Assembly: GCA_022711395.1 (NCBI GenBank)
Contig: JAKLFA010000002.1
Span: forward strand, 67,864 to 131,863
Direction of reading: 5' to 3'
Source of the DNA: Candidatus Omnitrophota bacterium
Lineage (GTDB): Bacteria; Omnitrophota; Gorgyraeia; Zapsychrales; JANLHA01
Length of the DNA stretch: 64,000 nucleotides
Shown here in pieces: positions 1 to 64,000 of the stretch. The number at the start of each line of letters is the position of its first letter. Positions within the stretch are counted from its first letter, which is position 1. The translations under genes were made by a program, and so were the position numbers. The notes beneath the pieces were generated by a model. That model saw only the letters and a program-made list of their open reading frames with translations. It was not told the DNA's origin and did not search any database.

Positions 1-128
1 GGTTGGCTTTGCGCAGATTTAAGAGGTAGTTTGAGGTTCCTTATTCGAACACGAAGGTGTTTAACATAGATAAAAATAGACCTTAACAAATACTAAACCA
101 AAAATTATTTTTGGGAAGGAGAAAAACA

Positions 129-941
129 ATGAAAAAGGTCCTCGTAACATTAGCGATCGTGTTGTTTGCAGCTGGCAGCGCGAACGCTATGCCGATGATC
201 CTGGATCCGGGTTCTATCGCGGGTCTTGGTGTCACAGGCCAGACGGGCGTATTTGACCAACTTGGCATTTACGTCCAGACCACATCAACCGATTATGTTA
301 GCGGTTCTTTCGGTGATGTTGGTGATCTAGCTGTTCAGTCACTGATCGGGGCAGGCCCGGTTGTGACAAGAGGGTTAAACACGCCTGATGCAGCCACGCC
401 ATGGTATCTTGTCGGCGGCTGGTCAAATCTTTCCGGTTATCAAGGCGCTCTTCCTGGAACGTTTGTTTATACGTCAGGGACGCTTGATCTGTATGTCAAC
501 AATACCGGATATGCATTTGGCCCGACCGTTGCTGCAGGTGATGGTTCTGGATTTACTGGTACGAAAGTTGCGACATTGTCGCTGCTTTATGGTACCGGTG
601 CTTTAGTTCCAGACTCAAGCCCTGATGGTTTTGGCGGGACTGTGGATCTGACCTGGGAATTCACTTGGTTACAGAATGGTTTCTGGTTAGATGCTAATGG
701 CAATCCGATCATTCTGGCTAACTTGAGCCAGGGTGAGAGATTATTCGCTATCGCTGATGCGAATACGGATCGTGTTGCTTTTGGCGCCGGAGACGGCCAG
801 GTTGTTTCTCGGTATATTTATTCAGATCATAATGGATCTGTCACGATCGGTGTTGTTCCGGAGCCTACAAGCATGGTCTTGTTCGGAACAGGCCTTTTCG
901 GCTTAGCCGGTGCAGGTCTTCGTAAGAAAATTTTGGGATAA
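129..941 (+). CDS. PEP-CTERM sorting-domain secreted protein (exosortase substrate)
   Basis: ATG at 129 preceded by ggaagga RBS; the track ORF begins at an upstream TTG at 111. N-terminal signal peptide KKVLVTLAIVLFAAGSANA. Gly/Thr-rich body. C-terminus VPEPTSMVLFGTGLFGLAGAGLRKK is a canonical PEP motif + TM helix + basic tail. Confidence 0.7.
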   Translation: MKKVLVTLAIVLFAAGSANAMPMILDPGSIAGLGVTGQTGVFDQLGIYVQTTSTDYVSGSFGDVGDLAVQSLIGAGPVVTRGLNTPDAATPWYLVGGWSNLSGYQGALPGTFVYTSGTLDLYVNNTGYAFGPTVAAGDGSGFTGTKVATLSLLYGTGALVPDSSPDGFGGTVDLTWEFTWLQNGFWLDANGNPIILANLSQGERLFAIADANTDRVAFGAGDGQVVSRYIYSDHNGSVTIGVVPEPTSMVLFGTGLFGLAGAGLRKKILG

Positions 942-971
942 TTTTTATCTCAAAATTCTTTATACACAAAA

Positions 972-1005
972 AAGCATTCCCCTTCGGGGGAATGCTTTTT
1001 TGTTT
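972..1005 (+). terminator. Rho-independent terminator
   Basis: aagcattcccc-ttcg-ggggaatgctt perfect hairpin followed by a T-tract (ttttttgtttt), directly after the PEP-CTERM gene. Confidence 0.6.
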
Positions 1006-1047
1006 TCTCTCCTTGCCCTTTATTAGTATTTCTATTAATATATTTCT

Positions 1048-3375
1048 ATGACTTTTTTTCACCGTTTCATAAGTTCCGTTTTGCGTCATCCGTATCGCAC
1101 TCTTGCAGTTACGCTCATTTTTCTTGCCGTGTCGTTGGCCCTTTTTCCGCAGATCCGCATTGATGACAGCCTGGATGTTTTTTTTGATAAACACAGCCGG
1201 CATTTCATTGATTTCGAGGCCTGGAAAGAACAGTTCGGAAGCGATGAGCTGGTCATTGTGGGCCTGGCGACCGATGAGGTCTTCACTGTTGACAATTTAA
1301 ATTTGATCAAAACGCTTACGGAACAGTTTGAATCCCTGGAAGCGGTGGAGGACGTGACCAGCCTTTCAACGGTCAATCACGCTGTTGGAATGGGAGAGGA
1401 TTTTATTGTGGAACGCCTGATGGAAGGGCTTCCGCAAACGCCGCAGGAGATGGCGAGCCTTCGTCAGGAGGCGCTCGGAAACCCCTTGTATGTCCAGAAC
1501 GTCATTTCCAAAGACGGGAAAGTCGCCGCCCTGATCCTTGAGCTGGAATACGGGCTTGAGGGCGGTGCTCATAAAAAGAAGGTGATGGAAGGTGTCCAAA
1601 AGATCCTTAAAGCTGCGGCCCCTTCGGATGTGAGGTATTATGTCAGCGGGCTTACGGCGATCGAATATTATTACACCAAATATATGCAGGAAGACCTGAA
1701 ATCCTTCGGGCCGTTTATGTTCTTGATGGTGGCGTTCATCGTTTATTTAACGTTCCGGAAATGGCGGCTGGTCATTCTGCCGCTGTCGGCGATCCTGGCC
1801 AGCCTGGTCATGACCATGTCGCTGCTGGTCCTTTTCAAATTTTCGATCAATAATGTGACCACGATCATCCCGCCGATTCTTTTGGCCATCATGGTGGCCG
1901 ACAGCATCCACGTGATCGGCGAAGGGGTCGCGCGCAAACGCGCGATCAGGGACGGTTCAGAAAACGACAGCGTGTTTTTTGAAGAAACCATCCGTCATCT
2001 GCTGTTTCCGTGTTTTTTGACCAGCATCACGACCGCGGTAGGGTTTTGGTCTTTGACGATGAGCCGCATCCCGCCGGTCAAAGAGCTGGGGCTGGTCGTG
2101 GGGATCGGGGTGGCGTTCGCGTATCTTCTTACGTTCACATTTATGCCGGCGCTGGCCGTGGCGACCCGGGCCTTTAAAGGGGTCGGCCCGGAATCCGGCG
2201 AAAAAAAGATCAAGGGTTTTGACCGGCTCTTTGACCGTTTCCTTGAGGGGTTGGCGATTTTTAACGAACGTTTTGCCCGCTGGATCATTGTGGGCAGCGT
2301 GGTCTTGGTGGCCGTGTCCGTTTGGGGGATCAGCCGGCTGCGGGCGGAGACCAGCATTATTGAGGCGTTCCAAAAAAAGAGCGACATTTACCGTTCGACA
2401 GAATTTCTGGAAGACCATTTAAGCGGTGTTCATCCTTTGAATATTTCGCTGAAGGCGAAATCACCCGACGCCTTTTTGCATCCTGAAATGCTTAAGCGCA
2501 TTGAAGCCTTGAGCGCCTTTCTATACAGCATTGAGGAGGTGGACAAGGTCTCCTCGGTCAACGATTATTTGAAGGACATCAATCAATCGTTCCACAATGA
2601 GGATCCGGTGTTTTATGCATTGCCGGACACCAAAGAGATGGCGGCGCAGTATGTCCTTCTTTACGGAAGGGAAGACCTGGAGGATTTTGTGGATGAACAG
2701 TGGCAGTGGGCCACGGTGCGTGTGCGTCTAAAGGAACACAGCAGCGTGAAGCTTGAGCATGTGATCAAAAAGATCGATGAATATGTCCAAGAAAATTTTG
2801 CTGACCTTGAGGAGCGGAACACTTTAGGCCAAACGGTCCTGGAAGTGGACACGAATAACAGCGTGACCTTGGGCCAGGTCCAAAGCCTGGGAATGGCGAT
2901 GGCGGTGATCTTCGGGATGATGTTCTTGGTGTTCCGGTCCGTGCCGGTCGGGGTCGTGAGCATGGTCCCTAATATCCTGCCGATCCTTTTAAATTTCGGG
3001 ATCATGGGGATCTTTAACATCCGCCTGGATTCAGCCACCTCCATGATCGCGGCCATCGGCATCGGGATCGTGGTGGATGACACGATCCACTTTCTGCACG
3101 GGTTCGGTGAATTTTTAAGTGGGCATGGGGATTATACCAGGGCCATGCATGAGACGCTTAAGACGAGGGGCCGGCCGATCATTTTTACTTCGGTGGTCCT
3201 GTTCTTCGGGTTCGGGGTGGTGGGATTTTCGAAATTCATGCTCACGGCGTATTTCGGGATCCTGACGGCGCTTTTGATGTTCACAGCGCTGCTGGCGGAC
3301 CTGATGCTGACGCCGAGCCTTTTGATCGTGTTCAAACCCCCGTTTTGGAAGGGAGGGGATAAAGAAAATGACTGA
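1048..3375 (+). CDS. MMPL/RND-superfamily membrane transporter (sterol-sensing-domain type, HpnN-like lipid exporter)
   Basis: 775 aa with two 5-6 TM blocks separated by large soluble loops. MMPL-like motifs around the TM blocks (e.g. ...ADSIHVIGEG...; ...GIVVDDTIHFLHGF...). Confidence 0.75.
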   Translation: MTFFHRFISSVLRHPYRTLAVTLIFLAVSLALFPQIRIDDSLDVFFDKHSRHFIDFEAWKEQFGSDELVIVGLATDEVFTVDNLNLIKTLTEQFESLEAVEDVTSLSTVNHAVGMGEDFIVERLMEGLPQTPQEMASLRQEALGNPLYVQNVISKDGKVAALILELEYGLEGGAHKKKVMEGVQKILKAAAPSDVRYYVSGLTAIEYYYTKYMQEDLKSFGPFMFLMVAFIVYLTFRKWRLVILPLSAILASLVMTMSLLVLFKFSINNVTTIIPPILLAIMVADSIHVIGEGVARKRAIRDGSENDSVFFEETIRHLLFPCFLTSITTAVGFWSLTMSRIPPVKELGLVVGIGVAFAYLLTFTFMPALAVATRAFKGVGPESGEKKIKGFDRLFDRFLEGLAIFNERFARWIIVGSVVLVAVSVWGISRLRAETSIIEAFQKKSDIYRSTEFLEDHLSGVHPLNISLKAKSPDAFLHPEMLKRIEALSAFLYSIEEVDKVSSVNDYLKDINQSFHNEDPVFYALPDTKEMAAQYVLLYGREDLEDFVDEQWQWATVRVRLKEHSSVKLEHVIKKIDEYVQENFADLEERNTLGQTVLEVDTNNSVTLGQVQSLGMAMAVIFGMMFLVFRSVPVGVVSMVPNILPILLNFGIMGIFNIRLDSATSMIAAIGIGIVVDDTIHFLHGFGEFLSGHGDYTRAMHETLKTRGRPIIFTSVVLFFGFGVVGFSKFMLTAYFGILTALLMFTALLADLMLTPSLLIVFKPPFWKGGDKEND

Positions 3376-4282
3376 TCGTCAGCAATATCTTCATAACGAA
3401 GGTCTTTTTTATAAGAAGGCGTTTGAGCGCAATATCGGGATCCTGACCGAGGCGGAGCAGGAGAAACTGCGTCAGGCGCGCGTGGCCGTCGTGGGCTGCG
3501 GCGGCGTGGGAGGGGTGCATATCCTTAATGCGGTGCGCCTGGGCGTCGGGAATTTGAACATTGCCGATATGGACGTCTTTGATGTGGTCAACATTCAGCG
3601 CCAGTGCGGCGCGTATTTAGACACCATAGGCCGCAATAAGGCTGAGGTGCTGTGCGCGAGCGCGATGGCCGTCAATCCTTATGTGAAGGTCAAGACGTTT
3701 ATTGATGGGGTGTATGATGAGACCGTGGATGAGTTTTTGGAAGGGGTCGATCTGTTCATTGACGGCATTGATTTCTTTTGCATTGACATGAGGCGCCAGC
3801 TTTTTATGAGGGCCTATGAACTTGGGATCCCGGCGGTGACGGCCGGGCCGATCGGTTTCGGCAGTGCGCTTTTGGTGTTCATGCCCGGCGGGATGAGCTT
3901 TGACGAGTATTTTGATATCAGGGATGAGATGTCCTATGAGGAGAGGATGATCGCCTTCGCCGTGGGGCTCGCGCCGGCATCCGTTCATTTGAAATACATG
4001 AATCTGAAAAAGGTCGATGTCGCCAAGAAGACCGGGCCGGCGTTGGTCTCATCCTGCGGGCTGGCCAGCGCGCTGGTGATGACAGAGGTTCTTCGCATCC
4101 TTTTGCGCCGTCCGGGATTAAGGCCCGTGCCGCATTATCTGCAGCTGGACCCGTATCTTTCCGCCTACAAGTCCGGATATCTTTGGCTGGGGAATAAAAA
4201 TCCTGTTCAGCGTTTGAAACGGACGATCGTCAAGCGCATGCTGAAAAGGGAACACCGACATCACGGAGAAAGCCATGAATAA
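3368..4282 (+). CDS. ThiF/MoeB/HesA-family E1-like adenylyltransferase
   Basis: Rossmann motif VAVVGCGGVGGVHILNAVRLGVGNLNIADMDVFDVVNIQRQ. 304 aa. Overlaps the upstream MMPL gene by 8 nt (translational coupling). Confidence 0.7.
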   Translation: MTDRQQYLHNEGLFYKKAFERNIGILTEAEQEKLRQARVAVVGCGGVGGVHILNAVRLGVGNLNIADMDVFDVVNIQRQCGAYLDTIGRNKAEVLCASAMAVNPYVKVKTFIDGVYDETVDEFLEGVDLFIDGIDFFCIDMRRQLFMRAYELGIPAVTAGPIGFGSALLVFMPGGMSFDEYFDIRDEMSYEERMIAFAVGLAPASVHLKYMNLKKVDVAKKTGPALVSSCGLASALVMTEVLRILLRRPGLRPVPHYLQLDPYLSAYKSGYLWLGNKNPVQRLKRTIVKRMLKREHRHHGESHE

Positions 4283-5042
4283 ACGATATCTGTGCGTGCT
4301 GGCAATGGTATGGATGGTGTGCGCTGATGTTTCGGCGCAGACTTTGAGCGGGCCGGAGCTTGCGCAAATGATCTATGACCGGCCCGACGGGATGGACCGT
4401 TCCATGAACGTGGACATGGTCCTGGTGGACAAGAAGGGTAATGAGCGGCCGCGCACGCTGGTGCTGTTCGCCAGGGATGAGGGTCCGCTGGCCAAAACGT
4501 ATCTGGAGTTTTTGACGCCGGAGGATATCAAGGCCACGAAATTCCTTTCCATGGAACAGGCCCAGGGTGATGATATCCAGTATCTTTACCTTCCGGCGCT
4601 GGGAAGGGCCAGACGCATCGTGAGCAGCCAGAAAAATCTGCGTTTTGTGAACACGGATTATACCTATGAGGATATGCAAAGGCGCAAGCCTTCCGAGGAT
4701 GAACACCAGATCCTCCGTGAAGAAATTTATAACGGCCGGCCGTGTTACGTGCTTGAAAGTGTTCCGGTCTCCGCGAATTCACAGTATGGCCGCCGGGTAA
4801 GCTGGGTGGACAAGTTCAGCCTGGTGGCGCTGCATACGGACTTTTATGATAAAAAGGGGCGTTTGGTCAAAGTCTTTGAGGTCCTTTCCATGAAAGTGGT
4901 GGATGGGTTTTGGACGGTCATCAAGAGCCGGATGGAAGATCTTGAAGAGGCGCATCAGACGTTGATGACCGTGACGGAAGTCCGTTACGACCAGGGGATC
5001 GAGGGCGCAAAATTTGAGCTGCGCGCGCTGGAACAGCGATAG
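4275..5042 (+). CDS. LolA-like outer-membrane lipoprotein-sorting family protein (periplasmic lipid carrier partner of MMPL transporters)
   Basis: Signal peptide MNKRYLCVLAMVWMVCADVSAQ. About 230-aa mature beta-rich protein. Gene position directly downstream of MMPL, where LolA-like (PF17131-type) partners are typically found. Overlaps ThiF by 8 nt. Confidence 0.45.
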   Translation: MNKRYLCVLAMVWMVCADVSAQTLSGPELAQMIYDRPDGMDRSMNVDMVLVDKKGNERPRTLVLFARDEGPLAKTYLEFLTPEDIKATKFLSMEQAQGDDIQYLYLPALGRARRIVSSQKNLRFVNTDYTYEDMQRRKPSEDEHQILREEIYNGRPCYVLESVPVSANSQYGRRVSWVDKFSLVALHTDFYDKKGRLVKVFEVLSMKVVDGFWTVIKSRMEDLEEAHQTLMTVTEVRYDQGIEGAKFELRALEQR

Positions 5043-5067
5043 GCGTGAAGGCTAAAGGGGATGGAAC

Positions 5068-6495
5068 ATGGGGAAGGGGGCGAGAAGGATGAAAAACAGG
5101 ACGGGCGTGGTGCTGGTTTTGACATTTGCCTTCAGCGTGTGCGCGGCTTTGGCTCAGGCGGCGGTCTGGCCGGACCTGGTGGAAGTGGAGTGGACCCCTT
5201 CGGTGGAGGTGTGGTCCCTGAACTATGTTGAAGCGGTCGAAAACAATGATTATGAGGACGCTGCCGCCACGGACAGCTGGGTCCGCGCGTTCAACGAATT
5301 CTGGATCGAAGAACATGACCTGTTCATCAAGGCCGACGGGCAGTGGCGTTATAACGCCTGGAACGGCGGGCTTGAGAATGAAAGCCATGGGGAAGCGTCG
5401 TTCCGCGAGGTCTACGGGGAACTGCGCAAAGAGCATTACCGTTTTTCCGCCGGGGACCAGATCCTGACCTGGGGGAAAATGGATGACATCACGATCCTGG
5501 ACCGCGTCAATCCTCAGGATTACCGTCATTTCGTTCTCTATGATAAGCAGGAAAGAAAGGACCCCGTCCTGATGATGCGCCATGAATATTTCGGGGACGG
5601 TTACGGCTTTGAAACGGTTTATAAGCCGTATTTTGAGGCTTCTAAGGTGGATTATTTCGGGCGGAATTTTGCCGCCTTCGGGCATTTGAAGGAAGTGGTG
5701 GACTTAGGCGGCTACAGCGCGCTCCAGAAGTCGACGGTGCAGGGGATCGGGATCCGGGACGAGGACCGGGCTACGGAGCACAGCCTTGAGAACGGCGAGC
5801 TCGCGCTGCGTTATCGCGGCCATCTGAATGACGTGGATTACGGGCTGTATTATATGAACCAGCGCAATTCCATTCCGGTCCTGAGAGAATCATCGCCGGT
5901 CGGAAACACCGTAAAAGCTTTTTTGTATGACCCGACCCTGGCAACGCTGGACACGCTGGTTTCAGCGTCTCCCACCAGTGAGGACCTGGCGCTTACGGCC
6001 GCGCATCCGAGGGTCCAGACCGTGGGCGCGGACTGGGAAACGGTCCTGGGTGAATATGGCGTGCGGGGGGAGATGGCCGTGATGATGGGGATGCCGTTTT
6101 TGAACGAGGATTATTCTTATACCGAAAAGGACACGGTCATGGTCGGTGTAGGCGTCGACCATACTTTCGAGAACAGCGTTTACGCGGACCTTCAGTATGT
6201 TCAGCAGTATATTTTCGCCTATGATAAGCTTTACGCGCAGGAGGAGGCGCCGTTTTTTATCGCGGGGACGGTGAGCCGGGATTTCGCCCGCGGCAAGTTC
6301 AATGCCGGCCTGGACTGGACCTGGAACGCCTCTTACGGGGATTGGATGTTCAATCCTGAGCTGCTTTATAAGCCGTGGGACAGCCTTCATATTGCCGTCG
6401 GAAGTTTCATTTTTGAGGAGGGCAGCGCCAGCACGCTGTTCGGCCGCTATGACACGGGCGATATTATTTATGTGAGTTTGAAGGGAGTCTTTTAA
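5068..6495 (+). CDS. Putative outer-membrane beta-barrel protein
   Basis: Signal peptide ...VLVLTFAFSVCAALAQA. Alternating amphipathic, aromatic-rich strands. C-terminal ...YVSLKGVF ends in Phe, as in OM barrel sorting signals. Confidence 0.4.
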   Translation: MGKGARRMKNRTGVVLVLTFAFSVCAALAQAAVWPDLVEVEWTPSVEVWSLNYVEAVENNDYEDAAATDSWVRAFNEFWIEEHDLFIKADGQWRYNAWNGGLENESHGEASFREVYGELRKEHYRFSAGDQILTWGKMDDITILDRVNPQDYRHFVLYDKQERKDPVLMMRHEYFGDGYGFETVYKPYFEASKVDYFGRNFAAFGHLKEVVDLGGYSALQKSTVQGIGIRDEDRATEHSLENGELALRYRGHLNDVDYGLYYMNQRNSIPVLRESSPVGNTVKAFLYDPTLATLDTLVSASPTSEDLALTAAHPRVQTVGADWETVLGEYGVRGEMAVMMGMPFLNEDYSYTEKDTVMVGVGVDHTFENSVYADLQYVQQYIFAYDKLYAQEEAPFFIAGTVSRDFARGKFNAGLDWTWNASYGDWMFNPELLYKPWDSLHIAVGSFIFEEGSASTLFGRYDTGDIIYVSLKGVF

Positions 6496-6587
6496 AGGGC
6501 CGACGGGCGGCGTTAATGTCTTTGACAAGAGTTCAAATCAACGCCATAATGAGTCATTCTGAAACGGTGTGAACCGGGAGAGATGCC

Positions 6588-7028
6588 ATGGGATCTCAGC
6601 ACTTAGAGCGATTACGACAGGTCATTTCAAGCGATCAGCGCCGCTGTGAACGCATAGAGCTTCCGTTGAAGATGCTGTATGCGTCCCAGCCTGGCCATGG
6701 AGGCCAACTGGATTGGAAGGGGCCGGTATTGCTGGATAATATCGGCGGGGAAGGGATCGGATTTAATTCCAAGGACCTGATACAGGAAAATGAGGAGCTT
6801 TTGATCCGGATGTATCTGCCGGATGATGACTTGCCGGCGGTCTTTATCGGCAAGGTGGTCTGGGCGAAAGAGGACCCGTCTGCCAAGCGCTGCGGCTGCC
6901 GGGAATATTCTTACGGGATCCATATTGAAAAATATGATCCGCAGACTGAGGCCAGGTTCATGGGGTTCATGTCCGATCAAATTCTGGGAAAATACCTTGA
7001 TGAGTCAGGGGATCTAAAGGACATTTAA
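6588..7028 (+). CDS. PilZ-domain (c-di-GMP-binding) protein
   Basis: RRCERIEL (RxxxR) followed by DNIGGEGIGF (D/NxSxxG-like), the two PilZ signature motifs. Confidence 0.55.
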   Translation: MGSQHLERLRQVISSDQRRCERIELPLKMLYASQPGHGGQLDWKGPVLLDNIGGEGIGFNSKDLIQENEELLIRMYLPDDDLPAVFIGKVVWAKEDPSAKRCGCREYSYGIHIEKYDPQTEARFMGFMSDQILGKYLDESGDLKDI

Positions 7029-7034
7029 GGACAA

Positions 7035-7880
7035 ATGAATATGATGTTAGAACATGCCGGCATGCGCTCGATATTCAGCGGGATCGAATACCGTGTTGCG
7101 CGCAGCAGAGATGAATTGGCCCAGGCCTTTCATCTGGTCTATGAAGAATATCTGAAACAGGGCTACATTCATGAACATCCGTCGAAAATGCGGCTGTCTT
7201 TGCATAATCTGGTTCCTGAAACAACGACATTCATCGCCAAAGTGGATTCAACGGTTGTAGCGACGGCGACAGTCATCCCGGATTCGCCGCTGGGCTTGCC
7301 GATGGACGAGCTTTATCGGGAGGAACTCGCCGGTTTGCGCGACTCAGGAGAGAGGCTTTGCGAGGTTTCCATGCTCGCGCACAGCAGCGATCTTCTCAGT
7401 GACAAGGTCCCGTTGATGTTCAACGCCAAAAAGATGTTCCTGATCTTTTTCCTGTTCAAGCACGTCTTTGACTACGCGGTGCAGGAAGAAGCGCTGGATT
7501 ATATCTGTATCACGGTCAATCCGAAGCACTCGGCGATCTATGATTCGCTTTTGTTCAAGAACCTGGATGACCAGGTCAAGTATTACGGGAAGGTCAACGG
7601 CGCTCCGGCGATCGCCAAGGTCCTGAACCTTTCAACGATCGAGCAGGAATCCGCTCTGTCCAAACGGCATAATATGCACAAAATGTTCTTCAGCGGCAGG
7701 ACCGATCCCCGCCGTTTTGATGAAAAGTTCCGTTTCGGTATCGATGATATCAAATATTTTTTTGTGGACCAGGTCAACGCATTTGAAAACGCCAGTAAAG
7801 ATGAGGTCCGGTATATCATGGACGCATATCCCGAATATGATCTGAGCGGGATCATTCCCTTGCACATGATAAGGCCGTGA
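7035..7880 (+). CDS. N-acyl amino acid synthase-like GNAT acyltransferase (FeeM/OlsB-like; PEP-CTERM-system-associated acyltransferase family)
   Basis: 281 aa. N-terminal AQAFHLVYEEYLKQGYIHEHP...TTTFIAKVDSTVVATATVIP matches the autoinducer-synthase-like GNAT pattern of N-acyl amino acid synthases. 7 nt downstream of PilZ and 31 nt upstream of the ligase fusion. Confidence 0.5.
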   Translation: MNMMLEHAGMRSIFSGIEYRVARSRDELAQAFHLVYEEYLKQGYIHEHPSKMRLSLHNLVPETTTFIAKVDSTVVATATVIPDSPLGLPMDELYREELAGLRDSGERLCEVSMLAHSSDLLSDKVPLMFNAKKMFLIFFLFKHVFDYAVQEEALDYICITVNPKHSAIYDSLLFKNLDDQVKYYGKVNGAPAIAKVLNLSTIEQESALSKRHNMHKMFFSGRTDPRRFDEKFRFGIDDIKYFFVDQVNAFENASKDEVRYIMDAYPEYDLSGIIPLHMIRP

Positions 7881-7911
7881 CGGCGTCTTAACCGTTGATT
7901 TCAGAAAGCAC

Positions 7912-10908
7912 ATGCTGCATTCATCTCAACAGATCTTTGAGGTTTTCCGCGACGGGGCGCAAAAGGCGGGTGAGAAGGACGCGCTGTTATACAAGCAGAA
8001 GGCCCATTATGAGTCGATCAGCTATATCGCCCTCCTGAGGCAGGCGGCCGCCTTTGCCCGTGTTCTGCATAACCATCAGATCTCTCCCGGCGACAAGGTT
8101 GCGCTGGTCCTTGAGAACAGGCCGGAGTTCGCCGGTGCCGTGATGGCGGTCTGGGCTTGCGGGGCGGTGGCGGTCCCGTTGGACGTCCAATATTCCACCC
8201 TTGAGATCAAAACGCTTTTGAAACATTCTCAGGCCAGGCTGGTGGTCTCTCAGCAGCGGCTTTTCCATCTTCATGAGGAATTGCGTTCGATCTGCCCTTG
8301 GCTGACCGTGGATGACCCGGATCTGAAATATCATTTGCGCGAAGCTGCGGGGTCCGCCCGGGCGGTCGAGTTGGAGCATTCTCCGGCGGTTGACCTGGCG
8401 GCGTTGTTCTACACGTCAGGGACGACGGGAGAGCCCAAGGCGGTCATGCTCAGCCACGCGAATATCCTTTCGAATGTGAGGGCGTTCCATCAGCTTGAGA
8501 TCGCTTCTTCCAAAGACGTGGTCGTTTCGGTCCTGCCGTTGCATCACACCTACGCGTTTACGACGACACTGTTATATCCGCTTTTGATCGGGGCCACGGT
8601 CAGTTATCCAAAGAGCATCGCTTCCGTGGACCTTTTGTCCTGCATCAGGGAGACGTGCGCCACGGTCTTTGTCGGAGTGCCGCAGATCTTCAAGCATATG
8701 CATAAGGCCGTGGTCGACCGTATTGGAGGGATGAAGGCCCTGAAGCGTTCGATGGTGCTTGCCGCCGGAGAGCTTTGCATGAATTCCCGCAAGGTCCTGG
8801 GGGCCAATCCCGGGCGGGTTCTTTTTTCGCAGATCCACCATCAATTCGGGCCGTCGTTGCGCCTGATGGTCTCCGGCGGGGCGAAGCTGGACCCGGAGAT
8901 TTCCAGGGATTTTTATCGCTGGGGATTTTCTTTGATCGAGGGTTATGGCCTTACGGAGACATCACCGGTCGTTTCTTTTTCACTGCCCAATCAGGCGAAG
9001 TTCGGTTCCGTCGGAAGGGTGATCCCGGGAGTCGGGGTGGATATCAAGGACCCTGACGCGGCCGGTATCGGTGAGGTCCTGGTCAAAGGCCCTAATGTGA
9101 TGATGGGTTATTACAGGAACCAGGCCGAGACGGACCGGGTCCTTTATGACGGATGGTTCCATACGGGGGACCTGGGATATATCGACCGGGATGGATTTCT
9201 TTTTTTGACCGGCCGCAGCAAAGAGATCTTGGTCTTGGAGAACGGGGAGAACATCAATCCGGAGGAGCTGGAAAATTATTATGGCCAGAATCCCTTTATC
9301 AAGGAGATCGCGGTCCTTTCTTTTAAGGCTGAGCGTTCCTCGGGGGTCACGGCCGAAAAGCTTGTGGCGTTGATCGTCGCTGACCAGGACCATTTTTTGG
9401 CCCAGAAGGAAACGAATATCAAGGCCAGGATCAAATGGGAACTTGAGAACATGTGCGTGCACATGCCCAGTTATAAGAGGGTGACCGGATTTGAGGTTTC
9501 GCAGGAAGAGCTGCCCCGCACCAGGCTGGGGAAATTACGGCGTTTTGAGCTGCCCGAGATCTATGCCCGCCTTCGTGAGCGGTCGCAGGTCAAACAAAGG
9601 GTGCAGATCGTCGAGCCGGTGGAGGGGCGTTCTGAGCTGTTTGATCAGGCGCTGGGTTATCTCGAGGACGCGGTGGGCCGCCCCGTGGGCCTTAAGGAGC
9701 ATTTGGAACTGGACGTCGGGCTGGACTCGTTGGGCCGCATGGAGCTTTTGCTGGGGCTTCAGGAAAAGCTGGGTTTGAGCCTGACAGAGGAACAGTCGAT
9801 GCAGTTCTTTGTTTGCGTGACGGTCGAAGATCTTTTGGATAAGTTGAGGGAATTTTCAGCGTCGCTGCCCAGCGGGATCGCGGTGGATGAGGATGCCAAG
9901 ATCCTGAGCGGACTTTCGGCCGGCAGGGAGAATTTCGCGGTGGTGGCTGAGCGAGCGAAGTCCTTTTTGCGAGAGGCCCTGAACCGTGAATCGATCCAGG
10001 AGTCCGATCATTTGGAGCTGGACCTGGGGCTTGATTCGCTGGGGCGGATGGAAGTCCTTTTGAGCCTTCAGGAGCGTCTGGGGTTGACCATGTCGGATGA
10101 GCAGGCGGTGGGATTTTTCATGGCTTCGACGGTCGCGGAACTTCTTGAGAACCTTAAAAAAGAATTGCCCCGGATGCAGGAGGGCTCCGGCGCAAAGGCG
10201 TTCATGTGGTCGGATATCTTAAGACAGGATCCCGACGCTGACAAACTTAAGCGCATCAACACGGGGGACTTCAGCCTGCCCGCCCGTTTGTTCAATGTCG
10301 CGGGATGGTGTTTTTTCCGCGCCTTTTTTAAGTTGTTCTACCGGTTGAAGGTGGAGGGTCTTGAGAACGCAAACACCGAGGGTCCGTTCTTGATCTGTTC
10401 GAATCACACGACCTATTTTGATGCGTTGATTATTTTAAGCGCGTTGCCGTTCCGGAAATTTTTGCAGGTGTTCTTTTTGGGGGACAGCAAGTTCCTTAAC
10501 CATCCCGTGCTTCGTCCGTTCGGCCGGGCCGCCAGATTTATTCCGATCGAATTCACGCATAACATGGTGGAGGCGTTAAAGGTCTGCGCGTATGTCTTGC
10601 GGAATCAAAAAATCGTTTGTTACTTTCCGGAAGGGCAGCGGTCGATCGATGGGGAGGTGAAGGAATTCCGCAAAGGGGTGGGGGTCCTTGTTAAAGAGTT
10701 GGGAGTGCCGGTCCTGCCGGCGTTTATCAGCGGGGCTTTTGAATGCTGGCCACGCGGGCAGCGGTTTCCCAAATTGTTTGGCAACGTCACGTTGCGTTTT
10801 GGTAAAATGACCTCTTCAAAAGAGCTTCTTTTCCGGGTTTTTGACGCGGAGGATGATTATGAGCAAACCGCTGAGAACTTACGGATCCGCGTCTCATCTT
10901 TGAAGTAA
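7912..10908 (+). CDS. Multidomain fusion: fatty-acid AMP-ligase (acyl-ACP synthetase-like) - ACP - ACP - 1-acyl-glycerol-3-phosphate/lyso-lipid acyltransferase (PlsC/OlsA family)
   Basis: Adenylation motifs YTSGTTGEPKAV, GYGLTET, GWFHTGDLGY. Two phosphopantetheine sites LELDVGLDSLGRMELL (~nt 9715) and LELDLGLDSLGRMEVL (~nt 10020). C-terminal acyltransferase motifs CSNHTTYFD (HX4D) and FPEGQRS. Confidence 0.8.
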   Translation: MLHSSQQIFEVFRDGAQKAGEKDALLYKQKAHYESISYIALLRQAAAFARVLHNHQISPGDKVALVLENRPEFAGAVMAVWACGAVAVPLDVQYSTLEIKTLLKHSQARLVVSQQRLFHLHEELRSICPWLTVDDPDLKYHLREAAGSARAVELEHSPAVDLAALFYTSGTTGEPKAVMLSHANILSNVRAFHQLEIASSKDVVVSVLPLHHTYAFTTTLLYPLLIGATVSYPKSIASVDLLSCIRETCATVFVGVPQIFKHMHKAVVDRIGGMKALKRSMVLAAGELCMNSRKVLGANPGRVLFSQIHHQFGPSLRLMVSGGAKLDPEISRDFYRWGFSLIEGYGLTETSPVVSFSLPNQAKFGSVGRVIPGVGVDIKDPDAAGIGEVLVKGPNVMMGYYRNQAETDRVLYDGWFHTGDLGYIDRDGFLFLTGRSKEILVLENGENINPEELENYYGQNPFIKEIAVLSFKAERSSGVTAEKLVALIVADQDHFLAQKETNIKARIKWELENMCVHMPSYKRVTGFEVSQEELPRTRLGKLRRFELPEIYARLRERSQVKQRVQIVEPVEGRSELFDQALGYLEDAVGRPVGLKEHLELDVGLDSLGRMELLLGLQEKLGLSLTEEQSMQFFVCVTVEDLLDKLREFSASLPSGIAVDEDAKILSGLSAGRENFAVVAERAKSFLREALNRESIQESDHLELDLGLDSLGRMEVLLSLQERLGLTMSDEQAVGFFMASTVAELLENLKKELPRMQEGSGAKAFMWSDILRQDPDADKLKRINTGDFSLPARLFNVAGWCFFRAFFKLFYRLKVEGLENANTEGPFLICSNHTTYFDALIILSALPFRKFLQVFFLGDSKFLNHPVLRPFGRAARFIPIEFTHNMVEALKVCAYVLRNQKIVCYFPEGQRSIDGEVKEFRKGVGVLVKELGVPVLPAFISGAFECWPRGQRFPKLFGNVTLRFGKMTSSKELLFRVFDAEDDYEQTAENLRIRVSSLK

Positions 10909-10955
10909 CTTTTTGCGGCCCAATCAGTTACAAAAATTAAATCCTGTATTTCCGA

Positions 10956-10983
10956 TTGACACCCATATATTTAACATTATAAT
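10956..10983 (+). promoter_or_regulatory. Putative sigma-70-type promoter
   Basis: TTGACA (10956-61), 16-nt spacer, TATAAT (10978-83) in an AT-rich gap upstream of the 11020 gene. Confidence 0.3.
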
Positions 10984-11019
10984 AATACTAATTATATATT
11001 ATTAAAACGAGGGGGAGAT

Positions 11020-11874
11020 ATGATCTTAAAGCGCGGTTTTTCTGTGATGCGGTCCTCTGTAGTGACGTTGATCCAAAATCCCGGTATTCTGTATCCATAT
11101 GCGATCGTAGGGATCCTTCAGTTGTTCATTCTTGAGATCCTTTTTTTCATGCCCCGGTATCCGCTTATTCAGATCTTTGGGCCGATGATCCTGGCGCTTA
11201 AGAAGTCGCCATTTTTCTTGCATTACCCCTTTAATTTTGAAGTGGTGAACAGTTGGTTCCAGTCCCTGCAGGTGCCCTTCTATGTTTTTGTGCAGATCCT
11301 TTTTGTGGCCAAGGCTGTTCTGATCGTTCAAAAGACCGAACAGCGTCAGGCGGTGGAATCAATGCCGAAGGTCGCTTTTGGAAAATATGTGAATCTTGTG
11401 GTGGGGGCGGCGATCATTATCGGGCTGATGTATGCGTTCAATTACGGCTATTCGTTCTTGATCCGCAGGGCTGTTCAGATCCGTTCGACGTCGGGCCTTT
11501 ACTTTTTGATCAAGCAGGCCGTGATCCTGGGTGGGCCGTATATCAATTTGATGGTCTCGGCTTTTATCACGGCGTGCTTCGCTTATGTGATCCCGCTCAT
11601 CGCGATCGAAGGGGACAATGTCTTCAAGGCGGTTTTTCGGAATTTCAAATTGCTTAAAGGCGATTTTTTTGTCTTACTGGCTTTTTTGACGGTCGCGGCA
11701 TTGTGCTTTGTGCCGTTCCTTCTGGTGAAAACGAATGAGATCGCGATCCGTTCGATGATGACGCCTGAAGGCTGGCAGATGATCACGATCTTGGGCGCGG
11801 GGCTGATCCTTTTGATCGACGCTCTGCAGTATACAGGAATAACGATTGTATATCTCAAAAAGGATAGATCATGA
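11020..11874 (+). CDS. Polytopic membrane protein, unknown function
   Basis: 284 aa with about 7 hydrophobic helices. No recognisable catalytic motif. Confidence 0.5.
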   Translation: MILKRGFSVMRSSVVTLIQNPGILYPYAIVGILQLFILEILFFMPRYPLIQIFGPMILALKKSPFFLHYPFNFEVVNSWFQSLQVPFYVFVQILFVAKAVLIVQKTEQRQAVESMPKVAFGKYVNLVVGAAIIIGLMYAFNYGYSFLIRRAVQIRSTSGLYFLIKQAVILGGPYINLMVSAFITACFAYVIPLIAIEGDNVFKAVFRNFKLLKGDFFVLLAFLTVAALCFVPFLLVKTNEIAIRSMMTPEGWQMITILGAGLILLIDALQYTGITIVYLKKDRS

Positions 11875-12779
11875 AAAAAACACTCCTCGTTCTGGTCGGT
11901 CTGTTGGTTGCGGTCTATGTCGTCCTGACGTTGGTGGATACCAAATCAGAATATCTGCTGGAGAAAAAGCTTTGGCGGATCCAGAAAGATTTTGTGGCGA
12001 TCGCGCAGGACCCGAAAGCTGCGCCGGATAATCAGTATAAAGAAGCGATCGCCAAATACAGGGCGCTGATCCAGAAATACCCTAAGGCACGGCTGACGCC
12101 TCAGATGTATTTTCAGATCGGCCGTCTTGAAGAGATGCGGAAGAATTTTGACGGGGCGCGGGCGGTCTTTAAGGAGGCTTCGGAGGCGTTTAAGGATAAT
12201 TCATCGATCGTTTCAGACGCGATGTATCGGGTTGGACTTTCTTTCGAACAGGAGGGAAAGATCAATGATGCGATCGCGATCTACCGGGAGATCGGACGGG
12301 TATTTTCACGGACGCAGATCGGGTTTTCGATGCCGATCTATATTGCCAGTATTTATCGACGTTTAGGGGACCCGGTCAAGCAGAATCAGGCGCTTGCTGA
12401 GGCGGAAACGTTTTATCGGGCGATCCTTTCCGAGACGGAAGATGGATCAGCCTCTCAACTGGAGGTTTTGCGGGCCTTAACGACCGCTTTGCTGGGGCAG
12501 CAAAAATGGGGTGAGGCGTATCAAACTCTTGAGAGAACGTTGTTTTCTTTCGCCAGGTCCAAGCATTTGAGGCCGCAGGCTGCTGGAGGGATCGTTCGGA
12601 CCTTGAGCGTTGTGGGGGCTGGGCAACTGAATGACATGCCCAGGGTAATGAAGACCCTGGAAACTTTCAAGGAGCAGAATCCGGGCCATCCGCTGAACGC
12701 CTATCTTGAGCAGATCAAAGCGTCTCTTCAACAGATGAAGCAGGAAGAAAAGAAGGCGGCGGTCGTCGGGAATGAATAA
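11871..12779 (+). CDS. Membrane-anchored TPR-like repeat protein
   Basis: N-terminal TM LLVLVGLLVAVYVVLTLV, then helical-repeat (TPR-like) sequence. Start overlaps the previous gene by 4 nt and the end overlaps the kinase gene by 8 nt. Confidence 0.5.
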   Translation: MKKTLLVLVGLLVAVYVVLTLVDTKSEYLLEKKLWRIQKDFVAIAQDPKAAPDNQYKEAIAKYRALIQKYPKARLTPQMYFQIGRLEEMRKNFDGARAVFKEASEAFKDNSSIVSDAMYRVGLSFEQEGKINDAIAIYREIGRVFSRTQIGFSMPIYIASIYRRLGDPVKQNQALAEAETFYRAILSETEDGSASQLEVLRALTTALLGQQKWGEAYQTLERTLFSFARSKHLRPQAAGGIVRTLSVVGAGQLNDMPRVMKTLETFKEQNPGHPLNAYLEQIKASLQQMKQEEKKAAVVGNE

Positions 12780-14085
12780 AGGGATGAGCCAGGATCATAT
12801 TCAGCAACTGACCGAGTCGGATCTGTTCAAGCAGGTCAGTGATATCTGCGCTGTGGTCAATACGGTCACCGATGTTCAACAGCTTCTGGAAGTGTCTTTA
12901 TCACGCACGCTTAGATTGTTTGGGGCCCGTCGGGGGTCTGTGTTCATCATGGATGAGAACACGAAATGCCTGCTTTTGAAAGCGGCTGAAGGCCTGCAGC
13001 AGACCGAGGTCAATCAGATGATGAAGCGCATCGGTGAGGGCGTGGTGGGTCGGGTCGCCGAGCAGAAGATCCCGATCGTGGTTGAGAATATTGAGACGGA
13101 TGAACGCTTTGTGAACTATCGAGCCCGCAAAAGTTATCAAACGCCGTCTTTTATTTGTGCGCCGCTGCTCATTAAGGACCATCTGATTGGAGTGATCAAT
13201 ATCACCGATAAATTGAGCGGGGCGGGTTTCGGAAGGGCGGATCTTCAGCTTCTGGATTTTTTGGCGATGCAGATCGCTTTGAATTACCGGCGTATTGAGC
13301 TGTATGAACGGTTCCGGTCGATCCTCAAACGCTCAGAAGAGCTCAAAAACGAGCTTGGCAAAAGCAGTCAGGAAACGACGAAATTGCGCCGGCAGATCAT
13401 CGCTCATGAGCGGCTTGCCACCGTGGGAAAAATGGCTGGCGGGATCGCCCATGAGTTCAACAATCCGCTGGATGGTGTTTTAAGGTATACCAACCTGTGT
13501 TTAAAACAGGTCGGCGATGATGAGGTGATCCGCAGTTATCTTTTGGAGATCAAGAACGGTTTGAACCGGATGACGACCATTGTCCGGAATTTGCTGGCGT
13601 GCTCCCGGCGCTCCGAAAAACCCCTGCAGATGATTCGGCCGGATGTGGTGGTCGACCAGGCGATCCAGGCGGTGCAGTCCGAAGCGCAGCATAAAAACGT
13701 TCGTATTGAGAAGGAAGTCGGGCCCGGCTTGCCGGATTTGAAAGACCTGGGATTGGAAAGCATTTTGGTGAATCTTTTGCGCAACGCTGTCGATGCCCTT
13801 AAACCAGGCGGGCTTGTTAAGATCTCTGCGGTTCATTTAGAGCACAACGGGCATGTTGTTTTTCAAGTGGCGGACAATGGACCGGGCATTCCGGATTCGG
13901 AAGATCCGAGCAAAATTTTTGAGCCGTTCTATACGACTAAGGATATGGAGAAGGGTTGCGGTCTGGGTTTGACCATTGTTTCCGAGATCGTTAAGAGCTA
14001 TCAGGGGCAGATCCAGGTTGAGAGCGCTCCCGGAGAGGGCGCGACATTTATTGTTACTATTCCGATTGAAACGAGGGACCTATGA
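12772..14085 (+). CDS. Soluble GAF-domain sensor histidine kinase
   Basis: GAF region with ...GRVAEQKIPIVVENIETDERF.... HisKA H-box IAHEFNNPL. HATPase N/G boxes NLLRNAVDAL and DNGPGIP...GLGLTIV. Confidence 0.75.
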   Translation: MNKGMSQDHIQQLTESDLFKQVSDICAVVNTVTDVQQLLEVSLSRTLRLFGARRGSVFIMDENTKCLLLKAAEGLQQTEVNQMMKRIGEGVVGRVAEQKIPIVVENIETDERFVNYRARKSYQTPSFICAPLLIKDHLIGVINITDKLSGAGFGRADLQLLDFLAMQIALNYRRIELYERFRSILKRSEELKNELGKSSQETTKLRRQIIAHERLATVGKMAGGIAHEFNNPLDGVLRYTNLCLKQVGDDEVIRSYLLEIKNGLNRMTTIVRNLLACSRRSEKPLQMIRPDVVVDQAIQAVQSEAQHKNVRIEKEVGPGLPDLKDLGLESILVNLLRNAVDALKPGGLVKISAVHLEHNGHVVFQVADNGPGIPDSEDPSKIFEPFYTTKDMEKGCGLGLTIVSEIVKSYQGQIQVESAPGEGATFIVTIPIETRDL

Positions 14086-15485
14086 AGTCGATTGACAAGC
14101 GCAACTATGATATTTTGATCGTTGATGATGAACCGTTGATCCGCCAGTCGCTTTTTGAGATCTTACGGATCGAGGGGTATCACGCTCATATGTCGCAGAG
14201 TGCGGAAGAAGCCTTGAATTTTTTAGCGGAGCAAAAGGTCGATATTGTCCTTACTGACATGAAATTGCCGCAAAAGAGCGGCCTGGAACTTTTGGAAGAG
14301 GTCAAGAAGATCACCCCGGATACGGAAGTCATTCTGATCACGGGGTTTGGTTCGATCGAGTCAGCCGTTGAGGCGATCCGCAAGGGCGCCTATGATTATA
14401 TTTGCAAGCCGATCAATGATGAAGAGATCAAATCCCGTATTCAGAAGATCATTGAACATAAAGAGATCGTTGCTGAGAACCTGCGGCTGCGCGAAATGCT
14501 GGCCAAGTCCAATCCAACTTCCTGCGGCCAGATGATCGGTTCCAGTGCCAAGATGCAAAAGGTCTATCATGTGATCGAGTCTGTGGCGACTTCGAATGCC
14601 ACGATCCTCATCACGGGGGAAAGCGGGACGGGAAAGGGTTTGGCCGCCCGGGCGATCCATCAGATGGATGAGAACCGCTGTGATAAGCCTTTTGTGGAAG
14701 TCAGCTGCGGGGCGCTTTCAGAAACGCTGCTTGAAAGTGAGCTTTTTGGGCATGTTAAGGGGGCGTTCACGGGGGCTATTCGTGATAAAGAGGGCCGCTT
14801 TGAGTATGCCCGCGGGGGGACGATTTTTTTGGATGAAATTGATGCATTTTCTCCCATGCTTCAGGTCAAACTTTTACGGGTTTTGCAGGATGGGGTCTTT
14901 GAGCGGGTGGGGGATAACGTGACCCGTAAGACGGATGCCAGGATCATTGTAGCGACGAATCGCCCTTTGACGGAACTTGTTGAAAATGGCGAGTTTAGGG
15001 AAGACTTGTATTACCGTATTAATGTGATTTCGATCGTGATGCCGCCTTTGAGGGAGCGGAAAGAGGATCTGGATATTTTGATCAAACATTTTCTTGAGAA
15101 ATATGCTAAGAAAAATGGCAAGAAAATTGCTGGTATATCGGATGAAGTTCGGACCATGTTTTTGAACTATAAATGGCCCGGAAATATCCGGGAACTGGAA
15201 AACGCTGTTGAAGGCGCTGTGATCATGTCCAAAGCGGACGCCATCCAAAAGTGGGATGTTCCCAATTCTTCCAAGTTTGATGAGGCAAAGAAGCGCGTGA
15301 CGGCCATGAAGATCGGCCGTTCGTTAAAGGAGGTCATGGAGCAGCCTGAGCGGGATGTTATTCTGGCGGCTCTGGAACAAAACGCTTGGAACCGCAATAA
15401 AGCGGCATCCGCGTTGGGGGTCAATCGGACGACCTTGTATAACAAGATGAAAAAATATAATATTGAGTTCAAAAAGCCAAAATAA
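14082..15485 (+). CDS. Sigma-54-dependent NtrC-family response regulator (PrsR-like)
   Basis: REC domain ILIVDDEP...[13 protein letters not shown]+ Walker [15 protein letters not shown] sigma-54 contact motif. C-terminal HTH. Overlaps the kinase stop by 4 nt. Confidence 0.85.
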
Positions 15486-16516
15486 TGACATCAGTGCATT
15501 CGAAAAAATTGATTGAAGAGCTGATCGTTGTCGCCAAGTGGAAGGACTGTCTGCAGCGCTTTATGAGCGTCTTGCGGATCAACCTTTTTCTTGTGGATCC
15601 TTTGGGGCGAGTGATCGTTTCGCCGCTTTCGGACGGAGGGAATTTTCCTTACGGCGGCGGGCTTTTATCTGAAATGTTGCGCTGTTCAGGGGCGGAAGGG
15701 GAAAATTTCTTACGGTCTTTCGCGGCTTTTGGTGATTATAAAGAATTTAAGGGGTGCTGCGACCTGCATGCTTTTATGATTCCCTTGAAAGGGTATGGGT
15801 TAGAGTTTGCTTATATGGTCGTGGGGCCTGTGATCCTCAATAAACGGCTGGACGATGAAGTCTACAGGCGGCAGGCTGCTGAATATGGGTTTAGCCCCGA
15901 AGATGTGTTAAATCATGTCAACGAGCTTCGGGTGGTATCGCATATCGCGATGAACGGCATTCTGGACCTTTTGGCCACGATTGGCCGGGAATTGGTCGAT
16001 ATGCAGGCTGAAAATCAGATCCTGCAGAAACGAAAGCTCCAGCGGGATGTTTTTCCGGAAGGGATCGCGGAGGAGGTCGAGGCGCTTTATGAAACAGCAT
16101 CTATTGATGAGTTGCTGGTCTCTGTGCTGGAGATCGCCTTGCGCCTGTCCGGCGCGTCTTCCGGATCGATCATGATGGTGGATGAGGAGCAAAAAAATCT
16201 TTCTGTCAGGGTTTCCCGCGGTCTGGATACGGTCCTTGCCGGCCGGGCCGTGACCAGGATCGGTGAAGGGGTTTCCGGTGTGGCGGTCCGCGACAACAGG
16301 GCTTTCATGATCAAGGGAACGGATGGTGATTCTACGATCCGTACGTTTTTGAAGCGTTCCAATCTTTCGGATTCGGCTGTCATCCCGCTTGCCGGCCGCA
16401 ACCGCGTCCATGGGGTCCTCAATATCAATGCGACGGATTCCAACAATCTTATTTCCTCAAACTTCTCGTATCTTCAAAATCTTTCACGTCTGGTCTCAAC
16501 TGTTCTGGATGTTTGA
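15485..16516 (+). CDS. GAF-domain signalling protein (possible PocR-like N-terminal sensor)
   Basis: C-terminal GAF-like block ...SIMMVDEEQKNLSVRVSRGLD...GEGVSGVAV...IPLAGRNRVHGVLNINA. ATG overlaps the response-regulator TAA by 1 nt. Confidence 0.4.
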   Translation: MTSVHSKKLIEELIVVAKWKDCLQRFMSVLRINLFLVDPLGRVIVSPLSDGGNFPYGGGLLSEMLRCSGAEGENFLRSFAAFGDYKEFKGCCDLHAFMIPLKGYGLEFAYMVVGPVILNKRLDDEVYRRQAAEYGFSPEDVLNHVNELRVVSHIAMNGILDLLATIGRELVDMQAENQILQKRKLQRDVFPEGIAEEVEALYETASIDELLVSVLEIALRLSGASSGSIMMVDEEQKNLSVRVSRGLDTVLAGRAVTRIGEGVSGVAVRDNRAFMIKGTDGDSTIRTFLKRSNLSDSAVIPLAGRNRVHGVLNINATDSNNLISSNFSYLQNLSRLVSTVLDV

Positions 16517-16583
16517 TTTTTCTTAATCGAAGGCCGGAAGGTGTTTCGATATTTCCCCGTCGAGAAAACGCAACACTTTTTTG

Positions 16584-16612
16584 TTTACAAATGCCCAAAT
16601 AAACCCTATAGT
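16584..16612 (+). promoter_or_regulatory. Putative sigma-70-type promoter
   Basis: TTTACA (16584-89), 17-nt spacer, TATAGT (16607-12), upstream of the DUF134 gene. Confidence 0.3.
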
Positions 16613-16717
16613 ATTTATGAGTATATGCTCAAAAATACCCCAGGGTTGTTTTGAGCGGATGGCCACAACAAGGATCGGGTAATTTGTTTTGTGTAACCAG
16701 CGAGAGGGGAGTTTGCC

Positions 16718-17164
16718 ATGATGAAAGGCCGGCCCAAAAAAGTTCGTTATATTCAACATATGCCTAGGACGGTGACATTTTCCCCAAGGGGCAAACCCGG
16801 CCGTCCTGATGAGATCGAGATCGCTTTAGACCAGTTGGAGGCCCTTAAATTGGCTGATTTTCAAGGTTTTTCCCAGGACCAGGGGGCGCAGGTCATGAAT
16901 ATTTCAAGGGCGAGTTTCGGACGTATTTTGCGTGAGGCCCGCAGAAGGGTTGCGGATGCTTTAGTCAATGGTAAAATCATGAAGATCCGCATGGGGGATG
17001 CGCAGATCGGCGTGAGGAAGAAGAATTTTTCTTTGGAGACGTTTCAAGATGAGCTTGTGCAGTTTCAATCCCGGAGCGTGAAGATCCAAAGGAGCATCAG
17101 AAGCGCTGCGTCTCATTCTGAAGATGTTTTTTCCCGCAGGGAAGCAGGACCAGCGGTTAAATAG
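16718..17164 (+). CDS. DUF134/UPF0251-family predicted DNA-binding protein
   Basis: N-terminus MMKGRPKKVRYIQHMPRTVTFSPRGKP...ALDQLEALKLADFQGFSQDQGAQVMNISRASFGRILREARRRVADALVNGK matches the DUF134 pattern (PRxKKxR...; sigma-70 region-4-like HTH). Confidence 0.55.
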   Translation: MMKGRPKKVRYIQHMPRTVTFSPRGKPGRPDEIEIALDQLEALKLADFQGFSQDQGAQVMNISRASFGRILREARRRVADALVNGKIMKIRMGDAQIGVRKKNFSLETFQDELVQFQSRSVKIQRSIRSAASHSEDVFSRREAGPAVK

Positions 17165-17202
17165 CAATCGTTTTTAAATTGAAGAAGGGGTTTTAGAAGG
17201 AT

Positions 17203-18390
17203 ATGGATCGAGGGGTGGAAAAAAAAGACCTTTTTGTGACCCTGGCGGACCGCGATTATCTGCGAACTGCCAAACAGATCTTTGCCAGTGTTTTTTTTAA
17301 TGCGGGTTGGAAAGGGGATTATATGCTCCTTGCGCATGATGTCCCCGAGGATGACCTGGTTTGGTTTCGTAAAAAAGGCATCTTGATCAAGCATTGCGCG
17401 CCATTGTTCAGGGGCGGGGACGATCTGCCGGAGTTGGGCGGGATGAAGTCGGCCGTCGCAAGTAAATTTTATTTATTCACCCCGGAGTTTAAGAAATGGC
17501 GGACGGTCATATACTCGGATTCGGACGCGACCGTTCGTGCCTCGCTGGATGGGCTTCGCGGGCTTAAAGGATTTCATTCAGTGGAAGATGCCACGACCCG
17601 CCTTTGGCAGCAGGTGATCCGAAAGAAGAATATTCAGGGCCGGGCGCTTGACCGCCGCGAATGCCGACGGAGGATCAGAAAAATGCGCGCTGATTATGAC
17701 CTGAATGCCCGGCCGTTTTGCGCCGGGTTTTTTGTGTTCAGCTCCGAAGATGTGATCGATGGGGATAGGACATTTCAAGAGCTGTGCCAGTTGCTCGCTT
17801 ATTACGGGACAGTCAGTGAATATGGTGACCAGTTGACGTTCAATTTGTATTTTCGTCAATGGAAGCCGTTGCCGGTTGTTTATAATATTCAGTTTCATGG
17901 CGAAAAGAACCGCTGGCTGGTGCCGCCATCGGAGATCCATGGGATCGTGCTGCATTTTGTTACCGCTCAAAAGCCGTGGATCCATAAAACATATTTTTGG
18001 GATGAGTGGAGTGAAAACCTGAACAGGGCTGATCGGATAGATCTCAGCCAAATTCCTGACGGGGTTGTTTGGAGCCGGGAATCGATCGATCTGGTGTCTG
18101 CTGAGTTAAAAAATATTTTGATAAAACGTAAAAACGGCCGGTTGTGGGTGCGAATCGTGATGGACCGGACGCTTGGTTATTTTGGGAAGCTGATCCGATC
18201 GATGGATCAAAATGTTTATAGAAAGCTGATCGGGATCAAGCAGCGTTTGGACCTTGATAAGACGCTTGGGGTTGGAAGGCATGTTTCAATGTCTGAACCA
18301 GCGCTTAAAAAGCTTCGTGAAGTGGTGGCAACTGCGGCGAAACCGCCGGCAGGAAAAGATGGGACGAAGGCAACAGAGCCCGCCGTTTGA
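17203..18390 (+). CDS. Nucleotide-diphospho-sugar transferase, GT8-like
   Basis: DxD-type VIYSDSDATV. Downstream FFVFSSEDV and GDQLTFNLYF resemble GT8 motifs. Weak assignment. Confidence 0.35.
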   Translation: MDRGVEKKDLFVTLADRDYLRTAKQIFASVFFNAGWKGDYMLLAHDVPEDDLVWFRKKGILIKHCAPLFRGGDDLPELGGMKSAVASKFYLFTPEFKKWRTVIYSDSDATVRASLDGLRGLKGFHSVEDATTRLWQQVIRKKNIQGRALDRRECRRRIRKMRADYDLNARPFCAGFFVFSSEDVIDGDRTFQELCQLLAYYGTVSEYGDQLTFNLYFRQWKPLPVVYNIQFHGEKNRWLVPPSEIHGIVLHFVTAQKPWIHKTYFWDEWSENLNRADRIDLSQIPDGVVWSRESIDLVSAELKNILIKRKNGRLWVRIVMDRTLGYFGKLIRSMDQNVYRKLIGIKQRLDLDKTLGVGRHVSMSEPALKKLREVVATAAKPPAGKDGTKATEPAV

Positions 18391-18752
18391 TTTTAAACAT
18401 AAATTTAAAATGGGCCCTAAGAGATAGTTTTACCAAAAGAGAATGGTTCTTTTTCAAATTAATAACTTCCTATAATATATGTTATGTTAACTAGAATAAA
18501 CGGGAAGGACATTTCTTAAGCGTTTGAATTAAAAGGCCTTATCGCAAAACTATTTCAGGAATATTTTAGTGCTTTAACCTCAATCGGGCGGGGTTTTTCT
18601 TCAAAAATGGCCCATTTCTGTCTTTTTGCGGAACGTCTTCTTCTATTTTTCCACTTTTAAAATCGATCTTTTTAAGTGATGTCTCTTAGCGTCATTTGAT
18701 ACTATGGAGGGCTTTGCGAGAACACAGAATTTGCGAGCAGATTATAAACTAA

Positions 18753-18793
18753 AAGCCTCCTCCCTGGTTTTTAGATGCCCGGAGAGGAGGCTT
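18753..18793. terminator. Possible bidirectional terminator hairpin between convergent genes
   Basis: aagcctcctcc ... ggagaggaggctt inverted repeat with a ~17-nt loop, flanked by T-rich sequence on both strands. Lies in a 450-bp AT-rich noncoding gap. Confidence 0.3.
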
Positions 18794-18839
18794 ATTTTGC
18801 AAGAGGTTAGGGTTTTATATCGTATAGTTTTCTAATCTA

Positions 18840-19436
18840 TTACCAGTTTTCGTCAATATAGGCTCGTAAGATCTTTTGTTCCTGTTTGGGTTTATCTCCC
18901 GGGCCGGTAGGGGCGTTTTCTATGATTTCAAGGACATCCATTCCTTGGGTCACTTCCCCAAAGATCGTGTGTTTCATGTTCAACCATGGCGTTGGCTGGG
19001 TTGTAATGAAGAATTGGCTGCCATTGGTGCCTGGGCCGGCGTTGGCCATGGCCAAAAGGCCCGCTTTGCTGAATTTAACGCTGGGGCTGACTTCGTCCTC
19101 AAAAGGGCGACCCCAAATGCTCTCACCGCCACGTCCCGTTCCGGTTGGGTCTCCCCCCTGGATCATGAAATCTTTGATCACACGGTGAAAGATCAAGCCG
19201 TTATAATAGCCATTTTTGACATGGGTTACAAAATTTTCGACTGTTTTTGGAGCTACATTAGGCAACATGCGGATCTTGATGATCCCTTGATTGGTTTCAA
19301 GAACAACAATAATTTCTTGCATGGTGTCTCCCTCTGAAGATTGCGCGAAGCAGGTTTGAGTTAATAACAATGCGGCGATCGACAAACATCCAACAAAGAT
19401 CAATAAGGCGCTTATAAAAAAAATATTTTTTGTCAT
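18840..19436 (-). CDS. Periplasmic cyclophilin-type peptidyl-prolyl cis-trans isomerase
   Basis: Signal peptide. Cyclophilin motifs [34 protein letters not shown] and [21 protein letters not shown]. Confidence 0.85.
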
Positions 19437-19466
19437 AGGCTGGTTCTCCTTTGATTATGGACCGGG

Positions 19467-21317
19467 TTAAGCGTCTTTTTTTTCATCTTCCGGGGTGTCA
19501 TGATTTTCGGTTTGAGATTTTTCATTGTTTTCTTCTTCAAATTCTGCGTGGATGTCCTTAAAGATGTCTGGATTTAAATGCGGCCGGCTTGGATCGTTAT
19601 CTGGGGGTGGTTGCTGGATGTTGTATTCCTCATCAATTTGCTCTTCTTCCGCAGCAGGTATTTGTTCTATTTCCAGGGCAGCCGGTGATTCCTCTCCCCC
19701 ATTTTCTTTTATGACAGCAGGAAGGTCGTCCGGCGTTTCAGGAAGGACCGGGCTTTGGGAATCTTCCTGCAACGGAATTTCAGGTAGATCCGAAGGTCCG
19801 CCGGTATCATCTGTGGTTGCTGGCGGTGTTTCGGTGGTCGGGGATATTGGCTTAAGCAAAAGTTTTTCCACATCGTGTGGCATGTCTTCCTGATCGTCCA
19901 GTGAAGATAATGTCGTCAGTTCTTTGGCTTCGGGACCAACGTCTGGGGCCGTTGGAGATGGTTGTTGTTCTGCGGAATGGTCTGGCTCCTCGGGCGGATC
20001 ATTCTCGTTCTGTAGTTGTGCTGGAGGGGTTGCAGCTGTCGGCTGCTCCTCCTCTTGCTCTTGAAGCGGCAATTTCTCTTCCTGGGAAGAAGGATCGTCT
20101 TCTTCAGCGGAAGACGTTGCCGTCAATGATGCATCGCCTAACAGTGAAAGGTATTCTGGCGAGGCAGAAATTTCGATCGGGCCGGTTTTTTTGGGCTCCT
20201 TGGTCGTGACAATATCAGTTGATGGCGTGTGTTGTTTTCCGACAGGCGCGGTTAAATCTTCGGCTGGCTGCGGGCTTTCTTCTGCAGTCATGATTTCTTG
20301 CGGGGGCTCGGTTATGGCGGCTTCGTTTTCTTGGGCCGGAGGAATAAGCGCCGGTGTGGCAGTCTCTTTATCAACCGGATTTTCCTGCGGAATGGATGGC
20401 GCAGCGGTCTCTAAAGGCGGTTTTGCTGTCGCTGTAGAGGAAAACTCGGATATTTTTTTACGTTGTTCCTCTAAAAGATCTTCCTTGGAATAGAGCTCTC
20501 CCTCCAGTTTTTTGATCTTTTCTTCCAGCTGTGTGATGCGCGTGGTATAGCTGCCGGATTCAGACTTGATGGAGTTGAGTTCTGCTTCAGCCTTTTTGGC
20601 GATCGTCTTGGAGTCCTTGATCTCTTTTTCGAGCAGGTCTTTGACCTTATTGAACTCTTTGCGGTTTTTCTGTTCGTGTTCGAGGTCCTTCAGGGTTTTT
20701 TCCAGGGTCTCGGACTTTTCAAGGAACAATTTGTCCAGTTTGTCATAGCGTTCTTGGATCTGGACCAGTTGATTTTTAAGTTCATCGTTGGCGATTGAAA
20801 GTTCGACTTCTCGATCTATGCTGAGGTTTGCTTTCTCGGTCGCGGGCTTTATCGAGGCTGGTTTTTGTGACTGCTGGGAAATGACGGACAGTTGCGGTTC
20901 GTTTGCCTCAGGTTTTTGGAGCTGAATGGAAGTTTTTCCGCTTTTGGGGTCCAATCGGATCGACGCTGTTCCTGTTTTGGGAATGTCGTTGGCGGATGTG
21001 GTCGTGTCAGGGTCTGGCAGCGACTTCGGTGCGTCAGAGAAAGGGCTTTTTTTCCCTCCGGGGATCGGGATGCGCGCCTTGAGTTTTTCAAACAGCGCAA
21101 ACGAACTCGCTGCGGAGACGGCCATAGATTTTTTCGATGGGGCCGCTGTTGCCGGTTTAAGCCCGCTTCGCTCCAGGACATCGGCCGGTTTAATCACGCG
21201 TTCCTTTTTGCCGGTCGCCTTTTCCCCGGGTTCTTTTCGGTGTTCGTCCCAGATGAGTTTCATGACGATGGCAAACCCGGTGAAAATGATCAGGATCAAA
21301 ATATAAAATGGCCACAC
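19467..21317 (-). CDS. Membrane-anchored coiled-coil protein with long acidic Pro/Glu/Thr-rich low-complexity tail
   Basis: N-terminal TM FYILILIIFTGFAIVM. Central heptad-like segment (...LEKEIKDSKTIAKKAEAELNSIKSE...). C-terminal about 300 aa dominated by P, E, T, A, Q. Confidence 0.5.
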   Translation of the reverse strand: MWPFYILILIIFTGFAIVMKLIWDEHRKEPGEKATGKKERVIKPADVLERSGLKPATAAPSKKSMAVSAASSFALFEKLKARIPIPGGKKSPFSDAPKSLPDPDTTTSANDIPKTGTASIRLDPKSGKTSIQLQKPEANEPQLSVISQQSQKPASIKPATEKANLSIDREVELSIANDELKNQLVQIQERYDKLDKLFLEKSETLEKTLKDLEHEQKNRKEFNKVKDLLEKEIKDSKTIAKKAEAELNSIKSESGSYTTRITQLEEKIKKLEGELYSKEDLLEEQRKKISEFSSTATAKPPLETAAPSIPQENPVDKETATPALIPPAQENEAAITEPPQEIMTAEESPQPAEDLTAPVGKQHTPSTDIVTTKEPKKTGPIEISASPEYLSLLGDASLTATSSAEEDDPSSQEEKLPLQEQEEEQPTAATPPAQLQNENDPPEEPDHSAEQQPSPTAPDVGPEAKELTTLSSLDDQEDMPHDVEKLLLKPISPTTETPPATTDDTGGPSDLPEIPLQEDSQSPVLPETPDDLPAVIKENGGEESPAALEIEQIPAAEEEQIDEEYNIQQPPPDNDPSRPHLNPDIFKDIHAEFEEENNEKSQTENHDTPEDEKKDA

Positions 21318-21398
21318 AGTGCGTTAAATCCTTTTTGACGGCTTTCTGTAGTTGTATTTAAACACAAACCGAAACCGCTTTCTAGCAAAAAGACAGAT

Positions 21399-21812
21399 TT
21401 ATTCGTAGGCCACGACATCCACCGTGAAATTTGCTCGGATGTAGGCGTTGGCAGTCAATTTTTTGAACGGCACTTTTTCCCAGAATCCAGTGGAGTTGAC
21501 CTTCAGGTTCGTGATCGCGTCCCCTCCCATGACAACGGCTTCTTTTTTCATGCGCCAGAGGATCGAATACATGTCCTCGTTGCGCTCCGTATTGAGGACG
21601 ATCGTTCCGAGCACTTTGTGGGCTCGCGAGACGCTTTCCAGGACCTCGATCTCCTGGGGATCGCGGTTCGCGTTGCGGTCCTCTAAAAAGACCTGCTGGT
21701 CGCTGTTGATATGATAAATGCTGCAGGATGTACAGAACAAGACCGTTATAAGAAGTAAAGTTGTGAGATGTTTCATCTCCCCCCTCCTTTTTGCTGAGCG
21801 ATTCATTTTCAT
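21399..21812 (-). CDS. Small secreted/lipoprotein-like protein, unknown function
   Basis: Likely true start at the internal MKHLTTLLLITVLFCTSCS signal/lipobox-like segment (about nt 21776). 4-nt overlap with the upstream gene. Confidence 0.4.
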   Translation of the reverse strand: MKMNRSAKRRGEMKHLTTLLLITVLFCTSCSIYHINSDQQVFLEDRNANRDPQEIEVLESVSRAHKVLGTIVLNTERNEDMYSILWRMKKEAVVMGGDAITNLKVNSTGFWEKVPFKKLTANAYIRANFTVDVVAYE

Positions 21813-22612
21813 AAAAGATTTAAGACCTCTTTTGGAAGTCTGTCAAGTTCCTGTGAGCCCAAGATCTTAATGGACCATTTAAGAATGCCGATCTTCTGTT
21901 TTAGGCGTTCATCCGGTTCGGTGACGTTCGCAAGGCGCTTCTTTTTCAAGAAAAGCATTTTTCTGAGCGTGTTGAAAACGATCCTCGCTTCACGGGAACG
22001 GTTATTACCGTGGCTGATGATGTCTTCCATTCCTTTAAAAGCCGCTTGATTGATCGCGTCATTGTAGTGGTCCATTTTTAACAAAAGGCGTGGAACGAAT
22101 GTTGCGTAATATTTATAGCGGTCCATAAGGACGAGCGTGTGCATAAGTTCGACCTGCAGAAACGCGGAGCCTGAACGGTTGTATGTTTTTAAAAGAACGC
22201 GTTCCGCCGCGGCTTTGTCCCGGTTGAAGATATCCAAAGCGTATTTTTCTCGGAAGGCGCGCACAGCTGCCGCCGCCTTGATGTCAGGGATCGTTTCATC
22301 CTGGACCATGGCCAGAAGCGTTTCAAAGTCCTCGTCCATGTAACGGTCCGCGAACCCTTGCATAAGGAATCCATCATCGAAATAATTTTCATCGATCATG
22401 GCCGGATCGAACGGTTGGATGCCCTCGCTGGCCGTGGGCGCCGCGTCACCGTTTATTTCGGAAAGGGTCTGGCCGGAGCTGGTGTCTCCTGAGGTTACGG
22501 TGCTTTGCGCGAGCAGCGGACTGCAGAAGGCCCCCCCCCAGACAGATGCCAACAGCAGGCATGTGAAGAAAGACATAAAGCAGGGGCGTGAAGAGTGTAA
22601 GATATTGTTCAT
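21809..22612 (-). CDS. Secreted hypothetical protein
   Basis: Signal peptide ...FFTCLLLASVWGGAFCSPLLAQ. No recognisable domain. Confidence 0.4.
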   Translation of the reverse strand: MNNILHSSRPCFMSFFTCLLLASVWGGAFCSPLLAQSTVTSGDTSSGQTLSEINGDAAPTASEGIQPFDPAMIDENYFDDGFLMQGFADRYMDEDFETLLAMVQDETIPDIKAAAAVRAFREKYALDIFNRDKAAAERVLLKTYNRSGSAFLQVELMHTLVLMDRYKYYATFVPRLLLKMDHYNDAINQAAFKGMEDIISHGNNRSREARIVFNTLRKMLFLKKKRLANVTEPDERLKQKIGILKWSIKILGSQELDRLPKEVLNLL

Positions 22613-23451
22613 TGTTCAAATTCCATTGTAAAATCGATTGTTGGCGGTGAATGTGTGATCGCCCCGATGGAGATCCTATCGATGCCGGTTTTGGCGACCT
22701 GCCGGATGTTTTTTAAGGTGATCCCCCCGGACGCTTCCAGCAAGAATTTCTTTTTAAGACAGGCGCGGATCTCAACGGCCTTTTTCATCTGCGAGGTGGA
22801 CATGTTATCCAACAGGATGATGCATGGGTCGGCCTGTAGCGCTTGTTTGTATTCTTCCAAATTATCGACTTCAACACATAACGGTTTTGAGGTCCTTTGC
22901 CGGACTTTTTTTATGGCGTCCTGGATGGAGGATTGGCGCGCTTGGGCGATCCTGTGATTGTCTTTGATCATGACCATGTCGTTGAGATTGAACCGGTGGT
23001 TCTTCCCTCCTCCGACGCGCACGGCCATTTTTTCAAGGGTCCGCAGGCCCGGAGTCGTTTTGCGGGTGTCCAGAATATGTGCCGGGTATCCCTTGATGGC
23101 CTTGACATATTGGTTGGTCAATGTTGATATTCCGGAAAGATAGGACAAGAAATTCAGCGCGGTCCGCTCGCCGGAAAGAAGCGCCCGGGTGCGTCCTTTG
23201 AAACGCATGATCACGGTGTTCTTCCTGACCAGATCGCCATCCTTGTGCAGGCAGGACACTTTCATGGAAGGGTCCAGCATGCGGAAGACGTTTTTGACGA
23301 TCTCGCTGCCGCAGATCATGGCCTCCTCGCGGGTCATGATGTAGGCTTCAGACCGCTTCGCCTTGTCAAAAAGGATATTGGTTGTGATATCCCTATGGCT
23401 CAGGTCTTCTTTCAGGGCGCGGATGATGATGCGTTTGATATCATTTTCCAT
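22609..23451 (-). CDS. nadC: Nicotinate-nucleotide pyrophosphorylase (quinolinate phosphoribosyltransferase)
   Basis: 280 aa; ...ERTALNFLSYLSGISTLT...ILDTRKTTPGLR...KDNH... matches NadC. Confidence 0.85.
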   Translation of the reverse strand: MENDIKRIIIRALKEDLSHRDITTNILFDKAKRSEAYIMTREEAMICGSEIVKNVFRMLDPSMKVSCLHKDGDLVRKNTVIMRFKGRTRALLSGERTALNFLSYLSGISTLTNQYVKAIKGYPAHILDTRKTTPGLRTLEKMAVRVGGGKNHRFNLNDMVMIKDNHRIAQARQSSIQDAIKKVRQRTSKPLCVEVDNLEEYKQALQADPCIILLDNMSTSQMKKAVEIRACLKKKFLLEASGGITLKNIRQVAKTGIDRISIGAITHSPPTIDFTMEFEQ

Positions 23452-23463
23452 ACGGGTCCCTTT

Positions 23464-26088
23464 TCAGCCGAGGTTGGAAAGAACGGTTTTTAAAGCGTTC
23501 ATCTTTTCCGTGAGTTGTTCGACCTTGGCTTTTTCTTTATCGACAACATCCTGCGGCGCCTTTGCCAGGAATTGCTCATTGGACAGGCGCTTAGTGATGG
23601 TCTGGCACAGGCGGTCAAGTTCATCCTGCTCTTTGCGCATGCGGGATTTTTCCTGGTCGATATCAATGATGCCGCTTAGCGGCACAAAAAATTTTAAAGG
23701 CCCGACTACTCCACTGGCAGAATCCTTGGCCGATGGCGTCTCGGCGGAGAAGTTTAAGTCTTCGATCTGGGCCATGAGCTTTAGTTTATCCTGCATTGTG
23801 GTCAGAAGATCCAGGTCGTTTTGGCTGCCGGTTATGACGCAGGAGATTTTCTGGTTTGGCCTGATGTTCCATTGTGCCCGCGTGTTCCGCAGTGCTGTTG
23901 TCAATTCCATAAAAAGCCGCATGCGTGTTTCCGCGACGGAGTTTTTGAACTGCTTGTTGGCCTTTGGCCAGGCCTGTCTGGAAAGGCATTCCTGGGAGAC
24001 CCCCAGATGCTGCCAGATCTCCTCTGTAACAAAAGGAATGAACGGATGCATGAGGCGGATCGACTGTTCAAGAACGGCAAATGTTATCCGTTGGACGTCC
24101 TCCCTGCTCAAGTCGGGCTTGACCAGTTCCAGGTACCAGTCGCAGAACGCCCCCCAGAAAAAATCATAGATGGCGTTCTCAGCTTCTGAAAAACGGAATT
24201 GGTCCAGCGCCGTGTCCACAGTTTCGATCGTTGATTGAAGGCGCGAGACGATCCATTGGGCCGGGAGATCAGCGTTTGCCAGGTTTATATTTTCCAGGGC
24301 CGATGCTGGGCGGTCAGTGAAACGCACGTTCATCAAAACAAGACGGCTGGCATTCCAGATCTTATTGGCAAAGTTGCGGCCGATCTCAAATTTATCTTTT
24401 GAAATATAAATGTCCTGACCGGAATTGATGATCAGGCTAAAACGCAAGGCGTCGGCGCCGTATTCTTGGATGATCTCCAAGGGATCAATGGCATTGCCGA
24501 GAGATTTTGACATTTTTCGACCTTGTGCGTCCCGCACGGTCCCGTGGATCAGGACATTGTGGAACGGCACATCCCCCATGAATTCAATGCCTGCCATGAT
24601 CATGCGTGCCACCCAGAAAAAGATGATCTCGGAGGCGGTGAACAGAGATTGTGTCGGATAAAAATAACGGGTGTCTTCATTGTTTTGCGGCCAGCCAAAA
24701 GTGGCGAAAGGCCATAGCCACGAGGAAAACCAGGTGTCTAAGACATCTTCATCCTGTTTGAGCAGGGTGCTCGAACATTTTGGGCAGCGGAACGGGTCTT
24801 CCAGGGCCACGATCACCTCCCCGCATTCCTGGCAATACCAAACCGGGATCCGGTGCCCCCACCAGATCTGGCGGCTGATACACCAGTCGCGGATATTCTC
24901 AAGCCAGGCGGTGTAGACCTTGCTCCAGCGTTCCGGATAAAAGCGCACGGTCCCGTCTTGAACGACCTTTAAGGCGGGAGCGGCCAGCGGTTTCATTTTT
25001 ACGAACCACTGTTTGGAAAGATATGGTTCAACGACCGTGTGGCAGCGGTAGCAGTGTCCGACGGCATGGGAATGTTTTTCGATCTTTTCAAGGGCTTTGA
25101 GTTCATTCAAAAATTCAACGATGGCCTCCCTCGCCTCAAAACGGTCGGTCCCTGCGAACTCTCCGGCGTTCTCATTCATGCGGCCGTCCGGATGCATGAC
25201 ATTGACGCTGGGAAGATTATGGCGTTGGCCCATGGCAAAGTCATTGGGGTCATGCGCCGGGGTGACCTTGACCGCGCCTGTCCCGAATTCCGGGCTCACG
25301 AAGTCATCAGCGATGATCGGGATCTCTCGATCAACGATCGGAAGGATCAGAGTCTCTCCGATAAGATCTTGATATCGGGGATCCTTGGGATTGACGGCAA
25401 CGGCCGTGTCACCCAGCATGGTTTCCGGGCGTGTTGTCGCCACTGTTAGATATTTGGACCGGTCTTTTTTGAGCGGGTAATGGATATAATAGAGCGCGCC
25501 TTGATGTTCCTGGTGCTCAGCCTCTTCGTCGGATAACGCGGTCTGGCAGCGTGGGCACCAGTTGATAATGTACTGCCCCTGATAGATGAGCCCCTTTTCG
25601 TAAAGTGAAACGAACACGTGCCGCACGGCCTGGCTGTAGTCCTCATCCATGGTAAAGCGGGTCCGGTCCCAGTCACAGGATGAACCGAGTTTTTTCAACT
25701 GGTTGATGATGGTGTCCCCGTATTGTTTTTTCCAGGCCCAAAGCCGCTCTAAAAGCGCCTCACGTCCGATATCATGCCGTGTCTTCTTTTCTTTGGCGAG
25801 CTGTTTCTCGACCACATTCTGTGTGGCGATCCCCGCGTGATCGGTCCCGGGCATCCAGCAGGCCTCATGACCGCCCATCCTTTTATGGCGGATGATGATG
25901 TCCTGCAGTGTATTATTGAGAGCGTGGCCCATGTGCAGGATCCCCGTGACGTTCGGCGGTGGGATCACAACAGAGTAAGCCGTTTTTTCGGGATCGGTCC
26001 GGGCGTGAAAGATATGGTTATCCTCCCAGAAACGGCACCATTTTTCTTCCACATCCGTAAAATTGAATCTTGTCGACATCTCAGCCAT
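23464..26088 (-). CDS. valS: Valyl-tRNA synthetase
   Basis: HIGH-class motif PPPNVTGILHMGHALN, KMSKS as KMSKSLGN. 874 aa with C-terminal coiled coil. Confidence 0.95.
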   Translation of the reverse strand: MAEMSTRFNFTDVEEKWCRFWEDNHIFHARTDPEKTAYSVVIPPPNVTGILHMGHALNNTLQDIIIRHKRMGGHEACWMPGTDHAGIATQNVVEKQLAKEKKTRHDIGREALLERLWAWKKQYGDTIINQLKKLGSSCDWDRTRFTMDEDYSQAVRHVFVSLYEKGLIYQGQYIINWCPRCQTALSDEEAEHQEHQGALYYIHYPLKKDRSKYLTVATTRPETMLGDTAVAVNPKDPRYQDLIGETLILPIVDREIPIIADDFVSPEFGTGAVKVTPAHDPNDFAMGQRHNLPSVNVMHPDGRMNENAGEFAGTDRFEAREAIVEFLNELKALEKIEKHSHAVGHCYRCHTVVEPYLSKQWFVKMKPLAAPALKVVQDGTVRFYPERWSKVYTAWLENIRDWCISRQIWWGHRIPVWYCQECGEVIVALEDPFRCPKCSSTLLKQDEDVLDTWFSSWLWPFATFGWPQNNEDTRYFYPTQSLFTASEIIFFWVARMIMAGIEFMGDVPFHNVLIHGTVRDAQGRKMSKSLGNAIDPLEIIQEYGADALRFSLIINSGQDIYISKDKFEIGRNFANKIWNASRLVLMNVRFTDRPASALENINLANADLPAQWIVSRLQSTIETVDTALDQFRFSEAENAIYDFFWGAFCDWYLELVKPDLSREDVQRITFAVLEQSIRLMHPFIPFVTEEIWQHLGVSQECLSRQAWPKANKQFKNSVAETRMRLFMELTTALRNTRAQWNIRPNQKISCVITGSQNDLDLLTTMQDKLKLMAQIEDLNFSAETPSAKDSASGVVGPLKFFVPLSGIIDIDQEKSRMRKEQDELDRLCQTITKRLSNEQFLAKAPQDVVDKEKAKVEQLTEKMNALKTVLSNLG

Positions 26089-26090
26089 GG

Positions 26091-27662
26091 CTATTTTTTG
26101 GAATCCTTCAAAAGTTTATATTCAATGCTGTCCGTCAGGGCCTCCCAGCTGGCCTCAATGATGTTTTCATGGACACCGACCGTGGTCCAGGAATCATGAT
26201 GGTCTTGGGATTCGATCAACACGCGGACACGCGCGGCCGTTCCTTCGTTCGTATCCAGCACGCGGACTTTATAATCGGTCAAGTGCATGTCTTTAAGGCC
26301 AGGATAGACCTCGGTGAGCGCCTGGCGCAGGGCGAGGTCCAGAGCATCCACAGGCCCATCCCCTTCCGCGGCGCTGAATTTTTCTTTTCCATGGATGGAA
26401 AGGCGGATCGAAGCTTCAGCAAAGATCCGTCCATCAAAGCGCTTTTCCGTCGACACTTTAAAGCCCTCCAGTTTGAAGAACGGCTGGTATTGTTTAAGGC
26501 TGCGCTTCATGAACAGCTCGAACGATGCGTCGGCGGCTTCGAATTGGTAGCCGCTGTGCTCTTTGAGTTGCAGGTCCTTGAGGAGCTTTTTCGCCTCTTT
26601 GGATTTTTTATCCATGGCAATGTTCATCTGCTGGGCCTTGATCACGATCGGCATTTTTCCAGCCAGCTCCGAGGTGATGAAACGCCGGTGATTGCCGACG
26701 GTCTCGGGCCGGATGTGTTCATAGGCCAGAGGGTTCTTGATCACGGCATCGATATGCACCCCTCCCTTGTGCGCGAACGCTGAGTGCCCGGTAAAAGGGT
26801 GATTGTCCGCCAGCTTGACATTGCTGATTTCACTCAAAAAGTATGAGATGTCTGTCAGGTTCTTGAGCTGTGTCTCGGGGATCGCTTTGCGCCCCATTTT
26901 GGTGTGCAGGATCCCGATGATGGTCCCTAAGTCCGCGTTACCGCAGCGTTCTCCCAGGCCGTTAAAAGTCCCCTGGACCTGAGAACAGCCTTCCTCAACA
27001 GCCGCGATGCTGTTGGCGACCGCCATATCCAGATCGTTATGAGTGTGGATCCCCAAGGGGACAGAGATGTTTTTTTTGACCTCTGCCACGATCCTGCGGA
27101 CATCCTGCGGCAGCGTTCCTCCGTTGGTGTCGCAGAGGATGATGCAGTCGGCTTTGGCTTCTTGAGCTGATAAAAGCGTCCGGAGAGCGTAGTCGGGATT
27201 GCTTTTATACCCGTCAAAAAAATGTTCCGCGTCGTAAAAGACCTCACGCTTGCGTTTTTTTAAGAATTCAACAGAGTCGCGGATCATGCTGAGGTTCTCA
27301 TCAAGGGTCGTTTTGATCACGTCTGTCACGTGCAAATCCCAGGTCTTTCCGAAGATCGTCACGGTCGGAGCCTTGGAGCGGATGAGCTCCTTTAAGTTCG
27401 TATCCTCCTCCGGTCTGATCCTGGCCCGTCTCGTTGAGCCAAAGGCCGCGATCTTGGCGGTCTTTAGTTTTTTGTTCTGGACCAGTTTGAAGATCTCGCG
27501 GTCTTTTGGGTTGGATCCCGGCCAACCGCATTCAATATAATGCACGCCGAGCTGATCGAGCTTTTCAACGATCTTGAGCTTGTCATTCACAGTAAAGGAG
27601 ATCCCTTCGGTTTGGGATCCGTCCCGTAATGTGGTATCGTAGATGGTAACTCGATTTGACAT
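26091..27662 (-). CDS. cimA: (R)-citramalate synthase / 2-isopropylmalate synthase family (long-form CimA/LeuA)
   Basis: N-terminus RVTIYDTTLRDGSQTEGISF and HxH metal site ...GIHTHNDLDMAVANS... 523 aa with C-terminal LeuA-dimer regulatory domain. Confidence 0.75.
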   Translation of the reverse strand: MSNRVTIYDTTLRDGSQTEGISFTVNDKLKIVEKLDQLGVHYIECGWPGSNPKDREIFKLVQNKKLKTAKIAAFGSTRRARIRPEEDTNLKELIRSKAPTVTIFGKTWDLHVTDVIKTTLDENLSMIRDSVEFLKKRKREVFYDAEHFFDGYKSNPDYALRTLLSAQEAKADCIILCDTNGGTLPQDVRRIVAEVKKNISVPLGIHTHNDLDMAVANSIAAVEEGCSQVQGTFNGLGERCGNADLGTIIGILHTKMGRKAIPETQLKNLTDISYFLSEISNVKLADNHPFTGHSAFAHKGGVHIDAVIKNPLAYEHIRPETVGNHRRFITSELAGKMPIVIKAQQMNIAMDKKSKEAKKLLKDLQLKEHSGYQFEAADASFELFMKRSLKQYQPFFKLEGFKVSTEKRFDGRIFAEASIRLSIHGKEKFSAAEGDGPVDALDLALRQALTEVYPGLKDMHLTDYKVRVLDTNEGTAARVRVLIESQDHHDSWTTVGVHENIIEASWEALTDSIEYKLLKDSKK

Positions 27663-27727
27663 GATAAACGTCCTTTCTTTTCCCCTGACATGTCGCGACT
27701 AAAACGTCCTTAAGTGACAAGGCTGTT

Positions 27728-28972
27728 TTATGAGAGGGTATCCAGCTTAAAGGCGCTGTGAAGGGCCTTGACTGCCTTATCGGTTGATTTCTGATCGATG
27801 ATACAGGAAATGCTGATCTCCGATGTCGAAATCATGTTGATATTAACTTTGTTTTTCGCCAGAGTTTCGAACATCTGCGCGGCGATGCCGTGGTGGGAGC
27901 GCATCCCGGAACCAACGATCGAAACACGAGCGATGTTCTTGTCTGAACTGACTGCTCCGGCCTGGATCTTTTTAGCGACCTTTTCAGCGATCGCGATGGC
28001 CTTGCTCAGGTCATTTTTGGAAACAGTGAACGAAATGTCCGTGTGCTTGGTATGTGACACATTCTGGACGATCGTATCGACGCTAATACCGGCTGTTGCC
28101 AGTTCTGTAAAGATCTTTGCGGCCACGCCGGGTTTGTCCGGAACGGCATCGATCGTGATCTTGGCTTCGGATTTATTGCAGGTCACGCCCCGGACGGCAA
28201 TGTTTTCGAGTTTGTCGGTTTCTTTGATGATCATGGTCCCTTCCTCCTTAGAAAAGCTCGATCGAACATGGATCGGTATATTGAATCGTTTGGCCACCTC
28301 GATGGAACGCGCTTGCATGACCTGTGCACCCAGAGAGGCCATTTCAAGCATCTCATCAAAAGTGATGGCTTTGATCTTTTTTGCGTTTGTTTCGATACGC
28401 GGGTCGGTCGTATAGATGCCGTTCACGTCGGTATAGATCTCGCAGACCTGCGCCTTCAGGGTTTTGGCCAATGCCACGGCCGTCAGGTCAGAACCGCCTC
28501 GCCCGAGGGTCGTGATGTCGTTTTCCTCGGTCACGCCCTGAAAGCCGGCGACAATCACGATCTGGCCGGCGTCGAAGGCCTTGAGGATGCGTTTGTTGTC
28601 GATGGTCTCGATCCTGGCCTTGGTGTGCGACTTGGTCGTCTTGATGCCGACTTGGGCCCCTGTCAGGGAGATCGCCTCACGGCCGAGTGCGCGGATGGCG
28701 ATGGCCAGCAGCGCGCAGGAGATCTGTTCACCCGTTGACATCAGCATGTCCATTTCACGGTCCGGAGGCTCTTTCATGATCTGAAAAGCCATGGCTTCCA
28801 GTTCATCGGTCGTATCCCCTAAAGCCGATACAACCACGGCAACATTGGTTTTGGATGTTTTCGCGTTGACAACTCTTTGGGCCACGGCCTTGATGCGGTC
28901 AATGTTGGCGACCGAGGAGCCCCCGAACTTCATGACAATGATTGGTTTGGTGCTCATAACGTTTTCCTTCAC
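27728..28972 (-). CDS. lysC: Aspartate kinase
   Basis: KFGGSSVANIDRIKAV... kinase N-terminus and C-terminal ACT domains. True start is probably the internal MSTKP. Confidence 0.9.
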   Translation of the reverse strand: MKENVMSTKPIIVMKFGGSSVANIDRIKAVAQRVVNAKTSKTNVAVVVSALGDTTDELEAMAFQIMKEPPDREMDMLMSTGEQISCALLAIAIRALGREAISLTGAQVGIKTTKSHTKARIETIDNKRILKAFDAGQIVIVAGFQGVTEENDITTLGRGGSDLTAVALAKTLKAQVCEIYTDVNGIYTTDPRIETNAKKIKAITFDEMLEMASLGAQVMQARSIEVAKRFNIPIHVRSSFSKEEGTMIIKETDKLENIAVRGVTCNKSEAKITIDAVPDKPGVAAKIFTELATAGISVDTIVQNVSHTKHTDISFTVSKNDLSKAIAIAEKVAKKIQAGAVSSDKNIARVSIVGSGMRSHHGIAAQMFETLAKNKVNINMISTSEISISCIIDQKSTDKAVKALHSAFKLDTLS

Positions 28973-30211
28973 TTAAAGATACTTATTTGTAAAATGGTTC
29001 ATCAGCTCTTCCCCGCTCATAAATAGCGTTCCGCTCTCTTTTGCAGAAGCTTCATTATATTCAATCGAACCGTCGCTGGCAATCCCTTTTCCATAAATGA
29101 CGAACGGTACGGGATTGGCCGTGTGGGTCCGCAAGCGCAAAGGGGTCGGGTGATCCGGCATGACGATGATGCGCATATCGGAGTGGTTGGAAAAATGGTT
29201 GAGGATCGTGCCGATGATGTCCTGATCGATGCGTTCGATCGCCCGGACCTTTTCAGCAGTATCGCCGTTATGTCCGGCTTCATCGGGTGATTCGACATGA
29301 ATAAAGACAAAATCATGGTCTCTGAGGGCCTCAATGGCGTAATCGGCCTTGGCCCGGTAATCGGTATCATAATAACCCGTGGCTCCGGGCACATGGATCA
29401 CGTCCAGGCCTGCCAGTTTTCCGATGCCGTTTACAAGATCAACGGCTGAAATAATGGCTCCCCTCAGGTTGAACTTTTCCTGGAAAGGTTCCAGCCGAGG
29501 CTTAGTCCCCTGCCCCCACAGCCAGATGGAGTTGGCGGGGTTTTCGCCTAAGTCCACCCTCACCCGGTTGATCGAATGTTCTTCAAGGACCCTTTGCGCG
29601 GCCTCCATCAGGCGCAGAAGCATGGGTGCCTGTTTTCCCTGCGGAAGATGTTTGGCAAAGGGCTTTCCCATGATGTCATGCGGTGGCCAGCATTTGATCG
29701 AAGTGAATTCCTTGACATTGCGGACCTTCATGACCATTAAGTGGCGGTAGCTTTTTCCGGCGAAAAAGCGGACCTCTTTATCAGGGATCGTTTCGTTCAA
29801 GGCATCAATAAGCTGCGCCGCTTCAAAGCTTGGGATATGGCCGGCGCTGTAATCCTTAAGCGCTGTGCCATCCAGCGTGACAAGGTTACAGCGGAAGACG
29901 ACCTCATCATCTTTAAGGTCAATGCCCATGCTGGCAGCTTCCAAAGGCGCCCGTCCGGTAAAATTGAGCTCCGGACGGTATCCTAAAAGAGAAAGGTTGC
30001 CGATCTCAGAACCGGGATGCATGCCTTTAGGGATCGAACACAAAAGTCCCTGCGTCCCGTTTTTCGCCATAAAGTCCATGTTGGTGGTATTGGCCGCCTG
30101 CAGTGGTGTCTGATGGTTGAGTTCCGCCATCGGCTCATCGGCCATACCGTCAGGAACGATCACGATAAATTTCATGCCCCTCACCTCAAATGGTTTTATC
30201 AAGAACAGCAA
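28973..30211 (-). CDS. apgM: Cofactor-independent phosphoglycerate mutase, archaeal type
   Basis: MKFIVIVPDGMADEP... N-terminus and ...HVESPDEAGH... typical of ApgM (412 aa). Confidence 0.8.
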   Translation of the reverse strand: MLFLIKPFEVRGMKFIVIVPDGMADEPMAELNHQTPLQAANTTNMDFMAKNGTQGLLCSIPKGMHPGSEIGNLSLLGYRPELNFTGRAPLEAASMGIDLKDDEVVFRCNLVTLDGTALKDYSAGHIPSFEAAQLIDALNETIPDKEVRFFAGKSYRHLMVMKVRNVKEFTSIKCWPPHDIMGKPFAKHLPQGKQAPMLLRLMEAAQRVLEEHSINRVRVDLGENPANSIWLWGQGTKPRLEPFQEKFNLRGAIISAVDLVNGIGKLAGLDVIHVPGATGYYDTDYRAKADYAIEALRDHDFVFIHVESPDEAGHNGDTAEKVRAIERIDQDIIGTILNHFSNHSDMRIIVMPDHPTPLRLRTHTANPVPFVIYGKGIASDGSIEYNEASAKESGTLFMSGEELMNHFTNKYL

Positions 30212-30824
30212 CGAGCGAGTTCGCTAACTGTGACCGGCAATGGTTGCATGGACCAGCCCGCATCGTGCTTTTTTCAAAAATATACCCGGTATACCCCTTC
30301 GATAGAGAATTCGCCACGATCAGGTCGCAATTGTTTTCCTTAAACGACCTGCGGGCGGCCTGTTCCAGGGCCTTTTTTTCCGAAGACGGGACCAGTTTAA
30401 AACCGACCAGGCACGACTTGGGCGCGCGCAGCCGGATCATCTTAATGAGCTTAGGCGTCGGCACAAAAGAAAGAACGAGTTTTTTTGTGTCCGAAGAGAT
30501 CTTTCCACGACGGCGACGGTCCAGTTTAAAATCTGAAACAGCTGCCGCATGGATGATCACATCATATTTTTTTTTGAGCTCCGCTTTTAAGAGACGGCTC
30601 AGATCATCAAAGAACAAAAATTTTCGGATACGGACTTTGCGATCTCGGAACGCTTTTAAGACCGGGCCTTCCAGCAACGTGACCCCGGCGCCGGCATTAA
30701 CAAGCTTTTGGGCCAGTGTTTGTCCCAGTTCTCCGGTAGAACGGTTGGCCAGGACGCGCATGTCGTCGATCTCAACCCAAGTCGGCCCGCAGGTTATCAG
30801 GCATTTTTTGTTCCGTAATCCCAT
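30186..30824 (-). CDS. coaB: Phosphopantothenate--cysteine ligase (stand-alone CoaB domain)
   Basis: ITCGPTWVEIDDMRVLANRSTGELG...VTLLEGPV matches the DFP/CoaB domain. 212 aa; no CoaC half present. Confidence 0.7.
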   Translation of the reverse strand: MGLRNKKCLITCGPTWVEIDDMRVLANRSTGELGQTLAQKLVNAGAGVTLLEGPVLKAFRDRKVRIRKFLFFDDLSRLLKAELKKKYDVIIHAAAVSDFKLDRRRRGKISSDTKKLVLSFVPTPKLIKMIRLRAPKSCLVGFKLVPSSEKKALEQAARRSFKENNCDLIVANSLSKGYTGYIFEKSTMRAGPCNHCRSQLANSLVAVLDKTI

Positions 30825-30838
30825 ATATCTGAGCTTTT

Positions 30839-31897
30839 TTAAAGGCCGATCGCTTTTAAAATGAGCTTGATGTCGGCCTCGAGCTTAAGCGGCTCCGCAA
30901 TATTTTTGATCGCGATGTTCGGGTCTTTCAGGCCGTGGCCGGTCAGGGTGCAGACGATCCGCGCGCCGTGATGGTCTTTGAAGTATCCTTGGGCGGCATA
31001 TTTCAAAAGGCCGGCGACAGAAGCGGCAGATGCTGGTTCGGCGAATACGCCGCTCTCCCCTGCCAGGATCTTGTAGGCCTCGAGGATCTCCTCATCGCTT
31101 ACCATATCGATCGTTCCTCCGGATTCATCAGCGGCAGCCTGGGCGGATTTCCAGCTGGCCGGATTGCCGATGCGGATGGCGGTGGCGATCGTTTCCGGCT
31201 TTTCGACCGGGTGCCCCAGGACGATCGGAGCGGCTCCGGCGGCCTGAAAACCCAGCATCTTGGGAAGCTGGGTGGCTTTTCCGGCGCGTTTATATTCGGT
31301 ATAACCCTTCCAGTAGGCGGTGATATTGCCGGCGTTTCCAACCGGGATCGCGTGGAATTCAGGGGCGTCATCCAGACAGTCGCAGATCTCAAAGGCGGCT
31401 GTCTTCTGGCCTTCGATCCTGAACGGGTTAATGGAATTGACGAGTTCCACCGGGTAGCGGTCGGTGACCGTCCGGACCAGGTTTAAGGCATCGTCAAAGT
31501 TGCCTTTGATCGCTATGACCTGGGCTTGGTGGATCATGGCTTGCGCCAGTTTTCCAAGCGCGATATTGCCGTCCGGGATCAGCACGACACATTTCATGGT
31601 CCCGCTTCGCACTGCGTAAGCGGCCGCGGAAGCAGATGTGTTGCCGGTCGAGGCGCACATCACGACCCGGGCCCCCTTTTCTTTTGCCTTGCTGATCGCC
31701 ATGGTCATCCCGCGGTCTTTGAAGGACCCTGTGGGATTGAGCCCCTCATATTTTAAGAAAACTTTAAGCCCCGTCTTTTTGGACAGGGTTTCCGACGGGA
31801 TCAAAGGAGTATTGCCTTCCAAAAGCGTCACAACAGGTGTCTTTTCGCTGACAGGCAAGAAATCTTTATAATGATTGATAATGCCGTTCCACTTCAC
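30839..31897 (-). CDS. thrC: Threonine synthase
   Basis: ...GNTPLIPSE...[12 protein letters not shown]... (PLP-lysine motif). 352 aa. Confidence 0.9.
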
Positions 31898-31926
31898 TTC
31901 GTCTTCCCCTTCGTCATGAGTCGTTG

Positions 31927-33225
31927 TTAAAGATTTTCCATGCGGATCGCTACGGGGCGACTCTTAATAACCGACAGTTTGTCGTGTATATAGGTGAGAG
32001 CCTGCCTTACTTTTCCTTCGGGAGCGCAGTCCGTGATGATGATCAACGGGACAACACCGGACGGGCTGTGGGCTTTCTGGGATACGGAATTGATGCTGAT
32101 ACCGTAACGGCCGAAGACCCCGGCGATCTTGGATAAGACCCCGGGTTTATCGACAGCGGTGAACCGCACATAAAATTTTGTTGAAATGTGATCAATGTTC
32201 ATGAACTTCAAGCCGGGGGCTTCGTGGTAGTAATTACCGATGAAGCTTAACGGATCGCAGTCTCCCCGTGTTGCAAGGTTGATGAGGTCGCTGACCACTC
32301 CTGAAGCGGCGGCCATCTGCCCGGCCCCCTCCCCGGAAAGAAGGACATCGCCCAGCGGATCGGCTTCCATGAGGACGGCGTTCAAAACGCCGTTGATGGA
32401 GGCCAGCGGATGGTGCTTGCTGATCAACGTCGGATGGACACGGGCTTCAATCTTGGATTCGTTTTGCTTCGCGATCCCTAAAAGTTTGATGCAAAGACCA
32501 AGCTCCTTGGCATATTGGATATCCTCATGGGAGATATGCGTGATGCCTTCGGTGTGAATGTCCTTGGTCTGGATGAATTTACCGAAAGCCAGGTAAGTCA
32601 GGATCGTCAGTTTATAGGCGGAATCCATGCCGTTAATATCAAGCGTCGGGTCTGTTTCGGCAAATCCTTTGGCCTGGGCGGCTTTGACCGCCTGTTCAAA
32701 GCTCATCCCCTCTTCGGCCATGAGCGAAAGGATATAATTGCAGGTACCGTTGATGATACCAAAAATGCCGTTGTATTGGTTTCCGGCGATGCCTTCGGTC
32801 AGGGTCTTGATGATCGGGACGCCTGCCAGAACAGATGTTTCAAAATAGATATTGCGCTTGTATTGCCGGGCCGCCTTAAAAAGCTCTTTCCCGCATTGAG
32901 CGATCAACGCCTTGTTAGCGGTCACGACGTGCTTTCCATTTTTGAGCGCTTCCAGAACGAATTCTCTTGCCGGATGGAGGCCTCCGATCAGCTCAACGAT
33001 CACATCGATCGAAGGATCGTTCAGAAGGGCTGAGGCGTCATCCGTCAGCAAGATCTTGCCCAGGTTTTTTGGCTTTTTTGTCCGGAAGCGCAGATCGCAG
33101 ATCCCCTTCCACTGGAAATCCACGCCGAATTTACCCTGAATATGCTGGCGTTTACTATCCAAAAACTCAACAACGCCGGCGCCGACATTGCCGTATCCGA
33201 TCAATCCTAAACGTAATGTTTTCAT
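31927..33225 (-). CDS. hom: Homoserine dehydrogenase
   Basis: [16 protein letters not shown](P)-binding motif and C-terminal ACT domain. 432 aa. Confidence 0.9.
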
Positions 33226-33596
33226 CGTTCATCACTCTCGTTGCGTTCAAAAAAGTGGATGGCCTGTTTTAAGACTGTTTCCGCATCAGGGGTAAGGTTC
33301 TGGAATTGGATGCGGGTCTCGTAGACAATACCGTGGATCCGTTCATGGGATTCCAGGACCCTTCCCTCAAAGGAGGACAGGCCGGAAAAGAACGGAGTTT
33401 TGATCTCAATCCCTAACAGGGCTCCCGGAGGAAAGGGTTTTTCGGTCACGATGCAGAGGCCGCCAAGGCTGATATTTTTGATCTGAGACGCAGGGAATTT
33501 TTCCGACGGTCTGGACAGGTCAAAATAATCAAAAATAAAGTTTTTACTGATCCGGACATATTTCCGGCGATCAGCAGGAGTGGGATTATTGTTCAT
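33222..33596 (-). CDS. PilZ-domain protein (stand-alone)
   Basis: RRKYVRISKNF (RxxxR) and NISLGGLCI (DxSxGG-like). Start moved to the internal MNNNPTP, because the track ORF's first 24 codons overlap tRNA-Pro. Confidence 0.5.
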   Translation of the reverse strand: MNNNPTPADRRKYVRISKNFIFDYFDLSRPSEKFPASQIKNISLGGLCIVTEKPFPPGALLGIEIKTPFFSGLSSFEGRVLESHERIHGIVYETRIQFQNLTPDAETVLKQAIHFFERNESDER

Positions 33597-33622
33597 GACG
33601 GCTCCCTTGCTTCGATTAAATG

Positions 33623-33696
33623 TCGGAGCGGACGGATTTGAACCGTCGACCCCTTGTACCCCATACAAGTGCGCTAGCCAGCTGCGCTACGCTCCG
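33623..33696 (-). tRNA. tRNA-Pro (anticodon GGG)
   Basis: Reverse complement CGGAGCGTAGCGCAGCTGGCTAGCGCACTTGTATGGGGTACAAGGGGTCGACGGTTCAAATCCGTCCGCTCCGA folds as a cloverleaf: 7-bp acceptor, D-arm GCGC/GCGC, anticodon loop AUGGGGU, T-arm GACGG/CCGTC. No encoded CCA. Confidence 0.8.
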
Positions 33697-33811
33697 TAAA
33701 TTATATAAATAAATATTGATAAATTATACTATAAAGCGGTAATCCTGAAAAGCAAAACATTGGAAGGAATTATACCAAAAAAATCTGGAAAAGTATGTTT
33801 TTTTAAAAAAT

Positions 33812-34819
33812 TTATTCAGCCTTTGTTTTTCGGCTCATGAGGTCGGAAACCGCCTTTTTCGGGGACTTGTTCCTGGTAATAATTTGATAAACTTCATGAC
33901 AAATGGGCATATCAATATGAGAACGCCGGGAGATCTTTTCAACGGCTTTGGATGTTTCAACCCCTTCCGCCACCATATTCATGTGTTTGAGGACCTGGGT
34001 AATGGTCTTTCCTTCTCCAAGAGCTTGACCGACCGAGCGGTTGCGGCTTAGGGGATTAAAGCAGGTCGTTGCTAAGTCGCCCATACCCGCCAGGCCATAG
34101 AATGTCTTGGCACGGGCTCCCAAATGGGTCCCCAGGCGGATCATTTCTACCAGGCCCCGGGTCAGGATGGCTGATTTTGTGTTTGTTCCATAGCCCAATC
34201 CATCACAAACGCCGCATGCGATCGCAATAACGTTTTTAAGGCTCCCTCCCAGTTCAACACCGGCCACATCACTGCTGCGGTAGATCCTGAACGTCTGTGA
34301 GTTGAATAATTTTTGGATATGTTTTGCGGCCTGGTGGTTTGTGGAGGCGACGACCGCGGTGGATGGGACGCCCAAAGCGACCTCCCGGGCAATGGTCGGC
34401 CCGGAAAGGACAGCGAACCGGAGCTTTCCCAGCTCCTGTTGAATAAGATCGGACATGCACAAGAGCTTTCGCGTATCAATGCCTTTGACAATGCTGAGAA
34501 GGGTCTTTGATTTCAAGCTGTTGTAGGTGTGCGTTTTTTTAATGCGTTTCAGCACCTGATCCAGGTATTGGGACGGAGTTGAAAGAACAACGATTGAAGA
34601 ATTTCGGATCGCCTCTTCCAGGTCGCTGGTGGCATGGAGATCTTTAGGAAAACGGATGCCGGGCAAGAATTTCTTGTTTTCGCCCTGTTGTTTCATGGCC
34701 GCTATATTTTCAGGGAACGCTCCCCAAAGAAAGACGGGATGCTTTTTTTGGGCGAGATAGACGGCTAACGTTGTTCCCCAGCTGCCGTCTCCAATGAATG
34801 CGATCGTTTCAGGTGTCAT
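33812..34819 (-). CDS. gpsA: NAD(P)H-dependent glycerol-3-phosphate dehydrogenase
   Basis: IAFIGDGSWGTTLAVYLA dinucleotide-binding N-terminus. 335 aa. Confidence 0.9.
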   Translation of the reverse strand: MTPETIAFIGDGSWGTTLAVYLAQKKHPVFLWGAFPENIAAMKQQGENKKFLPGIRFPKDLHATSDLEEAIRNSSIVVLSTPSQYLDQVLKRIKKTHTYNSLKSKTLLSIVKGIDTRKLLCMSDLIQQELGKLRFAVLSGPTIAREVALGVPSTAVVASTNHQAAKHIQKLFNSQTFRIYRSSDVAGVELGGSLKNVIAIACGVCDGLGYGTNTKSAILTRGLVEMIRLGTHLGARAKTFYGLAGMGDLATTCFNPLSRNRSVGQALGEGKTITQVLKHMNMVAEGVETSKAVEKISRRSHIDMPICHEVYQIITRNKSPKKAVSDLMSRKTKAE

Positions 34820-34928
34820 AATCGAAGAATTTCCTTATGTATTTGTTTTTATTATAAGCAGGTGTTGTCTTTTTGCAAGCCGCATAAAAAAATAAACATG
34901 ATTTGATGGAGGAATAAATTTCTCTATA

Positions 34929-35546
34929 ATGAGCATGATGAAAGCAATACACCACGGCGTTATTTATCTTTTCGCATTTCTTACGGTTGGATGGATCTTA
35001 GGCTACAGCCCGATCGAGACGGGTAAAATTTTGGCAGTTTCGTGTTATGATCCCGGGGCGAATCATTTTAAATCTCATCCGCTCCCCCTCAATCAGTGGA
35101 TAAGGCCGGCCCTCTTCTTTTCGTTTATTTATGGTTTTGGAATTTTGATCTCATGCGGCATCGAGAACAGCAAACGGCCGTTTACATTCGAAGCTTTTCG
35201 AAAAAATATTTTTATTGGCCTGCTTTGTATCGGGACGCTTCTTGTGATGGTCCAGCTTAAAGGTCATGCGATGTTCTTGGCGAGGTATATTCAGGTGAGC
35301 GTGCGGCAAGGCATCATTCGTGAGCGTTTGGGACAGTCTTTGGATTTCGCTGTAACACTGGCCGATCATGTTCACCGGCGTTATTCGGGACAACCCGTGA
35401 CCGTTGGGGTGGATATGGGGCCTGATTGCGGAGAGGACCCCTGCTTTTATATTGAACGGGCCCTTAAATATTATTTATACCCTATTGATACGGGTGATAT
35501 CCGAGGAGAAGCGGCGGTCGAGACGCTCAAGCCCCTCAGCCGTTGA
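34929..35546 (+). CDS. Small membrane protein, module copy 1 (paralog of 36959-37657)
   Basis: 2-4 TM helices. Conserved C-terminal ...FYIERALKYYLYPIDTGDIRG, matching ...FYLLRSLSYHLYPIDIRNIRPG in the paralog. Confidence 0.4.
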   Translation: MSMMKAIHHGVIYLFAFLTVGWILGYSPIETGKILAVSCYDPGANHFKSHPLPLNQWIRPALFFSFIYGFGILISCGIENSKRPFTFEAFRKNIFIGLLCIGTLLVMVQLKGHAMFLARYIQVSVRQGIIRERLGQSLDFAVTLADHVHRRYSGQPVTVGVDMGPDCGEDPCFYIERALKYYLYPIDTGDIRGEAAVETLKPLSR

Positions 35547-35552
35547 GGATCG

Positions 35553-36962
35553 GTGAATGACGGTCAAAGAAAGGCCGATATGGAGCTGGTTTTGAAATTG
35601 ATGATCTTAGGATTCTGTGTTGGGTTTCCGTGTTTTTTGGGGTATACGGTGGTGCGGGCCATTTGCCCTCACATCCGTTCGGCATGGAGCGCCGGGCTCT
35701 CTTTTTGTGTCGGGTCCGGGTTGATTACGTTCTGGATTTTTGTGTTAGGAATGTTGAAGGCCCCATTGACAATCGCCGTGATCAATTGGCCGCTTTTGGC
35801 GCTGGCCGCCATGCTGTTTATTTTGCGAAGACCCGGACGTGTCGTAGCGTTAGAGCATAACAAGCGCGTCCGTTTTTGTAAGCTGAACATGCTGGATTTC
35901 AGGATTTGGATATCCGGTGCTGTTTTTTTGACTCTTCTTTTTGTGGTCATCGAAGCCGGGGCGCTGCAGACATATGTTTGGGATTCGCTTTCGTATATCG
36001 CGTTTAACGCAAAAGTGATATTTTTTGAACGCAGTTTTCAATATAACGCGAATCTTCCCCACCCTTCTTCTCCGATGGGCATTCCTTTACTGCAGTTTTG
36101 GTTCAACTTGAATCTGGGCTATTGGAGTGAATATTTTATTCAAGCGCCGTTTCCGATATATTTTATTTCCCTGCTTTGGGTGGTCTGGTCATTCTTGAAA
36201 GAGCATGTTTCAGACAGGGCGGCCTGGATCGGGATTTTTTTATTGATCGCCGCTAATTTGCCGGTTTATCATGCTGCGATTGGATACATGGATGTTGCGC
36301 TTTCCTTATGTTTATGTTCTTCGATCCTCCTGGTCTTTGAAGCAGTCGAAAAACGGGATGACCGGTTGTTCGGTGTTGCCGGGCTGTGCGCGGGGTTGGG
36401 AGTGTGGACAAAATTGGAAGGTGCGGCGTTTGTGTTGATCGTGGCCGTTCTTTATGCGGTTCTTGAATGTGGTCTTAAAAAAGAAAGGTTCAAACTGCGT
36501 TCGATGCTTAAGAGGTTGGTCTTTTTTGGGGCCATTCCTGTGCTGGTTTTTGCGGTTCAGTGGGTCTATAAGAAAGATTTGGGGTTGTTGCTTTTTGCCG
36601 GGAGGTTCGGGCTCCTCGGCTTTGGGGAGGCGATGTTCCGTCTTAAACTTTTTGTGTTGAAGGCCACTGAAAGTATGTTCTTGCCCCTTAACTGGAATGT
36701 TAATTGGTTGATGTGGGTTGCGGGCCTTATGCTGACGCCTTTTTATAAGAACAAACTTTCAGCCTACCTGTGTTTGGGAATATTTTTTTTCTGGGCTGCA
36801 TGGTCGGGATGCTTTGTCCTGACAAATAATTTTCAGTTCATGAATGCGGTGCTTTCGCGGGCGATCCTTCAGTTTTTTCCGCTGGTGGTCTTAATGAACG
36901 CGATATGCTTTGATCAGTTCGTTTTCCATGAACAAAAGAAAACAAAGGATAACGCGGGATGA
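35553..36962 (+). CDS. Large polytopic membrane protein, module copy 1 (paralog of 37659-39005); possible GT-C-like glycosyltransferase
   Basis: >10 TM helices. Conserved loop block WDSLSYIAFNAKVIFFERSFQYNANLPH (paralog SWDSIATIVMKSKVFFFERSFEFNRNLPH), loosely reminiscent of the D-x3-Y motif of ArnT/PMT GT-C enzymes. Confidence 0.4.
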   Translation: MNDGQRKADMELVLKLMILGFCVGFPCFLGYTVVRAICPHIRSAWSAGLSFCVGSGLITFWIFVLGMLKAPLTIAVINWPLLALAAMLFILRRPGRVVALEHNKRVRFCKLNMLDFRIWISGAVFLTLLFVVIEAGALQTYVWDSLSYIAFNAKVIFFERSFQYNANLPHPSSPMGIPLLQFWFNLNLGYWSEYFIQAPFPIYFISLLWVVWSFLKEHVSDRAAWIGIFLLIAANLPVYHAAIGYMDVALSLCLCSSILLVFEAVEKRDDRLFGVAGLCAGLGVWTKLEGAAFVLIVAVLYAVLECGLKKERFKLRSMLKRLVFFGAIPVLVFAVQWVYKKDLGLLLFAGRFGLLGFGEAMFRLKLFVLKATESMFLPLNWNVNWLMWVAGLMLTPFYKNKLSAYLCLGIFFFWAAWSGCFVLTNNFQFMNAVLSRAILQFFPLVVLMNAICFDQFVFHEQKKTKDNAG

Positions 36963-37657
36963 TGAAATTCTTGAAGTTGGCGTTTATTTATATTTTCTGT
37001 TTTTTTGCGGTCGCCTGGGTTTGTGGATACCCGTTCGGTGAGGCGCTGAAAACCATTCCGGAAACGATGGTGGCGGCCTCCCCCAATAAAGTGCGGCTGG
37101 CTCCCCTGCCCAACGGCGTGAACCCTTTTTTCATACTGATCGTTTCGTTTTTGTTGGGGTCTCTCATTGTGATTGTATCGGCCGCGCTGAATCAGGAGCG
37201 CCAGGAAGCGCTTCAACGGTGTCTGGTCGGGATGGTGGTCCTTCATTCATTGTTCGCGGGCTTTCAATATGCGGGATTAGTGTCTGATCTCGACAAAGAT
37301 TTTGATATGAGGGGCTGGCATCTGGTCAAAGTGGGGAATTATTTTTCCGGACCGCAAAACCCTAAGATCCTGGCTGAGCAGATCAAGATCATGGTTTTTC
37401 CCCGCACAAGGTTGAAGCTGGACTTTAGAAGTGACCTTTCCTTTGAGAGGGACCCAAATTTTTATTTATTGCGCAGCTTGTCTTACCATCTTTATCCGAT
37501 CGACATTCGCAATATCCGCCCGGGGGAATTTGATGGGGCCCTTTTGATGGGTGTGGCTGACCTTGCTTCAGCAGTGCCTTCTGAATATCAATATGTGTTT
37601 CCATTGGGAAGGAATGATGCGATCGCGCTTAAAGAAGGTTTGGACTCAAGGAGGTAA
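36959..37657 (+). CDS. Small membrane protein, module copy 2
   Basis: Paralog of 34929-35546; start overlaps the preceding gene by 4 nt. Confidence 0.4.
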   Translation: MMKFLKLAFIYIFCFFAVAWVCGYPFGEALKTIPETMVAASPNKVRLAPLPNGVNPFFILIVSFLLGSLIVIVSAALNQERQEALQRCLVGMVVLHSLFAGFQYAGLVSDLDKDFDMRGWHLVKVGNYFSGPQNPKILAEQIKIMVFPRTRLKLDFRSDLSFERDPNFYLLRSLSYHLYPIDIRNIRPGEFDGALLMGVADLASAVPSEYQYVFPLGRNDAIALKEGLDSRR

Positions 37658-37658
37658 A

Positions 37659-39005
37659 ATGCTTTTACTACTACTTTATAGTTTATTGTTCCCTGCCGTA
37701 TTGGGGAACGTTTGTCTTCTTGTCATCGCTCCGTCTCTCTCCTGCTTTGTCCGCTGGGGGCTCGCCTACGGGATCGGAATGGGCGTTATTTCGGTTTGGA
37801 TCTTTCTTTTGGGGGCGTTTAACATGGCCCTGTCGTGGGAGGCCATAAATATTCCTTTATGTGTCTTACTCTGTTTTGTTTTTTGGAGGGGCAGGGTTTT
37901 GGACCAGGACCGCAGAATCGATTCGGTCCGGTTCAGTCCCGATTTCGTTCAATGGGCGTTCCTTGCCGTGATTGTTATAAACGTGATGTTCACTTTTTTT
38001 GTGGCCACGGCGTATTCTGCCTACAGTTGGGACTCGATCGCGACCATCGTGATGAAATCGAAAGTGTTCTTTTTTGAGCGTTCATTTGAGTTTAACCGAA
38101 ACCTTCCTCATGCGTCATATCCGATCCACGTTTCATTGATGCATTTCTGGGTCGCGGCCAATTTTGCGCAGTGGAACGATACGGTCATCAATATCGTGCA
38201 GCCGTGTTTTTACGGGTCTTTGCTGCTGTTGATGTATGGTGTCCTGCGCAGTTTTGTTTCTAGCCGATATGCGTTAGTGGGCGTTTTTTTACTGGCCACA
38301 TCAGCGTTGTTTCAGTTTCATGCAACGATCGCTTATACGGATATCGTCTTGGCGTATTACACTTGTGCTGCCGTGTGGTTAGTTTTATTAGGCTGTCACT
38401 GCGGGTCCTCCGGTTCTTTTGCTGCAGCGGGATTGTGCGCGGCGCTGGCCTGTTTCACGAAATTGGAAGGCGTAATCTATTCGCTGATTGTGGCAGGACT
38501 GTGTGTTCTGGGGAATGTTCTTTATCGCGAGAAGAGCTCATGGCAGAAAAAGATTCTGGCGGTTGTGAAGGTGGGCCTTCCGCCTGTTCTGATGTTCAGT
38601 GCATATCTTATTTTTAAGATCGTTTATGGGGTGAGTTTGGGGGAAGCCGGAAAAACTTCGATCGAGTTTTCCGCGGATTTTTTTCACCGCCTGGCCCACA
38701 CGGTCAACTCGATCAGGATAGACGTTTTTTTATCCGGAAACTGGGGATGGAACTGGCTGATCTGCATCGCCGGATGCGCTTTGGGATTCCGTTCTTTCCG
38801 GAAACCCTGCACGCGTTATAGCGCATGCGCGGTTCTGGCATTCCTGTGTTTTGACATGGTATTATTTCTTTTTACGCCGAATTTCCGCTGGATCGTCTCT
38901 TCCACCACACTGCTGTCACGGCTGATCTTACAATCGTTTCCGCTGGTTCCTTTTTTATCTGCGATCGTTCTTGAAGAGGTTTTTTCAAAAAGATCCGCTA
39001 AATGA
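37659..39005 (+). CDS. Large polytopic membrane protein, module copy 2
   Basis: Paralog of 35553-36962. Start placed at ATG 37659, preceded by aggagg RBS. The track ORF's upstream extension to 37551 overlaps the previous gene. Confidence 0.45.
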   Translation: MLLLLLYSLLFPAVLGNVCLLVIAPSLSCFVRWGLAYGIGMGVISVWIFLLGAFNMALSWEAINIPLCVLLCFVFWRGRVLDQDRRIDSVRFSPDFVQWAFLAVIVINVMFTFFVATAYSAYSWDSIATIVMKSKVFFFERSFEFNRNLPHASYPIHVSLMHFWVAANFAQWNDTVINIVQPCFYGSLLLLMYGVLRSFVSSRYALVGVFLLATSALFQFHATIAYTDIVLAYYTCAAVWLVLLGCHCGSSGSFAAAGLCAALACFTKLEGVIYSLIVAGLCVLGNVLYREKSSWQKKILAVVKVGLPPVLMFSAYLIFKIVYGVSLGEAGKTSIEFSADFFHRLAHTVNSIRIDVFLSGNWGWNWLICIAGCALGFRSFRKPCTRYSACAVLAFLCFDMVLFLFTPNFRWIVSSTTLLSRLILQSFPLVPFLSAIVLEEVFSKRSAK

Positions 39006-40428
39006 ACTTGATCTTGCGGCAGGCGAACCAGCACATTTTAAAAAGCAGCAGCCCGTGGTAGAAACGGCGGATCTGGGTAGAACCGTAGGTGCGTTCTTTA
39101 TAGCGGATCGGGAGCTCCGTGATCTTTAAGTTGAGCTTTGATGCTCCGAAAATAAGGTCAAAGTCCCCGAAAGGGTCAAAATCCCCGAAATAGTCACGGT
39201 TGCGGGCGATCTCCTCATATTGTGTCCGAAAAAGCACTTTGGTGCCACAGAGGGTGTCCTTGAGCTTTTGCCCGACCAGCCATGAAAACAGGATCCCGAA
39301 AAATTTATTGGCGACAAGGTTCAGAAACCGCATGGCTTCTTTTTCCATGGGGTAGACCAGCCGGCACCCGTTGATGAACTCGCCTTTGTTTTCTTTGATC
39401 GCGTCATAGAATCTTGGAAGGTCTTCAGGCGCCACGGTCAAGTCCGCATCCAGGATCATAAGGATGTCCCCTGTTGCTTTGGAAAATCCCAGGCGCACGG
39501 CGTCCCCTTTTCCATGGCCGTTCTGTTTAAAATACCGGATGTTGCGCTGCGGATAAGCAGCGGCCACGCGTTCGATTTCTTCATACGTTCCGTCTTTTGA
39601 CCCGCCTTCAATAAAGATGAATTCCTGACGGGAACCGAAAACGGGCGTCCGCTGGATCGCGGCTTCGATGTTTCCTTTTTCGTTGCGTGCCGGAACGATC
39701 ATGCTTACGGAATGTTCCTGTGCTGGGTCAAACAGCGGGCGCGCAATGATAAAGTGATTCAAGGTCAGGGCATTCAAAAACGGAAGATTGGCGATGACGC
39801 GGTTGAAAAGAAAACTCAAGACAGGAAAATGCACAGGGAACAGGACTTTTCGTTCCATCCGGACCGGTTCAATCTGGCAGAGATGAAGGAAATTTTTGAT
39901 GTCCGTGTGCGTCAGCCAGTTCAAGAGCGGCTGTGGCATTTTGAGCCCGAGTCGCTCCCCTGTTTTTAAAATGACCTGCCAAAGGTAGCTGTAATATTCG
40001 ATAATGATCCGGGTCTGGGGCGTTGAAACTTTGGAGATGTCTTTTAGGAGCGCAATGATGTCAGCTTCTTCATGAAGAGTCCCGGAAAGTATCACGTAAT
40101 CAAAAGGTCCTGCGATATTGGAGCCGTTCAATGTGCCATGATGGAATTCCAGGTTGGGATATCGTTTGGCGGCGGTCAGGATCATCTGCCCGCTAAGATC
40201 AATGCCAACTCCTTTGCAAGGCTGGAGCGCGTTTAAGAGATAACCCGTTCCACAGCCGATCTCCAGGATCCGTTTTCCGGCCGGGATCATATAGCTATAA
40301 TACTGGACAAGCAGGTCGTAATAATATTGATTTTTTTCAATGAACGCGTCGCGTTTTTCGGCGAGCTTATCATAATGCTGAGCGATCCTGTCGGATATGT
40401 TTCTGCCGTTTCTTGTGTCATGTGTCAT
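38998..40428 (-). CDS. Fusion: class-I SAM-dependent methyltransferase (N) + family-2 glycosyltransferase, polyprenyl-phosphate-sugar synthase type (C)
   Basis: SAM motif I ILEIGCGTGYLLNAL at the N-terminus. C-terminal GT2-A fold MIVPARNEKGNIEAAI...ILMILDADLTV (DxD). Confidence 0.7.
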   Translation of the reverse strand: MTHDTRNGRNISDRIAQHYDKLAEKRDAFIEKNQYYYDLLVQYYSYMIPAGKRILEIGCGTGYLLNALQPCKGVGIDLSGQMILTAAKRYPNLEFHHGTLNGSNIAGPFDYVILSGTLHEEADIIALLKDISKVSTPQTRIIIEYYSYLWQVILKTGERLGLKMPQPLLNWLTHTDIKNFLHLCQIEPVRMERKVLFPVHFPVLSFLFNRVIANLPFLNALTLNHFIIARPLFDPAQEHSVSMIVPARNEKGNIEAAIQRTPVFGSRQEFIFIEGGSKDGTYEEIERVAAAYPQRNIRYFKQNGHGKGDAVRLGFSKATGDILMILDADLTVAPEDLPRFYDAIKENKGEFINGCRLVYPMEKEAMRFLNLVANKFFGILFSWLVGQKLKDTLCGTKVLFRTQYEEIARNRDYFGDFDPFGDFDLIFGASKLNLKITELPIRYKERTYGSTQIRRFYHGLLLFKMCWFACRKIKFI

Positions 40429-40445
40429 GTGTCATGTGTCCTTAT

Positions 40446-41177
40446 TTATTTCCAAACAAACACTTCGCGAAAGACTTCCCACATATAGGCGGCTCCCCAA
40501 CGCATGACCTGCAGTTTGCGCTCGCCCCCTTCTCGCGCCGGTTCATCTCCAGGGATCTCAGCGACTTTAAGCCCGCGCTTGGCGGCGCGGATGGATAACA
40601 GCGGCTCCCAGCTGATATTCGTTTTAAAAAGCCGCTCTTCAAATTCATAGGATTCATCCTTATCAAGATCAAGCTCTTGAATGAGGGATTTGCGGTATGC
40701 GCGGAAAATGACCATCGCGTCCGTATAGTGGGCGCCGTGCAGGAGGTTGATCATTGTGGTAAAAAGGGTGTTGCCGAATGACGTGACGGTGTCATCATCA
40801 TAGCTTTTGGCCCCTTCTTTGTAGCGGGACACGATGACCATGTCATAACCTTCTTTGAGTTTGTCAAGGCAGGCAGGGATGAGTTCCGGGATCGAATTTC
40901 CATCCGGGCTGAAGGTCAGGACCACGTCCCCGCGCACATGGGGCAAGGCCTCCATATAGGCATGGCGCATCCCTTTTTTTTGCTGAATGACGACTTCATA
41001 GCCTTGCTGTCTGGCGTATTCGACCGTTCCATCCGTGGACTGGCCATCCACGATCAAGAGCTGGTCATACCATTCAGGCCGGATCTTCGGCATGATCGCC
41101 TTCATGCCGTCAATTTCATTCAATGTTGGCACAAGCAGTGTCGTAGTCATGAAGCCTCTTTTGTGTTGAAAATTCAC
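40446..41177 (-). CDS. Family-2 glycosyltransferase (DPM1/GtrB-like polyprenyl-phosphate sugar synthase)
   Basis: TLLVPTLNEIDGMKAIMP...LLIVDGQSTDGT... ; 243 aa. Confidence 0.7.
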   Translation of the reverse strand: MNFQHKRGFMTTTLLVPTLNEIDGMKAIMPKIRPEWYDQLLIVDGQSTDGTVEYARQQGYEVVIQQKKGMRHAYMEALPHVRGDVVLTFSPDGNSIPELIPACLDKLKEGYDMVIVSRYKEGAKSYDDDTVTSFGNTLFTTMINLLHGAHYTDAMVIFRAYRKSLIQELDLDKDESYEFEERLFKTNISWEPLLSIRAAKRGLKVAEIPGDEPAREGGERKLQVMRWGAAYMWEVFREVFVWK

Positions 41178-41396
41178 TTTTCATTATACACACGAATGCT
41201 TGGCTGTATATGGAAAAGAGGCATTTCTTCGATGGAAAAATCGCCAGAATTCTTTCTTTACAGATCAAAAAAATTTTGCTAAACTTAGGGCTCGTTTTAA
41301 AGAAAAGTGCTGTTTTTTTGAAAAATTTGCTGGCGAATTCCACACTTGTGTGGAAGATCAGCCTGCCTTTTGGGCGGGATCAGAAAGAGATTTCAG

Positions 41397-41472
<76 letters not shown>

Positions 41473-41482
41473 GCGTGAAATT

Positions 41483-41565
41483 GGGCAGATACTCAAGTGG
41501 CCAACGAGAACAGACTGTAAATCTGTTGCGCTTGCGCTTCGGGGGTTCGAATCCTCCTCTGCCCA
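41483..41565 (+). tRNA. tRNA-Tyr (anticodon GTA)
   Basis: GGGCAGA...CAGACTGTAAATCTG...long variable arm...GGTTCGAATCC..TCTGCCCA: class-II-like long variable arm, anticodon loop CUGUAAA. Confidence 0.85.
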
Positions 41566-41598
41566 TTTTTATTGTATTTGACTGGCGGTATGCTTGAC

Positions 41599-41672
41599 GC
41601 GGGAGTAGTTCAGTGGCAGAACGCCGGCCTTCCAAGCCGGCAACGAGGGTTCGATTCCCTTCTCCCGCTCCA
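41599..41672 (+). tRNA. tRNA-Gly (anticodon TCC)
   Basis: GCGGGAGTAGTTCAGTGGCAGAACGCCGGCCTTCCAAGCCGGCAACGAGGGTTCGATTCCCTTCTCCCGCTCCA: anticodon loop CUUCCAA, encoded CCA. Confidence 0.9.
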
Positions 41673-41794
41673 CTTCTTCTTGATGTTTCGATTGAAAATA
41701 TCCCCTTTTTCGACACGGATTCTGGAACCCCGAACTTCACAAATGTTTTAGAGTCTGATACAATAAATCCCCTTTATCATTTTAAAGAACTGAC

Positions 41795-43462
41795 ATGCTG
41801 ACAAATCTAAAAATCCAGAATTTCGGGCTTATTGATGAAGTCTCGATCGATTTTGGGCCGGCTTTGAACGTCCTGACAGGGTCCACCGGCGCGGGGAAAT
41901 CCATTATCATTGACGGGATCCGTTTCGCTTTGGGAGAACGCCTCAACCCCAGCCAGATCCGTGACAAAGAGGCTCCTTGCACGGTGGAGGCCGCCTTTTT
42001 TCTCCCTTCAAAATTCTTAAGTGTTCATGATCTGTTTAAGGAATTCGTGAATTCCGAGGACGGACTGTTGATCATTCGCCGTGAGTATCTGCCTGACGGG
42101 CGGACCCGCGTTAAAGTCAACGGGATGAATATCACGGTTGCCCAACTGAAAGCGTTGGGTGACCGGTTGGTTGACCTGCACGGTCCGCATGACCATCAGA
42201 TGCTGTTGTCCGATGAATACCATTTGCCCATGCTTGATCAGCTGGTCGATTTTGGAGAGGCGCGTGAGGCCTATTCAAGGGAATTCAAAGAATATCTGCG
42301 TTTGACGGCTCAGCTTAATGAGCTTAAAAGTATGGCGGATTCCAGGGACAGGGACATGGACCTTTTGAACCACCAGATCCGTGAGCTGGAACAAGTTTCG
42401 CTTAAAGATGAGGATTACGAGGCCCTTGTCTTTGAACAAAATCGCATCCGTAACGCGGAGCGCCTTTTTGAGCATGCCTCCTCTTTGATGCAATGCCTGG
42501 ATGATGAGGACGGTGGCGTCAATGAAAATATCCGCAAGGCATGCGGCCATGCTCAGCAGTTAGCCGGCATTGACCAGCAAGCCCAGGAATTTACGGCCCT
42601 GCTGGAACAGGCGCAGGAATTATGCGCGGAGATCTCTTCGCAGGCGCGGGATTACCTTGAAAGCCTGTCTTTTGAGCCCGGAACGGCTGAGGAGGTCGCC
42701 CGAAAGTATGATTGCTATGACGATATTAAGCGTAAATACGGCCCGGAGATCTCTCAGGCCAAGGCTTTTTTGGAAGACGCCAAGAAAAAATACGCGTTGC
42801 TTGTCGATTATGAGCAGAATGACCACGAGTTGCAGAATGAAATTCAGCAGGTCCGCGGCCGGCTAAAGGATCTCGCCTCAAAATTAAGCGAGAAACGAAA
42901 GCGCGCGGCCAAGGCGTTAAAGACCACGATCGAACGGGAATTGAAAGATCTTGGGATCGAACATGTCAATTTTGAGGTCCGTTTTAAGCAAGTGGATTTC
43001 ATCCAATCCGGAGCTGATGAGGTCGTCTTTTTTATCAGCCCCAACGCCGGGGAGGAATTAAAGCCCCTCTCTCAGATCGTTTCATCCGGTGAGGCGGCGC
43101 GCATGATGCTGGCCTTAAAGCGGGCCTTAACGGAAGTGGACCCTATTCCTGTTTTGGTCTTTGATGAGATCGACGCCCAGATCGGCGGACGGCTTGGGAC
43201 GATCACGGGAAGTAAACTTCAGGAGCTGGCTTCTGGACGCCAGGTCATCCTGATCACTCACCTCCCTCAGATCGCGGCGTTCGGCAAGCAGCATTTTAAG
43301 GTCATAAAGCGCATCATTAATAAACGGACCGTTACGGAAGTTCTTCCTTTAAACGGTCAAGACCGGTTGGAAGAGCTGGCGCAGATGATGGATGGGGAAA
43401 AACAGACCAAGCTTTCTTTGGAGCATGCCAGAGATATGCTGGAGTCTGCTCAAAAGGCGTAG
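41795..43462 (+). CDS. recN: DNA repair protein RecN
   Basis: MLTNLKIQNFGLIDE...LNVLTGSTGAGKSIIIDGI Walker A, long coiled coil, C-terminal ABC signature/Walker B (...VLVFDEIDAQIGG...). 555 aa. Confidence 0.9.
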   Translation: MLTNLKIQNFGLIDEVSIDFGPALNVLTGSTGAGKSIIIDGIRFALGERLNPSQIRDKEAPCTVEAAFFLPSKFLSVHDLFKEFVNSEDGLLIIRREYLPDGRTRVKVNGMNITVAQLKALGDRLVDLHGPHDHQMLLSDEYHLPMLDQLVDFGEAREAYSREFKEYLRLTAQLNELKSMADSRDRDMDLLNHQIRELEQVSLKDEDYEALVFEQNRIRNAERLFEHASSLMQCLDDEDGGVNENIRKACGHAQQLAGIDQQAQEFTALLEQAQELCAEISSQARDYLESLSFEPGTAEEVARKYDCYDDIKRKYGPEISQAKAFLEDAKKKYALLVDYEQNDHELQNEIQQVRGRLKDLASKLSEKRKRAAKALKTTIERELKDLGIEHVNFEVRFKQVDFIQSGADEVVFFISPNAGEELKPLSQIVSSGEAARMMLALKRALTEVDPIPVLVFDEIDAQIGGRLGTITGSKLQELASGRQVILITHLPQIAAFGKQHFKVIKRIINKRTVTEVLPLNGQDRLEELAQMMDGEKQTKLSLEHARDMLESAQKA

Positions 43463-43593
43463 GGATTGTTTTTCATAAAGATATTGTCAAGGCCCCCTTT
43501 TTATGATTTAATCTTTGAGATTTTCCTATCCCACATAATGATTTTCAATAGAAACCTTTAAAACATTGTCCTATTTCAGAAAAGGAGCTTGTT

Positions 43594-44799
43594 ATGAAAA
43601 AAATCGGGGTGATTACAAGCGGCGGCGATTGCGGCGGCTTGAACGCTGTGATCAAGGGCGCGGCGCAGATGGCGTATGACAAAGGCGCGAAATGTTATGT
43701 TATTCCCAACGGTTATGCCGGGCTGTATAACCTTGTTGAGTTCGATGAACTGGTCGAATTGAGGCCGAAGCGTTTTGACATGATCGATAACGCTCTGGCC
43801 GGTTCAGAGGCGGGGCATTCCCGCGTTAAGATCAAAAAGATCGAGGATCCGAATAAGTATGAGCGGATCAAAAAAGGATTGGCGAAGTTCGGGATCGACG
43901 GGCTGGTCATTTCAGGAGGAGACGATACCGGCAGCGTGATCGTGGACCTTTATAACAATGGTATCCCTTGTGTCCATGCGCCTAAGACCATGGATCTGGA
44001 CCTTCAGACCTATTCGGTCGGCGCGGACTCGACTATCAGCCGTATTGCAGAGTTCGCTGAAGATCTGAAGACCACGGGACGCACGCATAACCGTATTATT
44101 GTTGTGGAGGTTTTCGGACGATATGCCGGCCACACGGCATTTCGCGGTGGGGTCGCCGCTGATGCTGACGCGGTTTTGATCCCGGAAGTCCCCGTGGATT
44201 TCGACGCCCTTTATGAGAGCGTAAAGTTCAAATTCTGCGTCCGCGTCCGCAACAGCGATGTGAAAGCGGGAACGTATTTGATCATTGTGGCGGAAGGTTT
44301 AAAGAACGCGGATGGTTCTGATATCGTTGATGAAACGGCCGGGATCGACGCGTTCGGGCATAAAAAACTTGCCGGTGCCGCAAAATATGTTTGCCAGCAG
44401 TTGACCAAACGCTTTAAGGCTGACCCGGATATCAAAAAATTCATGCAGGACGAAAAGATGTACGTTCCGAATATTTATGAAGTCCCTGAGGTCCGGGCCG
44501 TGACCCCGGGCCACTTGGTCCGTTGCGGACGGGCGTCGGCGTATGACGTCAATTTCGGCCGTGAAGCCGGAGCGGCAGCGGTTCAGCTTTTGATGAACGG
44601 GATCACCGGTGTGACGGTTGTCAAGGTCGAGGGAAATGAGATCCGTTACATGGAGACCGCCAAGGCCATTGTGCAGCGCCATGTGGATCCGGACCTGATC
44701 GCCCTTCATGAGAGATTGGGATTGTGTTTTGGACGCAAGTCGCAGGAATTCAAACCGACCTTTAAGAAAGTTGAAGGCAAGGTCGAGCGACATTTATAA
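43594..44799 (+). CDS. pfk: 6-phosphofructokinase, probably pyrophosphate-dependent
   Basis: GVITSGGDCGGLNAVIKG. Active site ISGGDDTG (Asp where ATP-PFKs have Gly) and APKTMDLDL (Lys where ATP-PFKs have Gly), the two classical PPi-specificity residues. Confidence 0.75.
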   Translation: MKKIGVITSGGDCGGLNAVIKGAAQMAYDKGAKCYVIPNGYAGLYNLVEFDELVELRPKRFDMIDNALAGSEAGHSRVKIKKIEDPNKYERIKKGLAKFGIDGLVISGGDDTGSVIVDLYNNGIPCVHAPKTMDLDLQTYSVGADSTISRIAEFAEDLKTTGRTHNRIIVVEVFGRYAGHTAFRGGVAADADAVLIPEVPVDFDALYESVKFKFCVRVRNSDVKAGTYLIIVAEGLKNADGSDIVDETAGIDAFGHKKLAGAAKYVCQQLTKRFKADPDIKKFMQDEKMYVPNIYEVPEVRAVTPGHLVRCGRASAYDVNFGREAGAAAVQLLMNGITGVTVVKVEGNEIRYMETAKAIVQRHVDPDLIALHERLGLCFGRKSQEFKPTFKKVEGKVERHL

Positions 44800-44827
44800 C
44801 GAACAATCGAGTGTTTGGTTTTAAAAA

Positions 44828-44856
44828 GGGCTGCGTAAAAAACGCGGCCTTTTTTA
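44828..44856. terminator. Putative bidirectional terminator between convergent pfk and queH
   Basis: gggctgcg-taaaaaa-cgcggcc hairpin (one G-U pair) followed by tttttt. It overlaps the last codons of queH on the minus strand. Confidence 0.4.
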
Positions 44857-45486
44857 TTGAGAGTAATGCTTGGGTCCCTCGCTTTTGATCGAGGGTTTTC
44901 CGTGGGCGGCACGGCGGGATTCGGCGTCCCTGAGCGAATAAATGCAGCCGCAGTATTCTTGCTGATAGAATTCTTCAGCCTTTGAGATCAGATACATCTG
45001 TTCGCTGCCGCCTTCCTTTCTCCAGTTGTGGCCCCAGTAGACGGTGTCTGGAAATTGTTGGGCTGCCAGGCGGCCGGCCTCGTTGACCTGCTCAAGGTCT
45101 TTCCAGCGTGACAATCCAAATGTGCTGGTAAACACCTTAAATCCGTGTTGGGAAGTAAATCGCGCGCAGTATTTCAGCCGGATCAAGAAACAGGCGAAGC
45201 AGCGTTTTCCCCGTTCCCGTTCATGCTCCAGCCCTTTGGTTTCCTCAAACCAGTATTGGGTGTCATAATCACAATCCACGAAGCGAACGCCTTTTTTCTG
45301 CGCGAAACGGATCTGCTCGGCTTTCCGTCGTTCATATTCGTCTTTGGGGTGGATGTTGGGATTATAAAAGATCACCGTGGGCTTGATCTTCTCCTCAAGC
45401 AGGCGAGTGATGACCGCGGCTGAACACGGGGCGCAACAGCTGTGAAGGACGATATGCTTTTCGTTTAACGGAACAGAGAGGTTCAT
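44854..45486 (-). CDS. queH: Epoxyqueuosine reductase QueH (DUF208)
   Basis: HIVLHSCCAPCSAAV... conserved Cys cluster plus downstream Cys residues. 210 aa. Confidence 0.6.
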   Translation of the reverse strand: MNLSVPLNEKHIVLHSCCAPCSAAVITRLLEEKIKPTVIFYNPNIHPKDEYERRKAEQIRFAQKKGVRFVDCDYDTQYWFEETKGLEHERERGKRCFACFLIRLKYCARFTSQHGFKVFTSTFGLSRWKDLEQVNEAGRLAAQQFPDTVYWGHNWRKEGGSEQMYLISKAEEFYQQEYCGCIYSLRDAESRRAAHGKPSIKSEGPKHYSQ

Positions 45487-46364
45487 AAGGACCTTCGTGT
45501 TGAGGCCTTAAGGGCCTGCGGAAACGCTTCGATGATATCGGTCGCGATCAAGGACGCTTTCCCGTGTTTTTTAGATGCGATATCCCCCGCGCGGCCGTGC
45601 AGGTATGCAGCCCATTTGGCGGATGTAAAGGCTTCGACGCCTTGGGCCAGCAACGCCGTTAGGATGCCGGTCAAGACGTCGCCGGAACCGGCGGTGGCCA
45701 TCCCGGCATTGCCGCTGCGGTTGATATAACAATCCCTGCCATTAGGAGCTGCGACAATGCTTCGGTGCCCTTTTAAGATCAGAACACAGTTGTGGCGTTT
45801 GGCAAAATCTTTCGCCAGCCGGCAGCGTGCCACCATGTCTGTCTCAAGCGGGATCGTGGATCTTTTCAAAAGACGGCGGAATTCTCCGGCGTGCGGGGTC
45901 AATATTTTTGGGGCTTTTGATTTCAACAATAGGTCAAGATGCCCCTGGGCAAGCGCGTTTAAAGCGTCGGCATCGATCACAAGCGGAAGCGGACAATCCC
46001 GGATGACGGACTTGATGAATGCCTGTGTCGGAGGGCTGCTGGTCAAGCCGGGGCCGATCGCGACCGCAGAGAATGTCTGGATATTCGCTTTTAGCGTTTT
46101 CCATGCCTGCGCGGAAAATGTGTGTTGTGGGGTTTCGGCCAGCGGGCATGTCATCAGGACAGGCGCGATCTTTCGTTGCAGGGTGAGGTTAAGGCTTTTG
46201 GGGACACCGAGGGTGATGAGCCCTGCCCCCGCCCTCATCGCTGAAAGCCCGCAAAGGGCCGCGGCCCCTAACATCCGCGGCGATCCGGCAAGGATGAGGG
46301 CATGGCCGAAGGTGTTTTTGTAGGCGTCAGGTTTTTTTCGTAATAATGGCGTTGGCAACTGCAT
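45483..46364 (-). CDS. nnrD: ADP-dependent NAD(P)H-hydrate dehydratase (YjeF C-terminal domain)
   Basis: ...LILAGSPRMLGAAALCG... and GSGDVLTGILTALLAQG. 293 aa. Confidence 0.7.
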   Translation of the reverse strand: MQLPTPLLRKKPDAYKNTFGHALILAGSPRMLGAAALCGLSAMRAGAGLITLGVPKSLNLTLQRKIAPVLMTCPLAETPQHTFSAQAWKTLKANIQTFSAVAIGPGLTSSPPTQAFIKSVIRDCPLPLVIDADALNALAQGHLDLLLKSKAPKILTPHAGEFRRLLKRSTIPLETDMVARCRLAKDFAKRHNCVLILKGHRSIVAAPNGRDCYINRSGNAGMATAGSGDVLTGILTALLAQGVEAFTSAKWAAYLHGRAGDIASKKHGKASLIATDIIEAFPQALKASTRRSL

Positions 46365-46683
46365 AATGTTTTGTATGTGATAGTGAGATCAGGACGTTTC
46401 CGTCAAACTCGTGTTCCAGAAAATGGCAGACGGGCTTTCCGTTTGCGTCATTGACGATCTTGATCGCTTTCCAGTTGACAAAGGCGCGGTCACCCAGCGC
46501 TTTAAAGACCGCTTCTTTAGCCGCGAAACGCGCCGCGTAATGCTGATATGGGTCTGTATGTTTCTGAGCGTAGGCGATCTCTTCTTCACAGAAAATGCGT
46601 TTGAGAAAATCATCTCCCCATCGCTCAATGGATTCTCGGATGCGCTCAACCTCAACGATGTCCGTGCCGATCCCGATGATCAT
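46327..46683 (-). CDS. acpS: Holo-[acyl-carrier-protein] synthase
   Basis: [15 protein letters not shown]...; 118 aa. Confidence 0.85.
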
Positions 46684-47405
46684 AAGGCCAATCCTCTGGC
46701 TAACGTGCGCATGTCACGGACAGCCTTTTTGAGTCCCGTAAAGACCGCCTGTGAAATGATCGAGTGGCCGATGTTGAGCTCTTTCATCCCGGGGATCCTC
46801 GCGATCGGCAGCGTGTTGGTGTAGGTCAGGCCGTGCCCAGCGGCGACGGTCAGACCGATGGATTGCGCGTAACGGGCCGCCTCTTTAAGTTTGGAAAGCT
46901 CGCGCTGGCGGATCGATCTTGATCTGGCGGTCGCGTATTTTCCGGTATGGAGCTCAATGATCGATACGCCGCTTTGACGGGCGGCCAGGATCTGGTTGCG
47001 TTGGGGGTCGACAAAAAGGCTGACATCGATACCGGCCGTTGAGAGTTGTTCCACGGCGCGGCAAGTTTTTGAAAAGTATTTTAAAACGTCCAGCCCCCCT
47101 TCGGTGGTGAGCTCCTGGCGGCGTTCCGGAACGATCGTGGCTTCATCAGGTTTGATACGGCAGGCGATATCTAAGATGCTTTTTGCCAGGCTGAGCTCAA
47201 GGTTCAAGCGGGTGGCCACCGTTTTTCGCAAAGCGGCCACGTCAGGGTCCTGGATATGGCGCCGGTCCTCCCGGAGATGGCAGACGATGCTGTCAGCCCC
47301 CGCGGATTCGCAGATCCGTGCGGCTTCGACAGGGTCGGGGTATCGTTCTCCTCTCGCCTGGCGGAGGGTCGCGACATGGTCGATATTGACACCGAGTTTA
47401 GGCAT
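46680..47405 (-). CDS. pdxJ: Pyridoxine 5'-phosphate synthase
   Basis: [17 protein letters not shown]...[11 protein letters not shown]... Confidence 0.9.
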
Positions 47406-47527
47406 AAAAGGCGCAACTCCTTTAAGGGAAGATCATCTTAAAAGCTGGGCATCGACATAGATATAGGTGATGATCGCGAGGATCAGGGCGATGAACTTCA
47501 AGCCGACGTTGTGAGTAAAGAAATTTT

Positions 47528-48310
47528 TCATTTTCGTTTGGCGTTCTTTGGTGTTGTCACGATATTCTTTAAGATATTTGTTAAGCGTTCGCGATTGATG
47601 ACCGGAATGAAGCGTCCGTCTTCAGCGACCGAGATCTCCCCTGTTTCTTCCGAGACCATGATCACGACCGCGTCGGTTTGCTCCGTGAGCCCCAACGCCG
47701 CGCGGTGGCGGGTCCCGATGATCTTGCTGAAATTCGGGTTGTCGGAGAGCGGAAACAAGCAGGATGCCGCCACAATCCGGTCCCCGCGGATGATGACCCC
47801 TCCATCATGCAGGGGCGAATGATGCGTGAAAATGCTTTGGATCATTTCCGCCGTGACCTTGCCGTCGATCTTAACGCCGCTTTCGACGTACGGGGTCAGT
47901 TTTGCTTCCCGCTCAACAGCGATCAGGCAGCCCATGTGGCTTTTGGACATTCTGTAGGCGGATGTCGTGATCTCATCGATCAGGGCGCTCAATTCTGATT
48001 CCGCCAAAGCGACATTGAACAGATGCTGCCTTCCCAGCCGCGCCAGTCCCTGGCGGATCTCCTGTTGAAAGATGATCATGAACGCGATGATCGATATCCC
48101 GAAAAATTCCTGCAGCAGCCAGTTGAGGATCTTCAGCCCTAGGATCTGGGACAGAAAAAATGCCACGGCGATATACGTGATCCCTTTAAGGACCTGGAAC
48201 GAACGCGTCCCGGCAAAAAAGATCAGGATGTAATAAAAGACGATCCAGAGGATAACGATCTCGATGACCGGCCGTGTGCCAGACCAGATGATGGGAAGTG
48301 TTTGCATCAT
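47528..48310 (-). CDS. cdaA: Diadenylate cyclase (c-di-AMP synthase), membrane-anchored CdaA
   Basis: N-terminal TM helices. DAC domain ...HDGGVIIRGDRIVAASCLFPLS...GTRHRAALGLTEQTDAVVIMVSEETGEISVA. Confidence 0.85.
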   Translation of the reverse strand: MMQTLPIIWSGTRPVIEIVILWIVFYYILIFFAGTRSFQVLKGITYIAVAFFLSQILGLKILNWLLQEFFGISIIAFMIIFQQEIRQGLARLGRQHLFNVALAESELSALIDEITTSAYRMSKSHMGCLIAVEREAKLTPYVESGVKIDGKVTAEMIQSIFTHHSPLHDGGVIIRGDRIVAASCLFPLSDNPNFSKIIGTRHRAALGLTEQTDAVVIMVSEETGEISVAEDGRFIPVINRERLTNILKNIVTTPKNAKRK

Positions 48311-49203
48311 AATTGGCTTACTTTCTCTGTCATGATCGCGTCTGTCATTAAGACCACGTCATGAATATCTCCGACGTCATGGACGCGGACAATGTGGGCG
48401 CCGTTTAGAATCGAGGCGGCCACGGTGGCCGCTGTTCCGAAAACGCGTTTGTCCGCTTCCGGCCGTTTCAGGACGCATCCGATAAAAGATTTTCTCGAAG
48501 TCCCGATGAGGACCGGATAACGCAATATTTTTAACCGTTGTAACTGATTGATAATCCGCAGGTTGTGTTCCGCGCTTTTTCCGAAACAGATCCCGGGGTC
48601 CAGTATGATTCTATCGGATTTGATCCCATTTTCCAAGCATTTTTCTACGGAATCTTTTAAAGAAGAAATGATCTCGCCGAGCAAGTTTTTTTCATAGCGA
48701 TAGCGTTTTTGCATGGTCCGCGGAGTCCCCCCGGCGATATGCATAAGGACGATCGCGGCGCCATAGCGGGCGATCATTCGTAAAAGTGACCGGCTGGGGT
48801 TCGTCCCTTTTATGGTGTTGATGATCGAAGCGCCCGCGTCCAAAGCCGCTTTGGCCACATCAACTTTGTTGGTATCGGCAGAAATCGGGACGTCTTCCTT
48901 GGCCGCCAGCCTTTTGATCAGCGGAACAATACGCTGCTTTTCTTCCTCTGCCGTAACGCGGGCCGCCCCCGGCCGGGTCGACTCTCCTCCGATATCAAGG
49001 ATGTCCGCGCCTTCACGGATCTGCTTGAGGGCATAGCGGTAGGCGTAATCATGGGCGTGTTTTTTTGAACGCATCATGCAGCCATCGAGGCTGAATGAAT
49101 CCGGGGTCATGTTGATGATCCCCATGATCAATGTCCTGCGGCCGAGTTCCAAGGTATGGGAACCCGCGATGCAGGAAAATTTCTGTCGAATGCGTTCTGG
49201 CAT
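48307..49203 (-). CDS. folP: Dihydropteroate synthase
   Basis: IMGIINMTPDSFSLDGC... pterin-binding N-terminal motif. 298 aa. Confidence 0.85.
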   Translation of the reverse strand: MPERIRQKFSCIAGSHTLELGRRTLIMGIINMTPDSFSLDGCMMRSKKHAHDYAYRYALKQIREGADILDIGGESTRPGAARVTAEEEKQRIVPLIKRLAAKEDVPISADTNKVDVAKAALDAGASIINTIKGTNPSRSLLRMIARYGAAIVLMHIAGGTPRTMQKRYRYEKNLLGEIISSLKDSVEKCLENGIKSDRIILDPGICFGKSAEHNLRIINQLQRLKILRYPVLIGTSRKSFIGCVLKRPEADKRVFGTAATVAASILNGAHIVRVHDVGDIHDVVLMTDAIMTEKVSQL

Positions 49204-49220
49204 GCGGTCAAAGGCAATAG

Positions 49221-51188
49221 TTATGAATGCGAAGCGTCCGGCTGCGGAGACGTCTCTTCGGTTTTCGATCCCGGTTCTTTAGCGGGGTCGGATTTGGCCA
49301 CGGGCAGTCCCAGGAGCGAATGCGCCTGGTCGATGTCAATGATCTCATGCTCGATCAGGAATTGAGCGATCTTATCGAGCTTATCCCGATTTTCCGTCAG
49401 GAGCGTGCGCGCCCGGCTATAGGCCTCATCCACCAGCGCGCGGACCTCTTCATCGATCCGTTTGGCAGTGTCCTCGCTGTAGTCTTTTTGGTGGTCCATC
49501 AGGTCGCGGCCCAAAAAAACATGGCGGTGGTTCTGCCCCAAGGCCATGCGCCCGATATTTTCGTTCATTCCGAATTCACAGACCATCGAACGGGCGATCC
49601 GCGTCACGTTCTCCAGGTCATTGGAGACCCCGGTGGTCGTATCCTTCATGTAGAGCTCTTCTGCGACGAGCCCGCCTAAAAGCAGGACCATGCGCCCTTT
49701 CAGGTCTTTTTTGCTTAGATAATGACGGTCCTCCTTCGGAGGGGTCAGGGTGTATCCTCCGGCCATGCCGCGTGGAATAATGGAAACTTTTGTGAAGGTG
49801 TCGACCTCATCTAAAAGCAGCGAGATCAAAGCGTGCCCCGCTTCGTGATAGGCGGTCTGTTCTTTTTCCTTTTTGGAGATCTGCCGGCTCTTTTTTTCCG
49901 GGCCCATGGTCACGCGCTCGATCGCGTGAAAAAAATCATCCATCTCAATGGACTCTTTGTTCTTCCGGGCCGCCAGAAGCGCGGCTTCATTGCAGGCGTT
50001 GGCCAGGTCGGCCCCGGAAAAATACACGGTCTGCTGGGCGAGCTTCTGGAGGTTGACGTTATTGGCGACCTTCAGGTTGCGGGTGTGGACTTTGAGGATC
50101 TGTTCGCGCCCGATAATATCCGGAAGGGTTACGACGATCTGCCGGTCAAAACGGCCGGGCCTTAGCAGCGCCGGGTCGAGCGTGTCCGGCCTGTTGGTCG
50201 CGGCGACCACGATGACCCCGCTTTGCGGGTTGAACCCGTCCATTTCGACCAGCAATGCGTTTAAGGTCTGTTCCCGTTCATCATTGCCCCCTCCAATTCC
50301 TGAAAAGCGCTGGCGCCCGACCGCGTCGATCTCATCGATGAACACAATGGCCCCTTTTCCGGATAACTGGGAGGCCTTGCGGGCCTGCTCAAAAAGGTCG
50401 CGCACGCGCGAAGCCCCTACCCCGACGAACATTTCCACAAAGTCCGATCCGCTTAAAGAAAAGAACGGGACTTCCGCCTCACCGGCAACGGCCCGCGCCA
50501 ATAAAGTCTTTCCTGTTCCGGGAGGGCCGACGAGCAAAACACCGCGCGGGATCTTCCCCCCCAGGCGCTGGAATTTTTTCGGCTCTTTCAGGAATTCAAT
50601 GACTTCCTGCAGCTCTTCCTTGGCTTCGTCCACGCCGGCCACATCGTTGAAGGTCACGCGGCCCTTGTTCTTTCCGCTGACCTGGGCCCGGGATTTGCCG
50701 AAGGACAGAACGCGGCTCCCCATTTGGCTTCCGCGATAGGAAATGAACCAGATGAACCCGATAATGAAAAGGACCGGGATCAGCTGTAGCATCAGCCTTC
50801 CCCAGAACGTGTTGGACGGCTTGACCGAAAAGCCCGGCACGTTGTTGCGGATCAGCTGAAGGAGTTCCTCATCATTCTGAGGGATCTGCAGGCGGAATAT
50901 TTTTCCATCGGAATAGACGCCTTCAATGATGCGCTCCTCACTGCTTTCGCGCAGGGTCATTTCCTTGATCAGGTGCGTGCTTGGGTTGTCTTTGACCAGT
51001 TGATAGAATTGGGTATAGGTCATTTCGCTCTGCGGCTTCATGGATGTTTCCGGAACGGAGGCCAACAGCATCAGGCCCATGAATCCCAGGATCAGCCAGA
51101 TCAGATAGCTGCCGTTTTGGGGCTGCCTGTTCTTGCGCGGAGGGATATTTTTTAAATTTTTTCTGCGGGAATGGTTTGCTTTGAGCAT
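49221..51188 (-). CDS. ftsH: ATP-dependent zinc metalloprotease FtsH
   Basis: AAA+ Walker [12 protein letters not shown] region. Zn-binding HEAGHAL. Two N-terminal TM helices. Confidence 0.95.
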
Positions 51189-51274
51189 AGGGCGAGTTCC
51201 TTATATATTCATATTTGTTAAGGATTATAATTGATTTTTAAATAATATCAAGATAAAAGGCTTGCTGAAGATGC

Positions 51275-52288
51275 TTAGCGCCCGGCACCTTTGGAACCGA
51301 TGGAAAGAACGATCGAATCGGTTTTTTTCTGCGCGCAGATGTTGCCCGGAAGAGCGAGAACGCAATTCGGGCGCTCTCCCTTGAAGAAAAGCATTTTTTG
51401 AAGGCTGAGGATATGCTTTTGCTCAAAGCGGCGCAAGTCGCCCTTGAGCTCTTCAATGGCTGACCGTAAGACAATTTTTTGAAGTGCCGGGTGAAGTTTG
51501 CGGAGCTTGTCGGTCTTGAGCGTGACCGTTTTTGGATTTTTAGACCGTTGTAAACAACGTTTGAAACACTTAAGGCCTTCAGACCGCAACAAATCGTAAT
51601 CCTCCGCGCTGTTCTCGGCGAGGACGGCCAGGCTTCTTGTGATCTGCGGGTTGTATGACATCAAAAGCGGCAACAGTTCATGACGGATGCGGTTTCGCAG
51701 GAATTTTTTGCTGCGGTTGGTCGGATCGGTCCGGAACGGGACTTTGTGTTCTTTGCAGAAGGCGAGGATCTCTTCTTTTGAAACGGCCAGGAACGGGCGG
51801 ATCACCCGCGCTTCTTTGAAATCCCGTTTCGGCATCATCGATTGAAGGCCCGCGAGCCCGCTTCCGCGGATGGCGCGCATCAGGACCGTTTCAGCCAGGT
51901 CGTCCTGGTGGTGCGCGAGGGCCAACACGGATGCGTGTTGTTTCCGGGCGATCTCAAAGATGGCCTTAAGGCGTTTGTCGCGCGCTTTTTGTTCGATCGA
52001 ATTGCTGCGGTTTTCCAGATCAATGGAGACTGTCCTGCTCACCAGGGGGATCGAATGTTTTTGGCAATAGTCTGAAACGAACCGCTCATCCCGGTCCGCG
52101 CTTTTACGCAGTTTATGGTTGATATGGGCGGCGATCAACCGCAGGCCCCATTCGCTCCGGATCAGGCAGAACGCCTTTAACAGTCCCATGGAGTCGCTTC
52201 CGCCGGATACCCCGATCAGGACCGTGTCCCCTTTGGAGATCAGGTGATGGTCTTTAAGGGATTTTTGGAAGCTGTTTAAAAGGCTCAT
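51275..52288 (-). CDS. tilS: tRNA(Ile)-lysidine synthetase
   Basis: PP-loop IGVSGGSDSMGLL. Confidence 0.85.
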   Translation of the reverse strand: MSLLNSFQKSLKDHHLISKGDTVLIGVSGGSDSMGLLKAFCLIRSEWGLRLIAAHINHKLRKSADRDERFVSDYCQKHSIPLVSRTVSIDLENRSNSIEQKARDKRLKAIFEIARKQHASVLALAHHQDDLAETVLMRAIRGSGLAGLQSMMPKRDFKEARVIRPFLAVSKEEILAFCKEHKVPFRTDPTNRSKKFLRNRIRHELLPLLMSYNPQITRSLAVLAENSAEDYDLLRSEGLKCFKRCLQRSKNPKTVTLKTDKLRKLHPALQKIVLRSAIEELKGDLRRFEQKHILSLQKMLFFKGERPNCVLALPGNICAQKKTDSIVLSIGSKGAGR

Positions 52289-52402
52289 AGGTCTTTAGAA
52301 TTTATTGAACCATTGTGTTCCGCGGACCGCGATGATGGTAAAGATGGCCCCCAGGATCAAAAGCGGGATCAAAAATTTAAGGAGCAAGACGGCCATGCCA
52401 GA

Positions 52403-52939
52403 TCATTCTCCGTGGATGCCCCTTTTTTCCTGCCGGGCCTCGCGGTATGCGTCGCGCAATCTCTGCGCGTGCTTGATGTTGGGCGGCTGGATACTGAGGT
52501 CTGAAAACCCGCGCCTGAGGATCTCGGCGTTGACGAACGTGCCGTCCTTTAAATAGACATATCCGAGCGTGGTCCCTCCGGAGGATGTTTTTTCGATATC
52601 AAATTCAAGCCGGATGGTTTTACCTTCCAGAAGTTCCCGGACAAATTTCATGGCCTGTTCTTCCATGGAAAGATATGGAATTTCGTCCTCGATCACAAAG
52701 CCGTACTTGTCCCGTTCGATCTTTTCCGGCGCGGGGGCTTCCGGCGCGCGCAGTCCGATGAGCACGATCGTCCGGTCATCCTCCAGGCGGATCGTGTCGG
52801 CAGACAGGACCTTGGCGACCAAGGCCTCCTCCATCTTTTGTTTTCCGAACAGCGGATGCTCAGCGGTCTCCGTGCCGTAGGACGGAACGGCCAGGCAGGT
52901 CAAGACGGCAAGAATTGTGTAACACGTCATTTTTCGCAT
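52403..52939 (-). CDS. Secreted thermonuclease (staphylococcal-nuclease-like) family protein
   Basis: Signal peptide. SNase-like ...TIVLIGLRAPE... and ...GTTLGYVYLKDGTFVNAEILRRGF... Confidence 0.5.
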   Translation of the reverse strand: MRKMTCYTILAVLTCLAVPSYGTETAEHPLFGKQKMEEALVAKVLSADTIRLEDDRTIVLIGLRAPEAPAPEKIERDKYGFVIEDEIPYLSMEEQAMKFVRELLEGKTIRLEFDIEKTSSGGTTLGYVYLKDGTFVNAEILRRGFSDLSIQPPNIKHAQRLRDAYREARQEKRGIHGE

Positions 52940-53003
52940 GGTAATAATGTAACAGGGCCGGTTTAAAAAGTCAATCCGGCAAAGGATTGCCAGCCCCGGA
53001 ACG

Positions 53004-54716
53004 TCACGGAGCGGCCGGCGCCAGGCGTTTTAAAAATTCCAGGATCTCATTGTATTCATCACTCTTGAAATGTGGTTCAAGGGCCCTCGCCTGCTCAAGG
53101 GTCGCGCCCAGGTCGTGAGTTTTTTCATAATATTGCACCAACAGCCGGAAATATTGATCCGCTATGTAGGCTGAGAAGAATTCATCCAGAAGCTTTTTGT
53201 AAAAATAAAAGGACTGCTCATATTGGGCCAGTTGAAAATAGACGTGTCCGAGAATATGAATATAAAGAGGGTCATAAGGGTTCAGCTCGTGCGCGGCCCT
53301 GATGAAGGGTAAAGCTTTTTCGAAATCGTTATTCATCGAGTGCATGATCGAAAGATTGGCATAAGCGGCGATATTTTTTGGATCCAGCTCGATTGCCTTT
53401 AAAAGATAAGTTTCAGCTTTTGAAAAGTCGTTTTTTCGAAGGTAAACAGTGCCCATCCCCATGATGCCGCGGGATTTGAGCGGTGATTTTAAGGCCACAT
53501 CCTGCCAGAAGGCGCTTTCTGTTTGCCAGACCAGATTGCGCTTAATGGTCAGGAATGAAAGTCCTGCAATGATAAGGATCATGAGGATCATCCGCGCCCT
53601 GGGCCGGACTTTTTCAACGATCACGAACGCGGTGATCCATGACAAACCGATTAAAGGCAGATAAAGGCGGTGCTCCTGAATGACATCTTTGATCGGGAAA
53701 ATGGAGGATTCCACGCTTAGGGTGATCAAAAACCATGCCCAGCCCATGAGCAGGACCGGATGCCTTTTTCTCCAGCGGATGAAACAAAATGTGATGAACA
53801 GTAAAATACCGGCGCCTGTCAGAAAAGGAGCGCTGAAGAGAGATTCTGTGAGCGGGTAATCATAGTCAGCGCACTGATAGACCGGGAATAAAAACAGCGA
53901 CAGGTAAGAATTCAGGACGCTGGCTTGAGTAAAAAAATATGTCGAACGGGTTATGTCAGCGGTTTCCCGGACGATGCTGGCCAACGGCCTCCCCCACCCT
54001 ATGGAATAATTCAGGAGCAGGGGGATGATCGCGATGCAGAGAAAGAATGGAGCAAGGGATTTGACCAGAGCCTTTTTTGATGCCGGGTGAGAGCCCTGGA
54101 TGAGAGCGATCTCAAGAAAACAGATGATGAACGGCAGCGTGGCGCTGTTCTCGCGGGATGCCATGGCCATCGCACAAAGGATGATGGACAGGACCCGGGA
54201 GATCATGCGGTTTTCCAGACGGGATTGCAGGTAAAGGACGATCGAGCCAAGATAGAACGCGGTTGAAAGCAGCGTGATCCGCTGGACGATCCAGCTGACC
54301 GCCTGGGTCTGGACCGGATGGGCCAGAAAGATCAACCCGGACAGCAGGCTGAAAAGGAAACAGTTCTGCCCGCTGATTTGGGAGAATTTTTTTGTCTTTA
54401 AGATCATCCGGGATAAGAGGAAAACGAAACAGGCGTTCAGGATATGGATAAGAACGTTGGTCAGGTGATATCCGAACGTGCGTTCCTGATGGAAGAAATA
54501 ATTTAAAGCGAAGCTGAAATACGGGAAAAAACGGGACGCGTGATAGCCGGAGATCTTCCTGAGGTTCTGGGCATTGTGAACAATAGGGTTGCCTTTGATG
54601 TTGAGGATGTCATCATAGAGGAACTCCCCGTTTAAGCTGTTGGAGTAGATCAAAAACCCCAAGGCGATGAACAGCAGGCATGCCAATAACGTTTGCTTGA
54701 GCTGGGTGTTTGCCAT
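53004..54716 (-). CDS. TMTC-like polytopic membrane protein with C-terminal TPR repeats (putative GT-C-fold O-glycosyltransferase)
   Basis: Motif NGEFLYDDILNI (F-x-YDD) immediately after TM1, as in TMTC/PMT-like GT-C proteins. At least 10 TM helices, then TPR repeats in the last ~170 aa. Confidence 0.5.
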   Translation of the reverse strand: MANTQLKQTLLACLLFIALGFLIYSNSLNGEFLYDDILNIKGNPIVHNAQNLRKISGYHASRFFPYFSFALNYFFHQERTFGYHLTNVLIHILNACFVFLLSRMILKTKKFSQISGQNCFLFSLLSGLIFLAHPVQTQAVSWIVQRITLLSTAFYLGSIVLYLQSRLENRMISRVLSIILCAMAMASRENSATLPFIICFLEIALIQGSHPASKKALVKSLAPFFLCIAIIPLLLNYSIGWGRPLASIVRETADITRSTYFFTQASVLNSYLSLFLFPVYQCADYDYPLTESLFSAPFLTGAGILLFITFCFIRWRKRHPVLLMGWAWFLITLSVESSIFPIKDVIQEHRLYLPLIGLSWITAFVIVEKVRPRARMILMILIIAGLSFLTIKRNLVWQTESAFWQDVALKSPLKSRGIMGMGTVYLRKNDFSKAETYLLKAIELDPKNIAAYANLSIMHSMNNDFEKALPFIRAAHELNPYDPLYIHILGHVYFQLAQYEQSFYFYKKLLDEFFSAYIADQYFRLLVQYYEKTHDLGATLEQARALEPHFKSDEYNEILEFLKRLAPAAP

Positions 54717-54876
54717 CGGAGCTTGCGCCTTCCTTATGAAGTGTGACGAAAAATACGCTGATAATTATATCGGTAGAATACGCTAAAGGCTAACAGATTC
54801 CCGCATTTTTTTGTCCGCGGTCTTTATTAAAACAGCGCGGAGACCGCGGGATCAGCGGCATCTTAAAAGGCCCGTC

Positions 54877-56646
54877 TTAATCGATGCCGTTGAAGGACAG
54901 GGCGACGTCAATGAGCGCCAGGTGGCTGTAGGCCTGCGGAAAATTCCCCAGAAGGCGTTTGGATGAGATGTCCATGTCTTCGCTGAAAAGCCCTAAATGA
55001 TTAGCGTGTTTGAGCATGTTATCGAACAATGTCTTGGCCAGGCCCTTCTCTCCGATCCGGTAAAGGCTTTTGATCATCCAGAACGTGCAGATGATGAACG
55101 ATGACTGCGGTATGCCGAAATCATCATTATTGCGGTAACGGTACATCATGCCGTTCTCACAGAGGTGTTCATAGGTCTGTTTGACCGTTGAGACATAACG
55201 GGGATCGGCCGCTTCGATAAAGCCATAATGTTCCATCAGGAGATTCGCGGCGTCATAGTTGGTGCCATCGTAAGCCTGGGTGAAGCACTGCATCCGTTCG
55301 TTCCAGCCATGTTTGAGGATATCGGCCTTGATGGTCTTTGCGATCGATGCCCAGCGCGTGACATAGGTTTCCATATTAAACAGGCGGGCGATGCGGGCGG
55401 CGCGGTCAAGGGCTACCCAGCTGAGGACTTTGGAAAAGGTGTAATGCTTCATGTCGCTTCGGAATTCCCAGATGCTGTGGTCCGGGTCTTTCCAATGCTG
55501 TTCGACGTGGCGGGCCAGCGTGCGGACGACCGTCCAGACATCTTCCTTGTTGTGCATGGTGCTGTGATACAGGATCAGGTATTCATAGATCATGTCGATC
55601 AGGCTTCCGTAAATATCGTTTTGTTTCTGCAGGTAGGCGTTGTTGCCGACGCGGACCGGCTTGGACCCCTCATATCCCTCGAGCCAATTGAGCTCATGCT
55701 CATCTAAAAGTTTGTCTCCGTTGATCCCGTACATGATCTGTATATGTTCATCTTTATACGAAATGATGTTGAGGATGAATTGCAGAAAACGGTTGGCAAC
55801 ATTGGAGTGGCGCAGGCGGTTAAGGATGCGGATCGTCATGGACGCGTCCCGGATCCAGCAGAACCTGTAGTCCCAGTTGCGGACATCGCCAATGCTTTCC
55901 GGGAGGCTGGTCGTGGCGGCGGCCAGGATCGCGCCGGTTTTTTGATAGGCCAGCAGTTTCAGCACCAGGGCGCTGCGCTCGATCTCCTCATTATAGAGCT
56001 CAAAAGGCGGCATTTTTTCCATCCATGACATCCAGTAGACCTTTGTGCGCTCGACCTGAAGTTCGATCTGATCGGTGGTCACCGGAGCGACCTTTTGGTT
56101 GTAATTCAAAAGAAGATAGGACATGGACCGCAGCTCGAACGGGGCCTGATCGTAAATGGCCTTTAACGGGATATTTGAATAAAGATAGATCGACTCATAG
56201 GAGCCTTCTTTTGAAAAACTTTTGATATAGGAATCATGGAGCGCTGTTTCTGTCGGGAATTCTCCGTAATTCATTTGCGGGTTGAACAGGACCCGGATGC
56301 GGGCGGTTCCTTTGCGGGGGCGCAGGATGCGGATGATCTCGGGCGGAGTATTATAGACCCCTTTAAAATCAATGTAGCGGGGCATGAAATCCACCAGTTC
56401 AAACGACCAGTCCTCGCTGCGGAAGACGGTCGAAAGGACATTGGTTTTGCGGATATATTTTTGTTCAGTGGTATAGTCCCCCTCGGGAATGATCTCAAAC
56501 GACCCTCCCCTTTTTGCGTCGAGGATCTTGGCGAAAACGGACCCGGAGTCAAATGCCGGAAGGCACAGCCAGTCGATCGAGCCCTGTTTGCTGATCAGGG
56601 CGGCGCTTTGACCGTTGCCGATGATGCCGTAATCCAGATTGTTCAT
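54877..56646 (-). CDS. Glycoside hydrolase family 15 enzyme (glucoamylase-like; probable trehalase)
   Basis: N-terminus DYGIIGNGQSAALISKQGSIDWLCLPAFDS typical of bacterial/archaeal GH15. Adjacent to and overlapping otsAB. Confidence 0.6.
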   Translation of the reverse strand: MNNLDYGIIGNGQSAALISKQGSIDWLCLPAFDSGSVFAKILDAKRGGSFEIIPEGDYTTEQKYIRKTNVLSTVFRSEDWSFELVDFMPRYIDFKGVYNTPPEIIRILRPRKGTARIRVLFNPQMNYGEFPTETALHDSYIKSFSKEGSYESIYLYSNIPLKAIYDQAPFELRSMSYLLLNYNQKVAPVTTDQIELQVERTKVYWMSWMEKMPPFELYNEEIERSALVLKLLAYQKTGAILAAATTSLPESIGDVRNWDYRFCWIRDASMTIRILNRLRHSNVANRFLQFILNIISYKDEHIQIMYGINGDKLLDEHELNWLEGYEGSKPVRVGNNAYLQKQNDIYGSLIDMIYEYLILYHSTMHNKEDVWTVVRTLARHVEQHWKDPDHSIWEFRSDMKHYTFSKVLSWVALDRAARIARLFNMETYVTRWASIAKTIKADILKHGWNERMQCFTQAYDGTNYDAANLLMEHYGFIEAADPRYVSTVKQTYEHLCENGMMYRYRNNDDFGIPQSSFIICTFWMIKSLYRIGEKGLAKTLFDNMLKHANHLGLFSEDMDISSKRLLGNFPQAYSHLALIDVALSFNGID

Positions 56647-58976
56647 TCTTTCCCCCCGTGCTGTTTTTTTTGATGTTGATCTGAAGCGGAGCAGACCGAT
56701 CGCAGGAAGGCCCTGAATTCCTGAGGCGAAGACAGCCGCAGGCCGGCCGCGGTCTCTCCTTTGCCGACCTTGATCGAGATCAGGCGCGGGTCGTTGAGCG
56801 TGAACATGTTCTCATCGGTGCGGTCATCTCCCGCGCAGACCGCGAGGTCGCAATCATCGGCCGCAAGAAAATGGGCGAGCGCCGCCCCTTTATGGACCTG
56901 CGCGTGGCTGACCTCAACGATGCATTTGCCATGGTGGACGCAGGCGGGTTTGTTGGCCAGCAGGTCAGTTAGATTGGCGATCAGATGCTGGGCCTTCCAC
57001 GCTCCGAATTCCGGGTCCGACAAACGGTAGTGCCAGACCAGGGACGCTTCTTTGGTCTCAATGAAGCTGCCGGGCGTGGTGGTGACGTATTGCTGGAAGA
57101 TCTCCAGGGCCTTTTCCCGGAACGACAAGTCGAGATTTTTATGGATCAGCTGCCATTGCCGCTGGTGAGGACGGCGGAAGCTCAGCCCATGCTCGGCGAT
57201 CAGGGTGACATTGAGGTTTCCCAGCCAGATATCGAGGTCAACGTTTTTGCGCCCGCTGATCACATAGACACGGGAATTTTTTAATGACGAGATCCCATCA
57301 AGCAGTTCGCGGATCTCCCGGCCCGGTGATGATTTATGCGGGGCGGATTCGAACTCGCGCAGGGTCCCATCATAGTCGATGAAGAACGTGGCCGCCCGGC
57401 TTTTTTTGATCCGGCCGATGGCTGTTTCGCGGGTCAGGGCTTGCCCGCTCTCTCCGCCCTCCTGGCGGTCGGGCGGTGATGAGGATAGGGCCTGCAGGAA
57501 CGCGCGGGTCCAGTGCCTGGCGTCATGCTTGATCACATGGGAGCGCATCTCCTTGATGTCTTGCCGGCGCTCAGCTTCCGGCATGGACAGGGCGTTCTTT
57601 AAACTTTCCACGATGCTGTCGATATGGTAGGGATTGACAATGACGGCATTGAACAGTTCGTTAGCCGCCCCGGCGAATTCACTTAAGATCAGGACCCCTG
57701 CTTCCTGCGTTTGGCAGGCGATGAATTCTTTAGCCACGAGGTTCATGCCGTCAATGAGGGGTGTGACCATGGCCACGTCAGCTGCCGAATAGAGCGCGCA
57801 GAGCTCGGTGAAGGAAATGCTCGAATGAATGAAATTGATGGGGACCGAATGGATAGAACCGTATTTGCCGTTGATGCGCCCGACCGTTTTTTCGATCAGG
57901 TCCTTGAGCTGATCATATTCTTTGACTTCTTCCCGGCTGGGGATGTTGATAAAGACAAAAACAGTGTCATTACGGCCTCCTGTTTCCGAAAGAAATTTTT
58001 CTATGGCTTCCAGCCGTCGGAGGATGCCTTTGGTATAGTCAAGGCGCTCGATGCTGAGCACGATCTTTTGTCCGGCGTATTTCTTTTTCAGCCGGGCGAG
58101 GCACGCCTGACAGCGTTTGGTCTTCAGCTCTCTCAGGAAACGTCCGGAATTGATTCCGACCGGAAAGACGCCAAGCCGGCAGAACCGCTCACCGGTCCGG
58201 ATGCGGTCGATGTCAGTGTCGAGGCTGAGCAGGCGGGTTACGGAGCTGCGGAAATGCCTCAGATAGCCGTAGGTGTGAAATCCGATCAGGTCAGAGCCCA
58301 GCAGGCCTTTGAGAAGCTCTTCCCGATGCGGCAGACAGCGGAAGATCTCATAGGATGGAAAAGGCGTGTGCAGAAAAAAACCGGTCTTAAGCTGAGGTTT
58401 GATGTCGCGCAGCATCTGCGGCACAAGAAACAAATGATAATCATGGATCCATACGAGATCGTCATGTCCGGAATTCTTCGCGATCATTTCCGCGAAACGG
58501 CGGTTGACCGATCGGTAGTTCTCCCACCACCGTGAATCATAATGAATGTATTGTGGAAAATAATGCAGCGCCGGCCACAGGCAGGCGTTGGCAAAGCCGT
58601 GATAATAATCCGATACTTCTTCGGAAGACAGAAAGACCGCGGAACACTGAAATTGTTTTTCGAGGAGTTTCGTAAGATCGGCGCGCTCATTCTGCCCTGA
58701 CGCGGCGTTTCCCGGCCAGCCGATCCAGTGCGGGCTGAAGTGTTTCACGCCTTCCAGCGCGGATACAAGGCCGCCGGATGATCGTTGGATGGATTTTTCG
58801 ATGGTGACCGGAAGCCGGTTTGCGGCAATGATGATCTTTTTATTGTGTGCCAGGGTGCCCCGTCCTTTGTTAAATAATCGACGTTCATTGAGCTTACGAA
58901 AGCGCTGTCTGAAGCCCCGGCGGGGGCGAGCGGATCCAGCGATGCTGTTATCGTTGCGGCCGCCGGGACGGATCAT
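56643..58976 (-). CDS. otsAB: Bifunctional trehalose-6-phosphate synthase (GT20) / trehalose-6-phosphate phosphatase (HAD) fusion
   Basis: GT20 N-terminus [15 protein letters not shown]...[11 protein letters not shown]-terminal HAD motif [10 protein letters not shown]. The ~40-aa Arg-rich N-terminal extension may not be translated. Confidence 0.8.
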
Positions 58977-59053
58977 TATTCATTATAGGAGCGATCCATA
59001 GTTTTGTAAACCCTGGATTCTTGAGGGGGCTGATCATACGCGTGCCGTCCTTG

Positions 59054-60349
59054 TCAGCGAAGCTGGCGGGCGTCCTTGGCCAAAGATTCAAGGTCGATAA
59101 AATGATCAGCGATATATCCGGCGAGGAATTCGTTGAAGGGCGGGCTGTAGTGCACATTGTCCACGATCGCTTTCCGCTGCGGACCCCAGACGTTGAACAG
59201 ATGCGTGATATCAAGATAGCCGGCGGGTTTGAAGTCTTTGTGGAAACGGTTGCGGAAGTCCCTTCTTCTTAAAAAGATCTCGGGAAGGTCCCTGCGATAG
59301 AGGTCCTTGGAATAGTTATACATCGCGTCCGGCTGCAGGAAGAACAGGCTTTTGACCCCGAATTCGTCGCAGACCCGCCGGGACATCCGCTGGTTCATTT
59401 CAAAGCGCTTCGCGCTGACCTCGACATAATCCTGTTTTGAATCCTCCTCCTCCCCCCGGCTGGAGCGCGGCGCGCTGGCCGGATGGCCTTTCAGGATCTT
59501 TTTTTTGATGCCATTGGCGAGCCTGATCATCGGGACCCAGTTTAAGCGCTTCATGACCGGGATCGTGTCATAGGAGTCGAACTGCAGGCTGAAAAATTTT
59601 TCGATCAGTTGGACAGTAAAGTAGGGTTCATCCGCGCCGGTCCCCCAGTTGACGCCGTCCATGAAGATCACCAGGTCCGGCCTGTGCCCGGAGCGGATCA
59701 GGGCGGTCAAAAGCGCCAGTTCCTGGCTGGGGGTGTAATGCCCGTGCCCGTAATTGGTCACCTCAATGGAAACGGCAAGGCCGGCCTGCTTTGCCCGTTC
59801 GTTTAGGGTCCTGGAAAGAAAGCTCGGCCAGGTGTGCTCATCGGAGACGTTGTAGCCGAAGGTCGTGCTGCCGCCCAGGCAAAAGACGCGGATGACCGCA
59901 AGATCATCTTGGGCCGGCGGGTTTATGGTCCGGCGGACGGGAAAACCCTTCGGGTCGGCATCGATGTGCAGAAGCTCGCCGTCAAAGAACGGCTCTGCGA
60001 ACTGGACCCAGGGCTGATAGATGAAGCCCCGTTCCGCCAGTTCGAAAAAATCATCCAGCACTGCTGAGGCGTATCGCTGGTCCGCGGCGTTCTCATAGGC
60101 GGTGTAGTCGAACCAGTCCAGCTGATATTCGCTTCGCCGCCCGTTATCCAGAGGCTTTCCGGCCGGGTCGAAGAACTTCTGGGCCTGGAGCATGTGCTTT
60201 GAAAGGACGGAGCGCCTGAACTGCTGCAGCGCCTCTCTCGCCCAAAATCCGGCGCCGATCAGCAGATTGAGCAGGATGAGAATCGCGAATGTGTTGAACG
60301 TGAAGACCGCCGCGGCCGAGTAGGCCTTTTTGAGCTTTGAGATAGTCAT
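59054..60349 (-). CDS. Membrane-anchored hypothetical protein, possible SGNH/GDSL-like hydrolase fold
   Basis: N-terminal TM. Block VFCLGGSTTFGYNVSDEHTWPS resembles SGNH block I. Weak. Confidence 0.3.
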   Translation of the reverse strand: MTISKLKKAYSAAAVFTFNTFAILILLNLLIGAGFWAREALQQFRRSVLSKHMLQAQKFFDPAGKPLDNGRRSEYQLDWFDYTAYENAADQRYASAVLDDFFELAERGFIYQPWVQFAEPFFDGELLHIDADPKGFPVRRTINPPAQDDLAVIRVFCLGGSTTFGYNVSDEHTWPSFLSRTLNERAKQAGLAVSIEVTNYGHGHYTPSQELALLTALIRSGHRPDLVIFMDGVNWGTGADEPYFTVQLIEKFFSLQFDSYDTIPVMKRLNWVPMIRLANGIKKKILKGHPASAPRSSRGEEEDSKQDYVEVSAKRFEMNQRMSRRVCDEFGVKSLFFLQPDAMYNYSKDLYRRDLPEIFLRRRDFRNRFHKDFKPAGYLDITHLFNVWGPQRKAIVDNVHYSPPFNEFLAGYIADHFIDLESLAKDARQLR

Positions 60350-60471
60350 TGGACCCGGGAGTTTGGTGCCGTTGTTTAAAATCCGCTAAAGCATATTCAT
60401 TTTACACAACAAGGGCGCCTTTTCTATGAATAATTTTGGAAACGTGACGGCCTTTTTTTGGGGCGCGCGCG

Positions 60472-63400
60472 TTACGAATCCACCCGCGACAGCTGCAAGG
60501 ACTCTTGCGCCTCCTCGGTGCCGAACTTGATCGCCGGCTCTCTCGGGTCAGCCAACCCCAGGATCGGCAGGACGCTGTTGATCGGGGTGATGTCGATGAT
60601 CACAGGCGTAAAGCCCTGGATGTCCATGTTCAGAAGCGGCTCCATGCCCGTCATATCGAACTGGATCCCCTCTCCCTCGCCTCCCTGGCGGTCGATATCG
60701 ATCGTGTTCATATCGATCCCGCCGACGTCTTTCTCGTTGTTGACTGAGGAGTTGGTTTCGGGCATCGGGCGCGGGGTTTCAAGTTTTTGGATTAACAAAG
60801 ATGATTTAGCATCCCAGTTACGATTCCATGCTTCAAATCTCGCCAGCTCGCCCAAATACTCTCTTTTTTCTCTTTCGAACTTTTCTAGATCCTCTCCATA
60901 ATCAATATCTTTTTGGCTAATCCAAGTTCCGTCAACAGGTAACAACATTGAATCGCCATAAACTGTTCTATACTCATATTCAATAACAGGTTCAGCGGGC
61001 TCTGTCGGTTCGATAGGTTCATGGTTAGAGTCTCGAGTTCTTTTTAACCCCGTTTTGATTTCATTAATAATCCTTGCTGATATTCTTCCTGACTCAAGAA
61101 TGCCTGCATCAGGATTTTTAAGCCCTATACTCCAAAGTGCATCGACCACAAGAATATTCGCAGATTGCTGCGCAAGGGTTATTAAAGGTTCTAATGCGCG
61201 GATGTCTCCTAATTCGGATAAATTTTTGATGGCTTCATTGATCGTTGGAAGATCAGACGATTTAAGAGATTGTGCATAATGGTAAACAAGGTACGCGTCA
61301 GCTAGTTGTTCTTTTGTTGCATCAAGCTTTTTCAGAGCTGTTTCAGTTTCTGCTAATCCATACTTAGAAAGCAGGGTTAATAAAGGCTGAACGGCACGCG
61401 TATCTTCAATCTCACCTAAACTTTTGCTTGCTTGTGCTGCTTGTGAAGAAGTATAAGAGCTCAGTCCTTTAATGTAGGCATCAGTTAGTTGCTGATTGGT
61501 TGCGCCTAGTTTTCGTAAGGCTGTTTCAGTTTTTTTTAATCCGTATTTAGAGAGCACAGTTAGTAAAGGCTGAACGGCACGCGCATCTCCAATCTCACCT
61601 AATCTTTCACTCACTCGCGTTACTGCTAAAGAAACATCAGAGCTAAGTGCTTTGATGTAGGCATCAGTTAGTTGCTGATTGGTTGCGCCTAGTTTTCGTA
61701 AGGCTGTTTCAGTTTTTTCTAATCTGTACTTAGAAAGCACGGTTAGTAAAGGTTGAATGGCGCGGGCATCTCCAACCTCACCCAAGCTTACACTAGCTTG
61801 TGCTACTACTGAAGAATCTGAAGATGCGAGAGCTTTGATGTAGGCATCAGTTAGTTGCTGATTGGTTGCCCCAATTCTTTTTAGAGTTGTTTCAATGTCT
61901 GAGGATGCAGTTCTTGAAAGAACTATCAACAAAGGCTTGATCGCCCGAGCATCTTTGAGTTCTTCTAAAATACCAGGAGTCCTCTCAATCGCCTCCTGCA
62001 GCCTTGTTACATCCTCATCATCAGTCTTCCAATGGTTGCCAATGATGTGTATGGCGCGAATGGCTTTCTTAATAGCGCTCGGATTTTCATTATAATCGTA
62101 ATCCAGAAAGTTTCTCGCCCATTTTAAAGTCCACGGCCAAGCTTTAATTGCCATACCCTTAAAGCCACCTGGACTTTGGTAAATAATCATTATTGCAGCT
62201 GCAATTAAAGGAGCTCCAAAAAATATTATCATTCCGGGAAGTTCTTTTCTTTCTATGGCCGCAAGCAGGCTGCCGTTAAAGGCGGCGAAGAGCCCGCCGT
62301 GCATGGCCCCCATCAGCCCAACCGGCCCGCTCAAGATCGCGGCGTTGGTTTTTTGATTCCGGTTGTAAACCTTTAAAGCCTCCTGTACACCCGGATATTC
62401 TGCAAGTATGGATTCCATCTCGTCAAAGGCTTGTGAAACGCCTTGTACGTAAAACGCATCGTATCCCATATGGGAAGCTTCACCCCATATTGCTGAAGCT
62501 TCTTCGTACGCCTTGATGATGTCTAATGGAACTATTTTAAGGTAAACATTAAGAAGCTGCTCATCGGTTACGCCAAATTTTTTTAGGGCGGTTTCGGTTT
62601 CTGGTACGCCCCTGACAAGAGCTTTTAATAGGGGTTCTATTGCTTTTGTATCACCTAACTCTCCCAATTTTATACTTGCTTGTGCAACCCAACCTGATTC
62701 TAGCCCCTCAATATACACATCAACCAACTGTTCGTTGGTTGCACCTAATTTTTTTAGGGCAGATTCTGTCTCTGGCAAGGCATGTCTGGCAAGAGATTTT
62801 AATAGGGGCTCTATCGCACGCTCATCGCCAAATTCTTCTAATTTTGTACTTGCTTTTCTGATTCTTTGATAATCTTGATAATTTGTGAATTGAAGAGCCT
62901 GAATGTATGCATCAACCAACTGTTCGTTGGTTGCACCAATTTTTTTTAGGACCGTTTCTGTTTCTGGTAAGGCATGCTGGGCAAGAGCCTTTAATAGGGG
63001 TTCTATTGCTTTTGTATCACCTAACTCTCCCAATCTTATGCTTGTTTGTGCGGTTCGATCTGATGGTAGCGCTTGAATATAAGCATCAACCAATTGTTCA
63101 TTGCTTACGCCTAATTTTTTTAAGGCAGATTCTGTCTCTGGTGAGGCATACTCGATGAGAGCTTTTAATAATGGTTCTATTGCTTTTGTGTCACCCAACT
63201 CTCCCAATCTTATGCTTGCTTGTGAAACCCAAATTGATTGTAGCATCTGAATGTATGCATCAACCAATTGTTCATTGCTTGCACCCAATTTTTTTATAGC
63301 AGATTCTGTTTCTGGAGATGGGTGTTTGGCGAGAGCCTTTAATAGTGGTTCTATTGCCTTCGCATCACTTAACTCCACCAGTTTTATTCTCGCTTGTGCT

Positions 63401-63879
63401 ACAACGGAAGACTGAGAGGATCCAAGTGCTTCAATATAAGCATCAACCAATTGTTGGTTGGTTAGATATTGTTTAATCGTATTCTCAATATCATTCACAT
63501 ATGCATCATCGATAACGGCAGCGAGAATTTTTTTCAAAAGATTAATATCATCGTTGGTATGTTCTTTTTGCTTTCCTATTAGATGAATAGCCCGAATGAC
63601 ACCCTTAGCACTTTCTTTTGATTCAATGAAATTCACGTTTTTCAATCTTTTTCTCGCTCCGCTTAACGTCCATGGCCCGCTCAGGATCGAGGCGTTGGTT
63701 TCAGTTTTTTCCTTGCGTATAATTTCAATTTTCTCTGGGGTATAAGCCAAATTTTCACGTCCTACGATGGCATACCCATCACCTATAACAATCCAACTTT
63801 CGACAGTTTCATCCTCTCGGGGATCTCCGCGGCCATACTCATTCCCTTCTGAGTCAATCAAAAGATTATATTGTGTCAA
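60472..63879 (-). CDS. Giant HEAT-like (PBS-lyase-type) repeat protein with central TM helix and duplicated N-module
   Basis: At least 12 copies of a ~58-64-aa unit (...LGELGDTKAIEPLLKAL...PETE.ALKKLGATNEQLVDAYIQAL...). Hydrophobic segment GMIIFFGAPLIAAAIMIIY in the middle. The N-module (ILSGPWTLSGARKRL...AIRAIHLIG) recurs after the first repeat array. The ATG at 63879 may not be the true start; the gene could extend toward the window edge. Confidence 0.6.
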   Translation of the reverse strand: MTQYNLLIDSEGNEYGRGDPREDETVESWIVIGDGYAIVGRENLAYTPEKIEIIRKEKTETNASILSGPWTLSGARKRLKNVNFIESKESAKGVIRAIHLIGKQKEHTNDDINLLKKILAAVIDDAYVNDIENTIKQYLTNQQLVDAYIEALGSSQSSVVAQARIKLVELSDAKAIEPLLKALAKHPSPETESAIKKLGASNEQLVDAYIQMLQSIWVSQASIRLGELGDTKAIEPLLKALIEYASPETESALKKLGVSNEQLVDAYIQALPSDRTAQTSIRLGELGDTKAIEPLLKALAQHALPETETVLKKIGATNEQLVDAYIQALQFTNYQDYQRIRKASTKLEEFGDERAIEPLLKSLARHALPETESALKKLGATNEQLVDVYIEGLESGWVAQASIKLGELGDTKAIEPLLKALVRGVPETETALKKFGVTDEQLLNVYLKIVPLDIIKAYEEASAIWGEASHMGYDAFYVQGVSQAFDEMESILAEYPGVQEALKVYNRNQKTNAAILSGPVGLMGAMHGGLFAAFNGSLLAAIERKELPGMIIFFGAPLIAAAIMIIYQSPGGFKGMAIKAWPWTLKWARNFLDYDYNENPSAIKKAIRAIHIIGNHWKTDDEDVTRLQEAIERTPGILEELKDARAIKPLLIVLSRTASSDIETTLKRIGATNQQLTDAYIKALASSDSSVVAQASVSLGEVGDARAIQPLLTVLSKYRLEKTETALRKLGATNQQLTDAYIKALSSDVSLAVTRVSERLGEIGDARAVQPLLTVLSKYGLKKTETALRKLGATNQQLTDAYIKGLSSYTSSQAAQASKSLGEIEDTRAVQPLLTLLSKYGLAETETALKKLDATKEQLADAYLVYHYAQSLKSSDLPTINEAIKNLSELGDIRALEPLITLAQQSANILVVDALWSIGLKNPDAGILESGRISARIINEIKTGLKRTRDSNHEPIEPTEPAEPVIEYEYRTVYGDSMLLPVDGTWISQKDIDYGEDLEKFEREKREYLGELARFEAWNRNWDAKSSLLIQKLETPRPMPETNSSVNNEKDVGGIDMNTIDIDRQGGEGEGIQFDMTGMEPLLNMDIQGFTPVIIDITPINSVLPILGLADPREPAIKFGTEEAQESLQLSRVDS
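61291..62023. repeat. Four near-identical ~183-bp direct tandem repeats (inside the HEAT-repeat gene)
   Basis: Unit beginning gtaggcatcagttagttgctgattggttgcgcctagttttcgtaaggctgtttcag recurs at ~61291, 61474, 61657 and 61840 (period 183 bp). Confidence 0.75.
62553..63500. repeat. Second family of ~174-192-bp tandem repeats (inside the HEAT-repeat gene)
   Basis: Unit containing atcaaccaa(c/t)tgttc(g/a)ttgg..gcacc.aattttttta recurs at ~62719, 62911, 63085, 63259 and 63443, with variable period and degenerate flanks. Confidence 0.7.
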
Positions 63880-64000
63880 ACTAGAGCCATACCATCCCCA
63901 CCCTGTAGTTAATTCGCCAATTTTTACTTTTCTTCCGCCTTCTATACGTTCATTTTGATGGACGATATCAAAATCATAACCTTGCTCACTCAGCTCAATG

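What the first reader, a model, noticed from the sequence alone, without database searches (positions are those of the whole stretch)
1048..10908. Candidate undescribed lipid synthesis and trans-envelope export locus
Nine consecutive same-strand genes fall into two modules. The first is a tightly coupled operon: MMPL/RND sterol-sensing-domain transporter, ThiF-like E1, LolA-like periplasmic carrier and an outer-membrane barrel. Consecutive genes overlap by 8 nt. The second follows after a 90-bp gap: a PilZ c-di-GMP receptor, an OlsB/FeeM-like N-acyl amino acid synthase, and a 998-aa fusion of AMP-ligase, ACP, ACP and a PlsC/OlsA-like O-acyltransferase. Together this has the logic of ornithine-lipid (OlsB+OlsA) biosynthesis, but with a private fatty-acid activation and carrier unit and a dedicated inner-membrane-to-outer-membrane export route. 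I know of no described system with this exact composition; MMPL+LolA-like pairs and OlsBA are each known separately.
Basis: partly seen in the sequence, partly recalled or inferred. Interest (0 to 1): 0.85.

Follow-up and report, generated by a model that had tools for sequence, protein, structure and literature searches.

The report
Exosortase-linked acyl-amino-acid lipid export locus
These genes are real and conserved together, but they are the lipid-making and lipid-exporting half of a larger PEP-CTERM/exosortase surface-protein sorting locus in an uncultured Omnitrophota bacterium; most of its parts are already known separately, while the full combination, including a ThiF-type activating enzyme, has not been described in the papers I could search.

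Summary
Every predicted domain was recovered, but 1048-10908 holds seven genes, not nine. [quoted passage not shown]

On the window's own source contig an exosortase (EpsH), EpsI, a priming sugar transferase and three PEP-CTERM proteins lie directly upstream on the same strand. A membrane protein, a TPR protein and a sigma-54 two-component system follow downstream. This order recurs in Omnitrophota and in rearranged form in four other phyla.

Several links are already published: NAS with exosortase (Craig 2011), NAS with PilZ (Thies 2016), DUF1302/DUF1329/RND clusters (Price 2016) and ElbD-like ligase-ACP-acyltransferase fusions. I found no description of three things: the assembly as a whole, the consistent ThiF partner, and the swap of MMPL for a LolCDE/MacB-type ABC extractor in sister loci.

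Best reading: a probably c-di-GMP-gated acyl-amino-acid lipid is made from a privately activated fatty acid and exported to the outer membrane, serving exosortase-dependent surface assembly. Product, ThiF substrate and the link to PEP-CTERM anchoring are inferred. Verdict: new variant of a known kind, moderate interest.

The parts
129..941 (+). PEP-CTERM surface protein, PepA-like, a predicted exosortase substrate. It has a signal peptide and the tail VPEPTSMVLFGTGLFGLAGAGLRKKILG.
   Evidence: Pfam PEP-CTERM 26.2 bits, above the 20.7 cutoff. NCBIfam floc_PepA 60.7 bits, below its cutoff. Tail sequence. The gene caller starts it at 129.
966..1003 (+). Intrinsic terminator after the PEP-CTERM gene: a 17-bp stem followed by a T run.
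   Evidence: sequence seen.
1048..3375 (+). RND-superfamily inner-membrane transporter of MMPL/HAE3 type. About 12 membrane helices and two periplasmic loops of about 180 aa.
   Evidence: Pfam MMPL 124 bits, Sterol-sensing, Patched SSD. TIGR00921 HAE3 197 bits, below its cutoff. Hydropathy.
3368..4282 (+). E1-like (ThiF/MoeB-fold) adenylating enzyme of family NF006077. Overlaps both neighbouring genes by 8 nt.
4275..5042 (+). Periplasmic LolA-like carrier with a cleavable signal peptide (...VSA/Q).
   Evidence: PF17131 192.5 bits and DUF1329 36.2 bits. Closest solved structure is P. gingivalis LolA3, 9TP6, E 2.8e-44.
5068..6495 (+). DUF1302 outer-membrane beta-barrel with a signal peptide and a C-terminal ...KGVF. 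An alternative start lies at 5089.
   Evidence: PF06980 42.3 bits, above the 23.2 cutoff. Sequence. The family is described as an 18-stranded AlgE-like barrel predicted to bind DUF1329 (PMC13499233).
6522..6550 (+). Sigma-70-like promoter (TTGACA-17-CATAAT, 11 of 12) in the 92-nt gap before PilZ.
   Evidence: This is a consensus match only.
6588..7028 (+). Single-domain PilZ protein, a putative c-di-GMP receptor, 6 nt upstream of the FeeM-like gene.
   Evidence: Pfam PilZ 31 bits, above the 22.5 cutoff. Motifs RRCER and NIGGEG. PilZ+FeeM fusion proteins exist.
7035..7880 (+). [quoted passage not shown] Catalytic Glu110 lies in the motif CEVSML.
7912..10908 (+). Fusion of fatty-acid AMP-ligase/acyl-ACP synthetase, ACP, ACP and a PlsC-type acyltransferase.
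   Evidence: AMP-binding 274 bits, PP-binding in two stretches, Acyltransferase 84 bits. DSL serines at 606 and 709; NHTTYFD (HX4D) at 830-836; FPEG at 905. At least 120 homologous clusters share the architecture, mostly Omnitrophota.
10956..10983 (+). Perfect sigma-70 consensus promoter (TTGACA-16-TATAAT) before the third transcription unit.
   Evidence: This is a consensus match only.
11020..11874 (+). Polytopic membrane protein with no known family ('h284'). It is always paired with the following TPR protein and often sits next to EpsH.
   Evidence: No Pfam or NCBIfam hit. About 6-7 hydrophobic segments. Synteny.
11871..12779 (+). Membrane-anchored TPR protein, YbgF/CpoB-like.
   Evidence: TPR families. 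TIGR02795 55.7 bits, below its cutoff.
12772..14085 (+). Soluble GAF-HisKA-HATPase sensor kinase.
   Evidence: PrsK TIGR02916 scores only 85.8 bits against a 300 cutoff.
14082..15485 (+). Sigma-54-dependent response regulator, PrsR-like.
   Evidence: TIGR02915 PEP-CTERM-box regulator 417.6 bits against a 502.6 cutoff.
15485..16516 (+). PocR-GAF sensory protein, the last gene of the conserved block.
   Evidence: Synteny.

Best explanation
The finding is the lipid module of a PEP-CTERM/exosortase locus of a Candidatus Omnitrophota bacterium. The proposed mechanism is as follows.

1. The 998-aa enzyme adenylates a free fatty acid and loads it on its own two ACP domains. The domains and motifs are shown; the activity is inferred.
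2. The FeeM-type synthase moves the acyl group from ACP to the alpha-amine of an amino acid, giving an N-acyl amino acid. Fold and catalytic Glu are shown. The activity is inferred from FeeM and from Nas354, a PilZ-fused relative that makes N-acyltyrosines.
3. The PilZ protein encoded 6 nt upstream binds the synthase and places it under c-di-GMP control. This is inferred from strict adjacency and from PilZ+FeeM fusion proteins.
4. The PlsC domain adds a second, ester-linked acyl chain to a hydroxyl of that product or of a lysolipid (inferred).
5. The ThiF-type enzyme adenylates a carboxylate, most simply the free carboxyl of the N-acyl amino acid, so that it can be joined to another group. It may pass through its invariant Cys230. 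This is the weakest step and is inferred only from conserved adenylation residues, gene linkage and the FeeM+ThiF fusion model NF011425.
6. The MMPL transporter extracts the lipid from the inner membrane, the LolA-like protein carries it across the periplasm, and the DUF1302 barrel receives it at the outer membrane. This is inferred from family roles and from replacement of MMPL by a LolCDE/MacB-type ABC extractor in sister loci.

The pathway serves exosortase-dependent surface and matrix assembly. The sigma-54 two-component genes encoded downstream probably contribute to its control.

Own-contig context: EpsH (TIGR02602 166 bits, cutoff 105.6), EpsI (108.7, cutoff 42.8), an EPS priming sugar transferase (TIGR03025 304.9, cutoff 295.6) and three PEP-CTERM proteins lie directly upstream on the same strand.

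Synteny:
- The collinear order EpsH-EpsI-PEP-CTERM-MMPL-ThiF-LolA-DUF1302-PilZ-FeeM-fusion-h284-TPR-kinase-regulator-PocR occurs in L005, L009 and L028 (45-58% FeeM identity), and in L004 (82%) from EpsI onward, because L004 begins inside EpsI. Rearranged but linked versions occur in about 20 more loci.
- PilZ lies directly upstream on the same strand in 37 of 74 loci.
- 9 of 10 long homologues tested are PilZ+FeeM fusions.
- ThiF sits immediately after FeeM in distant loci (L042, L044, L047, L048, L081).
- ThiF homologues of about 52% identity sit in exosortase loci that have no FeeM-like gene within the 10-kb flanks (L085, L089), or that carry only TIGR03694-type synthases (L084).
- L088 and L090 keep the synthase, the fusion, h284, TPR and the regulators, but pair the LolA-like protein and a DUF1302-like barrel with a MacB/FtsX-type ABC transporter.

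Literature:
- The synthase-exosortase link is cited in PMC7293339. An 'ExoAT' mutant loses its polysaccharide band (PMC11072679).
- Nas354, a synthase-PilZ fusion, makes N-acyltyrosine, and its E103A mutant is dead (PMC4897644).
- DUF1302/DUF1329/RND genes are co-fit.
- ElbD-like enzymes lacking the reductase domain have been noted (PMC9131029).
Against: - No product is known, and the organism is uncultured.
- The window's PilZ has Gly in place of the Ser of (D/N)xSxxG (NIGGEG), so c-di-GMP binding is not assured. Many homologues keep the Ser.
- The ThiF substrate is unknown. Its closest structures act on proteins or peptides (MoeB, PaaA, MccB) as well as on a small carboxylate (TcdA). No FeeM-ThiF fusion was found among the fetched loci.
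- In Pseudomonas putida, DUF1302/DUF1329/RND mutants are impaired on fatty esters. That fits uptake or processing as well as export.
- Several Scalindua genomes carry PilZ-FeeM alone, with no exosortase gene within 10 kb (L001, L023, L029).
- No sigma-54 promoter was detectable upstream of the operons.
Confidence: 0.55

Rival explanations
1. Anchor-and-delivery model. The pathway makes an amine-bearing lipid, for example N-acyl-Lys/Orn or an N-acyl amino acid joined through ThiF to an amine. The exosortase uses this lipid as acceptor when it cleaves the PEP-CTERM tail. MMPL, the LolA-like protein and DUF1302 then act as a Lol-like route that carries the C-terminally lipidated proteins to the outer membrane.
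For: - The genes lie between the PEP-CTERM substrates and the regulators of an exosortase locus.
- Related sorting enzymes end in lipid attachment: ArtA to a prenyl lipid and rhombosortase to glycerophosphoethanolamine. Both then need a dedicated route to the surface. The exosortase acceptor is unknown (Haft 2023).
- LolA-family proteins carry acyl chains of lipoproteins.
- MMPL is interchangeable with a LolCDE/MacB-type extractor in sister loci.
- OmpH/Skp-like chaperones follow ThiF next to PEP-CTERM genes in L085 and L089.
Against: - Characterised FeeM-type synthases make N-acyl aromatic amino acids that have no free amine.
- ThiF is cytoplasmic, whereas sorting occurs at the outer face of the membrane.
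- PilZ-FeeM pairs exist with no exosortase gene within 10 kb (L001, L023, L029).
- No lipid adduct on any PEP-CTERM protein has been reported in the papers I could read.
Confidence: 0.2
2. Scavenging model. The DUF1302 barrel, LolA-like carrier and MMPL bring exogenous fatty acids or lipids inward. The ligase-ACP-PlsC fusion then works like Aas, re-acylating lysophospholipids in a small, host-dependent cell.
For: - The fusion resembles Aas in domain content (NF006386 266.6 bits, three stretches).
- P. putida DUF1302/DUF1329/RND mutants are impaired on Tween 20 and butyl stearate.
- A Thalassolituus MMPL/LolA-like protein is induced on long alkanes.
Against: - From general knowledge of these families, RND and MacB/LolCDE-type transporters work outward, and the MacB type replaces MMPL in L088 and L090.
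- The model does not explain the tight link to a FeeM-type synthase, PilZ, ThiF and exosortase genes.
- The Aas model score is far below its cutoff of 1221.
Confidence: 0.08
3. One reading: a self-contained membrane aminolipid pathway like ornithine lipid (OlsB+OlsA), with its own export route and no functional tie to protein sorting.
For: - An N-acyltransferase plus a PlsC O-acyltransferase are adjacent.
- In L033 and L034 a stand-alone PlsC-like gene (205 aa) directly precedes FeeM, followed by MMPL, LolA, DUF1302 and ThiF, with no exosortase gene in 14.8 kb.
Against: - No OlsB or PF13444 match.
- The window's own contig and 12 of 33 long related loci carry exosortase markers within 10 kb.
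- The model gives no role to ThiF or PilZ.
Confidence: 0.1
4. Signal model. The N-acyl amino acid is a diffusible, AHL-like signal or surfactant that is pumped out to coordinate floc or biofilm formation. ThiF may convert it to a cyclic or activated form.
For: - N-acyltyrosines are surfactants and antibiotics.
- PilZ and sigma-54 regulators point to a biofilm-type switch.
Against: - A periplasmic lipid carrier plus a dedicated barrel, and a second acyltransferase, suggest a membrane-retained two-chain lipid rather than a released signal.
- No receptor is evident.
Confidence: 0.07

Closest known systems
[quoted passage not shown]
   Same: A FeeM/LuxI-fold N-acyltransferase is encoded inside an exosortase/PEP-CTERM locus that also has a sigma-54 two-component system.
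   Different: - It belongs to a different subfamily: no TIGR03694 hit at all, whereas control genes from L084 score 275 and 207 bits.
- It carries an extra C-terminal extension of about 80 aa.
- It is accompanied by PilZ, ThiF, a ligase-ACP-ACP-PlsC fusion and an RND/LolA-like/DUF1302 module.
- It is found in Omnitrophota, Planctomycetota and other phyla rather than Proteobacteria.
Nas343/Nas354, metagenomic NAS-PilZ fusion enzymes that make N-acyltyrosines (Thies et al. 2016, PMC4897644)
   Same: [quoted passage not shown] A linker of about 80 aa with no known fold follows the synthase domain.
   Different: - Here PilZ is a separate protein encoded upstream. In the fusions I found, PilZ is N-terminal, whereas in Nas354 it is C-terminal.
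- The Nas genes were judged not to lie in a pathway operon.
DUF1302 / DUF1329 / BNR-repeat / RND (COG1033) co-fitness cluster of Shewanella, Kangiella and Pseudomonas (Price et al., bioRxiv 10.1101/072470)
   Same: The same three families are clustered (DUF1302 barrel, LolA/LolB-like DUF1329-related protein, small RND transporter), and an envelope component is the proposed cargo.
   Different: - There is no BNR/Ycf48-like gene; a ThiF gene sits in its place.
- The cluster is tied to a lipid-synthesis operon and to an exosortase.
- No member of either version has been characterised biochemically.
ElbD of Myxococcus xanthus (ether-lipid enzyme: reductase, acyl-CoA/ACP synthetase, ACP, AGPAT) and Aas of E. 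coli
   Same: A fatty-acid-activating domain, a carrier domain and a PlsC/AGPAT acyltransferase are combined in one polypeptide.
   Different: - It lacks the FAR1-like reductase domain and has two ACPs.
- Its domain order is the reverse of Aas, and the Aas model scores far below cutoff (266.6 against 1221).
OlsB/OlsA (ornithine lipid) and GlsB/GlsA (glycine lipid) two-step aminolipid pathways
   Same: The logic matches: N-acylation of an amino acid followed by O-acylation by a PlsC-family enzyme.
   Different: - The N-acyltransferase is FeeM-type and not OlsB-type (PF13444).
- The acyl donor is a private fused ACP.
- The product is unknown.
Lol lipoprotein pathway (LolCDE-LolA-LolB)
   Same: Both have a periplasmic LolA-fold carrier between an inner-membrane extractor and an outer-membrane receptor. 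Sister loci use a MacB/LolCDE-type ABC transporter.
   Different: - In the window the extractor is an RND/MMPL protein and the receptor is a beta-barrel.
- The nearest solved carrier, P. gingivalis LolA3, does not bind LolB (PMC13103446).

Membership tests
[quoted passage not shown] | FeeM/LuxI-type GNAT fold with the conserved catalytic glutamate | tested here: met
[quoted passage not shown] | Encoded in or beside an EpsH/PEP-CTERM locus | tested here: met
   EpsH, EpsI and three PEP-CTERM genes lie upstream on the source contig. The same holds in L005, L009, L028 and others.
[quoted passage not shown] | Scores above the TIGR03694 cutoff (111.95 bits) | tested here: not met
   No hit even at E<=10. 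Positive controls from L084 score 275.4 and 207 bits.
[quoted passage not shown] | Produces long-chain N-acyl amino acids | not testable with these tools
   Needs expression and LC-MS.
OlsB/OlsA ornithine-lipid pathway | OlsB-family N-acyltransferase (PF13444 / NF052554) | tested here: not met
   No PF13444 or OlsB model hit for 7035-7880.
OlsB/OlsA ornithine-lipid pathway | PlsC-family O-acyltransferase with HX4D | tested here: met
   PF01553 84.3 bits. NHTTYFD at 830-836 and FPEG at 905.
DUF1302/DUF1329/BNR/RND cluster | DUF1302 barrel, LolA/DUF1329-like protein and a COG1033-type RND gene clustered together | tested here: met
   PF06980 42.3 bits (cutoff 23.2), PF17131 192.5 bits, PF07044 36.2 bits (cutoff 23.1), MMPL 124.3 bits. 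The genes are contiguous from 1048 to 6495.
DUF1302/DUF1329/BNR/RND cluster | BNR-repeat / Ycf48-like fourth gene | tested here: not met
   No such gene lies between 129 and 16516. ThiF occupies the slot between RND and LolA-like.
ElbD-like multidomain lipid enzyme | Acyl-activating domain, ACP and AGPAT in one chain | tested here: met
   The architecture is shared by at least 120 homologous clusters.
ElbD-like multidomain lipid enzyme | FAR1-like reductase domain | tested here: not met
   No reductase or NAD-binding family appears in the Pfam hits.
Aas (acyl-ACP synthetase / 2-acyl-GPE acyltransferase) | Scores above the NF006386/NF005291 cutoffs, with PlsC at the N-terminus | tested here: not met
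   266.6 bits against 1221, and 221.6 against 1349. The domain order is reversed.
PilZ c-di-GMP receptor | PilZ domain with an RxxxR motif | tested here: met
   PF07238 31 bits, above the 22.5 cutoff. RRCER at residues 18-22.
PilZ c-di-GMP receptor | (D/N)xSxxG motif | tested here: inconclusive
   The window has NIGGEG, with Ser replaced by Gly. Many homologues beside FeeM have DISGGG or NISGGG. Binding needs ITC.
ThiF/MoeB E1-like adenylyltransferase (NF006077) | Above the family cutoff, with intact nucleotide loop and adenylation residues | tested here: met
ThiF/MoeB E1-like adenylyltransferase (NF006077) | Partner ubiquitin-like/sulfur-carrier protein, or Zn-binding CxxC pairs as in MoeB/ThiF | tested here: not met
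   The sequence has no CxxC pair. No ThiS/MoaD-like gene appears in the ORFs called between 129 and 16516; ORFs under 80 aa were not listed.
XrtA/PEP-CTERM regulatory pair PrsK/PrsR | Scores above the TIGR02916 and TIGR02915 cutoffs | tested here: not met
   Kinase 85.8 bits against 300. Regulator 417.6 against 502.6. PrsR-like but not a member.
Exosortase (EpsH), encoded off-window upstream | TIGR02602 and the TIGR04178 signature above cutoff; a named Xrt subtype | tested here: inconclusive
   Generic models are met (166.2 bits above 105.55; 70.7 above 23). Every named subtype (XrtA, B, C, D, V, W and others) falls below its cutoff.

The most novel reading that the evidence does not exclude
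The locus supplies both the lipid acceptor and the delivery route for exosortase. Under c-di-GMP control, the FeeM-type synthase, ThiF and the ligase-ACP-PlsC enzyme build an amine-bearing acyl-amino-acid lipid. The exosortase joins cleaved PEP-CTERM proteins to this lipid. MMPL (or a LolCDE-like ABC transporter in sister loci), the LolA-like carrier and the DUF1302 barrel then form a second, Lol-like pathway for C-terminally lipidated surface proteins.
Probability: 0.2. Interest if true: 0.85.

Novelty: new variant of a known kind. Interest (0 to 1): 0.58.

Why it matters
The partner to which exosortases attach PEP-CTERM proteins is still unknown. So is the reason N-acyl amino acid synthases travel with them, a link reported in 2011. 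For the related archaeosortase and rhombosortase the answer was a lipid.

This compact gene set puts substrate proteins, lipid synthesis, a carboxylate-activating enzyme, a second-messenger receptor and a trans-envelope lipid carrier route on one strand. That gives a concrete, expressible set of genes for testing whether a lipid is the missing link.

It also gives the uncharacterised DUF1302/LolA-like/RND module a candidate cargo. And it marks the NF006077 ThiF family, currently named only 'hypothetical protein', as an exosortase-system component.

Tried and rejected
- Sigma-54 promoter search (TGGCACG-N4-TTGCW, up to 3 mismatches) gave 70 matches against 93 expected, and none in the intergenic gaps. 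There is no support for direct sigma-54 control of these operons.
- Rfam at gathering threshold found only four tRNAs and no c-di-GMP riboswitch.
- TIGR03694, OlsB, PrsK/PrsR and Aas memberships were all tested and failed.
- A FeeM-ThiF fusion was looked for among 5,689 ORFs of the fetched loci and not found. The 120 best ThiF homologues are all stand-alone proteins of about 300 aa. The fusion therefore rests only on the NCBIfam model NF011425.
- Craig et al. 2011 (PMC3187218) is not held, so it is cited only through papers that cite it.
- No paper on AclA (9EGB), the second-best structural match of ThiF, could be found, so its chemistry could not be used.
- No held paper combines exosortase with LolA or MMPL. 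The only ThiF plus PEP-CTERM co-mention of use is a gene table for Rubrivivax and Thauera.
- h284 could not be modelled with an alignment, because its homologues come from fetched loci that the structure tool does not accept.


Full report
**1. What is in the sequence**

The interval 1048-10908 holds seven + strand ORFs, not nine.
- MMPL with sterol-sensing and Patched SSD signatures
- ThiF
- LolA_like (PF17131, with a weaker DUF1329 hit)
- DUF1302
- PilZ
- FeeM (PF21926)
- a 998-aa chain with AMP-binding, two PP-binding stretches and a PlsC-type acyltransferase

MMPL/ThiF and ThiF/LolA-like overlap by 8 nt. The other junctions are gaps of 25, 92, 6 and 31 nt.

The 92-nt gap holds an 11/12 sigma-70-like promoter. 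A perfect consensus promoter lies in the 111-nt gap after the 998-aa gene. A strong terminator follows the upstream gene. This suggests three transcription units: 1048-6495, 6588-10908 and 11020-16516.

Catalytic motifs are intact:
- two ACP DSL serines (606 and 709)
- PlsC NHTTYFD and FPEG
- the ThiF GxGGxG loop
- signal peptides on the LolA-like and DUF1302 proteins
- a C-terminal Phe on the barrel

**2.

The gene just upstream (129-941) is a PEP-CTERM protein with a canonical VPEP-helix-RKK tail.

The exact FeeM-like protein and the exact PEP-CTERM protein both map to JGI contig Ga0116241_10000030, which is 516 kb long. A 100% identical copy of the 998-aa protein is named as Candidatus Omnitrophota by NCBI.

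That contig shows what lies just off the left edge of the window, all on the same strand:
- an exosortase EpsH (TIGR02602 166 bits, cutoff 105.6; no named Xrt subtype)
- EpsI
- an EPS priming sugar transferase (TIGR03025)
- two further PEP-CTERM proteins, one with a C-type lectin domain

Downstream of the finding come a family-less polytopic membrane protein (h284), a TPR protein, a GAF histidine kinase, a PrsR-like sigma-54 response regulator and a PocR-GAF protein.

**3. Conservation**

A profile of 38 FeeM-like homologues (A1) retrieved 80 loci from species-representative genomes. They are mostly Omnitrophota, with Planctomycetota (Brocadiia, Scalindua), Thermodesulfobacteriota, Elusimicrobiota and Rokubacteria/Methylomirabilota.

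I searched them with tblastn and with iterated HMMs of every window protein, plus EpsH and EpsI. The full collinear order from EpsH to PocR-GAF appears in L005, L009 and L028. L004 shows it from EpsI onward, because that locus begins inside EpsI. About 20 more loci carry rearranged but linked versions.

Counts for the 33 loci of at least 15 kb:

| Partner present | Loci (of 33) |
|---|---|
| PilZ | 26 |
| LolA-like plus DUF1302 | 18 |
| ThiF | 14 |
| ligase-ACP-acyltransferase | 15 |
| sigma-54 regulator | 20 |
| an exosortase marker | 12 |

These are lower bounds, because the flanks are limited to 10 kb. The family profile finds 4,147 representatives at E<=1e-3 among 1.84 billion cluster representatives.

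**4. Three couplings that sharpen the mechanism**

PilZ and the synthase:
- PilZ lies directly upstream on the same strand in 37 of 74 loci.
- 9 of 10 long family members tested are PilZ+FeeM fusion proteins.
- This agrees with the published Nas343/Nas354 enzymes. They are synthase-PilZ fusions that make N-acyltyrosines in E. coli and lose activity in an E103A mutant (PMC4897644).
- The window's PilZ keeps RxxxR but has NIGGEG where DxSxxG is expected.

ThiF and the synthase or exosortase:
- ThiF directly follows the FeeM-like gene in distant loci.
- NCBIfam NF011425 models a 989-aa FeeM+ThiF protein.
- ThiF homologues of about 52% identity sit beside EpsH, EpsI and PEP-CTERM genes with no FeeM-like gene within the 10-kb flanks (L085, L089), or with only TIGR03694-type synthases (L084).
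- A published gene table lists UBA/ThiF genes inside the Rubrivivax and Thauera PEP-CTERM cluster.

Exporter interchange:
- Loci L088 and L090 keep the synthase, the fusion enzyme, h284, TPR and the regulators.
- They pair the LolA-like protein and a smaller DUF1302-like barrel with a MacB/FtsX-type ABC transporter instead of MMPL.
- That transporter type includes LolCDE and works outward (my knowledge of the family). This favours export over uptake.

**5. Structure**

The ThiF model (pLDDT 93) matches MoeB (27.2), AclA 9EGB (27.0), PaaA, MccB and TcdA. All adenylation residues and one cysteine (C230) are invariant in 33 homologues. There is no zinc motif.

The LolA-like protein is closest to P. 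gingivalis LolA3, a paralogue that does not bind LolB.

**6. Interpretation**

I conclude that the finding is the lipid module of an exosortase locus. A fatty acid is activated and carried on private ACPs and N-linked to an amino acid by a synthase that is probably c-di-GMP-gated. The product is probably O-acylated, and possibly carboxyl-activated by ThiF. It is then moved outward by MMPL, the LolA-like carrier and the DUF1302 barrel.

Only folds, motifs and gene linkage are shown. The product, the ThiF substrate, the transport direction and the tie to PEP-CTERM anchoring are inferred.

The most novel reading that is not excluded is that the lipid is the exosortase acceptor, and that the transport genes deliver lipidated PEP-CTERM proteins. 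This would parallel archaeosortase and rhombosortase.

The rival readings are fatty-acid or lipid scavenging, a free-standing aminolipid pathway, and a diffusible signal. Each is weighed in its own section of this report.

**7. Novelty**

Four of the links are published:
- synthase with exosortase
- synthase with PilZ
- the DUF1302/DUF1329/RND cluster
- ElbD-like enzymes without the reductase domain

No held paper combines exosortase with LolA or MMPL, or discusses ThiF in this role. I therefore rate this a new variant of a known kind. It has moderate interest, which would rise sharply if the anchor model holds.

Noticed in passing
L087 6020-6379 (source contig, about 3.5 kb left of the window start): A 119-aa four-helix-bundle gene (TIGR02436, 23S rRNA intervening-sequence protein family, distantly Avd-like) sits between the exosortase EpsH and EpsI genes. 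This is an odd insertion in an otherwise functional pair.
   Followed up: no
L087 8674-9288 and 9290-9901 (just left of the window): Two more PEP-CTERM proteins precede the PepA-like one. The first carries a C-type lectin domain, so the locus encodes three candidate exosortase substrates in a row.
   Followed up: partly
L088 1-4842 and L090 1784-7138: Sister loci replace MMPL with a MacB/FtsX-type ABC permease and ATPase. They keep the LolA-like protein and a shortened DUF1302-like barrel (379-382 aa), and add an unannotated protein of 456-471 aa.
   Followed up: partly
L084 10881-11960, L089 10894-11952 (and L085 11300-11983): Outside Omnitrophota, ThiF is followed by a nitroreductase-like gene of about 355 aa (L084, L089). 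In L085 and L089 an OmpH/Skp-like chaperone and a PEP-CTERM gene come next; in L085 the gene directly after ThiF is 227 aa with no Pfam hit. The 679-aa and 989-aa NCBIfam models NF011424 and NF011425 may be fusions of these parts.
   Followed up: no
L001/L011, L023, L029 (Scalindua genomes): The PilZ-FeeM pair stands alone among housekeeping genes, with no exosortase, transporter or ThiF within 10 kb. The pair is therefore the minimal conserved unit.
   Followed up: partly
window 19467-21317 (-) and 21809-22612 (-): Proteins of 616 aa and 267 aa with no Pfam family lie between a cyclophilin gene and nadC.
   Followed up: no
window 54877-58976 (-): A fused trehalose-6-phosphate synthase/phosphatase (GT20 + Trehalose_PPase, 777 aa) lies next to a GH15 trehalase-like gene. 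Together they form a compact trehalose make-and-break pair.
   Followed up: no
window 60472-63879 (-): A 1,135-aa protein is built of PBS-lyase HEAT-like repeats. Its function is unknown.
   Followed up: no
window 35553-36962 and 37551-39005 (+), 38998-40428 (-): Two PMT_2 (ArnT-like) membrane glycosyltransferases and a methyltransferase-GT2 fusion point to further envelope glycan or lipid modification about 20 kb from the finding.
   Followed up: no
window 41397-41672 (+) and 33622-33696 (-): A tRNA-Thr(tgt)/Tyr(gta)/Gly(tcc) cluster and a tRNA-Pro(ggg). No other Rfam family is present in the window.
   Followed up: yes
window 17203-18390 (+): A GT8 glycosyltransferase follows the conserved block, after a DUF134 gene seen on the source contig. 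A 10/12 sigma-70-like promoter lies at 16584-16612.
   Followed up: no

What the first reader, a model, noticed from the sequence alone, without database searches (positions are those of the whole stretch)
3368..4282. ThiF-type E1-like adenylyltransferase embedded in a lipid-transporter operon
E1-like enzymes normally sit with ThiS/MoaD-like sulfur carriers, ubiquitin-like proteins or microcin/RiPP precursors. Here the gene is translationally coupled on both sides (8-nt overlaps) to an MMPL transporter and a LolA-like carrier. No small GG-terminated partner ORF is visible nearby. This suggests adenylation of a carboxylate on a lipid or a carrier protein as part of the export pathway, which would be an undescribed role.
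Basis: inference. Interest (0 to 1): 0.55.

Follow-up and report, generated by a model that had tools for sequence, protein, structure and literature searches.

The report
ThiF-like lipid cyclase without its oxidase
The gene is real. It most likely belongs to a recently described group of ThiF-like enzymes that use ATP to activate and ring-close fatty-acylated amino acids, here in an unusual form that lacks the usual partner oxidase and sits inside an outer-membrane lipid-export operon of a PEP-CTERM/exosortase locus.

Summary
ORF 3368..4282 (304 aa) is a ThiF-family protein. It overlaps an MMPL/RND gene upstream and a LolA-like gene downstream by 8 nt each, and no small GG-ended ORF exists anywhere in the 64 kb.

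The proposed mechanism, adenylation of a lipid carboxylate, is probably right, but it is not undescribed. The protein passes NCBIfam NF006077. It is 45-51% identical to ThiF-nitroreductase (FDO) fusion proteins built like the OxzB oxazolone synthetase. It is 48% identical to the middle domain of a FeeM-ThiF-FDO triple fusion on the Desulfovibrio vulgaris plasmid pDV. The window's FeeM-type N-acyl amino acid synthase (7035..7880) matches that fusion's N-terminus. Published work on OxzB, TyzB and TrzS shows such ThiF units cyclise N-acyl amino acids to acyl-oxazolones in an ATP-dependent reaction.

Three things appear new:
- The window and a clade of Omnitrophota relatives lack the FDO.
- The ThiF gene is often placed next to envelope exporter genes of several kinds.
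- The system sits in PEP-CTERM/exosortase loci.

The gene order MMPL-ThiF-LolA-DUF1302-PilZ-FeeM-FAAL/ACP/acyltransferase is conserved down to 54-59% identity.

Verdict: a new variant of a known kind, of moderate interest.

The parts
111..941 (+). PEP-CTERM protein (PepA-like). The true start is probably the ATG near position 129, after a GGAAGGAG ribosome-binding site.
   Evidence: PF07589 PEP-CTERM, E=7.7e-06, residues 249-271. NF033554 floc_PepA, E=1.8e-16, below its cutoff. Sequence read.
969..1005 (+). Terminator-like G+C hairpin followed by a T-run (aaaaagcattcccc-ttcg-ggggaatgctttttt). It separates the PEP-CTERM gene from the exporter operon.
   Evidence: Read directly from the sequence. 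Not tested with the terminator scanner.
1048..3375 (+). Inner-membrane MMPL / HAE3-type RND transporter, 775 aa.
   Evidence: PF03176, E=6.9e-36. TIGR00921 HAE3, E=4.3e-58, below its cutoff.
3368..4282 (+). The finding: a ThiF-like ATP-dependent N-acyl-amino-acid activating enzyme / cyclase (PRK08223 family). It is standalone, has no signal peptide and has no FDO partner.
   Evidence: PF00899, E=1.5e-42. NF006077, 363.9 bits against a cutoff of 266. Adenylation residues G43/G45/G46/G48, D67, N75/R78/Q79, K91 and D132/D135 align with E. coli ThiF and are at least 97% conserved in 84 relatives. AF2 model pLDDT 91.3.
4275..5042 (+). Periplasmic LolA-like (TP_0789-like) lipid carrier with an N-terminal signal sequence.
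   Evidence: PF17131, E=7.1e-57.
5068..6495 (+). DUF1302 protein with a signal sequence, presumed outer-membrane component.
   Evidence: PF06980, E=6.6e-11. Co-occurs with the LolA-like gene in 20+ loci.
6588..7028 (+). PilZ-domain protein.
   Evidence: PF07238, E=3.4e-07. Conserved in the cassette (L001, L003, L010, L026, L088). A PilZ gene is also present in the pDV locus.
7035..7880 (+). FeeM-type N-acyl amino acid synthase, the likely supplier of the ThiF substrate.
   Evidence: PF21926, E=4e-36. Matches the N-terminus of NF011425/PRK14852, E=8.5e-31. 40% identical over 182 aa to residues 32-199 of the pDV triple fusion.
7912..10908 (+). Fatty-acid AMP ligase, two carrier-protein domains and a PlsC-type acyltransferase fused in one protein (998 aa).
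   Evidence: PF00501 E=2.1e-81, PF00550 in 2 stretches, PF01553 E=8.2e-24.
11020..11874 (+). Conserved membrane protein with no family assignment.
   Evidence: No Pfam or NCBIfam hit. Conserved at the same position in L001, L003, L010, L026 and L088.
11871..12779 (+). TPR protein (YbgF/CpoB-like repeats).
   Evidence: TPR families. TIGR02795, E=6.8e-15, below its cutoff.
12772..14085 (+). GAF-domain sensor histidine kinase.
   Evidence: GAF, HisKA and HATPase_c domains.
14082..15485 (+). Sigma-54-dependent response regulator, close to the PEP-CTERM-box regulator family.
   Evidence: TIGR02915 PEP_resp_reg, 417.6 bits against a cutoff of 502.6. AtoC-like, 458.7 bits.

Best explanation
The gene encodes a cytoplasmic ThiF-like enzyme of the acyl-oxazolone type. 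Proposed pathway (inferred):
1. The FAAL-ACP-ACP-acyltransferase protein (7912..10908) activates a fatty acid onto its own carrier domain.
2. The FeeM-type synthase (7035..7880) transfers the acyl chain to the amino group of an amino acid, giving an N-acyl amino acid.
3. The ThiF protein binds ATP and adenylates the free alpha-carboxylate of that lipid. The amide oxygen then attacks the adenylate, closing a 5(4H)-oxazolone ring.
4. No flavin-dependent oxidase (FDO, nitroreductase superfamily) is present here. The ring would therefore stay saturated, or the activated carboxylate would be passed to another nucleophile.
5. The lipid leaves through the MMPL pump, the periplasmic LolA-like carrier and the DUF1302 outer-membrane protein, whose genes flank and overlap the ThiF gene. 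It reaches the outer membrane or cell surface of a cell that also deploys PEP-CTERM proteins.

Shown here: family membership, intact adenylation residues, domain-fusion links to FeeM and FDO, and conservation of the cassette. Inferred: the substrate, the ring closure and the export route.
For: 1. The protein exceeds the curated cutoff of NF006077/PRK08223 (363.9 against 266). It also matches the ThiF part of PRK14851 (ThiF+FDO, 356 bits) and of PRK14852 (FeeM+ThiF+FDO, 295 bits).
2. Domain fusions link the parts. DVU_RS16045 on D. vulgaris plasmid pDV (989 aa) is FeeM (43-198) + ThiF (316-565) + nitroreductase (609-). The window ThiF is 48% identical to it over 275 aa and the window FeeM is 40% identical over 182 aa.
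3. About 20 relatives are ThiF-FDO fusions of about 680 aa, 45-51% identical to the window protein. Many have a FeeM gene immediately upstream, which is the published oxzA-oxzB layout.
4. In 43 loci with at least 8 kb on each side, FeeM lies within 10 kb in 37. FDO is fused in 11, adjacent in 13 and within 10 kb in 11. FeeM or FDO is present in 42 of 43.
5. The adenylation residues align with E. coli ThiF, including D135 = ThiF D127, and are at least 97% conserved.
6. Published biochemistry supports the chemistry. OxzB needs ATP to make tyrazolones from N-acyl tyrosine (bioRxiv 10.1101/2020.06.11.147165). TyzB catalyses ATP-dependent cyclisation (PMC10404671). In TrzS, ThiF cyclisation precedes desaturation, and a dead FDO still yields the saturated cyclised product (PMC12856293).
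7. No GG-ended partner, thiamine gene or molybdopterin gene is present in the 64 kb.
Against: - No FDO homologue occurs in the window (E<=1 with a family HMM) or within 10 kb in the closest relatives. One defining partner of the characterised systems is therefore missing.
- I could not align the protein directly with TyzB, OxzB or TrzS.
- FeeM is 2.8 kb away rather than adjacent.
- In stieleriacine producers no oxazolone has been detected, and the authors call the ThiF role enigmatic (PMC12479983).
- Saturated 5(4H)-oxazolones are hydrolytically labile (general chemistry, from my own knowledge). A stable exported end product of that kind is therefore questionable.
- The PlsC-type acyltransferase domain has no assigned role in this scheme.
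Confidence: 0.62

Rival explanations
1. Ligase reading. ThiF adenylates the N-acyl amino acid, but the adenylate (or a transient oxazolone) is captured by a second nucleophile rather than released as a ring. Candidates are an amine or second amino acid, a hydroxyl group, or the thiol of one of the two carrier domains of the FAAL-ACP-ACP-AT protein. The product would be a larger lipid (a lipodipeptide, an ester or a diacylated aminolipid), which is then exported.
For: The FDO that normally stabilises the ring as a conjugated oxazolone is absent. The cassette carries a PlsC-type acyltransferase and two carrier domains. A cysteine, C230, is 90-97% conserved in the family, and E1-type enzymes often pass adenylates to thiols. 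No oxazolones have been detected in stieleriacine producers that carry the ThiF gene (PMC12479983).
Against: No condensation or ligase partner is evident. The Omnitrophota homologue in L003 is 892 aa with no carrier domain on record, so the second carrier domain is not conserved. The FAAL-ACP-AT gene also occurs in loci that do have an FDO (L062, L074, L077, L141). All characterised homologues release oxazolones.
Confidence: 0.2
2. Peptide or protein C-terminus modifier. ThiF adenylates the C-terminal carboxylate of a ribosomal product, as MccB and PaaA do. A possible target is the cytoplasmic tail of the neighbouring PEP-CTERM protein.
For: PEP-CTERM genes lie within 10 kb in 27 of 43 well-flanked loci. 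PaaA and MccB are among the structural neighbours.
Against: The protein is only 304 aa and the ThiF domain begins at about residue 20, so it has no N-terminal peptide-clamp domain of the kind found in MccB and PaaA. FeeM or FDO association (42 of 43 loci) is stronger than PEP-CTERM association (27 of 43). Fusions are to FeeM and FDO, never to peptide-handling domains. Identity to MccB and PaaA is only 16-19%.
Confidence: 0.07
3. Classical E1-like adenylyltransferase for a sulfur-carrier or ubiquitin-like protein encoded elsewhere in the genome. Its position in the exporter operon would be fortuitous.
For: General ThiF-fold homology: TIGR02356 E=3.6e-25 and MoeB models around 1e-22. E. coli ThiF and MoeB are the next-best structural matches.
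Against: Scores are far below every equivalog cutoff (88.6 against 275; 79.5 against 266). Homology to E. coli ThiF stops at residue 173, and the C-terminal half is specific to this family. The sequence contains no CxxC pair. No GG-ended ORF was found. The operon position is conserved across phyla.
Confidence: 0.03
4. Non-catalytic or accessory subunit of the exporter, for example a cytoplasmic docking or regulatory ATP-binding protein for the MMPL pump.
For: The gene overlaps exporter genes on both sides. An exporter gene is immediately adjacent in 29 of 65 loci, and these exporters are of three unrelated pump types. A conserved basic C-terminal helix is present at residues 279-299.
Against: All catalytic adenylation residues are retained under strong conservation. 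Many relatives have no exporter within 10 kb but do have FeeM and FDO (12 of 43). Fusions are to enzymes, not to transporter domains.
Confidence: 0.03

Closest known systems
OxzB oxazolone synthetase (ThiF-nitroreductase di-domain) with the OxzA N-acyltransferase, Pseudoalteromonas rubra (de Rond et al., bioRxiv 10.1101/2020.06.11.147165)
   Same: [quoted passage not shown] The window protein is 45-51% identical to the ThiF half of ThiF-FDO fusions of about 680 aa that have an upstream FeeM gene (L034, L036, L064, L086 and others). It scores 356 bits on the ThiF half of PRK14851.
   Different: The window protein is standalone at 304 aa and has no nitroreductase/FDO domain or gene nearby. It sits inside an exporter operon in a PEP-CTERM locus. 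The acyl donor is probably a cis-encoded FAAL-ACP rather than acyl-CoA. I did not align it directly with P. rubra OxzB.
TyzB (Rv2338c, 'MoeW') of the M. tuberculosis tyzACB acyl-tyrazolone cluster (PMC10404671)
   Same: It is a standalone ThiF homologue of about 300-320 aa that acts on N-acyl amino acids with ATP. The tyz genes lie next to mmpL9, so a link between this ThiF type and an MMPL transporter has a precedent.
   Different: TyzB works with the adjacent FDO TyzC, and the window has none. Its acyltransferase, TyzA, is a different and mostly mycobacterial family. There is no PEP-CTERM context.
TrzS (Rv1355c), a ThiF-FDO fusion making N-acyl tryptazolones (PMC12856293)
   Same: It provides the mechanistic precedent. 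ThiF cyclisation comes first, and a dead FDO still gives the saturated cyclised product, which is what an FDO-less system would be expected to make.
   Different: It is a more distant subcluster. The window protein scores only 73 bits on the Rv1355c family model NF005901.
DVU_RS16045, a FeeM-ThiF-FDO triple fusion (989 aa, PRK14852 type) on Nitratidesulfovibrio vulgaris Hildenborough plasmid pDV
   Same: It is 48% identical to the window ThiF and 40% identical to the window FeeM. It is embedded in a RefSeq-annotated XrtA/PEP-CTERM locus that also contains PEP-CTERM proteins, a PilZ protein, a sigma-54 regulator and a MacB-type ABC exporter with an adaptor.
   Different: All three activities are in one polypeptide, including the FDO. 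The exporter is an ABC/MacB type rather than MMPL/LolA-like/DUF1302. As far as I could find, it has not been characterised experimentally.
NAS genes linked to the PEP-CTERM/exosortase system (Craig, Cherry & Brady 2011, J Bacteriol 193:5707; known to me only by title, as cited in PMC7293339)
   Same: A FeeM-type synthase lies next to PEP-CTERM genes. Exosortase EpsH and EpsI lie directly upstream in the closest relatives.
   Different: That paper could not be read here, so I cannot say whether it mentions the ThiF gene. In the searchable library, no relevant paper mentions ThiF or oxazolone together with exosortase.
TcdA (tRNA t6A dehydratase) and AclA (PDB 9egb)
   Same: TcdA is a ThiF-fold enzyme that cyclodehydrates an N-acylated amino-acid moiety via adenylation (as summarised). 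AclA is the best structural match (TM 0.72/0.86).
   Different: Sequence identity is only about 19-22%. TcdA's substrate is tRNA. I could not find the function of AclA in the library.

Membership tests
ThiF/MoeB/E1 superfamily (PF00899) | ThiF-type nucleotide-binding fold with a Gly-rich loop, ribose-binding Asp, NxxRQ arginine motif, phosphate-binding Lys and Mg-binding Asp. | tested here: met
   PF00899, E=1.5e-42. G43xG45G46xG48, D67, N75/R78/Q79, K91 and D132/D135 align with E. coli ThiF residues 22-163. They are at least 97% conserved in 84 relatives. Foldseek gives probability 1.00 to ThiF, MoeB and MccB.
ThiF-like cyclase of acyl-oxazolone biosynthesis (OxzB / TyzB / TrzS type) | Sequence membership in the same ThiF subfamily as the characterised enzymes. 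| tested here: inconclusive
   The protein passes NF006077/PRK08223 (363.9 against 266), as do FDO-adjacent and FDO-fused relatives. It is 45-51% identical to ThiF-FDO fusions and 48% identical to the pDV triple fusion. The TyzB, OxzB and TrzS sequences themselves were not available.
ThiF-like cyclase of acyl-oxazolone biosynthesis (OxzB / TyzB / TrzS type) | [quoted passage not shown] | tested here: met
   FeeM, PF21926, E=4e-36, at 7035..7880 in the same operon. FeeM lies within 10 kb in 37 of 43 well-flanked relatives.
ThiF-like cyclase of acyl-oxazolone biosynthesis (OxzB / TyzB / TrzS type) | [quoted passage not shown] | tested here: not met
   A family HMM finds nothing at E<=1 in six-frame translations of all 64 kb. 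FDO is also absent within 10 kb in L001, L003, L010 and L026. It is present (fused, adjacent or within 10 kb) in 35 of 43 other relatives.
ThiF-like cyclase of acyl-oxazolone biosynthesis (OxzB / TyzB / TrzS type) | ATP-dependent cyclisation of an N-acyl amino acid to an oxazolone. | not testable with these tools
   This needs enzyme assays or lipid mass spectrometry.
MoeB / ThiF sulfur-carrier adenylyltransferases | Score above the equivalog cutoffs, a GG-terminated ThiS/MoaD partner, and Zn-binding CxxC pairs. | tested here: not met
   TIGR02356 scores 88.6 against 275.25, NF004281 79.5 against 266, and TIGR02355 65.5 against 376.55. 0 of 362 small ORFs end in GG. The 304-aa sequence has no CxxC pair. 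Homology to ThiF ends at residue 173.
MccB / PaaA peptide-modifying ThiF enzymes | An N-terminal peptide-clamp domain preceding the ThiF domain, and a precursor peptide gene. | tested here: not met
   The ThiF domain starts at residue 20 of 304. Matches to MccB and PaaA cover only the ThiF core at 16-19% identity. No candidate precursor is conserved next to the gene.
PEP-CTERM/exosortase-associated locus | PEP-CTERM protein genes together with exosortase EpsH/XrtA (and EpsI) in the neighbourhood. | tested here: inconclusive
   A PEP-CTERM gene is present at 111..941. No EpsH or EpsI is found in the window, but the window begins at the PEP-CTERM gene. In L001, L003, L009 and L010, EpsH and EpsI lie 3-8 kb upstream of that position.

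The most novel reading that the evidence does not exclude
The FDO-less ThiF would make a saturated 5(4H)-oxazolone (azlactone) or an equivalent activated N-acyl-aminoacyl species. That species is an electrophilic acyl donor. It would be handed directly to the MMPL / LolA-like / DUF1302 route because it is too reactive to accumulate. At the cell surface it would acylate an amine or hydroxyl on exopolysaccharide or on exosortase-processed PEP-CTERM proteins. That would supply the long-sought lipid or anchor chemistry of the PEP-CTERM/exosortase system. It would also explain why N-acyl amino acid synthases, ThiF cyclases, envelope-spanning lipid exporters and PEP-CTERM genes travel together across at least six phyla.
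Probability: 0.08. Interest if true: 0.85.

Novelty: new variant of a known kind. Interest (0 to 1): 0.45.

Why it matters
Acyl-oxazolone lipids and their ThiF-like cyclases were discovered only in 2020-2025, and their biological role is unknown. This locus and its relatives place that chemistry inside PEP-CTERM/exosortase loci, next to dedicated routes for moving lipid to the outer membrane, in Omnitrophota, Desulfobacterota, Nitrospirota, Planctomycetota, Acidobacteriota and Proteobacteria. [quoted passage not shown] The FDO-less clade predicts a different product, either a saturated azlactone or a further-coupled lipid. The triple-fusion gene on D. vulgaris Hildenborough plasmid pDV offers a genetically tractable organism in which to test the link. 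For annotation, it shows that PRK08223 'hypothetical protein / ThiF family adenylyltransferase' calls should not be read as molybdopterin or thiamine enzymes.

Tried and rejected
- Fold search against the AlphaFold database, to pull out TyzB (P95234): the library was not available.
- A second homology search seeded with a Thauera ThiF, hoping to reach named mycobacterial MoeW/TyzB: it returned only Zoogloeaceae relatives at 78-100% identity.
- Craig et al. 2011 (PMC3187218) is not held.
- Literature on AclA (PDB 9egb): nothing relevant found.
- Sigma-54 promoter consensus in the window: 18 matches against 29.7 expected, none upstream of the operon. There is therefore no support for direct sigma-54 control, despite the adjacent enhancer-binding regulator.
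- Classical E1 / ThiS-MoaD partner idea: rejected.
- An early impression that ThiF is flanked by exporter genes on both sides only when FDO is absent: rejected after metagenome locus L155 showed MMPL > ThiF-FDO fusion > LolA-like > DUF1302.
- An alternative oxidoreductase in the cassette replacing the FDO: none found among the operon ORFs.
- The rest of the window is housekeeping (ValRS, threonine and leucine pathway genes, trehalose genes, FtsH, glycosyltransferases) and holds no thiamine, molybdopterin or RiPP genes.

Full report
**1. The observation**

The ORF at 3368..4282 (+ strand, ATG start, 304 aa) is real.
- It hits Pfam ThiF (PF00899) with E=1.5e-42 over residues 20-263.
- The upstream ORF, 1048..3375, is an MMPL / HAE3-type RND transporter (PF03176, E=6.9e-36).
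- The downstream ORF, 4275..5042, is a LolA_like / TP_0789-like protein (PF17131, E=7.1e-57) with an N-terminal signal-like sequence.
- Reading the DNA shows ATGACTGA at 3368-3375 and ATGAATAA at 4275-4282. Both junctions are therefore 8-nt overlaps between a start and a stop codon.
- No ORF of 40-130 aa anywhere in the 64-kb window ends in Gly-Gly (0 of 362).
- The rest of the window is housekeeping and holds no thiamine, molybdopterin or RiPP genes.

**2.

The ThiF gene lies in a long co-directional gene run. A PEP-CTERM protein gene (111..941) comes first, followed by a terminator-like hairpin near 969-1005. The run then continues as follows:
- MMPL transporter (1048..3375)
- ThiF (3368..4282)
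- LolA-like carrier (4275..5042)
- DUF1302 protein with a signal peptide (5068..6495)
- PilZ protein (6588..7028)
- FeeM-type N-acyl amino acid synthase (7035..7880; PF21926, E=4e-36)
- a 998-aa fusion of an AMP-binding fatty-acid ligase, two carrier domains and a PlsC-type acyltransferase (7912..10908)
- a conserved membrane protein with no family assignment (11020..11874)
- a TPR protein (11871..12779)
- a GAF histidine kinase (12772..14085)
- a sigma-54-dependent response regulator close to the PEP-CTERM-box regulator model (14082..15485; TIGR02915, 417.6 bits against a cutoff of 502.6)

This is a lipid synthesis and export cassette attached to a PEP-CTERM locus. It is more than a transporter operon with a stray E1-like gene.

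**3. What the ThiF protein is**

Against NCBIfam, the protein fails every MoeB, ThiF, TcdA and SAMP-E1 equivalog by a wide margin (for example TIGR02356 scores 88.6 against a cutoff of 275). It passes NF006077/PRK08223, labelled 'hypothetical protein', at 363.9 against 266. It also matches two longer models over their ThiF portions:
- PRK14851 (679 aa): 356 bits.
- PRK14852 (989 aa): 295 bits, over model positions 312-590.

The window's FeeM protein matches positions 32-201 of the same PRK14852 model (E=8.5e-31). That points to a domain fusion linking the two genes.

I found such a fusion in an annotated genome. DVU_RS16045 on Nitratidesulfovibrio (Desulfovibrio) vulgaris Hildenborough plasmid pDV is 989 aa. 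Its domains are FeeM (43-198), ThiF (316-565) and nitroreductase (from 609).
- The window ThiF is 48% identical to it over 275 aa (E=5e-92).
- The window FeeM is 40% identical over 182 aa (E=2e-33).
- RefSeq annotates the flanking genes as an XrtA/PEP-CTERM system: a TIGR03016 outer-membrane protein, an XrtA-associated ATPase, a tyrosine autokinase, a chain-length determinant, a TIGR03013 glycosyltransferase and THxN PEP-CTERM proteins. The locus also has a PilZ protein, a sigma-54 regulator and a MacB-type ABC exporter with an adaptor.

**4. The family and its neighbours**

The family is large. There are 1110 hits at E<=1e-10 for the window protein and at least 8000 at E<=1e-20 for a Thauera member. 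One scan of species-representative genomes gave 514 confirmed relatives, of which I analysed the best 80. I added contigs found through exact-protein look-ups and 80 metagenome loci. I called ORFs myself and searched them with family profiles built from the window and reference loci.

Among 43 loci with at least 8 kb on both sides:

| Feature within 10 kb of ThiF | Loci (of 43) |
|---|---|
| FeeM-type synthase | 37 |
| FDO fused to ThiF (proteins of about 680 aa) | 11 |
| FDO adjacent | 13 |
| FDO otherwise within 10 kb | 11 |
| FDO absent | 8 |
| FeeM or FDO | 42 |
| PEP-CTERM genes | 27 |
| Exosortase EpsH | 11 |
| Envelope exporter | 31 |

The nitroreductase-type gene scores on the Acg/Rv3131 FMN-oxidoreductase model and on the C-terminal half of the Rv1355c model. 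That identifies it as the FDO type.

The exporters are of three kinds: MMPL + LolA-like + DUF1302, MacB/ABC + adaptor + OEP, and ABC/MacB + LolA-like + DUF1302. In 29 of 65 loci an exporter gene is the immediate same-strand neighbour of ThiF.

**5. Conservation of the exact gene order**

The full cassette recurs in Omnitrophota MAGs at 54-80% ThiF identity. It runs EpsH-EpsI-sugar transferase-PEP-CTERM-MMPL-ThiF-LolA-like-DUF1302-PilZ-FeeM-FAAL/AT-membrane protein-TPR-(kinase)-regulator.
- Loci carrying it: L001/L008 (GCA_038222225.1), L003 (GCA_015233405.1), L010 and L026. L009, L011, L013 and L061 are partial.
- A 97%-identical relative (L088, GCA_029561995.1) has the same 8-nt overlaps.
- The nearest named relatives are all Candidatus Omnitrophota, so the window very probably comes from that phylum.
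- A neighbour-joining tree of 84 ThiF domains (no bootstrap, so indicative only) places the window in a single FDO-less Omnitrophota clade. That clade is sister to a clade with adjacent FDO genes and is nested within FDO-associated diversity.
- Metagenome contig L155 carries MMPL > ThiF-FDO fusion > LolA-like > DUF1302. The sandwich position therefore also exists with the oxidase, and the window's form looks like a derivative that lost it.

No relative has a ThiS/MoaD neighbour, and the arrangement is not unique to this genome.

**6. What is already known about such proteins**

- de Rond et al. found a ThiF-nitroreductase di-domain enzyme, OxzB, usually preceded by an N-acyltransferase gene, oxzA. 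OxzB converts N-acyl tyrosine or phenylalanine to oxazolones only when ATP is present. It was described as the first ThiF-family enzyme acting on a small molecule (bioRxiv 10.1101/2020.06.11.147165).
- In M. tuberculosis, TyzA N-acylates amino acids. TyzC (an FDO) desaturates the product, and TyzB (Rv2338c, a 318-aa standalone ThiF homologue formerly called MoeW) performs ATP-dependent cyclisation. The cluster lies next to mmpL9 (PMC10404671).
- For TrzS (Rv1355c), cyclisation by the ThiF domain precedes desaturation. Mutating the adenylation-motif Asp abolishes both products. An FDO-dead variant still makes the saturated cyclised intermediate. A sequence-similarity cluster of 2,416 sequences contains TyzB, OxzB and TrzS, and most of its members neighbour an FDO, an acyltransferase or both (PMC12856293).
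[quoted passage not shown] No oxazolone was detected in them, and the authors call the ThiF role enigmatic (PMC12479983).
- The earlier stieleriacine paper noted a PEP-CTERM gene in the cluster and cited the NAS-exosortase link reported by Craig et al. 2011 (PMC7293339).

In the searchable library, only one paper mentions 'ThiF' with 'exosortase' and only one mentions 'oxazolone' with 'exosortase'. Neither is relevant.

**7. Anatomy of the protein**

- Alignment to E. coli ThiF covers only query residues 30-173. It conserves the Gly-rich loop (G43, G45, G46, G48), D67, N75/R78/Q79, K91, and D132/D135, which correspond to ThiF D124/D127.
- These residues are at least 97% conserved in 84 relatives.
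- The C-terminal half (residues 174-304) has no counterpart in ThiF or MoeB. It carries family-specific conserved motifs: F178-D-E-Y181-F182, F197-x-x-G200-x-x-P203, G223-P224, C230 (90-97% conserved), P255, D261 and Q281 within a basic terminal helix.
- There is no CxxC pair, no rhodanese domain, no N-terminal peptide-clamp domain and no signal peptide.
- The AlphaFold2 model is confident (pLDDT 91.3, pTM 0.89).
- Its best solved neighbours are AclA of Tenacibaculum discolor (9egb, 19% identity, TM 0.72/0.86), then E. coli ThiF, PaaA, MoeB and MccB.

**8. Most likely mechanism**

This combines what is shown with what is inferred.
1. The FAAL-ACP module loads a fatty acid (inferred).
2. FeeM transfers it to an amino acid (inferred; by homology to FeeM, which uses acyl-ACP according to the title of Van Wagoner & Clardy 2006, cited).
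3. [quoted passage not shown]
4. Without an FDO, the ring remains a saturated 5(4H)-oxazolone, or the activated carboxylate is captured by another nucleophile (inferred).
5. The MMPL pump, the LolA-like carrier and DUF1302 move the lipid to the outer membrane or surface (inferred from domain families and signal peptides).

I put 0.62 on the core claim, that ThiF activates the carboxylate of the FeeM product. I am much less sure of the final product.

The main rival (0.20) is that the adenylate is used for ligation rather than ring release. Lesser rivals are a peptide or PEP-CTERM C-terminus as substrate (0.07), a classical E1 role (0.03) and a non-catalytic exporter subunit (0.03).

**9. Novelty and verdict**

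Three things appear new relative to the literature I could search:
- a clade of standalone ThiF cyclases with no FDO in the locus
- the recurrent placement of the ThiF gene beside, or inside, envelope-spanning lipid exporter operons of three different types
- the systematic embedding of the NAS-ThiF(-FDO) module in PEP-CTERM/exosortase loci across many phyla, including a triple fusion in the XrtA locus of a model sulfate reducer

I classify it as a new variant of a known kind, with interest 0.45.

**10. Limits**

- No direct comparison with TyzB, OxzB or TrzS sequences was possible.
- Absence of the FDO is shown only for the 64-kb window and for 10 kb on each side in relatives, not for whole genomes.
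- The tree has no support values.
- Neighbourhood calls rest on my own ORF calling and on profiles built in-session.
- Craig et al. 2011 could not be read.

Noticed in passing
L091 11062-14031 (NC_005863.1 37254-40223, DVU_RS16045): D. vulgaris Hildenborough plasmid pDV encodes a 989-aa FeeM-ThiF-nitroreductase triple fusion inside a RefSeq-annotated XrtA/PEP-CTERM locus. It is annotated only as 'ThiF family adenylyltransferase'. This is a tractable organism for testing the link between NAS, ThiF and the exosortase system.
   Followed up: partly
L089 2136-2798 and L090 456-1118: In two metagenome contigs whose ThiF is 97% identical to the window's, a Y1-type (IS200-like) transposase gene sits between the PEP-CTERM gene and the MMPL gene. 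The window has only a terminator-like hairpin at that position.
   Followed up: no
window 11020-11874: A 284-aa multi-pass membrane protein has no Pfam or NCBIfam hit but is conserved at the same cassette position in all the Omnitrophota relatives. FDO-containing loci of other phyla often carry an Rce1/CPBP-like membrane protease instead.
   Followed up: no
window 3368-4282, residue C230: A cysteine at the start of helix 227-245 is invariant in the 23-sequence alignment and 90-97% conserved in 84 relatives. The oxazolone literature I read assigns it no role. It could be a thioester-forming residue.
   Followed up: partly
L155 (metagenome contig Ga0268298_10000314): The gene order is MMPL > ThiF-FDO fusion > LolA-like > DUF1302. 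This is the same sandwich as in the window but with the oxidase domain present, which suggests the window's form arose by loss of the FDO.
   Followed up: partly
L007 / L028 (Anaerolineales MAG GCA_033577755.1): ThiF sits between a MacB-type permease gene and an adaptor (HlyD-type) gene, with an AMP-binding ligase gene upstream and no FeeM, FDO or PEP-CTERM gene within 10 kb. It is the only well-flanked locus lacking both FeeM and FDO.
   Followed up: no
window 969-1005: A strong terminator-like hairpin with a T-run lies between the PEP-CTERM gene and the MMPL gene, followed by an AT-rich stretch. The exporter/ThiF operon is therefore probably transcribed separately from the PEP-CTERM gene. 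No sigma-54 consensus was found there.
   Followed up: partly
window 60472-63879 (- strand): A 1135-aa HEAT/PBS-lyase-repeat protein lies at the low-GC end of the window (GC 0.42-0.47, against about 0.51 elsewhere). It is unrelated to the finding.
   Followed up: no
window 35553-40428: Two PMT_2-type (ArnT/Agl23-like) membrane glycosyltransferase genes and a methyltransferase-GT2 fusion gene form a small glycosylation cluster. It is unrelated to the finding.
   Followed up: no

What the first reader, a model, noticed from the sequence alone, without database searches (positions are those of the whole stretch)
7035..7880. OlsB/FeeM-like N-acyl amino acid synthase immediately upstream of the ligase-ACP-acyltransferase fusion
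This GNAT subfamily N-acylates amino acids (ornithine, lysine, glycine, tyrosine etc.) using acyl-ACP. Its placement 31 nt upstream of a protein that carries its own acyl-ACP suggests substrate channelling. The same family is annotated as a PEP-CTERM/exosortase-system-associated acyltransferase in other genomes, and a PEP-CTERM protein gene sits at 129-941.
Basis: partly seen in the sequence, partly recalled or inferred. Interest (0 to 1): 0.6.

Follow-up and report, generated by a model that had tools for sequence, protein, structure and literature searches.

The report
FeeM-type lipoamino-acid synthase in exosortase locus
The gene is a real FeeM-family enzyme that attaches a fatty acid to an amino acid; it belongs to a conserved, uncharacterised Omnitrophota gene cluster that appears to add a c-di-GMP sensor, its own fatty-acid loading protein, an ATP-dependent ring-closing enzyme and an export machine, probably to make a surface or secreted lipid.

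Summary
The ORF at 7035-7880 is real. [quoted passage not shown] It is not OlsB/PF13444 or TIGR03694: 0 of 45 family members hit those models.

- The ligase-ACP-ACP-acyltransferase fusion is a conserved same-strand neighbour.
- In sister Omnitrophota loci, genuine TIGR03694 proteins fill the same slot upstream of the fusion.
- The source contig carries EpsI and PEP-CTERM genes.

- A PilZ gene sits directly upstream in the whole clade and is fused to the NAS in many relatives, implying c-di-GMP control.
- A ThiF-type enzyme is embedded in the HAE3-RND/LolA-like/DUF1302 export cassette. NAS plus ThiF (plus a flavin desaturase) is the known acyl-oxazolone pathway (OxzAB, TyzABC, TrzAS).
- No desaturase gene was detected in the 64-kb window.

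Most likely function: regulated synthesis, ATP-dependent C-terminal activation or cyclisation, and export of a lipoamino acid within an exosortase/EPS programme. Verdict: a new variant of known kinds, of moderate interest.

The parts
129..941 (+). PEP-CTERM sorting-signal protein (PepA-like), first gene of the cluster inside the window
   Evidence: PF07589 E=7.7e-6; TIGR02595 at 21.5 bits (cutoff 16); NF033554 PepA at 60.7 bits, below its cutoff. The gene call on the source contig matches these coordinates.
1048..3375 (+). HAE3/MMPL-type RND inner-membrane transporter
   Evidence: TIGR00921 HAE3 E=4e-58; PF03176 MMPL; sterol-sensing domain. Co-occurs with the NAS gene in 18 of 81 loci.
3368..4282 (+). 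ThiF-type adenylating enzyme (PRK08223 family), proposed N-acyl-amino-acid carboxylate activator or cyclase
   Evidence: NF006077 at 364 bits (cutoff 266). It scores 356 bits against the ThiF part of PRK14851, which is a ThiF-FDO fusion. GxGxxG, NIQRQ and IDGID align with E. coli ThiF motifs. It has 8-nt overlaps with both neighbouring genes.
4275..5042 (+). LolA-like / DUF1329-related periplasmic lipid carrier
   Evidence: PF17131 E=7e-57; PF07044 E=5.5e-9.
5068..6495 (+). DUF1302 outer-membrane protein
   Evidence: PF06980 E=6.6e-11. Found in 24 of 38 PilZ-coupled loci.
6588..7028 (+). PilZ-domain protein, putative c-di-GMP receptor partnered with the NAS
   Evidence: PF07238 E=3.4e-7. It lies directly upstream on the same strand throughout the clade. 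RxxxR and (D/N)x(S/G)xxG are conserved in 39 sequences. PilZ-FeeM fusions exist in the same order.
7035..7880 (+). FeeM-family N-acyl amino acid synthase with a conserved ~80-aa C-terminal helical extension (the finding)
   Evidence: PF21926 E=4e-36. FeeM 2g0b by sequence E=1.3e-18. Foldseek E=4e-15, TM 0.82-0.86. E110 is invariant. pLDDT 92.4.
7912..10908 (+). Fatty-acid adenylating domain, ACP, ACP and PlsC-type acyltransferase fusion; proposed dedicated acyl donor
   Evidence: PF00501, two PF00550 and PF01553. Two LDSLGRME Ser motifs, NHTTYFD (HX4D) and FPEGQRS. Conserved adjacency to the NAS gene.
11020..11874 (+). Conserved polytopic membrane protein of unknown family
   Evidence: No Pfam or NCBIfam hit, and a hydrophobic sequence. 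Co-occurs in 14 of 38 PilZ-coupled loci and also follows the fusion in TIGR03694-type loci.
11871..12779 (+). TPR / YbgF(CpoB)-like protein
   Evidence: TIGR02795 E=7e-15 and TPR Pfam hits. Conserved after the membrane protein.
12772..14085 (+). GAF-HisKA-HATPase sensor kinase
   Evidence: Pfam hits. Weak resemblance to PrsK (TIGR02916, 86 bits against a cutoff of 300).
14082..15485 (+). Sigma-54-dependent response regulator (PrsR-like)
   Evidence: PF00072, PF00158 and PF02954. TIGR02915 PEP-CTERM-box regulator at 418 bits, below its cutoff of 503.
15485..16516 (+). PocR-GAF sensory protein, last conserved gene of the module
   Evidence: PF10114 and PF13185. Conserved at this position in L002, L004 and L085-L087.

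Best explanation
[quoted passage not shown] It transfers a fatty acyl chain from a thioester donor to the alpha-amino group of an amino acid, using the invariant Glu110 as general base.

In this Omnitrophota bacterium it is one step of a roughly 16-kb co-directional cluster inside an exosortase/PEP-CTERM locus. The proposed sequence of events is:
1. The downstream fusion protein adenylates a free fatty acid and loads it on its own tandem ACPs.
2. The NAS takes that acyl-ACP and makes an N-acyl amino acid. Its activity is gated by the translationally coupled PilZ protein in response to c-di-GMP.
3. [quoted passage not shown] As in OxzB, TyzB and TrzS, this closes it into a 5(4H)-oxazolone. No flavin desaturase gene was found, so the ring would stay saturated and reactive, or the activated carboxylate would pass to another nucleophile.
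4. The PlsC-type domain adds a second acyl group to an unknown hydroxyl acceptor.
5. The HAE3-RND, LolA-like and DUF1302 proteins carry the lipid to the outer membrane or cell surface.
6. The GAF kinase, sigma-54 regulator and PocR-GAF proteins set transcription.

Shown here: the family assignment, the fold, the conserved residues, the gene neighbourhoods and the domain fusions. Inferred: the acyl donor, the amino acid used, c-di-GMP gating, the ThiF substrate and product, and export.
For: Family and fold:
- PF21926 E=4e-36; 45 of 45 relatives hit it.
- FeeM 2G0B by sequence E=1.3e-18. Foldseek top hit is FeeM at E=4e-15 and TM 0.82-0.86; the next hits (NatC, SpeG, LasI) are around 1e-6.
- Glu110 is invariant. 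It aligns with the Glu of FeeM's KLAEV motif. That is the Glu95/Glu103 residue shown to be essential in Nas354 (PMC4897644).

Acyl donor:
- 17 intact A-ACP-AT genes lie on the same strand within 1 kb of the NAS gene.
- The slot upstream of homologous fusions is always an NAS-type enzyme, either FeeM-type or TIGR03694-type.
- The ACP Ser motifs and the HX4D motif are intact.

PilZ:
- It is directly upstream in every close homologue.
- The c-di-GMP-binding motifs are conserved.
- 9 of 10 long relatives that I scanned are PilZ-FeeM fusions in the same order. 38 of the top 150 representatives carry such an N-terminal extension.
- An NAS-PilZ fusion that makes N-acyltyrosine is published (PMC4897644).

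ThiF:
- The NAS matches positions 32-201 and the ThiF matches positions 312-590 of one fusion model, PRK14852.
- L059 encodes a FeeM-ThiF fusion. L067 and L070 pair NAS genes with ThiF-FDO genes of the Rv1355c and PRK14851 types.
- ThiF is near the NAS gene in 29 of 81 loci across phyla.
- Its adenylation motifs are conserved, and no GG-ended carrier protein is present.
- Biochemical precedents: OxzAB (bioRxiv 10.1101/2020.06.11.147165), TyzABC next to mmpL9 (PMC10404671), and TrzAS, where the saturated cyclised intermediate accumulates without FDO activity (PMC12856293).

Export: the DUF1302, DUF1329 and HAE3 trio is a known hydrophobe export cassette (PMC6394551; bioRxiv 10.1101/072470). ThiF overlaps its neighbours inside that cassette.

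Exosortase context.
Against: - No biochemistry exists for any member of this clade.
- The characterised ThiF-partnered NAS enzymes (OxzA, TyzA, TrzA) use acyl-CoA, not acyl-ACP.
- Scalindua loci keep only PilZ plus the NAS, with no fusion, ThiF or exporter within 10 kb. The partnerships are therefore not obligatory.
- ThiF is detectable near only 12 of 38 PilZ-coupled loci, although many of those contigs are short.
- The FDO desaturase is absent from the window. It could lie elsewhere in the genome: it is adjacent in the close relative L011 and in L037.
- The window's PilZ has Gly where the canonical motif has Ser.
- The role given to the PlsC domain is a guess.
- No sigma-54 promoter signal was found.
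Confidence: 0.6

Rival explanations
1. OlsB/OlsA-like membrane aminolipid pathway. The NAS N-acylates an amino acid such as ornithine, lysine or glycine. The PlsC-type domain then O-acylates the product to give a diacyl aminolipid that serves as a bulk envelope lipid. ThiF plays no part in this chemistry.
For: An NAS paired with a PlsC-family acyltransferase is the logic of OlsB/OlsA (my own knowledge). The pairing recurs here as a fusion or as a standalone acyltransferase right beside the NAS gene, for example 7 nt away in L033. The tandem ACPs could supply two acyl chains. A lipid exporter is present.
Against: The NAS is not in the OlsB/PF13444 family. The OlsA reaction needs a 3-hydroxyacyl chain, and a fatty-acid ligase gives no sign of supplying one. 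The ThiF link is deep and includes domain fusions. ThiF is embedded in the export cassette. PilZ and sigma-54 control inside an EPS locus suggests a conditional product rather than a bulk lipid.
Confidence: 0.2
2. Lipid partner for exosortase. The N-acyl amino acid, or its ThiF-activated form, is the lipid that PEP-CTERM proteins become attached to after cleavage by exosortase. This would parallel the lipid attachment of archaeosortase substrates.
For: The PilZ-coupled clade co-occurs with EpsH (7 of 38 loci), EpsI (6 of 38) and PEP-CTERM genes (13 of 38), against 0, 0 and 1 of 43 loci elsewhere. The source contig has EpsI and a PEP-CTERM gene immediately upstream. An unrelated NAS family, TIGR03694, is also tied to exosortase loci and fills the same slot (Craig et al. 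2011, as cited in PMC9762135 and PMC11072679). ThiF-type activation yields an electrophile able to acylate an amine.
Against: This rests entirely on co-location. Exosortase chemistry and its acceptor are unknown. Scalindua loci and many distant loci have the NAS without any exosortase genes. Known oxazolone systems are unrelated to protein sorting. The window contains no exosortase gene; only EpsI is seen upstream.
Confidence: 0.1
3. Diffusible signal synthase. The PilZ-NAS pair makes an N-acyl amino acid or oxazolone that acts as a quorum or stress signal. The neighbouring genes are only loosely related to it.
For: The fold is shared with LuxI-type AHL synthases; LasI is among the fold hits. 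TIGR03694 relatives weakly hit TraI models. Oxazolones and N-acyl amino acids have been proposed as signals. The Scalindua PilZ-NAS pair stands alone.
Against: A dedicated ligase-ACP donor, a PlsC domain and a three-compartment hydrophobe exporter are more than a diffusible signal would need. No cognate LuxR-type receptor is present in the cluster.
Confidence: 0.08
4. Generic GNAT acetyltransferase that modifies a protein or small molecule, and only happens to lie next to lipid genes.
For: The GNAT superfamily fold gives many weak hits to NatC, SpeG and NAT10.
Against: FeeM is the best hit by about 8 orders of magnitude in fold E-value and is detected by plain sequence search. All 45 relatives hit PF21926. 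Synteny and fusions with PilZ, ThiF and acyl-ACP machinery are conserved.
Confidence: 0.02

Closest known systems
FeeM (PDB 2G0B), N-acyltyrosine synthase from soil eDNA; Pfam PF21926, 'type I NAS'
   Same: Same Pfam family. 31% identity across the whole FeeM fold (TM 0.82-0.86). The catalytic Glu and the PDSPLGLPMD, CEVSMLA and NPKH motifs are conserved. FeeM also works with a dedicated ACP (FeeL), as described in PMC10404671 and PMC4897644.
   Different: The window protein is 281 aa against 198 aa, with a conserved ~80-aa helical C-terminal extension. Its partners are PilZ, ThiF and a ligase-ACP-ACP-acyltransferase fusion rather than the fee cluster. Its amino-acid specificity is unknown.
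Acyl-oxazolone pathways: OxzA/OxzB (Pseudoalteromonas rubra), TyzA/TyzB/TyzC and TrzA/TrzS (M. tuberculosis)
   Same: An NAS of the FeeM/LuxI fold is genetically coupled to a ThiF-type, ATP-dependent enzyme acting on the N-acyl amino acid carboxylate. An MMPL-family transporter lies next to the ThiF gene, as with tyz and mmpL9. Homologues of the window NAS sit beside bona fide Rv1355c-family and PRK14851 ThiF-FDO genes (L067, L070).
   Different: No nitroreductase/FDO desaturase was found in the window or in most Omnitrophota loci. The ThiF belongs to the standalone PRK08223 type. The likely donor is a dedicated acyl-ACP rather than acyl-CoA. PilZ, a PlsC domain, a full outer-membrane export cassette and an exosortase context are added. 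The host is an uncultured Omnitrophota bacterium.
Nas343 / Nas354 NAS-PilZ fusion proteins (Thies et al. 2016, slaughterhouse biofilm metagenome)
   Same: A FeeM-type NAS is physically linked to a PilZ domain, and c-di-GMP regulation was proposed. The catalytic Glu was shown to be essential.
   Different: There the order is NAS (N-terminal) then PilZ (C-terminal) in one polypeptide, with no accompanying pathway genes. Here PilZ is a separate upstream gene, and many relatives are fused in the PilZ-then-NAS order.
TIGR03694 PEP-CTERM/exosortase system-associated acyltransferase (Craig, Cherry & Brady 2011 NAS family; related to PF13444 / OlsB)
   Same: Same biochemical class (long-chain NAS) and the same superfamily, with the catalytic Glu region alignable by hhalign. 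It occupies the same slot directly upstream of the homologous ligase-ACP-acyltransferase fusion in other Omnitrophota loci, and it shares the association with exosortase loci.
   Different: A different family: 0 of 45 relatives of the window protein hit TIGR03694 or PF13444, with 18% identity over about 98 columns. TIGR03694 proteins are about 220-235 aa, lack the C-terminal extension, are often present as two tandem copies, and have no PilZ partner.
AmeABCD-type HAE3 RND cassette (DUF1302 outer-membrane protein, DUF1329/LolA-like, HAE3 pump)
   Same: The same three protein families are encoded together, which implies export of a hydrophobic molecule across the envelope.
   Different: The BNR/COG4447 component is missing, and a ThiF gene occupies an internal position in the cassette.

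Membership tests
FeeM family N-acyl amino acid synthase (Pfam PF21926; 'type I NAS') | Scores above the Pfam gathering threshold for PF21926 | tested here: met
   124.6 bits against a cutoff of 27, E=4e-36, covering profile positions 1-154 of 158. 45 of 45 aligned relatives also hit it.
FeeM family N-acyl amino acid synthase (Pfam PF21926; 'type I NAS') | FeeM-like GNAT/LuxI-type alpha/beta fold | tested here: met
   The AF2 model has pLDDT 92.4. Foldseek's best match is 2g0b, with E=4e-15, TM 0.82-0.86 normalised to FeeM and 31% identity.
FeeM family N-acyl amino acid synthase (Pfam PF21926; 'type I NAS') | Conserved active-site glutamate (FeeM Glu95 / Nas354 Glu103) | tested here: met
   E110 is invariant in 45 sequences. 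It aligns with the Glu of FeeM's KLAEV motif. Its essential role is shown in PMC4897644.
FeeM family N-acyl amino acid synthase (Pfam PF21926; 'type I NAS') | Catalyses N-acylation of an amino acid from acyl-ACP or acyl-CoA | not testable with these tools
   This needs an enzyme assay or heterologous expression with LC-MS.
TIGR03694 PEP-CTERM/exosortase system-associated acyltransferase | Scores above the TIGR03694 cutoff (111.95 bits) | tested here: not met
   No hit at E<=10 for the window protein, and none at E<=1 for any of 45 relatives. Positive control: the slot-fillers in L085-L087 score 157-186 bits.
TIGR03694 PEP-CTERM/exosortase system-associated acyltransferase | Genomic association with exosortase (EpsH) and PEP-CTERM genes | tested here: met
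   EpsI, Bac_transf and PEP-CTERM genes lie upstream on the source contig. EpsH occurs in 7 and PEP-CTERM genes in 13 of 38 PilZ-coupled loci, against 0 and 1 of 43 other loci.
OlsB / PF13444 (Acetyltransf_5) lyso-ornithine-lipid synthase type | Match to PF13444 or the OlsB NCBIfam models | tested here: not met
   0 of 45 members hit PF13444 at E<=1. There is no OlsB model hit.
OlsB / PF13444 (Acetyltransf_5) lyso-ornithine-lipid synthase type | Paired with a PlsC-family O-acyltransferase (OlsA-like) | tested here: met
   A PlsC domain with an intact HX4D motif is in the adjacent fusion. Standalone PlsC genes lie beside the NAS gene in distant loci. This shows resemblance only, not membership.
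Acyl-oxazolone synthetase system (OxzAB / TyzABC / TrzAS) | N-acyltransferase of the FeeM/LuxI fold encoded with a ThiF-family enzyme | tested here: met
   ThiF lies at 3368-4282 in the same co-directional cluster. The NAS and ThiF match one fusion model, PRK14852. L059 has a fusion, and L067 and L070 have adjacent pairs. ThiF is present in 29 of 81 loci.
Acyl-oxazolone synthetase system (OxzAB / TyzABC / TrzAS) | Nitroreductase-superfamily flavin oxidase (FDO) domain or gene for the desaturation step | tested here: not met
   tblastn with two FDO domains finds nothing in the 64-kb window at E<=0.01. It does find FDO in 12 other loci. No such domain appears in the Pfam scans of the window ORFs I scanned (most ORFs of 150 aa or more). 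The rest of the genome could not be searched.
Acyl-oxazolone synthetase system (OxzAB / TyzABC / TrzAS) | ThiF adenylation residues intact (ATP-dependent cyclisation) | tested here: met
   GCGGVGG, ADMD, NIQRQ and IDGID align with the E. coli ThiF motifs GLGGLG, ADDD, NLQRQ and LDCTD. Activity itself was not tested.
PilZ-regulated NAS (Nas343/Nas354 type) | PilZ domain fused or coupled to the NAS, with c-di-GMP-binding motifs | tested here: met
   The PilZ gene ends 6 nt before the NAS start. It is conserved upstream across the clade. RxxxR is at least 90% conserved and (D/N)x(S/G)xxG is conserved. Fusions are confirmed. Ligand binding was not tested.

The most novel reading that the evidence does not exclude
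In Omnitrophota, the ThiF enzyme without a desaturase partner turns the c-di-GMP-gated N-acyl amino acid into a reactive saturated oxazolone or acyl-adenylate. This is not an end product. It is an activated lipid donor or acceptor used at the cell surface, for instance to lipidate PEP-CTERM proteins processed by exosortase, or the associated exopolysaccharide. That would supply the long-missing chemical partner of the exosortase system. It would also explain why two unrelated NAS families were independently recruited to the same slot in exosortase loci.
Probability: 0.1. Interest if true: 0.85.

Novelty: new variant of a known kind. Interest (0 to 1): 0.5.

Why it matters
[quoted passage not shown] This cluster, conserved across uncultured Omnitrophota, joins all three. 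It adds a self-contained fatty-acid-loading and acyltransferase protein and an envelope-spanning lipid exporter, and no desaturase gene was found near it.

The cluster therefore offers a compact, testable system for three questions:
- Does c-di-GMP directly control lipoamino-acid synthesis?
- What does a ThiF-type cyclase make when it acts alone?
- What do lipoamino acids do in exosortase-dependent surface and EPS biology, which has had no biochemical explanation since 2006?

The swap between TIGR03694-type and FeeM-type enzymes in one slot is strong genomic evidence that the NAS reaction itself is what the exosortase-linked module needs.

Tried and rejected
- TIGR03694 / OlsB membership: scanned the window protein at E<=10 and 45 relatives at E<=1. 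No hit, so membership is rejected.
- FDO/nitroreductase in the window: tblastn with two FDO domains and Pfam scans of the window ORFs I scanned found none.
- The conserved unknown ORF 11020-11874 as a hidden flavoenzyme: it is a polytopic membrane protein, so this is rejected.
- FeeM-ThiF fusions among the fetched loci by same-ORF test: none found at first. L059 was later recognised as such a fusion through NCBIfam.
- ThiF acting on a ThiS/MoaD-like protein: no small ORF ending in GG exists in 1-17.5 kb.
- Sigma-54 promoter consensus: 18 matches against about 30 expected by chance, and none in the relevant intergenic gaps, so no signal.
- Riboswitches, including c-di-GMP: the Rfam gathering scan of the window and the upstream flank found only tRNAs.
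- C-terminal extension as a PilZ-docking module: rejected as specific to PilZ, because distant homologues without PilZ also have it.
- O2-dependence of FDO as the reason for its absence in an anaerobe: not pursued, because FDO genes also occur in Desulfosoma and CPR loci.
- Craig et al. 2011 is not in the held library.
- The top 120 ThiF homologues were all standalone, so that search gave no fusion evidence.
Full report
**1. The observation**

The + strand carries an ATG-to-TGA ORF of 281 codons at 7035-7880.
- It starts 6 nt after the stop codon of an upstream 146-codon ORF (6588-7028). An AAGGA motif overlaps that stop codon.
- It ends 31 nt before a 998-codon ORF (7912-10908).
- That downstream protein has an AMP-binding adenylation domain and two phosphopantetheine-attachment (ACP) domains (LELDVGLDSLGRME and LELDLGLDSLGRME). 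It also has a PlsC-type acyltransferase domain with intact NHTTYFD (HX4D) and FPEGQRS motifs.
- The ORF is coding beyond doubt. A word-indexed search finds 178 homologues of matching length down to about 40% identity. An exhaustive profile search of 1.84 billion representatives finds 4,181 at E<=1e-3 and 678 at E<=1e-30.

**2. What the protein is**

- Pfam gives a single hit, PF21926 (FeeM), at 124.6 bits (E=4e-36) over almost the whole model.
- A plain phmmer search of the PDB finds FeeM (2G0B) at E=1.3e-18.
- An AlphaFold2 model built on 45 homologues has mean pLDDT 92.4 and pTM 0.90.
- Foldseek against the PDB puts the FeeM chains first (E=4e-15 to 1e-12, TM 0.82-0.86 normalised to FeeM, 30-33% identity). 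Generic GNATs and the AHL synthase LasI follow at about 1e-6.
- Glu110 is invariant in the family alignment. It aligns with the Glu of FeeM's KLAEV motif. This is the residue called Glu95 in FeeM and shown by mutation (E103A) to be essential in Nas354 (PMC4897644).
- Residues of about 200-281 form a helical extension absent from FeeM, with conserved F218, F228, D238, Y241-F243 and C264-Y265.
- The extension also occurs in distant homologues, including those next to ThiF-FDO genes. Short forms of about 200 aa occur in CPR bacteria.

**3. What it is not**

- The window protein does not hit TIGR03694 or any OlsB model at E<=10.
- None of the 45 aligned relatives hits PF13444, PF00765 or TIGR03694 at E<=1.
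- A profile-profile comparison with genuine TIGR03694 proteins gives only 85% probability and 18% identity over about 98 columns, although the catalytic Glu region aligns.
- The two are therefore remote relatives in one superfamily, not one family.

**4. Organism and locus**

- The downstream fusion is 100% identical to an NCBI protein from a Candidatus Omnitrophota MAG. The closest locus (83% identity) is also Omnitrophota.
- The window comes from a 516-kb JGI metagenome contig. Just upstream of window position 1 that contig encodes EpsI, a Bac_transf priming sugar transferase, a C-type lectin and an unknown protein.
- Inside the window the genes run co-directionally from 129 to 16516, many with 1-8-nt overlaps. 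In order they are:
  - PEP-CTERM protein
  - HAE3/MMPL RND pump
  - ThiF-type enzyme
  - LolA-like/DUF1329 protein
  - DUF1302 outer-membrane protein
  - PilZ
  - NAS
  - ligase-ACP-ACP-acyltransferase fusion
  - polytopic membrane protein
  - TPR/YbgF-like protein
  - GAF histidine kinase
  - sigma-54 response regulator (PrsR-like, below cutoff)
  - PocR-GAF protein
- The rest of the window is housekeeping.

**5. Conserved partners**

I fetched 80 loci from representative genomes plus several from metagenomes. I then scored the neighbourhoods with tblastn and iterated HMMs.

*PilZ*
- It lies directly upstream on the same strand in every close homologue, including Scalindua, where PilZ plus the NAS stand alone.
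- The partner PilZ proteins conserve RxxxR (at least 90%) and (D/N)x(S/G)xxG.
- In the exhaustive search, 38 of the top 150 representatives have an N-terminal extension of at least 115 aa. Of 10 that I scanned, 9 are PilZ-FeeM fusions in the same order as the two genes here.
- A fusion in the opposite order that makes N-acyltyrosine is published (PMC4897644).

*The tri-domain fusion*
- It is intact in 17 loci and cut by contig ends in others. It is always on the same strand and within 1 kb, in the order PilZ-NAS-fusion or fusion-PilZ-NAS.
- Going the other way, three of four more distant tri-domain homologues on long contigs have one or two bona fide TIGR03694 genes (157-186 bits against a cutoff of 112) in the slot directly upstream. 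The same membrane-protein, TPR, kinase, sigma-54 regulator and PocR-GAF genes follow.
- The fourth has a standalone PlsC acyltransferase in that slot.
- The conserved module therefore needs an NAS, and two different NAS families supply it.

*Exosortase genes*
- EpsH, EpsI and regex-detected PEP-CTERM proteins occur in 7, 6 and 13 of 38 PilZ-coupled loci. They occur in 0, 0 and 1 of 43 other loci.

*ThiF*
- The window NAS matches positions 32-201 and the window ThiF matches positions 312-590 of a single NCBIfam model, PRK14852 (989 aa).
- The ThiF is a PRK08223 member (364 bits against a cutoff of 266). It scores 356 bits against the ThiF part of PRK14851.
- Scanning long ThiF ORFs from distant loci gave three results:
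  - PRK14851 is a fusion of ThiF with an Acg-family FMN oxidase (L070).
  - L067 has an Rv1355c-family ThiF-FDO gene (710 bits) next to an NAS homologue.
  - L059 encodes a direct FeeM-ThiF fusion without FDO.
- ThiF lies within 10 kb of the NAS gene in 29 of 81 loci across Omnitrophota, Thermodesulfobacteriota, Planctomycetota, Bacteroidota and CPR.

**6. Link to known chemistry**

- An NAS, a ThiF-type enzyme and a nitroreductase-family flavin oxidase (FDO) together form the acyl-oxazolone pathway. The examples are OxzA/OxzB in Pseudoalteromonas rubra (bioRxiv 10.1101/2020.06.11.147165), TyzA/B/C in M. tuberculosis next to mmpL9 (PMC10404671) and TrzA/TrzS (PMC12856293).
[quoted passage not shown] The saturated cyclised intermediate accumulates when O2 is limiting or the FDO is crippled. 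Oxazolones hydrolyse or undergo alcoholysis readily.
- The window ThiF keeps the adenylation motifs that align with E. coli ThiF.
- No GG-ended carrier-protein ORF is present in the cluster. This fits a small-molecule substrate.
- tblastn with two FDO domains finds FDO genes in 12 loci, including L011, a close relative with the full cluster, and L037. It finds none in the 64-kb window or in the other close loci.
- Whether an FDO lies elsewhere in this genome could not be tested.

**7. Export**

- DUF1302 (outer membrane), DUF1329/LolA-like (periplasm) and an HAE3 RND pump form a recognised hydrophobe export cassette. Examples are AmeABCD (PMC6394551) and the cofitness cluster proposed to export an envelope component (bioRxiv 10.1101/072470).
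- Here ThiF is inserted between the pump and the LolA-like gene, overlapping both. This ties its product to the transporter, much as tyzB sits next to mmpL9.

**8. Most likely mechanism**

- The fusion loads a fatty acid onto its ACPs.
- The NAS, gated by PilZ and c-di-GMP, makes an N-acyl amino acid.
- ThiF adenylates its carboxylate. The result is a saturated oxazolone, or an activated acyl group that passes to another nucleophile.
- The PlsC domain adds a further ester-linked acyl chain to an unknown acceptor.
- The RND, LolA-like and DUF1302 proteins export the lipid.
- All of this occurs within an exosortase/EPS programme under sigma-54 two-component control.
- Confidence by step:
  - about 0.9 that the protein is a FeeM-family NAS;
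  - about 0.7 that PilZ and the fusion are direct functional partners;
  - about 0.6 that ThiF acts on the NAS product;
  - well under 0.5 for the exact end product.
- Caveats:
  - The characterised ThiF-partnered NAS enzymes use acyl-CoA.
  - Scalindua keeps only PilZ plus the NAS.
  - Many contigs are short, so co-occurrence fractions are lower bounds.
  - The window PilZ has Gly at the canonical Ser position.
  - No sigma-54 promoter or riboswitch signal was found.

**9. Verdict**

It is right on enzyme class, on the partnership with the fusion and on the exosortase context. It is wrong on family identity with OlsB and TIGR03694, and it misses PilZ and ThiF.

Each pairwise link has a precedent: NAS with exosortase, NAS with PilZ, and NAS with ThiF. 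The combination does not appear in the literature I could search. That combination comprises an apparently desaturase-less ThiF, a dedicated ligase-ACP-ACP-acyltransferase, an envelope exporter and the FeeM/TIGR03694 swap in one slot.

I rate it a new variant of a known kind, with moderate interest.

Noticed in passing
window 7912-10908: The ligase-ACP-acyltransferase fusion has two tandem ACP domains with near-identical Ser motifs. Only the window and its closest relatives (L004, L005, L049) have two; other homologues have one or none detected.
   Followed up: partly
window 3368-4282 (with 1048-3375 and 4275-5042): The ThiF gene sits inside the HAE3-RND / LolA-like / DUF1302 export cassette, with 8-nt overlaps on both sides. 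Described AmeABCD-type cassettes instead carry a fourth, BNR/COG4447 periplasmic component, which is missing here.
   Followed up: partly
L085:5492-6989, L086:5627-6997, L087:6289-6990: In other Omnitrophota loci, one or two bona fide TIGR03694 NAS genes without PilZ fill the slot upstream of the homologous fusion. This is a non-orthologous swap with the PilZ plus FeeM-type pair.
   Followed up: yes
L087:4158-6119: A PAS-GAF-GGDEF (c-di-GMP synthase-type) gene lies directly upstream of the TIGR03694 NAS and the fusion. The c-di-GMP theme therefore recurs even where PilZ is absent.
   Followed up: no
L059:11443-13470; L070:9896-14119; L067:9893-13147: L059 encodes a FeeM-like plus ThiF fusion without FDO. 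L070 has two tandem NAS genes followed by a ThiF-FDO fusion (PRK14851 type). L067 has an NAS gene next to an Rv1355c-family ThiF-FDO gene. Together these identify the 'hypothetical' NCBIfam models PRK14851 and PRK14852 as oxazolone-synthetase-like architectures.
   Followed up: yes
L044, L045, L047, L050, L063, L066, L068, L070, L074, L076: Many distant loci carry two or more tandem FeeM-like paralogues. One database representative (P0379, 585 aa) is a FeeM-FeeM tandem in a single protein.
   Followed up: no
L084:1-2995 (source contig upstream of window position 1): EpsI, a Bac_transf priming glycosyltransferase, a C-type lectin-domain protein and an unknown protein precede the PEP-CTERM gene. 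The window therefore starts in the middle of an exosortase/EPS locus.
   Followed up: partly
L003:1-87 and L086:15346-16703: The sigma-54 gene (rpoN) itself lies next to the cluster's sigma-54-dependent regulator in two loci.
   Followed up: no
window 11020-11874: A conserved polytopic membrane protein with no Pfam or NCBIfam family always follows the fusion, in both FeeM-type and TIGR03694-type loci. Its function is unknown.
   Followed up: partly
window 60472-63879 (-): A 1,135-aa HEAT/PBS-lyase-repeat protein lies in a stretch where GC drops to 0.42-0.47, against about 0.50-0.55 elsewhere.
   Followed up: no
window 19467-21317 (-) and 21809-22612 (-): ORFs of 616 aa and 267 aa have no Pfam hit at E<=0.001.
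   Followed up: no
window 54877-58976 (-); 35553-39005 (+); 41397-41669 (+): This region holds a trehalose-6-phosphate synthase/phosphatase fusion next to a GH15/trehalase-like gene, two PMT_2-type membrane glycosyltransferases, and a cluster of three tRNA genes.
   Followed up: no
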